Assembly: GCA_964412405.1 (NCBI GenBank)
Contig: CAYPOB010000003.1
Coordinates: 1 to 37,270 of the forward strand
Reading direction: 5' to 3'
Length of the DNA: 37,270 nucleotides
Source: an uncultured Methanocellales archaeon
GTDB taxonomy: Archaea > Halobacteriota > UBA148 > JAJOKI01
Shown here one piece after another: positions 1 through 37,270 of this stretch; position 1 is the stretch's first letter; the number at the start of each line of letters is the position of its first letter. The notes under the pieces are model-generated. The model was not told the DNA's origin. It searched no databases and saw only the letters and a program-made list of their open reading frames with translations. Position numbers and translations under genes: made by a program.

Positions 1-678
1 TTGGCGCTTGACATACTTGACGGCAAAGTCGTCCACGCCGTCAGAGGAGAACGGCATAAATATGCGCCCATAGATAGAGTCAGTCGTATATGTCATTCAT
101 CAGATCCAGTAGAAGTCGTAAACCAATTGAAGCCCAGGGAGGTCTATGTTGCGGATTTGAATCGATTGATGAATAAGGGCGACAATCTCGACGTCGCAGT
201 GCGAATTGCATCGATTTCTTGTACAATGCTCGATTTGGGATGTAAAAACCGAGACGACATATCTCTGGGACTTCAAATCGCAGATAAAGTAGTTCTTGGA
301 ACCGAAACGGCCTCTCTTGATATGCTCAAGGGGGCGCCAGAGAGGACTTGCGTGAGCATCGACATCAAACACGGCAGGGTTCTTTCGTCCGACCCAGCAC
401 TCAGAGTCTCTCCAGCTGCGCTGATCCGTGAATTAAACGATATAAACTTTGACGAGGTCATCATTCTGGATCTGGATCGAGTCGGGACGGGCTTAGGTCT
501 AAATACAGCTCTCCTTGGGGACATTATCGAACATTCCGACCATCCTGTCCTGCTAGGTGGCGGGGTCGGTGCGCTGAAAGATTTAGAAATCTTAAAGGAG
601 ATGGGCGCCAAAGGAGCGATTGTCGCAACTGCCATCCACGACAACTCCATACCGTTGGATGCGATAAGGAGAGCTTAA
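1..678 (+). CDS. HisA/HisF-family (beta/alpha)8-barrel protein (ProFAR-isomerase-like); first codon is TTG at the window edge, so the 5' end may be truncated
   Basis: 225-aa ORF. N-terminal ALDILDGKVVHAVRG and C-terminal LLGGGVG...GAIVATAIH phosphate-binding type motifs are typical of the HisA/HisF family. The stop overlaps the next start (TAAATG). Confidence 0.65.
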   Translation: MALDILDGKVVHAVRGERHKYAPIDRVSRICHSSDPVEVVNQLKPREVYVADLNRLMNKGDNLDVAVRIASISCTMLDLGCKNRDDISLGLQIADKVVLGTETASLDMLKGAPERTCVSIDIKHGRVLSSDPALRVSPAALIRELNDINFDEVIILDLDRVGTGLGLNTALLGDIIEHSDHPVLLGGGVGALKDLEILKEMGAKGAIVATAIHDNSIPLDAIRRA

Positions 679-1335
679 ATGAAACGACACATGCAAAAGG
701 GCGTTCTCATCACGTTTGAGGGCATCGACGGGTCTGGAAAGAGCACCATGGCGAAAAAGGTCGTAGCACGCTTGCACGACGAGTATGACGTCTTGCTCAC
801 CACAGAGCCAACTCATACCTGGATAGGGGATGCGGTCAGGCGTTCGACATCCTTTAATGGTGACCCATTGGCAGAATTCTTTCTTTTTATGGCAGACCAT
901 GTAGAACACCTTGTCAAGGTCGTTAAGCCTGCTCTGGACGAAGGGAAAATCGTGATATCTGACCGTTATTCTGATAGCAGATATGCATATCAGGGTGTTA
1001 CTCTTGCCAAACTTGCACAGCAGGCGAGTGGATTCGACGACCCCATGCGATGGATTAAAAGGTTCCATGAGGGTTGGACGATAGCTCCCAATTTGACATT
1101 TTTATTTATTGTCGCTCCAGACATCGCACTGGACCGGTGCAATCGAAGGAGTATGTTATTAAAATCCAAGTTCGAGAACCTCGAGTTTCTGCAAAAGGTG
1201 CAGGAAAATTTCATCAAACTGGCCGATGAGGAGCCGGAGCGTTTTGTAAAGGTCGATGCTGAAAAGGAGATAGATGAAATGGAGGACGAGGTGGTCGAAA
1301 AGATTCTTAAATATCTGCGAATGGGGGGACTATGA
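679..1335 (+). CDS. tmk: thymidylate kinase
   Basis: P-loop FEGIDGSGKST, DRY-type motif (SDRYSDSRYAYQG) and a length of 218 aa are typical of Tmk. Confidence 0.85.
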   Translation: MKRHMQKGVLITFEGIDGSGKSTMAKKVVARLHDEYDVLLTTEPTHTWIGDAVRRSTSFNGDPLAEFFLFMADHVEHLVKVVKPALDEGKIVISDRYSDSRYAYQGVTLAKLAQQASGFDDPMRWIKRFHEGWTIAPNLTFLFIVAPDIALDRCNRRSMLLKSKFENLEFLQKVQENFIKLADEEPERFVKVDAEKEIDEMEDEVVEKILKYLRMGGL

Positions 1336-1346
1336 ATTATCGCAGA

Positions 1347-3971
1347 TTAACGTTTTGGTTTCGCAATCGCAATCACCATATCCCCAACTTGAAGCACATC
1401 AACAGCCCTTCCCTTTGAGATAAACTCCTTCTTTATCTCGATGCTCTCCGGGTCCAGTTCTATCGTTTCGCCGTCCACTTCTATCGATATGGTGCCAGCT
1501 TTGGCCTGTTCTGCAACTCTCGGGAGGTTGTTCTTCAATGCTTCCATTATCGCGCCGACCCTCTCCCTGTATAACGGTCCAAGGATGCTCATCTTGGGCT
1601 CGATGTCGACTATTCTCTCCTCAAATTCTGGAGCCCCCTTCACTATGTCGACGTTCTTTGCACAGGCCGTTCCCTTGATGTCATCGATGCCATGCTTAAG
1701 GCCATCATCAGCATATATCTCGACCCTCTCCATTTCGGCATTGAGTGGCATACCGTTCTCGGCTTTGTATCTCCTGATCGCGCCCGTCACGTCTCTGATT
1801 AAATCGCCGTACGCCTCGACATCATGGTCTATTAGAGTCTCATCCGCCTCTGGCCACTTACACAGATGGATGCTGCCCCTGGAGTTGGAACAGTGAGAAT
1901 GAGCCTCCTCGGCGAAATGTGGGATAAACGGCGCCAACATCAACAACATCGTATTGATAACAGTCCTCAGCGTATGTTGCGCCGCCACTTTTGCATCTGG
2001 GTCATCGCCGTATAGTCGGTACTTTATCATCTCAATATAATTATCAGCCAATTCGTTCCAAACGAAGTTTCGCATCTTTTTAATCGTCTTGAACTCGTAT
2101 CCATTCAGGTCAGCAGTGACTTCCATAATCAATCTATTTAATTTGCTCAGGATCCATCTATCGATGACGTTTGGTTCAGGTTTATATGGGGTTGTATCGA
2201 GGTCATGTGATAGGCAGAATCGGACGATATTCCACGTCTTGGTGAGGAATCGCCTGCTATGTACGACCTCCTTTAACTCAAACGAATAATCTTCTCCAAG
2301 CGTTCCACCAGCAGCCCATTGCCTGATTGGGTCCACGCCGAACTCAGCGATAGTTTCATCCGGCTCGATGGCGTTGCCCATACTTTTGCTCATCTTTCTT
2401 CCGTCTTCTCCCTGCACCATTCCATTGACCAAAACATCCTTGAACGGTGGTTTTCCAGTCAAAACGAGACAGCGGTATATCGTGTAGAACAACCAGGTTC
2501 GAATGATTTCATACCCCTGTGGTCTGATGGACGTAGGATAGAGCTTATCAAACCCGTCACCGAGCCAATCGCAGGCTATGAGAGGAGTTATCGAACTGTC
2601 GACCCAACAGTCGCACACATCTATACTGCCTTTTATCTTTTTTGAGCCACAGGATGGGCACGCATCAACAGGTGCCTTATCTATTACTGGGTTCACGGGC
2701 AGGTCAATAAATTTGGGTGCGATCACATTATCGCAGTTCTCGCAGTACCAGAACGGAATGGGCGTTCCGAACACCCTCTGTCTTGAAATCACCCAGTCCC
2801 AGTCAAGTAACTCTCCCCAGTCGACAAGCCGCTGGAACATATACTGGGGGTACCAGTTCATCTCCTTGGCGGCTTTAATAACATCATCAGCTCGGTCTTT
2901 GATCCTGATGAACCACTGTGGTATCGGAATCAGTTCGACAGGTTTCTGGCAACTGGATCGTTCCGAGTGAACCAATACCCTATGTTCTATTGCCTCCTGC
3001 CTCTTGATGACACCCATCGCAGTTAGGTCTGCTATAATGCGTTTTTGACATTCAGATATGCCCATGCCGCCGTATCTGCCGGCAACTTCTTTCATCAACC
3101 CATTTTGATCAATTGCGATGATTATGGGTAGTGAATATTTCTGCTGCCATGTTATATCCTGTTCATCGCCATATGTACAGACATATACTGCGCCAGTACC
3201 AAATTTGGGATCGACATCCTCATCCGCGATGATGGGCACATTTCTATCATAGAGGGGCAGCCGTGCGGTTTTTCCAACGTATTTGTCGTACCTTCCGTCA
3301 TTGGGATGCACCATGACCGCAACGCAGGCGCACATCAATTCCGGTCTGGTCGTGGCGATCGTCAAATGACCCTTGTCGACTTTTAACTGTATGTGCGTAA
3401 GGGTGCCTTTTTCATCATTATATCCGAGTTCTGCTTTTGCAAGTGCAGTCCTGCAGTTCCAGCAATAATGAATCGGATGGCGTTTTCGGTAAACCAATCC
3501 CGACTCGTTGAACTTGAGTAAAGAGTATTGGACTTTGGTGATATACTCGGGGGACATGGTTCGGTACTCTCGAGACCAATCGGCAGAATATCCCAGTCTT
3601 CTGAACTGCTCCTTCATCTTGTCGATGCAGCGCGAGGTCCAATCCACACATGCGCTACGAAATTTTGCCACATCGCGCTTGGATATCACCTCCTCGACGG
3701 CCAGCTCAGTGGGCAGACCGTGGCAGTCAAAGCCCTGGGGGAGCAAAACGTTGTAACCCCGCATGCGTTTATATCTGGCGGCAATATCGATCCAGGTGTG
3801 ATTGAGTACATGTCCCATGTGGAGGGAGCCCGATGTAAATGGGGGGGGAGTATCGAGGATGTATACCTGACCATCTGCATCTGGGTCAAATCGGTACTGC
3901 TCCGCCTCTTCCCATCTCTCTTGCCATTTAGGTTCAATGACAGTTGGATCGTATTCTTTTGGCAATTTCAT
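1347..3971 (-). CDS. valS: valyl-tRNA synthetase (class Ia aaRS)
   Basis: 874 aa with HIGH-type motif (SLHMGH) and KMSKS (GRKMSKS). The N-terminal block DTPPPFTSG...ARYKRMRGYNVLLPQGFDCHGLPTE closely resembles archaeal ValRS as I remember it. Assignment to ValRS rather than Ile/LeuRS rests on length and this block. Confidence 0.8.
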   Translation of the reverse strand: MKLPKEYDPTVIEPKWQERWEEAEQYRFDPDADGQVYILDTPPPFTSGSLHMGHVLNHTWIDIAARYKRMRGYNVLLPQGFDCHGLPTELAVEEVISKRDVAKFRSACVDWTSRCIDKMKEQFRRLGYSADWSREYRTMSPEYITKVQYSLLKFNESGLVYRKRHPIHYCWNCRTALAKAELGYNDEKGTLTHIQLKVDKGHLTIATTRPELMCACVAVMVHPNDGRYDKYVGKTARLPLYDRNVPIIADEDVDPKFGTGAVYVCTYGDEQDITWQQKYSLPIIIAIDQNGLMKEVAGRYGGMGISECQKRIIADLTAMGVIKRQEAIEHRVLVHSERSSCQKPVELIPIPQWFIRIKDRADDVIKAAKEMNWYPQYMFQRLVDWGELLDWDWVISRQRVFGTPIPFWYCENCDNVIAPKFIDLPVNPVIDKAPVDACPSCGSKKIKGSIDVCDCWVDSSITPLIACDWLGDGFDKLYPTSIRPQGYEIIRTWLFYTIYRCLVLTGKPPFKDVLVNGMVQGEDGRKMSKSMGNAIEPDETIAEFGVDPIRQWAAGGTLGEDYSFELKEVVHSRRFLTKTWNIVRFCLSHDLDTTPYKPEPNVIDRWILSKLNRLIMEVTADLNGYEFKTIKKMRNFVWNELADNYIEMIKYRLYGDDPDAKVAAQHTLRTVINTMLLMLAPFIPHFAEEAHSHCSNSRGSIHLCKWPEADETLIDHDVEAYGDLIRDVTGAIRRYKAENGMPLNAEMERVEIYADDGLKHGIDDIKGTACAKNVDIVKGAPEFEERIVDIEPKMSILGPLYRERVGAIMEALKNNLPRVAEQAKAGTISIEVDGETIELDPESIEIKKEFISKGRAVDVLQVGDMVIAIAKPKR

Positions 3972-4039
3972 CTACTTGACTCCTTCAAGCACAGAGCGAG
4001 TGATAGCATAAGTTATAACTTTATCGCTGAGGCGCCCCA

Positions 4040-4810
4040 TCAAAATGGTATCCTCCGACCGCTTCCATCCCTCATATATTTGCCAAATTCCGAATCCATC
4101 AGCTGTTCTCCGTTAAACACGGGACCATCTCTGCAGGTCCTCAGCCCAGTGGGGTCGATGCAGCACGACCCGCAGATGCCGATCCCGCACTTGATATAGC
4201 GATGGAGGCTGAACTGCACCCTCCTCGTCATGCCCGTATTTTTTGCAATATCCAAGACCTGGGACATCATCCCTTCAGGCCCGCAAGAATATATTCCTTC
4301 GAATTCCTCAAGGTCCAGTTTGCTCATAACCTCGATGACGGTTCCCTTGTACCCCTTGGACCCGTCATCTGTAGCGATGGATACCTCTCCACTTTTTTTA
4401 AATCGTTCCACGAACAACAATTCCCCGTCTGTTTTGGCGCCGATTAGAGTCTTTACGCTTATATTCTTATTTTTCGCCTTTTCTGCCAATGGCGCCAATG
4501 GCGCAGTCCCAACACCGCCGCCAATTAACAGGATGGATTTGCCTTTGAGCACAAACCCATTTCCAAGAGGCCCTCTGACTCCAATTAGGTCGCCAGTCCT
4601 CAGTTCGAACATAGCGGAAGTGGCGTCCCCTACCTTTTGGACGGTGATGGCATTCGGATATGAGAGGCTCATCGGTATCTCATCCACTCCATGAATCCAC
4701 ACCATTACGTACTGCCCAGGGATGTATTCAAGGGATGTATCTAAAAAGAACGTCTTGGTGGATGGCGTCTCCTCTACGATCCTCGTTATTCTGACGTTCG
4801 TCGCCATCAT
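4040..4810 (-). CDS. pyrK: dihydroorotate dehydrogenase (class 1B) electron-transfer subunit
   Basis: 256 aa with ferredoxin-reductase-like FAD/NAD domains and a C-terminal 2Fe-2S Cys cluster (CGIGICGSCC). It has a 4-nt overlap with the upstream pyrD. Confidence 0.8.
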   Translation of the reverse strand: MMATNVRITRIVEETPSTKTFFLDTSLEYIPGQYVMVWIHGVDEIPMSLSYPNAITVQKVGDATSAMFELRTGDLIGVRGPLGNGFVLKGKSILLIGGGVGTAPLAPLAEKAKNKNISVKTLIGAKTDGELLFVERFKKSGEVSIATDDGSKGYKGTVIEVMSKLDLEEFEGIYSCGPEGMMSQVLDIAKNTGMTRRVQFSLHRYIKCGIGICGSCCIDPTGLRTCRDGPVFNGEQLMDSEFGKYMRDGSGRRIPF

Positions 4811-5700
4811 TTATGTGCCGCTCCTCTGATATTTTTCAAACTGCGCCGATTCTCTTTAAGATGCCGCGCCATCCCATCGGAAACATCTTTAAACACACCT
4901 ATGTCGTTGCAGACAGCCGACCCGATTTGGACGGCTTTGGCGCCAGCCATGATGAACTCGATTGCATCGCGCCAATTTGTGATGCCGCCGACCCCTATGA
5001 CATCGATGCTCAATGCAGAATACAGCTCATATACACATTTCAAAGCAATCGGCTTTATGGCAGGCCCTGATATCCCTCCGACCTTATTGCCGAGGAGCGG
5101 GAATCCCGATTCTACATCTATCGCCATAGCTGGAACCGTGTTGATCGCGACCACTGCATCTGCGCCCCCTTTTTGAGCAGCCAATCCCATTTCGACTATG
5201 TTTGTGAGTGGCGCAAGTTTAACCCATACTGGCACCTCGATGACATCTTTCACTGCCTCTGTTGTTTCTCGAATCGCATCTGGATTAGAGGCAATCGAAG
5301 CACCATAGCCCCTGGCGTGCGGACAGCTAACATTGAGTTCAAAACCATCGGGTTTCGCATCATTTAGTCCGATGGCAACCTCCTGAAATTCAGAGGCGTT
5401 CGCACCGAATATACTGACGATGACGGGTGCGTCTCCTTTTGCAAGCGCCAACTCGCGGGTGAACTCGCTATAAGATGGATTGGGCAACCCCATGGCATTT
5501 AAAATGCCATATTCGCGTTCGGTCACGACAGGTCCAGGATGCCCCGTTCTCGGCGCGGAGCCGATGGATTTGGTCACGACTGCGCCTGCCCCACTACGTA
5601 TCACTCTTTTTAGTGAGGCAGCGGTAGTTCCCAGAATTCCTGCGGCTAATATGGTGGGGTTTTTCAGTTCTAAGCCCGTTACATTGGTTGTCAGGTTCAT
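4807..5700 (-). CDS. pyrD: dihydroorotate dehydrogenase catalytic subunit (class 1B)
   Basis: 297 aa TIM-barrel with motifs GFELNVSCPH, GGISG and GVGGI. It is coupled to pyrK. Confidence 0.85.
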   Translation of the reverse strand: MNLTTNVTGLELKNPTILAAGILGTTAASLKRVIRSGAGAVVTKSIGSAPRTGHPGPVVTEREYGILNAMGLPNPSYSEFTRELALAKGDAPVIVSIFGANASEFQEVAIGLNDAKPDGFELNVSCPHARGYGASIASNPDAIRETTEAVKDVIEVPVWVKLAPLTNIVEMGLAAQKGGADAVVAINTVPAMAIDVESGFPLLGNKVGGISGPAIKPIALKCVYELYSALSIDVIGVGGITNWRDAIEFIMAGAKAVQIGSAVCNDIGVFKDVSDGMARHLKENRRSLKNIRGAAHK

Positions 5701-5784
5701 TTGATGTTAAGACTTTATCGTATCGAGAAATATATCTTTCTGTTCGTCGGGCAGACATCATCAAGGGCCGTTCTCTTATCCCTC

Positions 5785-6120
5785 CTACCCTTCCACAAAC
5801 ATCATCGGATAATTGCGCTCTTTATCATATCTTATTCGCCCCACGACCCTTGCAGATTTATACTGCACCTCGACCCTGACATCAAGCATTTTCCCCTCCA
5901 ACTCGCAATATTTAAATTCGTTAAGATTCTTCCGCACCATTTCCGCATCTATCGACACCCGAACATCTTGCACATACGGCTGGAGAGAGGTACTCTCTTC
6001 GATTGCGCGCTCCAGACCGCTTAACGTATCAGGGCTTAGAGGTGTCCCTACGTATTGATGGTATAATGCGCCCAATTTGATGCCAACCTCCAGTAATGCC
6101 CTATCCCTATCTGAGGACAT
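5785..6120 (-). CDS. small conserved archaeal protein, possibly MptD-type dihydroneopterin aldolase family
   Basis: 111 aa. The N-terminal EVGIKLGALYHQYVGTP block matches my recollection of the archaeal DHNA (MJ0408-like) family. It overlaps the pssA stop by 14 nt, so it is co-transcribed. The family call is from memory only. Confidence 0.45.
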   Translation of the reverse strand: MSSDRDRALLEVGIKLGALYHQYVGTPLSPDTLSGLERAIEESTSLQPYVQDVRVSIDAEMVRKNLNEFKYCELEGKMLDVRVEVQYKSARVVGRIRYDKERNYPMMFVEG

Positions 6121-6793
6121 GGTAAACCTCCTTTATTAATGGGCTGATGAGATACCCGCCGATTATTACGAGCAAGGGCCAGCTGAAGCAGAATACGACC
6201 TCTAAACCAATTATATGACAGAAGATGATGCCAACTATTCCAACTGGTATCAGAATTTTAAAGTTTCGTACCTTTGGATAACCGATTCTGCTGACCATCA
6301 GCACCGATAAAATCATATATGCACCAACCAAAATCATGGAATCGACAGCGACAAGGACCAACAATGCAATGCAGACGCCCGCTGCAGTGATTGGAAGCCC
6401 TACAAATTCATCATCTCCTGGTTGTTCTTCGAACTGGGACACATTGAATCTCGCCAGTCGCAGGATTCCGCACATCAGGTACATCGCAGGCAGAATAAAA
6501 GCGATGGGAATGCTTCCAATCAAAAAGTAGCCCATCACAGCAGGAGCCACGCCGAACGATACCAAGTCCGCGAGTGAGTCGAGATTCAGACCGAATACAC
6601 TGGGTTCGCCCCTTCTCGCGAGCGCACCATCTAGACCATCTGCCAACGCAGCGATCAAAATCAATATTGCGGCACTGTTCCACTCCTCAATCGCCGCCAT
6701 CAAGATAGCTGTAAATCCAAGTAGGGCATTTGTGATCGTCACCAGGTCAGGTAGTCTGATTATGTGCGCTATGTTCCCAAACACCCCATTCAT
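6107..6793 (-). CDS. pssA: CDP-alcohol phosphatidyltransferase, archaetidylserine synthase-like
   Basis: It carries the canonical D-G-x2-A-R-x8-G-x3-D-x3-D motif (DGLDGALARRGEPSVFGLNLDSLADLVSFG) and is a polytopic membrane protein. It has a 4-nt overlap with psd. Confidence 0.8.
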   Translation of the reverse strand: MNGVFGNIAHIIRLPDLVTITNALLGFTAILMAAIEEWNSAAILILIAALADGLDGALARRGEPSVFGLNLDSLADLVSFGVAPAVMGYFLIGSIPIAFILPAMYLMCGILRLARFNVSQFEEQPGDDEFVGLPITAAGVCIALLVLVAVDSMILVGAYMILSVLMVSRIGYPKVRNFKILIPVGIVGIIFCHIIGLEVVFCFSWPLLVIIGGYLISPLIKEVYHVLR

Positions 6794-7371
6794 CTTTTTC
6801 TCCTCGCTATCATCGATTCTCCTGCCTTCACACGATCGCCAGAATTCACGCTGACTACAAATTCATCGGGAATTGTAACACTGGCCCGTGATCCAAGTCG
6901 AATAATGCCGATTCTCTGCCCCCTCTCTACTATGTCTCCCTCGTTCACATAACAAACAATTCTTCTTGCAAGAATGCCTGCAATTTGAGTTACTTCCATA
7001 TCACCATGTTCGGTCTCTATCGTGATATTATTCCGCTCATTTCTATCAGACTCTTTATAAAATGCCGGCAGATACCCTCCTTTTCGATAGTCAATCTTCT
7101 TCACGACCCCTGATAGGGGGGCCCTGTTGACATGGACGTTGTGAGTATTCATAAATATGGTTACTTTTTTATCGGCATGCATCACCACCCCGTCGGCGGG
7201 GGAAACCATGCCATCTCCGCGAGGAGTACGCTCAGGGTCTCTGAAAAATACCACGAAGAAGACCGTCAAACATATGAAGACGGCTGCAACCAGATAATAT
7301 GAAAATAATATGGCGATAACCCCTATCAACAGGGGTAGCAGGATCCAATTGGTCGAGCCCCTTGCCAACAT
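6790..7371 (-). CDS. psd: phosphatidyl/archaetidylserine decarboxylase proenzyme (short archaeal type)
   Basis: 193 aa with an N-terminal TM helix and a C-terminal LGSR self-cleavage type motif (IIRLGSRASV). Its start overlaps the archaeosortase stop (TAATG). Confidence 0.7.
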   Translation of the reverse strand: MLARGSTNWILLPLLIGVIAILFSYYLVAAVFICLTVFFVVFFRDPERTPRGDGMVSPADGVVMHADKKVTIFMNTHNVHVNRAPLSGVVKKIDYRKGGYLPAFYKESDRNERNNITIETEHGDMEVTQIAGILARRIVCYVNEGDIVERGQRIGIIRLGSRASVTIPDEFVVSVNSGDRVKAGESMIARRKR

Positions 7372-8171
7372 TAACCAACACCTCGGATGTCTTTGAACAT
7401 TTGCGCGACACCCGTGATGACGTCCATCAGCTCTGGCAGGATGCGGATGACCGCGTATGCTATGAGGACTACTGCGATGGTAGATCCGATCTTAGATATA
7501 ACATCGTGTGCTATAAAGAAGCTATCTACTCCAAACCATTGACCATGGTACGCCACTATGATAAACATATTTCTGAATATGTTCAATGCATATATAACAG
7601 GCACGGAAATCATAAATGCTTTGAATTTACGCCCAATGGACTTTCCAACTACGAGCGTGATTCCTGCAAAGAGTGCCATGCTCTCTATTCCCGTACATGC
7701 AAGTACTATTCTTACAAGTGGACGTATGTTTGGAGCAATGACGATAAAATAGGTCATATATTGAACCGCAGGAAAGCCAAGAAAGTTCAACCAAAATACT
7801 GTATGAGCTGTAACGATATCTATCAGGAATGTATTCAATATCGGAATCTCTGCAAACGGAAAATACGAGATTCCTCCGACTGCGGCAATAAATGTTATCG
7901 TATGCAACACGTCCACTTCCCTGCTCAACTTCCCACCATGATATGCCTGAATATTGAAAAATGCTATAAAGATACATAAGATGGAAACAAGAGCTGCCAG
8001 AACTGCATTAAATATATCTGCACCAATAAAATACTGCATTAGCATTCCCCAGTGTATGGCAAAAAACATCCATCCGAGAGCACCTATTGAGGACCTAAGC
8101 CTCCTTTCGCGTACGATCGACGCAATGAGGAGTAATCCAAGAGCTACCCACAGAAAACTTTTAATCATCAT
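7371..8171 (-). CDS. archaeosortase/exosortase-family transpeptidase
   Basis: 266-aa polytopic membrane protein. It carries the Cys (LACTGIES), Arg (NIFRN) and His (IAHD) signature residues in the order expected for the exosortase/archaeosortase family. Confidence 0.7.
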   Translation of the reverse strand: MMIKSFLWVALGLLLIASIVRERRLRSSIGALGWMFFAIHWGMLMQYFIGADIFNAVLAALVSILCIFIAFFNIQAYHGGKLSREVDVLHTITFIAAVGGISYFPFAEIPILNTFLIDIVTAHTVFWLNFLGFPAVQYMTYFIVIAPNIRPLVRIVLACTGIESMALFAGITLVVGKSIGRKFKAFMISVPVIYALNIFRNMFIIVAYHGQWFGVDSFFIAHDVISKIGSTIAVVLIAYAVIRILPELMDVITGVAQMFKDIRGVG

Positions 8172-8247
8172 GGAACAATAGCATTATGGAATAATAGACG
8201 ATAAGCATTTCTAAACTAAAAGTGTTACTTTTATTATCATGATTGGC

Positions 8248-8646
8248 ATGACACTTTGCGGTAGATGCCGATAGTATTAATTGGATAACAAAATTGTCTT
8301 GATAAGGCGAAAGAATCCGCAATTTGAGGGGTATTATGAACTCCCTGGCGGATTTGTCAACGGGGTGAGGTGGTGGAACGAGCGTTGATCAGAGAGGCAA
8401 TAGGAGGAGATTGGATTGGATATTCGCATCGTAAAACTGGCGAGGGTGTATTCGGACCCAGATAGAGATCCACGGGGCAACGTCGTCTCGTTGTGCTATC
8501 TTGCAGGGGCGTCCGGCACGATCGCTCAGTATTCGGACGTAGAAGATGTCGAATTATTTGACGTTTCCCAGTTGCCAAAACTAGCATTCGACCACAGGAA
8601 AATGGCCAACGACGCCATGGGAGGATATTATGGAATTTTGTACTGA
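8248..8646 (+). pseudogene. Nudix hydrolase gene interrupted by five frame changes in its first ~160 nt
   Basis: Stitching frames gives MTLC|VDA|IVLI|DNKIVLIRRKNPQFEGYYELPGGFVN|GEVVERALIREAI|EEIGLDIRIVKL...DPDRDPRG...FDH. This carries a perfect Nudix box, G-x5-E-x7-REUxEExGU. Only the last 231 nt (8416-8646) are an intact ORF. Confidence 0.7.
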
Positions 8647-8938
8647 GTGCGGCAGCATGATGTTGCCGTTCGACGATGTTCTGAAGTGCCGGAAGTGCGG
8701 TTGCATCAAGGAGCGCGTGAGGGCGAATCTGATCCTGAAGGAGAAAAGGTTAGAGAGGGAGTTATCCATCATAGAGGGTAGCGAAGACCTTGGACTGCCA
8801 ACTATAAATATGCGTTGCCAGGAATGCGGCAACAAGAGGGCGTATTGGTGGCTCCGCCAACTGCGCTCTGCAGATGAGGGCGAAGTCCGATTTTTCAGGT
8901 GCACCAAATGCGCCAAAACTTGGAGAGAATACAATTAG
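8630..8938 (+). CDS. tfs: transcription factor S (TFS / RpoM-like)
   Basis: 102 aa with two Zn ribbons (CTECG...CRKCG and CQECG...CTKC). The C-terminal ribbon has the acidic RSADEG loop. Confidence 0.85.
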   Translation: MEFCTECGSMMLPFDDVLKCRKCGCIKERVRANLILKEKRLERELSIIEGSEDLGLPTINMRCQECGNKRAYWWLRQLRSADEGEVRFFRCTKCAKTWREYN

Positions 8939-9008
8939 GGACCGATCGTTCGGTTTGTTATCAAAATGATTATAAGATGTTAGATTATTATCAAAAAAGG
9001 GTGTAAAA

Positions 9009-9749
9009 ATGTTCAAAGCTACTATCAATGCAGATATATTAAAGGACTCAATGGAAGCCATCTCTACGTTAGTAGATGACGCAAGATTTAGACTCGATAA
9101 AGATGGAATCAGCACCAAGGCGGTTGATTCAGCGAACGTTGCGATGATCAGTCTTGAGTTGGGCGCAGATGCATTTGAGTCATATGAATGCACAGATGGC
9201 GAGATATGTCTGGATATGTTAAAACTCGTTGACATACTTGGCATGGCGGACAAATCAGATAAGATAGAGCTCGAATTGAATATGGAAACACATAAGCTGA
9301 CGATCAGGATGGGTGGACTCTCATATATGCTTTCGTTGCTTGACCCCTCTTCGATGCGAAAGGAGCCCAAAACACCAAATCTGGACCTTCCCGCAAAGGT
9401 GGTGTTAAACGGAAAAGATATGCGTTTGGCAGTTAGGGCAGCGGAAAAAGTGAGCGATCACATGGCGCTAGGCGTGGATGGTGACATCTTTTTTATGGAA
9501 GCCCAGGGTGATACCGATCAGGTTAGGCTCCAGCGGGCAAAGGACGAATTAATCGATCTGACCTCATCTGGTCCAGCCAGATCATTGTTCTCGCTTGATT
9601 TCCTGAGTGATATTACTAAGGTGGTAAACAAGGTGGACGAGGTGACAATTCACCTTGGCAAGGACTATCCGATTAAAATCGATTTCGAGATAGCTGATGG
9701 CAAGGGCAAGGTCGGATATCTACTTGCTCCGCGCATCGAATCGGATTGA
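9009..9749 (+). CDS. pcn: DNA polymerase sliding clamp PCNA
   Basis: 246 aa. The N-terminal MFKATI...LKDSMEAISTLVDDARF and overall length and pattern are typical of archaeal PCNA. Confidence 0.85.
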   Translation: MFKATINADILKDSMEAISTLVDDARFRLDKDGISTKAVDSANVAMISLELGADAFESYECTDGEICLDMLKLVDILGMADKSDKIELELNMETHKLTIRMGGLSYMLSLLDPSSMRKEPKTPNLDLPAKVVLNGKDMRLAVRAAEKVSDHMALGVDGDIFFMEAQGDTDQVRLQRAKDELIDLTSSGPARSLFSLDFLSDITKVVNKVDEVTIHLGKDYPIKIDFEIADGKGKVGYLLAPRIESD

Positions 9750-9760
9750 CGCTGTGGCTT

Positions 9761-10825
9761 ATGGGGCTTAAATTTGCGCATTATCCTTTTACCTCTGGCG
9801 CATCCAGATATGTCGAACGCTCGAACAAATCGTTAGATAGCCTGCTGGATGGGGGCGAGTTTGGAAAAGCGGTCATCAATAGGGGGAAAGAAAGGGCGAT
9901 TCAGTCCATCGAAGGCGAGATACAAAAATCGTTTGGAGACGATGTCCTGGCAGAGATAGAGCTTTTCTCATATCCGCTTGCCAGAATTCTCATTTCATGC
10001 ATCGATGATCACTATCTTATACGAAAATATGCGCTTGCCGAGGCAGAGGCAGCGCATGCCCAGATGAAGAAGGAGACCTTACAATCTTTAGGGGAACTGG
10101 GCGAGGAGTTTGGGATAAAACATACAGCTCATGGACGTGATTTTAAAATTCACTTCACACATTATCTGCCGTTTGCCAGCAGGATGCGCGACCTAGAATG
10201 GAAGCTGGTAAATAGGCGCCTTGATGATGGCTATGTGGTGGTGAATAAGGGGGAGTTTGCACGTTTGCTTCAGGAGGCAGTGCGAAACAACATTCAGGAC
10301 ACGCTCCCGCTTGATGTGCCAGAAGGCATTTGCAAGACATTATCTCCACAAATTATGGAGATAAAGCAGCACCTGGAGAAGCTAAAATCTGAATTTAAAA
10401 TAGGGGAATTCGCCGAGGTGGACTCGAACTGCTTCCCACCGTGCATTAGATGTCTGCTAATGGCGATACAAAATGGGCAGAATCTCGCGCACTCTGCAAG
10501 ATTCGCACTGACATCATTTCTGGCGAATATTGGGATGGGGGTGGACGAGATCGTGGAGACATATCGCGCTTCACTGGATTTTGACGAGGAAAGGACCAGA
10601 TATCAGGTCCAGCATATCGTCGGGTCATCCGGCACTGCGTATACTGCGCCGTCATGCGCCACGATGGCTACGTATGGGAATTGCGTTGGAAAGGAGCCGA
10701 TGTGCAGCAGAGTTTCGCATCCACTGAATTTCTATCGAAAAAAATTGTATTTTGACAAGATGAATATGGATAAAAAGAAAGAAAAATCAAAAAACCAAAA
10801 TGAAAAGGAGAAAATGAAAAATTAG
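9761..10825 (+). CDS. priL: DNA primase large subunit PriL
   Basis: Fe-S cluster cysteines are present (CFPPCIRC ... C ... C) along with a conserved HxxGSSG-like block. The ORF opens at a TTG (9746) overlapping the PCNA stop, and the first ATG is at 9761. There is a Lys/Glu-rich low-complexity C-terminal tail. Confidence 0.8.
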   Translation: MGLKFAHYPFTSGASRYVERSNKSLDSLLDGGEFGKAVINRGKERAIQSIEGEIQKSFGDDVLAEIELFSYPLARILISCIDDHYLIRKYALAEAEAAHAQMKKETLQSLGELGEEFGIKHTAHGRDFKIHFTHYLPFASRMRDLEWKLVNRRLDDGYVVVNKGEFARLLQEAVRNNIQDTLPLDVPEGICKTLSPQIMEIKQHLEKLKSEFKIGEFAEVDSNCFPPCIRCLLMAIQNGQNLAHSARFALTSFLANIGMGVDEIVETYRASLDFDEERTRYQVQHIVGSSGTAYTAPSCATMATYGNCVGKEPMCSRVSHPLNFYRKKLYFDKMNMDKKKEKSKNQNEKEKMKN

Positions 10826-10953
10826 GAAATTATCCTTTTGCCACAGGCAGAGACGACTCGATTCTAGAAGAATATAAGAAGTTTTTGAGAAACCAAAGAG
10901 AGTATAAAGAAAAACGATAACTTTAAATATCAATTGATATTGATAATTATCAA

Positions 10954-11154
10954 ATGAAAAGAAAAAATATCAAACGACAAATTAAGGAACATTTTTTTGT
11001 TTTTCCCTCTGTTAAACTAAGAGTTAGACAGGTGGAAAAAGAGTTAAAAGTACCATTACCCTCGGTAATTCGCTATACAAAAGAATTAGAAAAATCTAAA
11101 GCGGAAGTTGAGAAGAATATTTTAGGAAATTATTTGGGCTACATAATGTTATAA
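10954..11154 (+). CDS. small hypothetical protein with a possible winged-helix DNA-binding motif
   Basis: 66-aa ORF in an AT-rich spacer. VRQVEKELKVPLPSVIRYTKELEK resembles the wHTH N-terminal modules of archaeal regulators. A perfect 14-bp palindrome abuts its ATG. Support is weak. Confidence 0.3.
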   Translation: MKRKNIKRQIKEHFFVFPSVKLRVRQVEKELKVPLPSVIRYTKELEKSKAEVEKNILGNYLGYIML

Positions 11155-11198
11155 CATTATATATCATAACAAAGCCACGAATCTGCAAAACATTCCTT

Positions 11199-12314
11199 TT
11201 AAATATAATCTATCATCCTATCTAAAAATCCCTTAGTTGTCTTTGCCTCCTCCCCGCCTTCTTTTACAAATTCTTTCAATAATTCTCCCTGTCTTTTGCT
11301 CAATTTCTTCGGTATCTTGACGACGACGTTTACTAATTGATCCCCTCTTCTACGGGTATGCAAATCGGACATCCCCTGCCCCCTCAGTCTAAACACAGTA
11401 TGGCTCTGCGTTCCCGTAGGCACCTTGATTTTCGCTTTGGATGATATCGTCGTAACTTCGATCTCATCGCCAAAAATCGCCTGTACTAAATTAATCGTCG
11501 ATTCAGATAATAAATCGTTCCCCCTTCTCTCAAATATTTTATGTGGCTTTATATGAATGATAATATACAAATCCCCTGGTGCACCGCCATTATACCCGGA
11601 TTCTCCCTGCCCTCCAATTCTTAAATACTGATTATTGTCAACTCCACTTGGAATTTTAATCTCTACTTTTTTTATCTTTTTAACTCTTCCAGCCCCTCTG
11701 CAAGTATCACAGGCTTTTTCTATGACTTTTCCATATCCTCCACAGTTACCACAGGCGGTGATATTTACCATTTGTCCAAAAATAGACCTTTGCACCCTCT
11801 TAATTTCGCCCGTACCATTGCATTCCGGGCATTCTTTGAGAAAGCCAGGTTTTGCTCCGGTACCCCTACAGGTCTCGCATGTGATAAATACGGGAACATC
11901 TATTTTTTTTGTCGTGCCAGAAAAAGCATCCTCTAAGGAAACTTCCATATCATATCTCAAATCAGCGCCCCTTCTTGTTCTACTCCTGCCACTCCTACGA
12001 CTAAAACCCGAAAAAGCGTCAAAAATATCTCCCAATCCAGAATCTCTGAACAAATCATCAAAATTAAATCCGCGAAAATCAGCGAAATCTTCCGGTTTAA
12101 AGGCAGTATGTCCAAACCGATCGTATTGCGCTCTTTTTTGCGAGTCATTCAAAACCTGAAATGCCTCGTTTATCTCCTTGAATTGTTCCTCATTATCTTT
12201 GCCCGCAATATCTGGGTGGTGCTTCCTTGCCAACTGCTTGAATGCCCTTTTTATCTCTTCTTGTGATGCGTTATTACTCACGCCTAAAATTTCATAATAG
12301 TCCTTTTTTGCCAT
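11199..12314 (-). CDS. dnaJ: chaperone DnaJ (type I)
   Basis: It has a J domain with HPD (KDYYEILGV...HHPDI), a G/F-rich linker and four CxxCxGxG zinc-finger repeats. The ORF opens at TTG 12329, and the ATG at 12314 gives the canonical MAKKDYYEILGV. Confidence 0.9.
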   Translation of the reverse strand: MAKKDYYEILGVSNNASQEEIKRAFKQLARKHHPDIAGKDNEEQFKEINEAFQVLNDSQKRAQYDRFGHTAFKPEDFADFRGFNFDDLFRDSGLGDIFDAFSGFSRRSGRSRTRRGADLRYDMEVSLEDAFSGTTKKIDVPVFITCETCRGTGAKPGFLKECPECNGTGEIKRVQRSIFGQMVNITACGNCGGYGKVIEKACDTCRGAGRVKKIKKVEIKIPSGVDNNQYLRIGGQGESGYNGGAPGDLYIIIHIKPHKIFERRGNDLLSESTINLVQAIFGDEIEVTTISSKAKIKVPTGTQSHTVFRLRGQGMSDLHTRRRGDQLVNVVVKIPKKLSKRQGELLKEFVKEGGEEAKTTKGFLDRMIDYI

Positions 12315-12408
12315 ATTCCAGTCTCTCAAGTTGTGGCCTTAATTGGCGAAATACAAGAAACTACTCCGCAGTTACTTGACTACATAATGCTATACATTAT
12401 ATACTACA

Positions 12409-12439
12409 AGAAAATCCTCATTTCGTTCGGATTAACTTG
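12409..12439 (-). promoter_or_regulatory. 31-nt conserved element directly upstream of the dnaJ TATA-like box
   Basis: The minus strand reads CAAGTTAATCCGAACGAAATGAGGATTTTCT, followed after 2 nt by TAGTATATAATG (12406-12395). It is 29/31 identical to the element at 14931-14961. Confidence 0.4.
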
Positions 12440-12483
12440 TCTATACAAAAAACCCAAGTAGATATAAACTGTTAACTTGCCCT

Positions 12484-14349
12484 TTACTTCGGCTCGTCCT
12501 CTACTTTGTATTCTGCGTCGATGACCTTTTCATCCTTGTGTTTTTCGTCCTCTTCCTTCTGGGATGTCCCCATATCTGCTTGCTGTTGTGTTTGCTGATA
12601 TATGGACGCACCCGCTTCCTGGACGATCTTTGCCAAATTATCCGTTTCGCTTTTTATTTTTTGCACGTCTTCCTCGGATAGGGCATCTTTAAGAGATTTG
12701 ATTCCTTCTTCGATGTTCTCTTTTTGTTCTTTATCCAGTTTATCTCCTATTTCTGATAGCGTCTTCTCGGTTGTGTAAAGTAAAGAGTCGGCATTGTTTT
12801 TTATCTCAACCTCTTCTTTTCTCCTTTTATCCTCTTCGTCATGTTTTTTTGCCTCTTTGATCATCCGCTCTACTTCTTCATCTGAGAGTTTTGTCGAAGC
12901 GGTAATCGTTATCTTCTGCTCTTTTTCAGTTCCCAAATCCTTAGCCGAGACGTTTAAGATGCCGTTAGCATCGATGTCAAAGGTTACCTCTATTTGCGGC
13001 ATCCCTCTTGGTGTGGGAGGTATTCCAACTAAATTAAAATTACCCAGACTGGTATTGTCCTGCGCCATCGATCTCTCTCCTTGCAGGACATTGATGGTAA
13101 CCGCTGTTTGTGAGTCGGCTGCCGTTGTGAATATCTGAGTTTTCTTGATGGGGATTGTAGTATTTCTCTCGATCAGAGGCGTTGTCATACCGCCCAGAGT
13201 TTCTATGCCCAGGGTAAGTGGGGTTACATCCAACAAAACCAAATCCTTAATATCTCCGGCAAGGATTGCGCCCTGTATTGCAGCGCCAGATGCCACACAT
13301 TCCATTGGGTCCACTCCTCCTTCGACTTTTCTTCCCATGAAATCCTCGACAAATTTCTGAACGCGGGGCATTCTCGTAGGACCGCCAACCAAGACGACCC
13401 TATCTATATCATCCTTTGATAATTTGGAATCTTTTATTGCCAGTTCGATCGAATGTTTACATTTATCTATTATGGGCTCAACCAATTTTTCCATTACAGC
13501 CCTGCCAAGCTTCATCGTCAAATGTTTAGGTCCTGAAGAATCAGCAGTTATGTATGGTAAATTGATATCCGTTTCAAGAACAGTTGAGAGTTCGATCTTT
13601 GCTTTCTCTGCCGCCTCTTTGACCCTCTGTAAAGCCATTTTATCTTTCTTTAAATCAACACCTTCTTGCTTTTTGAACTCCTCCGCAATATAATCAACTA
13701 AAACATCGTCCATATCTGTTCCGCCAAGTTGTGTATCTCCAGATGTGGACAGAACTGTAAATACTCCATCACTGAATTCCATTATGGTTACGTCCAGCGT
13801 TCCGCCGCCGAAATCAAAAACTAGTATTTTATACTCTCCTACCTTGTCCAGTCCATATGCCATAGAGGCAGCAGTTGGCTCATTGACCAACCTTATGACA
13901 TCCAAGCCAGCGATTTTTCCAGCGTCTTTAGTCGCAGTTCGTTGATTATCATCAAAATAAGCAGGAACCGTTATCACAGCTTTCTGTACAGGCTCTCCTA
14001 AGAATGCCTCCGCATCTCTTTTAATCTTCTGGAGAATGAAAGCAGAGATTTGCTGAGGACTATATTCTTTGCCATGCACTTTATATTTGTAGTCAGCACC
14101 CATTTTTCGCTTTGCTCTGGTTATCGTTCCTTCCGGGTTTGAAATGGCCTGCCTTTTTGCCGGTTCTCCGACCAGCAACTGTTCATCTTTTGTTAAAGCA
14201 ATAACGGATGGGAATGCCTTACCATACATGGTGACACCTTCTGCCGATGGAATTATAACCGGCTTTCCACCCATCATCACCGCTGCTTGGGAATTCGAAG
14301 TCCCCAAATCAATACCAATTATCTTTTCTATCTTATTCTGTTTGGTCAT
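12484..14349 (-). CDS. dnaK: chaperone DnaK (Hsp70)
   Basis: [19 protein letters not shown] and [10 protein letters not shown] signatures are present. The ORF opens at GTG 14358, but the ATG at 14349 is preceded by AGGTG at about 6 nt. Confidence 0.95.
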
Positions 14350-14351
14350 TT

Positions 14352-14882
14352 TTAACACCTTTCACACTTTTTTGAAACTTTCACTTTTGTGTACCTCAAA
14401 ACCCTTGAATGCAATAAATACCCTTTTTGCAGTTCACCTATGATGATACCATCTTCTTTGTCCGAGTTTTCTTTCAGGACAACTTCATGATAATATGGAT
14501 CAAATTTTTTACCCAAACATTCGATCTTTTTCAATCCATATCCCTCTAACATCTTTAAAATATTTTTGTATATTAGTTTCACCCCTCTTAACTCTTCTTT
14601 ATCTTTTACCGAACCCATCGCCCTTTCAAAATCATCGATGATAGTCAACAATTCCTTTATTAACTTTTTGTTGGCGAATTTCATAAATTCCTGTTTTTCT
14701 TTTTCTACCGACTTTTTATAATTCTCAAAATCCGCCTGTAAGTATTTCAGCTGATTTAGATATGCATCAGCTAACTTTGCCCTCTCTTCAAGTTCTTTCT
14801 CTGGTGCCCTACTTTTAAGGGGCATCTTCTTCTCTTCACTTGATTTTTTCTTACCCCGTTTTTCCCGTATCTGGACTGCCAT
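14352..14882 (-). CDS. grpE: nucleotide exchange factor GrpE (intact copy)
   Basis: 176 aa with a long N-terminal helix ([15 protein letters not shown]) and a C-terminal GY.L..RVLR..KVKV beta domain. It lies immediately upstream of dnaK. Confidence 0.9.
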
Positions 14883-15056
14883 AATCTATCTCTCTCTTTT
14901 GTTTTAGTATATAAAGTATGACTTTATAATCAAGTTAATCCGAACGAAGTGAGGCTTTTCTCGATGCCATTCTGCACCCGATACTTCTTTTTTTGAGGCA
15001 GATACTTTTATTTTACTGGGACTCCTTTATTTCATCAATTTCGTGGAGGAATATGA
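14585..15056. repeat. direct repeat copy 1 (472 bp): grpE codons 1-99 plus the whole grpE-copA intergenic region up to ATGA
   Basis: By eye it is base-for-base identical to 18654-19038, except that copy 2 lacks 87 bp (14701-14787). Confidence 0.95.
14931..14961 (+). promoter_or_regulatory. 31-nt conserved element in the grpE upstream region (copy 1)
   Basis: CAAGTTAATCCGAACGAAGTGAGGCTTTTCT lies 14 nt from TAGTATATAAAG (14905-14916). Its reverse-complement partner is at 12409-12439. Confidence 0.4.
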
Positions 15057-15193
15057 CGAGATATGGGAATGGTGTGCAGATGATTGGAGAAGCGATCGGA
15101 GGGTATAATAAAAAAGTCATTTTAGGGGTTGCACTTGGTGGAAAGAGGCATATTGAAATGCCTATGAAATATCCGATTTTCAGTGTGTGTTGA
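15053..15193 (+). other. junction ORF (46 aa) starting at the duplicated copA start codon and reading into cassette DNA
   Basis: The ATG at 15053 is the copy of the copA ATG, with the same GGAGG 5 nt upstream. The product MTRYGNGVQMIGEAIGGYNKKVILGVALGGKRHIEMPMKYPIFSVC has no recognisable family. Confidence 0.2.
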
Positions 15194-15233
15194 GGTAATT
15201 TTTACTTAAGTTAGCAGATTCGTTAAAAATAGA

Positions 15234-15252
15234 AAGGTTTATTAATAACCTT
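15234..15252 (+). promoter_or_regulatory. candidate promoter for the hydrogenase genes: TATA-like TTTATTAATA inside an AAGGTT-N7-AACCTT inverted repeat
   Basis: The element is seen in sequence. Its centre lies about 40 nt upstream of the ATG at 15285 and about 25 nt upstream of the GGAGG. Confidence 0.3.
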
Positions 15253-15284
15253 ATTATAATGATGTACAATGGAGGATGTATAAT

Positions 15285-16235
15285 ATGGCACTGGAAGAAA
15301 TAAATCTAATATGGCTTGAAGGTCTGGACTGTGCTGGCTGTACTATTTCTGTCAAACAGGCAAGTAATCCCACACTTATTGACGTTCTAACGGGAGCTAT
15401 TCCAGGGCTTGGGGGGCTGAATCTTGTTTTCCATCAAACCCTTATGTTCGAGTGGGGGGAGGATGCAACAAAGGTTCTCATTGATGCAATGGAAGGAAAG
15501 TATGACCCATTTGTATTGATTCTTGAAGGAGCGATTCCCGACGAGGAAAGGGCAAATCCCGGCAGCTACTGCGTTATTGGCGAGTACGAGGGAAAAACTC
15601 TCACGATTAATGAAGCCATAGATGGTCTATCGAAGAAGTGCGCTGCGGCCGTATCCGTTGGGACATGTGCATCTTTTGGAGGCGTACCCCATGGTAAGCC
15701 CAACCCAACAGGTGCGAAGGGACTCCTGGACTATTTGGGAAAGGATTGGAAAGGCGGGCTGGGTCTCCCTGTCATCTGTATACCTGGCTGTCCCCCCAGA
15801 CCTGATAACATCATACAGGTCCTAGGTCATGCTGTCTTGGCCGCAAGAGGCCTAGCACCACTTCCAGAGCTCGATGAATGGCATCGACCTGTTTATTTAT
15901 ACGGCAATACCTCTCATGAAAACTGTTCAATAGCTGGGCTATTCGCGGGGGGTGTTGCCTCTCATGACTTTGGAGAGAGGGGTTGCCTCGGTCTTGTCGG
16001 TTGTAAAGGCCTCGTTGCCCGTTGTAACGCTCCATCGATGTGGGTGGACGGATATGGAGGTTGCACGAGAACGGGTGCCCCATGCATTGCATGTGCCGAT
16101 CCCAACTTCCCCGACTCACCAACGTCGCCATTCTTCGCCGAAGCTCCTGCGATGGCATATGCCATAGACTTTATACATGGTTTGTGGGGGCACATGAGAT
16201 TCGCTCTTGCGCCCCTTAAAAGGAGGAAGATATAA
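15285..16235 (+). CDS. [NiFe]-hydrogenase small subunit, no Tat signal peptide
   Basis: Motifs present are CAGCTIS, GTCASFGG and IPGCPP (proximal cluster), then H-x2-C, GCLGLVGCKG and CTRTGAPCIAC (distal and medial clusters). The ORF opens at ATG 15276, but ATG 15285 has GGAGG 9 nt upstream. The protein begins 8-11 residues before the first cluster motif, so no twin-arginine leader is possible. Confidence 0.85.
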   Translation: MALEEINLIWLEGLDCAGCTISVKQASNPTLIDVLTGAIPGLGGLNLVFHQTLMFEWGEDATKVLIDAMEGKYDPFVLILEGAIPDEERANPGSYCVIGEYEGKTLTINEAIDGLSKKCAAAVSVGTCASFGGVPHGKPNPTGAKGLLDYLGKDWKGGLGLPVICIPGCPPRPDNIIQVLGHAVLAARGLAPLPELDEWHRPVYLYGNTSHENCSIAGLFAGGVASHDFGERGCLGLVGCKGLVARCNAPSMWVDGYGGCTRTGAPCIACADPNFPDSPTSPFFAEAPAMAYAIDFIHGLWGHMRFALAPLKRRKI

Positions 16236-17968
16236 TGAAGGAAATAACAATTGAACCCATAACGAGAGTTGAGGGACATCTCGGCGCTCACGTGAAGGTG
16301 GACACCAATACGAGAAAAATTATCGATGCACACGCATACAGCCCGATGTTTAGGGGTTTTGAAATCATTCTCATTGGAAGGGAACCATCCGATGCAATCT
16401 ATATTACGCAACGGTGTTGTGGTGTTTGCCCCATTCCTCACGCCTTCTCCGCAACCATAGCTGTTGATCAGATATATGGGGCATCCCCGCCGCCCATGGG
16501 CACCGTTATCAGGAATTTCGTTCATGGTGCAGAGCAGTTATACGATGCAGCGTTGGGTGTTATCAACCTCGAAGGGCCCGATTACAGCGAGGTTGCTGTA
16601 AAGAAGTTTAACCCTGAATGGTGGGAAGTGGCGCAAAAGACAAAGGCATCGAGATCCGATGTTCATGGCTTTGGGACAATCGCCGAAATCATGACCGCAC
16701 TCAATCCACTGGCTGGCGAGCTTTACCTTAGGTCTCTTCTCATCCAAAAGGCTGGGCACAACATGGCTGCGATTTTCGGCGCAAAGCACCCGCATGTCAA
16801 CACCTTCATTCCTGGAGGGGTTGCCAAAGCAAATCTTTCACCATCGGACATTGAATCATATCTCACGCTTCTCATGAGACATATAGCCTTCTCGAAGGAA
16901 CTGGTTACAGCTACTGACGATCTACTCAATTTCGTTCTCGAGCAAGGGTATGGGGACGTAGGTGCGAGAAAGATAAACCTCGGCGCTGTAGGCGTCTATG
17001 ACGACCCAGAGGCGTATTCTGCCGACTATGGCGAGATGACGGAGTGGGGTCGCAAGAGGATGTTGTCCCCTGGAGTAATACTCGATGGCAAACTCGTCAC
17101 AACAGACCTTGTTGAGTACAATGTCGGAGTGCGTGAGTATATCGGGAGTGGCTGGTATTCGAGTGAGTGGAAGCAAGAAATTGAAACCGATCCGTTGGGC
17201 AATACCATATCCTTAGAACACCCATGGAACAAGCGCACGATTCCAAAACCAGGCGAATATGGAAAGTGGGATGCCCCCTACTCTTGGGTCACCTCACCAA
17301 GATGGTGGCACTGGAAGGGGGATGGAGAGGACCACACCATCGAATTTGGTCCACTAGCGAGGATGTGGGTGACCGCAATGGCTAAACTTGTTCCCGAATC
17401 CACGGGTAAGGGCATCAAGTTCGAACTGCCTGCGGCTTTTATTCCTGGTTTCAAGTACGCAGAGGCGATGGAATTTGAGTGGAAAATTCCAGAGAAGCCA
17501 AATGCGGTGGAAAGGATCAGAGCTAGGGCATATTATCACGCATACTCTGCGTCTTGCATGCTGAAGATGGTAATGAAATCTTTAGAACTCTTGAAGGCTG
17601 GCGAGGCGGCGGTATGGACGCACTACAAAAAGCCCAAAGAAGGTATTGGCGTTGGTATGGTTGAAGGTGCGCGTGGTTCCTGTCAACACTGGTGTGTGAT
17701 GAAGAACAACGTCATTCACAACTATCAATATCATGCACCAACAACATGGAATGCATCACCCAGAGACCCTAAGGGCAATCCCGGACCCTACGAAGAAGCC
17801 CTCATTCAGACGCCGATCACCGAAGTTGGCGATCACGAAGGATGGAAAGGCATCGACGTCGTTAGAGTCATAAGAAGTTTTGATCCTTGTTTAGGATGCG
17901 CAGTTGCCGTCCATATTGGTAAGAAAATAGTTAAACACGAGTTACTTCCATTTGCAACGCCGCCGTAG
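16235..17968 (+). CDS. [NiFe]-hydrogenase large subunit
   Basis: It has N-terminal RVEGH, QRCCGVCPIPH and a C-terminal DPCLGCAVAVH followed by a 17-aa extension. It also has the PRD..G..GPYE block. AGGAGG lies upstream, and the start overlaps the small-subunit stop (TAATG). Confidence 0.9.
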   Translation: MKEITIEPITRVEGHLGAHVKVDTNTRKIIDAHAYSPMFRGFEIILIGREPSDAIYITQRCCGVCPIPHAFSATIAVDQIYGASPPPMGTVIRNFVHGAEQLYDAALGVINLEGPDYSEVAVKKFNPEWWEVAQKTKASRSDVHGFGTIAEIMTALNPLAGELYLRSLLIQKAGHNMAAIFGAKHPHVNTFIPGGVAKANLSPSDIESYLTLLMRHIAFSKELVTATDDLLNFVLEQGYGDVGARKINLGAVGVYDDPEAYSADYGEMTEWGRKRMLSPGVILDGKLVTTDLVEYNVGVREYIGSGWYSSEWKQEIETDPLGNTISLEHPWNKRTIPKPGEYGKWDAPYSWVTSPRWWHWKGDGEDHTIEFGPLARMWVTAMAKLVPESTGKGIKFELPAAFIPGFKYAEAMEFEWKIPEKPNAVERIRARAYYHAYSASCMLKMVMKSLELLKAGEAAVWTHYKKPKEGIGVGMVEGARGSCQHWCVMKNNVIHNYQYHAPTTWNASPRDPKGNPGPYEEALIQTPITEVGDHEGWKGIDVVRVIRSFDPCLGCAVAVHIGKKIVKHELLPFATPP

Positions 17969-18433
17969 CTCCTTTAAAATGAGCTCAACGGTCCTATGGA
18001 CAGCAGCCTCAACCTCTGGGCTTAATGTATCACCCAGGTCAACCTTCAAAATTTCGCAGCCAATAACGATGACAGTAGGTGGAAGAGATCCGATCGCTTT
18101 AGCGAAGAGAATGAGCTCCTCTAACCTGGCTTCATGAGCGCCGAGGAGAATAGAACTCCTCGCCTCTTCAGGCTTTAGTTTTTCCACCTGCCCAGCCTCG
18201 ATTTCCCTTCGATAAATCGTTCCAGCTTTTCCACTCGTCTCGACGGCATCAACAAAGATAACCAACTCATAGTCGCTGAGGTCTGGTGCGAGCGTCACAC
18301 CACAGAGTCCGACATCTCTAACCTCGATATCCTCTGGCAGGTCCCTCAGCATCAGTGTCTCGATGACCCTTGAACCGAAACCATCATCACCCATATACTT
18401 GTTCCCAATGCCTGCTACGAGGACCCTATTCAT
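17942..18433 (-). CDS. hydrogenase maturation endopeptidase (HyaD/HycI/FrhD family)
   Basis: VLVAGIGNKYMGDDGFG, VIFVDA and GAHEARL motifs are present. The ATG at 18433 is preceded by GGGGGT, while the ORF opens at TTG 18451. Its 3' end overlaps the large-subunit 3' end by 27 nt, convergently. Confidence 0.85.
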   Translation of the reverse strand: MNRVLVAGIGNKYMGDDGFGSRVIETLMLRDLPEDIEVRDVGLCGVTLAPDLSDYELVIFVDAVETSGKAGTIYRREIEAGQVEKLKPEEARSSILLGAHEARLEELILFAKAIGSLPPTVIVIGCEILKVDLGDTLSPEVEAAVHRTVELILKELRRRCKWK

Positions 18434-18535
18434 CTGTTTACCCCCTTGCAACTAGCCTATTGCATAAATCTACCATCTATGTCCCCCATACACTTTCCTT
18501 AAATGAATGTGAAGCTAAGATTCTATCGACCATCC

Positions 18536-18631
18536 CTATTCGCGCACCAGGTCTGTGAGATCATCAACTGCCCATCTCTGGTTGTGATCAAAGATGAGCG
18601 CGATCGTCCCAACGCGATACCCTTTTTGCAT
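18536..18631 (-). pseudogene. NikR-like remnant (31 codons)
   Basis: MQKGYRVGTIALIFDHNQRWAVDDLTDLVRE* aligns with the start of the metal-binding domain of the intact NikR in this window (EKVGVITLIYDHHKRGLGDILTDLQHKF). It has an in-frame stop three codons upstream and is truncated after about 31 aa. Confidence 0.4.
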
Positions 18632-18653
18632 ATCATCTTACTATCCTCTATTA

Positions 18654-18864
18654 CTCTTAACTCTTCTTTATCTTTTACCGAACCCATCGCCCTTTCAAAA
18701 TCATCGATGATAGTCAACAATTCCTTTATTAACTTTTTGTTGGCGAATTTCATAAATTCCTGTTTTTCTTCAAGTTCTTTCTCTGGTGCCCTACTTTTAA
18801 GGGGCATCTTCTTCTCTTCACTTGATTTTTTCTTACCCCGTTTTTCCCGTATCTGGACTGCCAT
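18654..18864 (-). pseudogene. grpE 5' fragment (codons 1-99 with a 29-codon in-frame deletion)
   Basis: It is identical to the 5' part of grpE at 14585-14882 minus 87 bp. It runs into unrelated sequence after ...KDKEELR. Confidence 0.85.
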
Positions 18865-18912
18865 AATCTATCTCTCTCTTTTGTTTTAGTATATAAAGTA
18901 TGACTTTATAAT

Positions 18913-18943
18913 CAAGTTAATCCGAACGAAGTGAGGCTTTTCT
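18913..18943 (+). promoter_or_regulatory. 31-nt conserved element (copy inside repeat 2, upstream of copA and of the grpE fragment)
   Basis: It is identical to 14931-14961. Confidence 0.4.
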
Positions 18944-19034
18944 CGATGCCATTCTGCACCCGATACTTCTTTTTTTGAGGCAGATACTTTTATTTTACTG
19001 GGACTCCTTTATTTCATCAATTTCGTGGAGGAAT

Positions 19035-21290
19035 ATGATTAGAAAAAACGTGAGCGATCGGGGATACGGCGAGCATGTCAAACGCATCGACTTGTACATT
19101 AGTGATATGCGATGTGCGGCCTGTGTCAAGACTATAGAAACGGCACTCAAAAAAACCGAGGGAGTGCTCGAGGCCACGGTAAACTTTGCCGTCAAAAAGG
19201 CAACCGTCGCTTATATTCCTGCCGCTGTGGTCCCCGAAGACTTGGTAAAGGTAGTTGACAACGCAGGGTATACTGCCGAGCTCCTAGGGAGGGAGTCCGA
19301 GGCGGTCGAAGAGGAAGACATTCGCAAGACGAGGGAGGCTTGGAACCGACTTAGATACTCACTCGTTCCAGGCACAATAATTATGATTTTGATGATGCTC
19401 CATTACATGACCCCAATCGATATTCCTCTCTACGTTCCCATCATCCTGGTGCTCGGATTTCCAATAGTTTTTATCTGGGGGTGGCCAACACAACGGTCCG
19501 CTCTTAGGGCTTACAGAACTCGGAGTCTTAACATGGACTCCCTTATATTCCTTGGCTCTGTTCCACCATACTTCATGGGCATTGCCGGGATATGGATTCC
19601 ACACATAATCTTTGTTGAGATGGCATCCTGGATTATGATATTCCACCTGCTTGGGAGATTCCTTGAGGCGAAGGCCAGGGGAAAAACATCCCAGGCGATT
19701 AAAAGGCTTTTGGAGATGGGGGCAAAGAATGCCAGAATCTTGAGGGGCGGTCAGGAAGTTGAGGTGCCGATTTCTGAGATAAAAGTGGGAGATATCATGA
19801 TCGTCCGTCCAGGGGAGAAAATACCAACCGACGGCGAGGTCATTGAGGGAAAAAGCGCAGTAGACGAGTCAATGGCCACCGGAGAGAGCATTCCAGTTGG
19901 AAAGAAGCCTGGAGAGGGGGTAATCGGCGCCACGATAAACGGGCAGGGGCTTTTGAAAGTGCGAACCACAAAGGTCGGAAAAGACACCTTCTTGGCCCAG
20001 GTCGCGAGGATGGTGGAAGAATGCCAGGGGAGCAAGATCCCTATCCAAGAATGGGCCGATAGAATAACGGGGCGCTTGGTACCCGCCATCATTGGATATT
20101 CTTTGCTCACATTTGCGCTCTGGATGCTTTTCCCAGATTTCTTCGTGGGTTTTATCAGGGGCTTTGAATTTCTGCCATGGGTCTGTGCGGGCCTCCCTCT
20201 TATAATTTTGGCGATATTAGCGATGGTAGCAGTACTTGTGATTTCGTGCCCCTGTGCCCTTGGATTGGCCACGCCGACTGCGCTGATGGTCGGAAGTGGA
20301 CTAGGTGCGGAGAGGGGCATTTTGATACGAAGGGGCGAGGTCATACAAACGATGAAAGATGTCAAAGTGATGCTCCTCGATAAAACTGGAACTTTGACGA
20401 AGGGCAAACCCGAGGTCACCGATGTTGTACCGTTTGGCACTAATGACGAAAAGTCGGTCCTGTACTATGCCGCTAGCGTCGAGCATGGCTCGGAACACCC
20501 CATCGGACGGACAATAGTTAACAGGGCGAAAGAGCTGAGAATCAAGTTGGAGGAGCCCAAATTATTTGAGGCCATAACTGGCAGTGGATGTAAAGGTGTT
20601 GTAAATGGCGCGGAGATTCTTGTTGGCAAACCTGGATTGATTGAAGGCAAATTGGAGCCATGCATAGGGGAAAAACTGAAAGAATTACAGGAACAGGCGA
20701 AGACAGCCATAGTCGTCGCAGTGGATAAAAAAGTCATAGGAGTTATCGCCGTCGCGGACACGCTGAAGGAGGGAACCGCCGAAGTCATCAGAGAACTTGG
20801 GCAGCTGGGACTGAAAACGATAATGCTCACTGGCGATAATCGAAAGACTGCTGAGGCGATAGCGAGGGAAATTGGCATAAGTGAGATATACGCCGAAGTC
20901 ATGCCCGATCAAAAAGTAGAGGCGGTACAACGGGCACAGCGAGAACACGGAATGGTCGCGATGGTTGGGGACGGCATTAATGATGCACCCGCAATAACCG
21001 CATCAAATGTCGGCATTGCGATTGGGACGGGTACGGATATTGCAATTGAAGCTGGTGACATCATATTGGTGAGAGGTGACCTCTCTGGAATCGTCACAGC
21101 GATTAAACTATCAAAGGCCACCTTCGGGAAAATTAAGCAAGGCTTTTTCTGGGCTTGTTTTTATAACGCTACTGCTGTGCCAATCGCCGGCTTAGGACTT
21201 CTGCATCCGATGATAGGTGCTTTGGCAATGGCAATGAGCTCCTTCACCGTGACGATGAATGCGATTCGGTTGAGGAAAGCCAAAATTTGA
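19035..21290 (+). CDS. copA: copper-translocating P1B-type ATPase
   Basis: It has an HMA domain with MRCAACV, a CPC transmembrane motif ([11 protein letters not shown]), DKTGTLT and GDGINDAP. The listed ORF opens at 18975 with TTG, but the ATG at 19035 has GGAGG 5 nt upstream. Confidence 0.9.
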
Positions 21291-21314
21291 AATTGTCAAA
21301 TCATGCCTGGATGT

Positions 21315-21737
21315 CTAAAGTCCATCGCCCAGCGAAGTAATCGTCAATTTCACGTGTTTCACACCTTTAAGCGCCATTATCCTTTCCACGAGGGCTTTAA
21401 CGTCCTTTGCATCGCCCCTGACCAGTACGACTTCCATACAATTCTCATGGTCTATATGGACGTGGAGCGACGACTCGACCAATTTCAAGAATTTGTGCTG
21501 CAAGTCCGTGAGTATGTCACCCAGCCCGCGCTTATGATGGTCGTAGATGAGCGTTATCACGCCGACCTTCTCGCCCTCCTCTTTGCTCATCCACTCGTAG
21601 TCCACGATGTAGCTTCGAATCGCGTCTCTTATCCCCTCTGAGCGGGAGGAATATACTCTCTGTGCTATGATTTCATCGAATCTATCCAACAGATTGGCTG
21701 GAAGTGATACGCCGATCCTCATAAGTTCCTGTTCCAT
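21315..21737 (-). CDS. nikR: nickel-responsive regulator NikR
   Basis: 140 aa with an N-terminal ribbon-helix-helix (RIGVSLPANLLDRFDE...RSEGIRDAIR). The C-terminal ACT-like domain carries His/Cys ligands (HVHIDHENC). Confidence 0.85.
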   Translation of the reverse strand: MEQELMRIGVSLPANLLDRFDEIIAQRVYSSRSEGIRDAIRSYIVDYEWMSKEEGEKVGVITLIYDHHKRGLGDILTDLQHKFLKLVESSLHVHIDHENCMEVVLVRGDAKDVKALVERIMALKGVKHVKLTITSLGDGL

Positions 21738-21815
21738 AATATCACCTTGTTACTTTTGTATATAGTTCGTAGCAATAAATAATACTTTGTTTCCCACAAT
21801 TATCTTGAAAATATT

Positions 21816-22781
21816 TTACGCCAAGTGGCAGCCTACAAAGTGCTTATTTCCAATATCGACAAGTTCTGGCTCTATCCTGCCGCATTTCTCCATCCGATAG
21901 GGGCACCGAGTATGAAATTTACAGCCAGCAGGAGGGTCAATTGGACTTGGCATATCTCCTTCCAAGATTGTCCGCTTACGCTTGACTTCCGGGTTCGGAA
22001 TCGGGATGGCTGAAAGCAGGGCTTGGGTGTATGGGTGGTGGGGATGGTTAAACACACTGGTGGTTGAGCCCAGCTCCACGATCCGGCCCAGGTACATCAC
22101 CGCAATGCGGTCGCTCAGGTGTTTGACCACACTCAGGTCGTGAGTGATAAACAGGTAGGTGAGTCCGAGATTTTGCTGTAAATCCTGCATCAGGTTTAGA
22201 ATCTGAGCACGAATGGATACATCCAGGGATGACACCGCTTCGTCGGCCACGATAAACACCGGATCTACGGCAAGCGCCCGGGCGATTCCGATCCGCTGCT
22301 TTTGCCCGCCGCTGAATTCGTGCGGATATCTATCTGCCTGCGCCGGACTCAGACCGGCCAGTTCCATCAACTTGTCCACCCGTTTCGCCCGCCCAGCCTT
22401 GGGGACCAAATTGTGAATCACCAGCGGCTCACCAATGATTTCCCCGGCAGTCATGCGCGGGTTGAGCGAAGCCGACGGATCTTGAAATATCATCTGCATT
22501 CTACGTCGCAATCGACGTAATTCCCTTTGCCCCAGCTCGAACAGGTTGTTACCTTCAAAGTACACCCGGCCGGCCGTAGGTTCCAAAAGGCGCAAAACAA
22601 GCCTTCCTGTCGTCGATTTGCCACAACCGGATTCGCCGACTAGACCGAAAGTCTCCCCTTTTTCGATATCAAAACTGATCCCATCGACGGCATGTACTAC
22701 CCCGCCTTTTCTTGAAAACAGCCCCTTGGTCGAAAAGTGTTTTTTCAGGTCTTTGGCTTCGAGTAGCAACTCCGACATCAC
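21816..22781 (-). CDS. ABC transporter ATPase, NikE/OppF/DppF-like
   Basis: It has Walker A GESGCGKST, signature FSGGQKQR, Walker B FIVADEAVS and the C-terminal Cys-rich oligopeptide-type tail (GCKFHTRCP). It has a 4-nt overlap with the upstream gene. Confidence 0.85.
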   Translation of the reverse strand: MMSELLLEAKDLKKHFSTKGLFSRKGGVVHAVDGISFDIEKGETFGLVGESGCGKSTTGRLVLRLLEPTAGRVYFEGNNLFELGQRELRRLRRRMQMIFQDPSASLNPRMTAGEIIGEPLVIHNLVPKAGRAKRVDKLMELAGLSPAQADRYPHEFSGGQKQRIGIARALAVDPVFIVADEAVSSLDVSIRAQILNLMQDLQQNLGLTYLFITHDLSVVKHLSDRIAVMYLGRIVELGSTTSVFNHPHHPYTQALLSAIPIPNPEVKRKRTILEGDMPSPIDPPAGCKFHTRCPYRMEKCGRIEPELVDIGNKHFVGCHLA

Positions 22782-23764
22782 GACTCACCCCGCGTTTCGG
22801 CCGACCAACAACGCACCCAATGCCCCGACTCAACCTCGATCATTGATGGTTTTCGTTGACGGCAAATCTCTTCGGTGATTGGACAACGTGGGTGAAATCG
22901 GCAGCCTGTGGGTGGCTGAGCTGGGTCGGGTACGGTACCCTCAATGGTCTTTAGTCGTTCAACATCGATGTCGATTCTGGGGATCGAGTTGAACAACCCC
23001 CAGGTGTATGGATGGCGTGAATTGCCGAAAAGTGCCATAGTGGACGCACGTTCGACAATACTCCCGGCGTACATGACGGCAACCTGGTCGCATACCTCGG
23101 CAATGACTCCAAAATCATGGGTAATCAACAGCAAGGAGGTGCCTAAATCTCTGGTCAAGCTTTCCATCAGTCCCAAAATTTGAGCCTGGATGGTGACGTC
23201 GAGTGCCGTGGTCGGCTCATCGGCGATCAGTAGCGCCGGTTTACAAGCGAGCGCCATCGCGATCATGACACGCTGACGCATGCCGCCACTGAGCTGGTGT
23301 GGGTATTCGCTTACCCTGGTCGCCGGTGCGGGAACTCCCACTAATCCCAACATCTCCATCGCTTTACTTTTAGCCTGTGCGTTGCTTAAACCCTGATGCC
23401 ATTTGATGGCTTCCGCGATCTGCTCGCCGATGGTCAGAACCGGATTCAATGAACTCATCGGCTCTTGAAAGATCATCGAGATCCGATTGCCGCGTATTTT
23501 TCGCATTTCTGGCTCGCTTTTCTCAATCAGATTCTCCTTTTCAAACCAGATCTCGCCGTCAACCATCCTACCTGGGCTGGGAATCAGGCGCATGATCGAA
23601 AGGGCGGTAACCGTTTTTCCGCATCCGGATTCGCCGACCAACCCGACGATCTCTCCATGGCCTATTTTTAAATCTACCGCTTCTACGGCTCGTATCACCC
23701 CATTTTCGGTAAAAAAATGGGTACTCAGCCCATGGATGTTCAACAATTCCCTGTTTTCACTCAT
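22778..23764 (-). CDS. ABC transporter ATPase, NikD/OppD/DppD-like
   Basis: It has Walker [17 protein letters not shown] and LLIADEPTT. The start is taken at MSENRELL (ATG 23764), which overlaps the permease stop as ATGA. The longer ORF to 23923 would overlap the permease by 160 nt. Confidence 0.85.
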
Positions 23765-24714
23765 CTCGCCATCCCCTTCAACCGTGGATCGAGCACATCT
23801 CTGAGCCCATCGCCCATGAAATTGAAGGCCAAAACGGCCACCATTATCGACAACCCAGGGAAAATCGTTAGGTGGGGGGCGGTCCGCATGAAAGCCCGTC
23901 CATCGTTCAACATCGAACCCCACTCTGGGATGGGGGGCTGGGCGCCCAACCCCAAGAAACTCAAGGCGGCCGCCGCTAAAATCACGTGGGCCATGCCCAG
24001 CGTGGCCATCACGATCACCGGAGCCATAACGTTGGGCAATATATGCCGGAACATGACCCTGGCGTCACTGGCACCAAGTGCCCGCGCCGCCTCCACAAAA
24101 TCCTTTTCTTTTACCGAAAGCACCGACCCCCGTACCACACGGGCATAACTTGTCCAACCAACCACTGCCAAAGCCAACATGACGTTATACAGCGAAGGAC
24201 CCAGTATGCCGGCGATCACCAGCGCTAAAATAATGCCGGGAAAAGCCAGTAATATATCCACAGTTCGCATGATCAGTTCATCGATCAGACCCCCGTAGTA
24301 ACCGGCGATCAGCCCGAGCGTCACGCCTATAATTGAGGAGATGCCTACGACCATGACGCCGATTTGCAGCGAAACGCCGGCACCGTGAATCAGGCGGCTC
24401 AAAACACAACGGCCAAGATTATCGGTTCCAAACGGGAATTCTAAGTTTAGCTGCAGCAGCCGATCGAACTTGTTTTGCTTCAGTGGGTCAGTTAATATCG
24501 TGTACGCTGCAGTTAGTACATCTGGCGACAGCCGCTCGGCCAAATTTTGCTCAATCGGATCGTTGGGAGCGATAAAAGGTGCCAAGATAGCAATAAAAAC
24601 CAACACTAAAATAATCCCTGCCCCGATCAGGGCCAAGCGGTGCTTTTTAAGTCCTCGGAAAACCTCGGTCGAAGGCAGTCGGCTTTCGATAATCTTGGTT
24701 ACCATATCGTGCAT
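23761..24714 (-). CDS. ABC transporter permease, NikC/OppC/DppC-like
   Basis: 317-aa polytopic protein with the EAA-type loop (VEAARALGAS). Confidence 0.85.
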   Translation of the reverse strand: MHDMVTKIIESRLPSTEVFRGLKKHRLALIGAGIILVLVFIAILAPFIAPNDPIEQNLAERLSPDVLTAAYTILTDPLKQNKFDRLLQLNLEFPFGTDNLGRCVLSRLIHGAGVSLQIGVMVVGISSIIGVTLGLIAGYYGGLIDELIMRTVDILLAFPGIILALVIAGILGPSLYNVMLALAVVGWTSYARVVRGSVLSVKEKDFVEAARALGASDARVMFRHILPNVMAPVIVMATLGMAHVILAAAALSFLGLGAQPPIPEWGSMLNDGRAFMRTAPHLTIFPGLSIMVAVLAFNFMGDGLRDVLDPRLKGMAR

Positions 24715-25652
24715 TATTTCGCCTCGTAGCGTATTTTGGGATCCAAATAGGCATAAGAAAGGTCAACCAGGAGATTCACCAGTACAAACATAGCAGCAAT
24801 GAACAAGATGCATCCCTGTATCATTGGTAAGTCTCGGGCAAAGATCGAATCAACCAACAGCCGACCGATTCCGGGCCAGGCGAAGATCACCTCAACGATG
24901 ACTGCACCCTCCAACAGAAAGGCGAACTGGAGGCCGATAATGGTGACCACCGGGATCATGGCGTTCTTTAAGGCATGTTTGTAAATCACGACATTTTCCT
25001 TTAATCCCTTGGCCCTTGCGGTCCGAATATAATCCTGTCCGAGCACCTCGAGCATGCTGGAACGGATGAGACGCGTGGTGATTGCCGCCATGCCAGTGCC
25101 AAGCGTGATGGCTGGCAGGATCAGGTGTTCTATGCCGCCCCTGCCAAATACTGGCAACCAGCCCAAATGTACTGAAAAAAACATTATGAGCAATAGCCCC
25201 AGCCAGAAATTGGGCATGGAAACCCCTAAAAGCGCACCGAACATGCTGATGTTATCGACCGCCGAGTATTGCCTGGTGGCCGAGACGATCCCGACCGGGA
25301 TCGCGATGAGGAGCGCTATCAACATCCCGGCCAGGGCCAGTTGGAGGGTGGCCGGCAACCTGGTCAGGATTTCATCCAACACCGGACGATCGGTACGAAA
25401 AGAATAGCCGAGATCACCCTGTAATACATTGGCCAGCCAGTTAAAATACTGCAAATACACCGGCTGGTCGAGACCCAATTCCCCCCTTACATGTTCGATC
25501 GTCTCTGCTGTGACTTCCTCTCCATAGCGTTCCATAGCGATCATCTCGGCCGGATCACCCGGCACCAAATGCATCATGGAAAAAGTAATCACTGACACGC
25601 CCAGCAGGATAAAAACCATCAGGCCAACTCTTCTGATGATGTAGGTTAGCAT
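24714..25652 (-). CDS. ABC transporter permease, NikB/OppB/DppB-like
   Basis: 312 aa. MLTYIIRR...GDP and the YIRTARAKGL EAA loop are typical of the family. Confidence 0.85.
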   Translation of the reverse strand: MLTYIIRRVGLMVFILLGVSVITFSMMHLVPGDPAEMIAMERYGEEVTAETIEHVRGELGLDQPVYLQYFNWLANVLQGDLGYSFRTDRPVLDEILTRLPATLQLALAGMLIALLIAIPVGIVSATRQYSAVDNISMFGALLGVSMPNFWLGLLLIMFFSVHLGWLPVFGRGGIEHLILPAITLGTGMAAITTRLIRSSMLEVLGQDYIRTARAKGLKENVVIYKHALKNAMIPVVTIIGLQFAFLLEGAVIVEVIFAWPGIGRLLVDSIFARDLPMIQGCILFIAAMFVLVNLLVDLSYAYLDPKIRYEAK

Positions 25653-25662
25653 TCGATATCAC

Positions 25663-26457
25663 CTAAACGGGAAGTTCAATACTGATAATCGCACTTATCC
25701 CTTCCTCTTTTCGATAGAGCACCCCATCCTTTTCTTCTAGGCGATTCAGTAAATATACCCGCAACTCATCTTCCTTTTCGGGTAGTAGGTCAAGTCGATC
25801 CATCCAGTGTTTTGCTGCCTGCTCAATGTCCGAATAAACCTGATCCCGGGGGGCCCGTATCACCTCCACGTTAGCAGGTATCCCCAGCTCATAGAGAACA
25901 TTATACAGGTAAATGAAACTGGGCAGGGGATGGTATTCTTCTTCTTTAAAGCGTTGCCAGATATCCGCATAAAAATTCACCTGGCCAACTCTAGTAATGA
26001 TACAAAGCTGTGTTTTCGCTGTCGAGAGCATCTTTTTCAGCTCGGCCCCAATGTCAACGATACCGTAGAGCGAATGGGCGGCCAATACCAAGTCATGCCG
26101 GCCGATTTCCCCTATATTGACGTCTTGCCAGCGCTTATCGATGATGTGGATATTGGTCAAACCCTCTGCTTTGCTACGTAACTGTTTGGACATTTCTGCT
26201 GAGGGCTCTATTGCGGTAACTTCTCCTGCCTTTTGAGCAATGGGGATCGTAAAAGCACCGGTACCGGCGCCGATGTCCAGCACTGTTGAACGCTCGTTCA
26301 AATATTTCTGTACTTTATCCAGCAAAACCCCGGGATAATTGTTATGTTCAAGCTGCAATTCATACCATTCGACGAATTCGCTGGTAGTGAAGGGGTCACC
26401 CCTCTTTCTGAGCGATGACTTCAACACCAACTTTCGCCATTCTGCAGACCAGTTCAT
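25663..26457 (-). CDS. class I SAM-dependent methyltransferase embedded in the ABC operon
   Basis: It has motif I VLDIGAGTGAFT, post-I AIEPS and motif II-like DLVLAAHSLY. It lies 2 nt after the binding-protein stop and 10 nt before the permease start. Confidence 0.75.
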   Translation of the reverse strand: MNWSAEWRKLVLKSSLRKRGDPFTTSEFVEWYELQLEHNNYPGVLLDKVQKYLNERSTVLDIGAGTGAFTIPIAQKAGEVTAIEPSAEMSKQLRSKAEGLTNIHIIDKRWQDVNIGEIGRHDLVLAAHSLYGIVDIGAELKKMLSTAKTQLCIITRVGQVNFYADIWQRFKEEEYHPLPSFIYLYNVLYELGIPANVEVIRAPRDQVYSDIEQAAKHWMDRLDLLPEKEDELRVYLLNRLEEKDGVLYRKEEGISAIISIELPV

Positions 26458-26459
26458 AA

Positions 26460-28052
26460 TTATTCACTTGCTCCTGCCACATAGATGTCCTCCCAGTTGA
26501 CCGTAAACCATGGATTGGGTTTGTATCCTTCTATATTGTACCGGACAGCGTTGATCATCACCTCAGCAAAAATGGGAACCACTGGAACCTCATCAGCAAC
26601 AATTTTTTGTACTTCAAAGTAATATTGACGTCTTTCTTCCGCATCCATTGTTCTCTTTCCTAATTCAGTCAATTCGTTCACCAGAGGATTGCTGTAAAAC
26701 TTACCTCGCCCCAAATTCAAGTCCCCCTCTGAATGAAAACTCCGATAAAGGGCGTTATGAGGGCCGATGAACGAAAGAGCATGTATCGTCATATCGTGTT
26801 CACCCGCTCGTATGGCATCTCTCCAAGTGCCACGCTCTAAAACTCGTATTTCCACAATAATTCCTAACTCACGTAGCTGACCTTGAATAACTTCCGCAAT
26901 GGTGGGAGCTGGCCAGCGAGGGCTTATAATCAGCGAAACCTTGAAATCCTCTCCATTTTTATCCAGAACGCCATCTCCATCAGTATCAGCCCATCCAGCC
27001 TCTTTAAGAAGTTGTCTTGCCATTTCAAAATCGTATTTGACCATTGTAATTGTATCTGCGTTATGCCAATCGACAACAGACGGAGCAACAACACTTCCTG
27101 TTGGCACCCCAAATCCTTCAAGAACAAACTGTATGATGGGTCCCTGGTTAATCCCATACTGAACTGCTCGTCTTACATTCACATCATCAAAAGGATGTTT
27201 CAGATTGTTAAAAATTAAATACCGAACTGTTGTTATTGGTTTTGTTACAATTTCAATTTCAGGGTTATTTTCTAAAGCTTTTGCATGTTCAGGTGGCACA
27301 CCCCCGACGTCAATGATCATATCAATTTCTCCCGCTTCCAACGCCATGACGCGAGTAGTATCATCGGGAATGTGTTTTAAGGTGATTTTCTCAAGCTTAG
27401 GCACGCCACCCCAATAGTCCTCATTTCTCACCAATACCAACTTTTCATCAGGAATCCACTCCTTCTCCTTAAACGGGCCCGTTCCAATGGGGTCTATAAT
27501 CCTCCCCTCTTCATCAAAAGCGGTAGAACTAGCCATTGAGAAAAACGGCCAACGCAACTGATGTAGTAGAGGAGCAAACGGTTCTGTATGGGTAATTTGC
27601 AAGATATGCTCATCGACTGCTTCTATTGATGCCAAAGGTCCTAAATGGCCGGGACGCCTCATATCATGCATTTTTAATGCAAACGCAGCAGCTTCAGCAT
27701 CAAATGGTGTACTATCATGAAACTTCACCCCTTCTCTTAGATAAAAAGTCCATGTCAACCCATCATCTGATATTTCCCACGAGGTTGCCAGTTGAGGAAC
27801 GATCTCCGCTTCAAAACCCGTGGTAACCAGCATCTCAAAGAGGCGGGTTAAAGGTGGATGATGATGGGCACCGCCATATACTCCCCCTGCATCCCTTCCC
27901 AATCCGGCAATCACTTCCTGCGGAACTTCAACTTTTGGCTCATCTGCCCCTTCTTTGGCCTCTTCAGCCTGCTGTCCAATGCAGCCTGAAAACATGGTGC
28001 TTAATAACAGCAAACATACCGCCAAGCCAGCTATTTTATCCATCTTCATCAT
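26460..28052 (-). CDS. family-5 (NikA/OppA/DppA-type) solute-binding lipoprotein, paralog 1
   Basis: It has a signal peptide with lipobox-like FSGC, a family-5 SBP architecture and an HHH run near the mature N-terminus (27858-27866). Confidence 0.85.
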   Translation of the reverse strand: MMKMDKIAGLAVCLLLLSTMFSGCIGQQAEEAKEGADEPKVEVPQEVIAGLGRDAGGVYGGAHHHPPLTRLFEMLVTTGFEAEIVPQLATSWEISDDGLTWTFYLREGVKFHDSTPFDAEAAAFALKMHDMRRPGHLGPLASIEAVDEHILQITHTEPFAPLLHQLRWPFFSMASSTAFDEEGRIIDPIGTGPFKEKEWIPDEKLVLVRNEDYWGGVPKLEKITLKHIPDDTTRVMALEAGEIDMIIDVGGVPPEHAKALENNPEIEIVTKPITTVRYLIFNNLKHPFDDVNVRRAVQYGINQGPIIQFVLEGFGVPTGSVVAPSVVDWHNADTITMVKYDFEMARQLLKEAGWADTDGDGVLDKNGEDFKVSLIISPRWPAPTIAEVIQGQLRELGIIVEIRVLERGTWRDAIRAGEHDMTIHALSFIGPHNALYRSFHSEGDLNLGRGKFYSNPLVNELTELGKRTMDAEERRQYYFEVQKIVADEVPVVPIFAEVMINAVRYNIEGYKPNPWFTVNWEDIYVAGASE

Positions 28053-28636
28053 TCCCCCTCCTCAAAACATGGAATACACACTATTTTCCCGTCTTTAACC
28101 CTGCCAAATGCCTCACCAAAATATTCCTCACATACAGAGCATCGTACCGATCTGAAAATGCGGGCAAATGTGGGAGCCTCCAAGTGAATTTTCTTAACAT
28201 TGAACAGTTCCTGGTTAGAGAGTTCCATCATTTGCTGCGACTTTTTCTCGGCCATCTTCATCATCTCTTCTTTTGGAACGTTGCATTCTTTCCGTGCCCG
28301 CCCAAAATCAGAATTCATCAAGTCCTCCAGCACTTTTTCCTTTACTACTAAACGAATGGCATCCCCGGTTGCCCGGTTGATGAAAGACACCGCCATCTTC
28401 CCATAGTTTTTAAGTATCAGGTTTCCCTTGCCGAGAGTGCAGCCGCTGGCTGACTGAATAGCATCAACCATGCAGGTGTCATTCTCGACGATAGCAACTA
28501 TCTCCTCATCCCCCGGTTTTTGAGCTCGTAGTCTCTCCAATCCCAGCTCAGATGCTCGCACCCCAAAAACTACCGGCGGACACAGGTGCCCATGAAACTC
28601 AACAGCCTTCTCAAGCTCGGTTTTCGGTATACACAT
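28049..28636 (-). CDS. FmdE/FwdE-domain protein with C-terminal CxxC...CxxC zinc ribbon
   Basis: FHGHLCPP and DTCMVDAIQSASGCTLGKGN are hallmark FmdE-domain motifs. The C-terminal part has CSVCEE...CIPCFE. GAGGAGGTGA lies upstream, and the stop overlaps the SBP1 start (ATGA). Confidence 0.75.
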   Translation of the reverse strand: MCIPKTELEKAVEFHGHLCPPVVFGVRASELGLERLRAQKPGDEEIVAIVENDTCMVDAIQSASGCTLGKGNLILKNYGKMAVSFINRATGDAIRLVVKEKVLEDLMNSDFGRARKECNVPKEEMMKMAEKKSQQMMELSNQELFNVKKIHLEAPTFARIFRSVRCSVCEEYFGEAFGRVKDGKIVCIPCFEEGE

Positions 28637-28651
28637 GTTTTTGTCACCTCC

Positions 28652-30247
28652 TCAATGCAGACTAACACCTCGTAAGCATAAATTCCAATACCCACCAGAA
28701 ATCTCGAATCCAGCAACATTTTCCTGTAGCGCAACAAAAATAGTACTGTGATAGAGATAGACCCCGACCGCTTCCTCAACGATAATCTCCTGGATCCGGT
28801 GGTAAATCGCTCGTCTTTGCTCCGGATCGATGGTAACCACCATTTCCTCGATCAAAGCGTCCAGTTCCGGGTTGTTGATCAGACTTGGACTAGGGGCCTC
28901 CTCCCCAACCTTGAAGCCGTATCTGGAGTGATAAAAATTAGAAATGTGCATGTACGGATCATTGGTCGGCAGTCCGATGCCGCTTATTCCGGCCAGGTCG
29001 AAATCACCAGCGCGCAACAGTTTCATGTAGGCTCCTCTTTCCAGCTCGTTTATTTCCAGGGCTATCCCTACCAGCCGTAGCTGCTCCTGAACCGCTTCGG
29101 CAATGGCCCGCCAAGGCGGTACGTTCTGGACAATTAAAGTGACCTGGAAAGGCTTTCCATCTTTATCCAGCAGGCCGTCGCCGTCGGTATCGGCCCAGCC
29201 GCTTTCAGCCAACAAGGCTTTGCTCCGCTCCGGATCGTAGCCAGGCAACTGCAAGCCGGGCTTCGCCCCGAAGATCTTGGCCGGCGACCAGGGCGCAACC
29301 GCAATTTCTCCTGCGCCTTCGATTACGTGCTCCACGATACTTTCTACATCTACGGCGTAGTTAACGGCTTCCCTCACCTTCAAGTCCTGCAAGAATTCAT
29401 GGCGTTGATTCATGGCCAGCCAGACCGTATTGTGGGCCGGAACCCGGCTTTTGAGCTGGACTTGGGGATTATCCTGCAAACGCTGAATTTCTTCGAGAGG
29501 GATGTGCCCGCGGCCAATGCCGACGATATCCACCTCGCCGGCCTCAAAGGCCATCACCCGGGTATGAGCATCCGGGATGATCTTAAAGGTTACCTGGCTG
29601 AGCGGCTGGGCTCCGCCCCAGTAGGCATCATTTCTGCTCAAAACAATTTTTTCTTCTTTAACCCACTCCTCAAAGACGAAGGGACCTGTACCAATTGGTT
29701 TAAATTCTTCACCTTCTACTACAGCCGTGGGACTGATAATTGAACTCCTGGTTCGTGTTAGCTCGCTTAAGAGAGGAACAAACGGCTCCTTTAAAGTGAA
29801 CCTTACACGGTATTCATCTACCACAGCTATTTCTGCGATCTCAACTCCAACTGCAAATGGTTTTGCCTCTTTATGGCGCTCGAAAGTGAATTTTACAGCT
29901 TCCGCATTGAATGGCGTTCCATCGTGAAACTTAACATCTTCTCTCAAATTAAATGTCCAGACTTTAGCATCTTCAGATACTTCCCAGCCGGTTGCCAGCC
30001 TTGGCTGAATTTCCATTTTTTCATCCAGATAAACCAAGGTCTCAAAGATATTTGCCCAGATTATCCGTGCATCTCCGGAAAGAGAACCATGCGGATCCAA
30101 GCCGCCGATGCCCATTCCCAAGGCAATCTTTAATTCCTGCGGAACTTCAACTTTTGGCTCATCTGCTTGTTGTTCAATGCAGCCAGTCAGCATAACACTC
30201 AGAAGCATCAAACACACAACCAAACTGATCATCTTTTTGTTAAGCAT
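28652..30247 (-). CDS. family-5 (NikA/OppA/DppA-type) solute-binding lipoprotein, paralog 2
   Basis: It has a signal peptide with lipobox-like LTGC. It is colinear with paralog 1 and is the first gene of the operon. GGAGGG lies upstream. Confidence 0.85.
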   Translation of the reverse strand: MLNKKMISLVVCLMLLSVMLTGCIEQQADEPKVEVPQELKIALGMGIGGLDPHGSLSGDARIIWANIFETLVYLDEKMEIQPRLATGWEVSEDAKVWTFNLREDVKFHDGTPFNAEAVKFTFERHKEAKPFAVGVEIAEIAVVDEYRVRFTLKEPFVPLLSELTRTRSSIISPTAVVEGEEFKPIGTGPFVFEEWVKEEKIVLSRNDAYWGGAQPLSQVTFKIIPDAHTRVMAFEAGEVDIVGIGRGHIPLEEIQRLQDNPQVQLKSRVPAHNTVWLAMNQRHEFLQDLKVREAVNYAVDVESIVEHVIEGAGEIAVAPWSPAKIFGAKPGLQLPGYDPERSKALLAESGWADTDGDGLLDKDGKPFQVTLIVQNVPPWRAIAEAVQEQLRLVGIALEINELERGAYMKLLRAGDFDLAGISGIGLPTNDPYMHISNFYHSRYGFKVGEEAPSPSLINNPELDALIEEMVVTIDPEQRRAIYHRIQEIIVEEAVGVYLYHSTIFVALQENVAGFEISGGYWNLCLRGVSLH

Positions 30248-30277
30248 TTTCAGCCCTCCAATAATGTGTAAGTAATG

Positions 30278-30356
30278 ATAACACTAAGTGTGGTAAAGTA
30301 ATAAATATCTTTCGATTAGTAACACGATAAACATACAAAAATATTATTTGTAACAC
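30278..30356 (-). promoter_or_regulatory. three (G/A)TAACAC heptamers upstream of the ABC operon, candidate NikR half-sites
   Basis: ATAACAC is at 30278, and GTAACAC is at 30319 and 30350, giving spacings of 41 and 31 bp. On the operon sense strand these read GTGTTAC, GTGTTAC and GTGTTAT. Confidence 0.3.
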
Positions 30357-30374
30357 TTCGAAGGAATAAGTCTT

Positions 30375-30644
30375 CTACATTTGCAATAATACCATCAGCA
30401 CGATGGACGTGAAAGCCAAATCGACGATGAGGTTATAAAACGCGATCTTCGTACCCATCCTGGCTCCAAAATATGTTATTTTTGATGGCATCGAATGCCT
30501 GGCATACATCACAGACATCGAGATGATCCCGCCAAGAAGAAGCGCGCCGACCGTTTGCATCATGATGACTACGACTGAATATATGATGAATAGTCTGGGA
30601 ATCACTTTTGATAGGATTGGAAGCGATTTCTTGACTCCCTGCAA
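30375..30644 (-). CDS. hypothetical small membrane protein
   Basis: 89-aa ORF with 2-3 hydrophobic segments. The opening codon is TTG and there is no recognisable family. Confidence 0.3.
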   Translation of the reverse strand: MQGVKKSLPILSKVIPRLFIIYSVVVIMMQTVGALLLGGIISMSVMYARHSMPSKITYFGARMGTKIAFYNLIVDLAFTSIVLMVLLQM

Positions 30645-30777
30645 TGCCTTTTCTTTATTTGATCTGGTATCTTCATCATCGAGAACGGAAAAACGCTCGC
30701 CGAGGGCGAAGTTGAATTACTCGTTAACTTTGACAAAACGATATTAGTATAACATATGATCATATTATAACGGGCCA

Positions 30778-31992
30778 ATGAACGAGCGAACAAAGGATTT
30801 TATCAGGACCAAATTCGAGGAATATTATCAAGGCGCCACATCAAGTATTCCTTCTGAATTCTCTATCCAATTGCCCCCTCAGTTTGAAAAAAGGGAGTGG
30901 GGCTTTATTTTCTTCGACGATGCGTTTCCAGACATCGTGATGCGCAGACATAAATCATTTATGGCAAAGGGGGAGGCAGTTGATTATGTCAGGATTAAGG
31001 CGCCAGCGCATGCGTTTCATTCTACGGCGTACTATGCAAATCCCGAGGCACCGACGATGAAGGAGAAAAAATGGCAGGGTGCCGACCTGATATTCGACCT
31101 GGATGCAGACCACCTCAAGATAAAATGGACAACCTATGGCGACATGCTGCAAAAGGTAAAGGAGGAAACGATTAAACTCATCGATTTTCTGACGGATGAT
31201 TTCGGATTTGAGGACAATGACCTAGATGTAGTTTTTTCGGGGGGAAGGGGATACCATATTCATGTGCGAAGCCCCAATGTGCTGGGGCTTGGCAGTCCCG
31301 AGCGCAGGGAGATTGTGGATTATATTACGGCAACGGGTCTTGAACTGGAGAACTTTTTGCCTTTAGAGGTGGTGGCGGGAGATGCAGGTAAAAACGGTCG
31401 CAGAAAAATGGCCAAGTCGTTGAGATTCAGGTCGAGAGGTAGTGGTTGGGGACTGAGGTTTCACAAGGCATTGGTGGGATTCTTGGACAATATTTCACAT
31501 ATGGACGAAGATAAGGGCGTGGAGGAGGTTAAAAAAGTAGGAGAAGTGGGGGGGATAAAGGCAAGGAAGTTGATCAAGGTTATAAATGACAGGTCCTCAA
31601 TGAGGAGGCTAAAAGAAGGAAATCTTGACCAGATAGGGAATTTTCCAACCGCTTTTTGGAAGAGGCTCGTGGATATGCAGAAAATCGAGCTTTGGGGACA
31701 TCCTGATGAACCCGTGACAGTAGATACGAAGCGTCTGATAAGATTGCCGACATCCCTTCACGGTGGCTCTGGCTTTCAAGTCATGCCTTTGACGCTAAAT
31801 GAACTCGGCGACTTCAACCCACTGAGCGATGCAGTTGTTTTTGGAGATGAGCTCATCGTGGTAAACGCGACTAAGGCGACCGACGTTGAGATAAAGGATA
31901 AGCGATATAACATAGTAAAGGGAATACAGAAACTTCCCGAACATCTTGCGGTGTTTTTGATGTGTAGAGGTGTAGCCGAATATGGACTTTGA
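30778..31992 (+). CDS. priS: DNA primase small (catalytic) subunit PriS
   Basis: It has the catalytic DLIFDLDADH motif, the SGGRGYHIHV motif and the later LIRLPTSLHG block. Confidence 0.85.
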   Translation: MNERTKDFIRTKFEEYYQGATSSIPSEFSIQLPPQFEKREWGFIFFDDAFPDIVMRRHKSFMAKGEAVDYVRIKAPAHAFHSTAYYANPEAPTMKEKKWQGADLIFDLDADHLKIKWTTYGDMLQKVKEETIKLIDFLTDDFGFEDNDLDVVFSGGRGYHIHVRSPNVLGLGSPERREIVDYITATGLELENFLPLEVVAGDAGKNGRRKMAKSLRFRSRGSGWGLRFHKALVGFLDNISHMDEDKGVEEVKKVGEVGGIKARKLIKVINDRSSMRRLKEGNLDQIGNFPTAFWKRLVDMQKIELWGHPDEPVTVDTKRLIRLPTSLHGGSGFQVMPLTLNELGDFNPLSDAVVFGDELIVVNATKATDVEIKDKRYNIVKGIQKLPEHLAVFLMCRGVAEYGL

Positions 31993-32611
31993 GGACCTGC
32001 GTCTAATTCAAGCCAACGAGCGTCGCTCTAAAGGACTTCAGATGCTCGAGCGAAGCTTCTACGAAAAAATTGGAGCGTATATCGGTGTGCTGGAAGATAA
32101 AAGACGCGATACTGGTGATTCCAACGTGATGATGGCCGATAACGAATTGCGAAACGCCAAGAGCGTCGTCGATGATATATTCAAACGGCGCATAGGTAAG
32201 GTCATAAAAATGGCGACGATAAAGGCATTCGGACTGGACATACACCCGGAAGGTGCGACTTCCGTGGAACTGGAGCTATTCGAGCAATTGGTGGACCTGA
32301 TTAAGAAGGACAAGTCCAGAATGGACTCAGCTATATCCCGCAAAGGTGCGCAGGCTAAACCCAAGGAGTATATGGGAAAGGATAGTACCACCGAAAGTTC
32401 TTTATTACATGGCAGGGTGAAACTCAATACAAAGCGAAAAAATATAGGAGAAGACTTTACAATAGTTCGGATATTGAAAGATATTCCCATATTTATGGGC
32501 GCTGACGGCCATAGTTACAAATTGTCCGATCAAGATGTGGTGGCTTTGCCGAAGATCAATGCCAAGGCCTTATGTGGTCGCAACGTAGCTGAAGGTATTA
32601 CAGTGAAGTAA
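31982..32611 (+). CDS. GINS complex subunit (Gins51/Gins15-type)
   Basis: 209 aa. Its N-terminal helical block (L..ER.S..L..L...FY) and its position immediately after priS (11-nt overlap) match the known archaeal priS-gins linkage. Confidence 0.6.
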
Positions 32612-32639
32612 ACTTGGAACATTTTATGAATTTGGAGAA

Positions 32640-32924
32640 ATGAAAATGAAAATGCATAGTAAATTTAGAACACATTGTCCATATTGCAATAAGCATACGA
32701 TACACGGCGTTGAAAAGGTCAAGAAAGGACGCACATCTTCGTTAACCTGGATTGCGCGACAGAAGAAACGATCAAAGGGCATTGGCAATCTTGGAAAGTT
32801 CTCAAAGGTGCCTGGTGGCGACAAGCCGACGAAAAGGGTATTTCTGCGATACAGGTGCACAGAATGCAATAAAGCACATCAGAGACCTTGCTTTAGGGCA
32901 TCAAAATTTGAGCTGGTGGAGTGA
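32640..32924 (+). CDS. rpl44e: ribosomal protein L44e (eL42)
   Basis: It has the zinc ribbon CPYCNKHT...CTECNK and a basic composition. Confidence 0.9.
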
Positions 32925-32926
32925 TC

Positions 32927-33094
32927 ATGAGCGGTAAATTCATCAAGGTTAAGTGTAATGATTGCGAGAACGAACAGGTGATATTTAATAAGGCAGATTC
33001 GGTTATCGGGTGTCTTATTTGTGGGCGGACACTTGCCGAACCAACCGGTGGAAAGGCGAATATTAAAACACAAATTTTAGAAGTCCTTGAGTAG
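32927..33094 (+). CDS. rps27e: ribosomal protein S27e
   Basis: 55-aa ORF below the track cut-off: [44 protein letters not shown], with a C4 zinc ribbon. It sits in the conserved position after L44e. Confidence 0.85.
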
Positions 33095-33131
33095 GTTGTA
33101 ATATTATAATTAATGTATATTAGGTGTACTT

Positions 33132-33929
33132 ATGAGGCATAAAGAATATCCAGAGCGAGGGGACTTGGCGGTCTGCACGGTTGTAAAAGTGGCAGATTTC
33201 GGTGCATTTGTCAAACTGGATGAATATGGGGAAAAAGAGGGAATGATTCATATCTCCGAGGTCGCATCGGGATGGATTAAGTACATTCGGGATCATGTCA
33301 AAGAGGGGCAGAAGATCGTATGCAAGGTACTGGAGGTCGCGCCCAGCCGTGATCGCATTGACCTCTCGCTGAAAGATGTAAATGCACATCAAAGACGGGA
33401 GAAAATTCAACAATGGAAAAACGAGCAGAAGGCAGAAAAATGGTTGGACTTTGTCGCGGAATCTACTGGGACCAACATCGACAAGTTGTATGATGCCGTC
33501 GGTGATAAATTATTGGAAGAGTTTGGAAGTCTATATGCGGCGTTCGAAGAGGCGGCAATAAAGGGACCGGATGCATTGACAGGAGCGAGTATCTCAAGGG
33601 AATATGCCGATGCCATCACAAAAGCTGCAAAAGAGAATGTAAAGATAAGTCGGGTGAATATTACTGGTTATGTCGATCTCACATGCACGCTTCCCGATGG
33701 CATAGTTGTGATCAGGAAGGCGCTGAAGGCGGCTGGCAAAGTCGACATACCTGACGTCGAACTTGATGTAACTTATATGGGCGCTCCGCGTTATATGATA
33801 AATGTTACCGCTCCGGATTATAAAAAAGCGGAAAACGCACTCAGGAAAGTAGCAGAAGTCGCCATCAAAGTCGTAGAGGGGACAGATGGTGCTGGTAAAT
33901 TTTATAGGCAGCTCAGTGAAGCTACTTAA
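33132..33929 (+). CDS. eif2a: translation initiation factor aIF2 alpha subunit
   Basis: It has an N-terminal S1 domain (GDLAVCTVVKVADFGAFVKLDEY...GMIHISEV) and is 265 aa long. Confidence 0.9.
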   Translation: MRHKEYPERGDLAVCTVVKVADFGAFVKLDEYGEKEGMIHISEVASGWIKYIRDHVKEGQKIVCKVLEVAPSRDRIDLSLKDVNAHQRREKIQQWKNEQKAEKWLDFVAESTGTNIDKLYDAVGDKLLEEFGSLYAAFEEAAIKGPDALTGASISREYADAITKAAKENVKISRVNITGYVDLTCTLPDGIVVIRKALKAAGKVDIPDVELDVTYMGAPRYMINVTAPDYKKAENALRKVAEVAIKVVEGTDGAGKFYRQLSEAT

Positions 33930-33948
33930 TTCGTTCGTGGTGTTGGAT

Positions 33949-34122
33949 ATGAAATCGAAAATGCGCAAATGTGTGGATTGTGGCACTTACACCCTTAAAA
34001 CTCGCTGCCCAGATTGTGGGAAAGAGGCGATTAACCCTCTGCCCCCCAAGTTTTCACCAGCTGATCCATATGGCAAATATCGAAGAATTATGAAGCAATA
34101 TCAGAAAGAGGTATCAAAATGA
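33949..34122 (+). CDS. nop10: H/ACA RNP protein Nop10
   Basis: MKSKMRKCVDCGTYTLKTRCPDCG...FSPADPYGKYRR. The start is taken at the ATG after the eif2a stop. Confidence 0.85.
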   Translation: MKSKMRKCVDCGTYTLKTRCPDCGKEAINPLPPKFSPADPYGKYRRIMKQYQKEVSK

Positions 34123-34874
34123 AGGAGACAACGGTTATCACGATCAAGGATGTTAAGTTGAAGAATCCGATCATGATCGAAGGGCTGCCAGGGGTGGGGC
34201 ACGTCGGAAAATTGGTCGCAGAGCATATGGTCGGGGAGTCGGGTGCAGATAAGATTGTTGAGATATATTCGCCACATTTCCCGCCACAAGTTTTGGTGAT
34301 GGATGATGGTACGGCGAGGTTGGTAAGGAACGAGCTATATGTGGACCAGAAACACAATCTATTGCTGTTGGTGGGCGATTACCAATGCGCCACCAGTGAG
34401 GGGCATTATGAGTTGGCGAGGATATACCTCGACATCGCGAAGAAACATGGTGTGAAGCGCATATATACTCTGGGTGGATATGGGACTGGTAAGTTGATAG
34501 ATAAACCACGTGTTTTAGGGACGGTAAACAAGTTAGAACTGGTTGACGAAATGAAGAAATACGGCGTAGAATTTAAGGAAAACGAACCTGGTGGCGGAGT
34601 CGTCGGTGCCTCGGGATTGCTGTTGGGGATGGGCGCGCTTGAGGATATTGAAGCGATATGTCTTATGGGGGAGACGTCGGGGTACCTTGTTGACCCCAAG
34701 AGCGCTCAAGCCGTGCTTGGCGTATTATCCAAGACCCTCAACATGAGTATCGATATGAGCGCCCTTGAAGAGCGAGCGAAGGAGATGGAAAAGATCGTTG
34801 CAAAGCTTCGAGAGATGGAGAAAATGCAGGCAGGGCCGATCTCGGCAGATACCGATCTAAGCTATATTGGATGA
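34119..34874 (+). CDS. PAC2-family proteasome assembly chaperone
   Basis: 251 aa. It has the IEGLPGVGHVGKLVAEH motif typical of the PAC2/PbaA-like family and an ATGA overlap with nop10. Confidence 0.7.
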   Translation: MKETTVITIKDVKLKNPIMIEGLPGVGHVGKLVAEHMVGESGADKIVEIYSPHFPPQVLVMDDGTARLVRNELYVDQKHNLLLLVGDYQCATSEGHYELARIYLDIAKKHGVKRIYTLGGYGTGKLIDKPRVLGTVNKLELVDEMKKYGVEFKENEPGGGVVGASGLLLGMGALEDIEAICLMGETSGYLVDPKSAQAVLGVLSKTLNMSIDMSALEERAKEMEKIVAKLREMEKMQAGPISADTDLSYIG

Positions 34875-34880
34875 TCCTTC

Positions 34881-36098
34881 ATGGAAATCAATGTCGATCT
34901 CCATATCCATTCTAAATATTCGGCGGCAACCTCCAATCGCATGGATATGCAGACGCTGGCAAAAGAAGCGGCAAAAAAGGGCATCGATATCGTCGGAACG
35001 GGAGATTGTCTTCATCCAAAATGGCTGTCCGATATAAAAGCACTGGAACCTGTAGACGAGGGTACATTCGTTGTGAATGGCACACATTTTGTCCTGACTG
35101 GCGAGGTAGAGGACCTGAATCGGGTACATCATCTTTTGATACTCCCCTCGACCTCCAAGGCCGAGGAACTACATGAGCGTCTGGCAAAACATTCTAACGA
35201 TATACTATCGGAGGGACGGCCGAAGATATTCTTGAATGGAGAACAAATTGTGCAACACGCCATTGAGGTTGGCGCCCTCATAGGCCCCTGTCATGCGTTC
35301 ACGCCGTGGACTGCAATCTATGCGTATTTTGACCACATCTCTGACTGTTATGGTTCGATGACCGAGCATGTTTCTTTTGTCGAGCTCGGGTTGAGCGCGG
35401 ACTCCGATTGTGCTGATAGGATAAAAGAACTGGAGAGTCTCACGTTCCTGACTAACTCGGATGCACACTCACCCTGGCCGATACGGCTCGCAAGGGAATT
35501 TAATCGATTGAGAGTAGATGCACCGACGTTTGATGAACTCACGCAAGCCATCCTGCGCAAGAACGATCGAAAATTCGTCCTGAACGTCGGATTACCTCCT
35601 GAAGAAGGGAAATACAATGAGAGCGCCTGCATACGGTGCTACGAACATTATACACTTCGAGAATGCCTGATGAAAAAGTGGCGCTGTGAATGTGGAGGCA
35701 TTATTAAAAAAGGCGTGAAGGATCGGGTAAACGAGTTGGCAGACTACGAGGAGCCAAGGCATCCAGACCACCGTCCACCCTATCTTAAACTGATTCCGTT
35801 AGCCGAGATCATCGCAATGGCGCTTGGAGTTTCCGGGACAAACACCAGAGCGGTGCGGGAGGTGTGGGATGTGCTGATACACGCACTTGGCGACGAGGTT
35901 GCGGTTTTAGTCGATGCAGACATCGATCAGCTGGATATGGTAGACGAGTGCGTACGTGATGCCATCGGGCAGTTTAGAAAAGGACAGGTGATACTTCATC
36001 CAGGTGGAGGGGGGCAGTATGGACGAATCGAACTGCCCGGCGGCGAGCCAGCAAAGCAGAAGGAAGAGGTGCAGAGCGCTATTTTTGATTTTCAATAG
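34881..36098 (+). CDS. PHP-domain nuclease, Endonuclease Q-like
   Basis: It has an N-terminal DLHIHSKYS PHP motif, an internal Cys4 cluster (CIRC...CECG) and a length of 405 aa. The C-terminal end is QSAIFDF, which is PIP-like. The family call is from memory of the EndoQ architecture. Confidence 0.6.
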   Translation: MEINVDLHIHSKYSAATSNRMDMQTLAKEAAKKGIDIVGTGDCLHPKWLSDIKALEPVDEGTFVVNGTHFVLTGEVEDLNRVHHLLILPSTSKAEELHERLAKHSNDILSEGRPKIFLNGEQIVQHAIEVGALIGPCHAFTPWTAIYAYFDHISDCYGSMTEHVSFVELGLSADSDCADRIKELESLTFLTNSDAHSPWPIRLAREFNRLRVDAPTFDELTQAILRKNDRKFVLNVGLPPEEGKYNESACIRCYEHYTLRECLMKKWRCECGGIIKKGVKDRVNELADYEEPRHPDHRPPYLKLIPLAEIIAMALGVSGTNTRAVREVWDVLIHALGDEVAVLVDADIDQLDMVDECVRDAIGQFRKGQVILHPGGGGQYGRIELPGGEPAKQKEEVQSAIFDFQ

Positions 36099-36102
36099 GG
36101 GG

Positions 36103-36109
36103 TTTTTTT
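36103..36109 (+). terminator. oligo-T tract (T7) 5 nt after the EndoQ-like stop, candidate archaeal terminator
   Basis: TAGGGGGTTTTTTTGG is seen in sequence. Confidence 0.3.
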
Positions 36110-36294
36110 GGTGGTTCTATTCTTAAAGAAACATAACTACATTCACGACAAACTCACCAAACCTATTTTTCTTTTTTAAAGACTGTACCAGCTTCTATTT
36201 CTTTTAAAAGTTTTCTGTATCTCTCCTTTTCTGGCTTGGCCTTCATCAACAAAGGCTTTAACTAAGTTTTCAATTGCCTTTTTCATTATTTAAG

Positions 36295-37146
36295 TTATAA
36301 ATTCGACTTTTTAAATTTAATCTTAATAGCAGTTGGAAGATAGTTCTTCAAGATTGGAAGAGATAAAAGTACTGGATGAACTATTTTTACTATTCCCCTT
36401 GGAAATTCATAAACTTGAATATCAGAGACGCTTTCAATACTTGGAGACCATTTTTTCAAATTCATAAACTCATTCCTATTTATTCCCCAGGGCATCTTAG
36501 GAGTTATATAATATTTTGTCTTTGACCATCCCTTTTTTGACATGGTTTTTTTAGAAAGCCACTTTGGAATAACATCAAACATTAGATAACCTTCGCTAAA
36601 AGTCTCTACCATATCTTTAATAATAGACCTGACTTCTTCTTCTGGTAAATACATAAACAGCCCTTGAGCCGTAATAAAAACCGGCTTATCTTTCGGCACT
36701 AAATCAAACCACTTTCTATCTAAGGCAGAAACTGGACTATGTAAATACTGTTCAGTTGGTTTAATAAATTTTTCTCTAATAGCCATAGCATCGGGCAAGT
36801 CCACACTTACCCATAAGGCCTTATTTTTACCAATCCTATAACGTTGAGTTTCTAATCCTTCGCCAAGATTTATAATAGTACCGTCAGGATATTTTTCCAA
36901 AAAAGACCTAATTTCTTTATCAAACTTTATAGATCTTGAAGCGTGAGAGGGTTCAGCTTTCCCAAAAACTTTTTCATAATCAAAGTCTATCGCATTATAA
37001 ATCTCAACACATTTTTCATCTTTAATTATACCGTCGTTTCGCATTGCTTCAGTTGCTCTATTGTGTAATGTCCAAAGCATAGTTTCCGGAACATTTTTTA
37101 ATTGTGATTTAATTTTTTTCATCTTTCTTTTTGCTATATTCAACAA
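36295..37146 (-). CDS. SAM-dependent methyltransferase, TcmP / leucine carboxyl methyltransferase-like (COG3315-type)
   Basis: 283 aa with a TLHNRA...INLGEGLETQ...VDLP pattern resembling O-methyltransferases of this family. The gene is very AT-rich. The alternative start at 37122 (MKKIKSQ) would reduce overlap with the upstream ORF. Confidence 0.55.
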   Translation of the reverse strand: MLNIAKRKMKKIKSQLKNVPETMLWTLHNRATEAMRNDGIIKDEKCVEIYNAIDFDYEKVFGKAEPSHASRSIKFDKEIRSFLEKYPDGTIINLGEGLETQRYRIGKNKALWVSVDLPDAMAIREKFIKPTEQYLHSPVSALDRKWFDLVPKDKPVFITAQGLFMYLPEEEVRSIIKDMVETFSEGYLMFDVIPKWLSKKTMSKKGWSKTKYYITPKMPWGINRNEFMNLKKWSPSIESVSDIQVYEFPRGIVKIVHPVLLSLPILKNYLPTAIKIKFKKSNL

Positions 37147-37270
37147 AAATCCACCACCAAGATAATGATACGCCCGTTGACACTGCGGCTATTGCCCCTA
37201 TTGTAAATCTATCTAAATTAAAGATAGACCCCACAACATGGGCGACAAAAATTCCAATTCCCATTCCAAT
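37109..37270 (-). CDS. 3' end of a membrane-protein ORF running off the window
   Basis: The open frame from the window edge reads IGMGIGIFVAHVVGSIFNLDRFTIGAIAAVSTGVSLSWWWIFVEYSKKKDEKN*. It is hydrophobic and not in the ORF track because it is under 60 aa. Confidence 0.3.
   Translation of the reverse strand: MGMGIGIFVAHVVGSIFNLDRFTIGAIAAVSTGVSLSWWWIFVEYSKKKDEKN

Follow-up and report, generated by a model that had tools for sequence, protein, structure and literature searches.

A young grpE/promoter duplication brackets a [NiFe]-hydrogenase cassette in a 'Ca. Serpentinarchaeum'-like archaeon

HyaAB hydrogenases accompanied by HyaD are known from 'Ca. Serpentinarchaeum' Met12 (CP017966.2; PMC11176372) and from the Lost City Methanocellales MAG-838 (JAJOKI; PMC9469722), genomes that are both described in PMC11176372. 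The window analyzed here, one whole metagenome contig of 37,270 nt, encodes a hydrogenase that shares with these two a 316-aa small subunit, a 577-584-aa large subunit, a convergent 163-167-aa protease, the host genus, and direct repeats of local DNA on the flanks of the cassette. However, it lacks the 197-201-aa cytochrome-b-like gene found after the protease in Met12 and MAG-838, and its locus differs: the cassette lies between duplicated 201/102/280-aa genes in Met12 and upstream of an amidohydrolase in MAG-838, but between grpE and copA'/nikR in the window. The flanking repeats are unmentioned in PMC11176372 and PMC9469722. Proteins of the window cluster at at least 90% identity with those of Met12 and MAG-838; the host, an uncultured member of the Methanocellales, is 'Ca. 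Serpentinarchaeum'-like and belongs to a Met12-like, non-methanogenic genus from serpentinite-hosted systems. Campbell-type (ends-in, single-crossover) integration produces the 'pop-in/pop-out' merodiploids of archaeal genetics, while promoter capture by tandem duplication plus deletion, or by template switch, is treated in bacterial duplication-remodelling and in the FoSTeS/MMBIR models.

The hydrogenase cassette and its relics

The cassette and its ends comprise the following features:
15053..15193, + strand: ORF46, or relic Y' (15089-15203 homologous to positions 1-115 of contig L090, 76% nt identity)
15285..16235, + strand: hydS/hyaA, [NiFe]-hydrogenase small subunit, 316 aa (Pfam Oxidored_q6 and NiFe_hyd_SSU_C; NCBIfam)
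16235..17968, + strand: hydL/hyaB, large subunit, 577 aa (Pfam NiFeSe_Hases)
17942..18433, - strand: hycI/hyaD, maturation endopeptidase, 163 aa from ATG (Pfam HycI; TIGR00072, E 5e-34)
18484..18653, - strand: nikR' relic, retaining roughly codons 40-97 and the final codons (NikR_C, 28.9 bits, E 1.3e-6)

The Pfam matches confirm the first-pass annotation, which had placed hydSL, a maturation protease and a NikR-like remnant between two repeat copies. Judged from their sequences, the hydS, hydL and protease genes are intact. HydL (86% aa identity to MAG-838) retains both Ni-binding motifs (RCCGVCPIPH at residue 60, DPCLGC at residue 550) and has a C-terminal extension; HydS (80% aa identity to L081/L082) has no Tat signal visible in its sequence; hycI is convergent with hydL and their ends overlap. 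HyaA/HyaB and HyaD appear most similar to cytosolic hydrogenases of the actinobacterial (group 1h-like) type. The best solved relative of HydL is HofG of the R. eutropha actinobacterial-type [NiFe]-hydrogenase HofKG (PDB 5AA5, group 1h/5; full-length alignment, E 2.8e-141), whose partner small subunit likewise lacks a visible Tat signal. However, HofKG is distant, and the nearer cluster is archaeal (ANME-1, Syntropharchaeia, Alkanophagales, Bathyarchaeia; 55-79% aa identity).

The first-pass annotation had looked to BLAST for a donor lineage, but positions 15205-18446 are 85% identical in nucleotides to the cassette of MAG-838, a sister lineage found in the same samples, and the cassette appears lineage-typical rather than obviously foreign. 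Its decayed ends match its neighbors in L090, where the 3' end of Y is followed by hydL, hycI and, immediately after it, an intact nikR; nikR thus adjoins the cassette there and nearly does so in the window. The nikR' relic occupies the position of that intact gene, and conservation through the hycI-nikR spacer extends as far as 18483. L090 stops short on the left and does not cover the native status of the junction between the first repeat copy and Y'.

The nikR' relic carries two in-frame stops and an internal deletion of ~125 bp. It retains 44-53% aa identity in tblastn; in nucleotides it is 57-58% identical to each of the two intact nikR genes, whose identity with each other is 77%. The intact nikR of L090 is 82% identical in nucleotides to that of the window. 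Differences between Y' and L090 are distributed 10/8/10 over the codon positions, that is, without codon-position bias, and ORF46 has no homologs among 1.84 billion representative proteins; it is probably now non-coding. A TPR match of ORF46 was rejected as spurious.

The repeat copies and the host locus

The repeat (R) and its host locus comprise the following features:
11199..12329, - strand: dnaJ (Pfam DnaJ, DnaJ_CXXCXGXG, DnaJ_C; 91% nt identity and synteny with contig L084)
12416..12439, - strand: third copy of a small element core, within a ~92-nt insertion in the dnaK-dnaJ spacer
12484..14358, - strand: dnaK (Pfam HSP70, E 4e-223; 91.8% nt identity to L084)
14352..14882, - strand: full-length grpE, 176 aa (Pfam GrpE, E 1.9e-41), first 99 codons within copy A
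14585..15056: copy A of the repeat, 472 bp (codons 1-99 of grpE, the grpE core promoter with 37 nt, and the 137-nt segment m, ending in a Shine-Dalgarno GGAGG plus ATGA)
14920..15056, + strand: segment m, 137 nt, not in the relative L084, to which homology stops at 14919
18523..18864, - strand: grpE' open frame, 113 aa (70 GrpE codons, then an out-of-frame run through the nikR' relic)
18654..19038: copy B of the repeat, 385 bp (copy A with 87 bp deleted)
19035..21290, + strand: copA', 5'-truncated P1B-type ATPase, with its ATG from the end of copy B
21315..21737, - strand: intact nikR (Pfam RHH_1 and NikR_C)
21816..30247, - strand: nickel/peptide-type ABC transporter operon (two ATPases, two permeases, two SBP_bac_5 binding proteins)

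Each copy holds grpE codons 1-99, 170 nt of intergenic DNA and ATGA. The two were described in the first-pass annotation as identical base for base save one 87-bp gap in the second, and this holds: a repeat search, MAFFT and a BLASTN comparison of repeat and window agree in pairing 14585-14701 with 18654-18770 (117/117) and 14785-15056 with 18767-19038 (272/272), with zero substitutions, which gives 472 bp for copy A and 385 bp for copy B. The gap in copy B, the single difference, is edged by the 4-bp repeat TCTT (14698-14701, 14785-14788); since the 87 bp are present in L084, the deletion is derived. Identity begins and ends sharply, with CACCC versus CTATTA before CTCTTAAC on the left and CGAG versus TTAG after ATGA on the right. 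The window contains no other repeat longer than 55 nt, and the A/B repeat is thus far beyond chance. Because the copies are 100% identical the duplication is young, bearing out the earlier claim of a very recent event, and relics Y' and nikR', decayed and diverged while the repeat stayed perfect, are far older.

The repeat is read as a young segmental duplication that spans grpE codons 1-99 and the divergent promoter region. Copy A, which is continuous with grpE and faces hydSL, is the original; copy B lies precisely at the breakpoint of copA with its grpE promoter directed into hycI, and this order along the contig is known from a single short-read metagenome assembly. The grpE' frame lies upstream of hycI in the same direction; GrpE itself is 88% identical in amino acids to P0122 on L084. 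In segment m, one copy of a small intergenic element has its core at 14931-14954; the segment also contains TTTATAA, which is TATA-like, and a terminal GGAGG-N3-ATG. The window has three occurrences of this core, with zero expected; the ~92-nt spacer insertion holding the third copy is not in L084 and has TTGTAT at its flanks.

The content given for the copies in the first-pass annotation (grpE codons 1-99, intergenic DNA, copA start) stands except for ATGA, which had been taken as the native first four bases of copA and is a fusion joint. copA' has one HMA domain, while its closest homologs (806-815 aa) have two and all contain the ~55 codons of the first HMA domain that it lacks. Its alignment to homolog P0242 begins at residue ~56-58; the terminal ATG of the repeat is joined in frame to copA codon ~56, and the repeat ends exactly at the breakpoint. 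copA' would thereby take its promoter, Shine-Dalgarno site and in-frame ATG from copy B.

The layout proposed earlier, namely full grpE, repeat, cassette, truncated grpE', repeat and copA, is confirmed. By contrast, the proposal that grpE-intergenic-copA was the native arrangement is not upheld: no record with grpE adjacent to copA was found, none of those searched showed an empty site, and nikR directly precedes grpE in two relatives (Lost City MAG-838, contig L084; Met12 gene table, genes 363-366). Positions 1-68 of L084 match 21376-21309, the window nikR end, at 97% identity. By sequence comparison the ancestral order in the genus appears to be nik transporter, nikR, grpE, dnaK, dnaJ; a methyltransferase and an FmdE-like gene lie inside the transporter operon. 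As nikR and grpE are adjacent in both relatives, 14920-21308 (6.4 kb, copA included) is a derived islet, consisting of the intact hydrogenase cassette, the old end relics Y' and nikR', and a horizontally acquired 5'-truncated copA. The bracketed structure is likewise derived, since the relatives' grpE (L084; Met12 gene table) has no hydrogenase beside it.

Origin of the bracket

The cassette occupies a different locus in each of Met12, MAG-838, L090 and the window, and three of these four cassettes, that of the window included, have brackets of directly repeated local DNA: 130 bp (97% identity, locus-specific) in MAG-838 and, from the published gene table, a duplicated three-gene block of about 1.8 kb in Met12. 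These recurrent brackets are a new observation in MAG-838 and, by gene table, in Met12. The MAG-838 structure was recovered independently by two assemblies; the first Met12 assembly version lacks the cassette and one repeat copy.

The first-pass annotation attributed the bracket to Campbell-type integration of a circular DNA. The topology fits that reading, but is not unique to it, as tandem duplication plus deletion, or a double template switch, gives the same result equally well, and the analysis leans to this second pair of routes. In the reading tentatively favored here, the cassette would already have been resident next to nikR, and the duplication would have arisen within the lineage, either by tandem duplication of 14585-18653, after which a deletion took out the 5' end of copA along with the second copy of the cassette, or by one double template switch; the 87 bp of copy B would have been lost later by slippage. 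Resembling duplication-remodelling, the duplicate lies head-to-tail with its source at a distance of a few kb, no signature of a mobile element marks the new joints, and the derived copy sets a native promoter, Shine-Dalgarno site and ATG in frame before a gene without its own 5' end. However, tandem duplication and illegitimate deletion are two rare events, neither a two-cassette intermediate nor a relative in the pre-duplication state (grpE-R-Y'-hyd-nikR'-...-full copA) was found, and this route does not predict that brackets would recur around the same cassette, as they do in three genomes. That recurrence points to a cassette-centered process with the bracket intrinsic to integration, and fits less well with chance local duplication. 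Such a process could be a corrected form of the Campbell integration, in which a circle derived from a conspecific or sister genome, carrying Y'-hydS-hydL-hycI-nikR' and a grpE 5'/promoter arm, entered grpE-R-truncated copA by a single crossover. As in a merodiploid, direct repeats of one target segment enclose the cargo, the left continuous with grpE and the right with copA', no recombinase gene is needed (annotation of the 37,270 nt found no integrase, transposase or tRNA gene anywhere in the window, as the first-pass annotation had stated for the first two), and the right boundary falls where two alleles would lose homology. Varied loci with local brackets are the expected trace of repeated single crossovers, and the incomplete first Met12 assembly also agrees. 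Nevertheless this origin, circle included, is judged less likely than the in-lineage duplication: the empty site grpE-R-copA' is absent from the records searched, PLSDB (plasmids) and IMG/VR (viruses) contain no circular carrier, and the supposed target is already a fusion joint involving a truncated gene. Moreover, the cargo ends are old pseudogene relics, far more decayed than the perfect repeat and matching the gene order of a relative's chromosomal locus, and landing 2.3 kb from nikR, the cassette's L090 neighbor, would be a coincidence of about 1 in 100-200. It also leaves the first arrival at the locus unexplained, because the homology arm requires a donor already carrying the cassette beside it.

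In a one-step duplicative insertion without a homology arm, a broken fork or DNA end would have copied the cassette by microhomology-mediated, MMBIR-like template switching and re-entered the chromosome upstream, at a distance of a few hundred bases, with duplication of the target. Relocation of the cassette and formation of the bracket would then be a single event without transposase or integrase. Bracket lengths that vary widely (130 bp, 385/472 bp, about 1.8 kb), each of local DNA, and the intact neighboring host gene left by the duplicated stretch in the window and MAG-838 agree with it, and the target end CTGAAGTTGGCG at the left joint of MAG-838 agrees at 9/12 positions with the cassette sequence found at the same place in the window, CTTAAGTTAGCA. 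It is nonetheless improbable: grpE-R-copA' must pre-exist, the 9/12 match could be chance, and to our knowledge no MMBIR-like mechanism is established in archaea. Equally doubtful is an assembly artefact, with a true state of grpE-R-copA' plus a separate cassette-R molecule or strain variant (a 3,982-bp circle or a tandem array) whose loop was threaded by the assembler. The two states yield identical de Bruijn graphs, the contig comes from a short-read metagenome, and the Met12 assembly history shows that such loops are easily mis-threaded; in addition, exact hydL, hydS and grpE products are absent from the records of the Logan assemblies, although the copA'-nikR contig is present. On the other hand, contig construction requires all four junction types in the reads, the copy-specific 87-bp deletion let the assembler distinguish the copies, a 4-kb circle without a replication gene could not persist, and the MAG-838 bracket came from two assemblies independently. 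Logan contigs from two SRA runs equal window positions 19009-24479 with 1 and 4 mismatches, and both end exactly 30 nt (k-1) inside the repeat; thus its right end, where these independent assemblies branch, has two continuations in raw reads.

Under the favored in-lineage duplication as under Campbell integration, recombination between copies A and B would delete the cassette and leave grpE-R-copA'. The repeats thus lend support to the instability predicted in the first-pass annotation, and the hydrogenase would be easy to lose.

A direct repeat around the hydrogenase cassette

The hydrogenase cassette lies between two head-to-tail copies of a direct repeat, copy A (14585-15056, 472 bp) and copy B (18654-19038, 385 bp), which start 4,069 bp apart, near their source and with no recombinase. 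Repeat search, MAFFT and BLASTN against the window agree that 14585-14701 equals 18654-18770 and 14785-15056 equals 18767-19038 with zero substitutions. The copies differ solely by a gap of 87 bp in the second, as the first-pass annotation had read; its view of a recent event also holds, since copies identical without a substitution mark a young direct duplication. No other repeat longer than 55 nt occurs in the 37-kb window. The tetranucleotide TCTT borders the gap on both sides, and the 87 bp are present in the closest relative, Lost City contig L084; the deletion is therefore derived in copy B. Microhomology is seen at this secondary deletion only; for the main joints a judgement would need the ancestral sequence. 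Each copy comprises grpE codons 1-99, a 170-nt spacer and ATGA preceded by GGAGG. Copy A continues into the remaining grpE and copy B into copA', a 5'-truncated copA, as in a Campbell-type product.

Pfam matches agree with the gene content proposed earlier for the interval between the copies, including a NikR-like remnant:

Features between the repeat copies
15285-16235, hydS (hyaA), hydrogenase small subunit
16235-17968, hydL (hyaB), large subunit that has the two nickel-binding motifs and is extended at its C terminus
17942-18433, HycI/HyaD protease gene (hycI), convergent
18484-18653, nikR', NikR_C relic

The small subunit has Fe-S cluster domains, the large subunit has CxxC nickel-binding motifs at both ends, and a protease for C-terminal processing is present, as expected of a [NiFe]-hydrogenase structural cassette of the group 1, cytosolic 1h-like type. 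None of the window ORFs is a Hyp maturation gene. In more distant relatives hypA/B and hypCDF adjoin the cassette, and in ANME-1-like genomes and Syntropharchaeia a complete hyp cluster surrounds the genes and flanking repeats are absent. No window ORF matches a transposase or integrase Pfam family, as had been asserted, no inverted repeats were found around the cassette, the window contains no tRNA genes and no Rfam family matched over 11000-22000. The marks of a transposon, IS or integrase-borne island (transposase or integrase gene, terminal inverted repeats, short target-site duplication or tRNA att site) are not seen at the locus.

The best eight CopA homologs (70-82% identical to CopA', one annotated as from an Aerophobetes bacterium) have 806-815 aa and two HMA domains, except for one partial 685-aa entry. 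The product of copA' (19035-21290, + strand) retains the E1-E2 ATPase and HAD domains and one HMA domain rather than the two of its nearest homologs, and its alignment begins at homolog residue ~56-58. The last four bases of the repeat, taken in the first-pass annotation for the first four of copA, are in fact a fusion joint, in frame (ATG A/TT AGA AAA, joint at the slash) and inside the first HMA domain. copA' is a truncated, horizontally acquired gene whose breakpoint coincides with the end of the repeat. Because the fusion is in frame, copy B supplies the promoter, Shine-Dalgarno sequence and start codon to copA'. The locus offers a clean natural example of duplication providing an imported, truncated copA with a start codon and promoter of native origin.

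The duplicated segment is probably a divergent promoter region. Copy A would keep grpE-dnaK-dnaJ expressed, facing Y'-hydSL (Y', ORF46, is the relic at the left cassette end); copy B would drive copA' and, in the opposite direction, the grpE' fragment reading into hycI. Recombination between the identical blocks of 117 and 272 bp would delete the hydrogenase.

A small element with the core CAAGTTAATCCGAACGAARTGAGG occurs three times in the window (0 expected), at 12416-12439 (-), 14931-14954 (+) and 18913-18936 (+), every copy pointing to a downstream gene (dnaJ, hydSL/Y' and copA'). Relative to L084, the copy in the dnaK-dnaJ spacer (12350-12445) is a ~92-nt insertion flanked by TTGTAT. The element could be MITE-like and promoter-bearing, or a shared regulatory site. 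Its core has no copy in the other 95 related loci, no Rfam match and no copy in JGI metagenome contigs, a collection without these samples.

Host lineage and the ancestral locus

The window is one entire metagenome contig of 37,270 bp. Its housekeeping proteins fall in clusters of at least 90% identity with those of 'Methanosarcinales archaeon Met12' (CP017966) and the Lost City genome MAG-838 (MCD54...; JAJOKI). These two make up 'Ca. Serpentinarchaeum', a genus proposed for non-methanogenic Methanocellales from serpentinite-hosted systems (PMC11176372). L084 is syntenic with window 5680-14919 at 89-92% nucleotide identity. In it a 68-nt spacer parts the preceding nikR 3' end from grpE-dnaK-dnaJ, and nt 1-68 of L084 match window 21376-21309 at 97%. 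The Met12 gene table has the same order (genes 363-366: AppF, NikR, GrpE, DnaK). Since both relatives place nikR directly upstream of grpE, 14920-21308 is a derived islet, containing a 137-nt segment (14920-15056), the cassette, copy B and copA. The native grpE-copA intergenic region supposed earlier thus has no counterpart in known relatives, and the search it called for, for grpE adjacent to copA without a hydrogenase, found no such empty site among 80 genome loci or the closest protein matches. In the islet neighbourhood the nik operon for nickel uptake and NikR are found together with a nickel enzyme and a pump for metal efflux.

The grpE-dnaK-dnaJ operon (11199-14882) has a G+C content of 40.8%, against 47-50% around it. 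Beyond the sister lineage, the best matches of its chaperones are from DPANN archaea (GrpE 58-67%, DnaK 75-79%), and Met12 GrpE (162 aa), although at the same locus, is not among the best 120 matches. The operon may have been replaced in place by a foreign version.

The cassette in close relatives

HyaAB is listed as the hydrogenase of this lineage (PMC11176372; PMC9469722). A foreign donor of 15057-18653 had been suspected; 15205-18446 instead has 85% nucleotide identity to the cassette of the sister-lineage MAG-838 (contigs L081 and L082, the latter from the same sample as L084). The conserved upstream sequence that belongs to hydS itself is retained over ~70 nt. By sequence comparison, the cassette is typical of the lineage and still has old neighbours beside it.

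These neighbours are visible in L090, a contig of a relative from JGI 3300033145. It begins with a homologue of window 15089-15203 (76%), represented by its 3' end, which is followed by a degenerate IS5-family transposase in the place of hydS (117-1126; NF033579, E 3e-26), hydL-hycI with 85.6% identity to the window up to 18483 and, directly after, an intact nikR with 82% nucleotide identity to the intact nikR of the window. The L090 hydrogenase is probably dead, because the transposase replaces hydS and leaves hydL-hycI-nikR. From this gene order, the ragged cassette ends of the window, Y' and nikR', match the cassette neighbours in L090.

Both relics appear old, whereas the repeat copies beside them are identical. 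nikR' carries two stops and a ~125-bp internal deletion and is 57-58% identical to either intact nikR, the intact pair sharing 77% over the same stretch; a recent duplicate of the resident nikR, which lies only 2.8 kb from the cassette, was rejected on this identity. The differences between Y' and L090 are equal at all three codon positions. The divergence of nikR' (18484-18653) exceeds that expected of an L090 nikR ortholog or a resident copy, and the adjacent hycI-nikR spacer is still conserved. nikR' may be foreign, possibly having arrived with copA, or very old. Among 1.84 billion representative proteins ORF46 matched only itself and a TPR-repeat protein, a match judged spurious; a pattern scan for Y' in JGI metagenome DNA, a collection without these samples, returned nothing, not even the contig of L090. 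An FGE-sulfatase relic ('EIWEWCADDW', 15057-15110), initially suspected, was dropped for lack of a Pfam match even at E<=10.

In MAG-838 a 130-bp direct repeat, its copies 97% identical, flanks the cassette and spans the promoter/TATA region of an amidohydrolase gene through codon 32. One copy lies directly upstream of hydS (L082 70-199) and the other 4.7 kb downstream, before the intact amidohydrolase gene (L081 4690-4819); L081 1-74 is also listed for this bracket. Two independent assemblies agree on it. It encloses hydS-hydL-hycI, a gene for a 197-aa cytochrome-b-like protein and an IS5 end. At its left joint the target end CTGAAGTTGGCG resembles window cassette sequence CTTAAGTTAGCA (15205-15216) at 9/12 positions. 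IS5 remnants occur in relatives L090 and L081 only, a 70-bp piece of the L090 IS5 end being found also in MAG-838 (L081 4330-4399). The idea, based on this shared piece, that the MAG-838 arrangement is that of L090 in circularly permuted form was rejected, because the piece is the end of an IS5-family element.

In the Met12 gene table (PMC11176372, supplement file 7; CP017966.2), genes 873-882 read as a triplet of 201, 102 and 280 aa, HyaA, HyaB, HyaD, the same triplet again, and CobT. The triplets (cytochrome-b-like protein, small protein, decahaem cytochrome; ATZ61368.2-61370.2 and WRQ72882.1-ATZ61375.2) agree in the table in cluster ids, lengths and strand. PMC11176372 makes no comment on this duplication. 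For genes 876-881, the cassette plus one triplet, the first assembly version provides no accession, and that assembly probably skipped a loop here. Bracketing by direct repeats of local DNA is thus found in three (window, MAG-838 and, by its gene table, Met12) of the four contexts, all different, that the cassette occupies in four close relatives (three named genomes and L090).

Origin and consequences of the arrangement

The established elements are the young duplication, the islet, the truncated copA at the repeat end, the lineage-typical cassette with old relic ends and the brackets recurring in relatives. Assembly mis-threading, which would make the order an artefact, is improbable. Logan contigs L091 and L092 from two SRA runs (5,471 bp each) correspond to window 19009-24479 with 1 and 4 mismatches, and both stop exactly 30 nt (k-1) before the 19038/19039 joint. 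A unitig at k=31 ends in this way when the last 30-mer of the repeat can be continued in two ways; the raw reads of both runs therefore contain the branch. This support is indirect and no proof of linear order, because an empty site accompanied by a 3,982-bp circle would yield the same graph as the integrated form. Logan assemblies have no record of the exact HydL, HydS and GrpE products; this is expected of GrpE because the repeat boundaries would fragment grpE, and is unexplained for HydL and HydS.

A local route is tentatively favoured, either in two steps, 14585-18653 being duplicated in tandem and a deletion then running from where the second repeat copy ends into copA, or by a double template switch. 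It is preferred because inherited synteny would then account for the nearness of the cassette to nikR, the relics are older than the repeat, the in-frame copA' fusion arises as a deletion or switch joint, and neither a second allele nor a circular donor needs assuming. The chief argument against it is that brackets recur around the same cassette, which favours a cassette-centred integration process. This recurrence counts for the single-crossover (Campbell-type) integration proposed in the first-pass annotation, as does the ends-in topology; however, duplication or template switching gives the same topology, and no empty-site allele exists in L084, Met12 or the 80 loci. Neither cassette relatives nor a circular donor were found in IMG/VR or PLSDB; a transient circle would be in no database. 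Such an integration is rather unlikely. The repeat observation of the first-pass annotation is confirmed and its interpretation partly supported. One-step microhomology-mediated duplicative insertion would also suit the recurrence, and the 9/12 match at the MAG-838 left joint speaks for it; it is as improbable as mis-threading. A broader proposal, an unlikely one, is that in 'Ca. Serpentinarchaeum' the HyaAB-HyaD cassette forms a unit that relocates without a recombinase, each new settling of which would duplicate 0.13-1.8 kb of target DNA, often a host promoter and 5' coding end; the duplication would spare neighbouring host genes, give promoters to incoming genes and leave the cassette excisable. 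If true, archaeal operons would have a general means, not described so far, of moving and of staying optional within species.

The structure adds one more case to a known class of rearrangements; its interest comes from the recurrent bracketing of the lineage's only catalytic hydrogenase, where H2 use is debated. Met12-type Methanocellales have been proposed as electron-fuelled acetogens hardly dependent on H2, with HyaAB as the only catalytic hydrogenase (PMC11176372). Bracketing in three of four contexts makes this hydrogenase deletable, and in the window genome it sits in an islet beside a nickel regulator and a nickel transporter. Whether strains in serpentinite systems gain and lose H2 metabolism can thus be tested directly. 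For MAG assembly there is a practical warning: loops of this kind are readily passed over or threaded wrongly, and the cassette was missing from the first version of the Met12 genome.

Downstream, the nik/opp-type operon at 26460-30247 contains two paralogous SBP_bac_5 genes (530 and 531 aa) that have a 55-nt stretch in common at 82% identity, with an FmdE-like gene and a methyltransferase between or beside them. L091 and L092 also share a stop at 24479, inside the nik permease genes, which indicates a further branch point, either a repeat or a strain variant.
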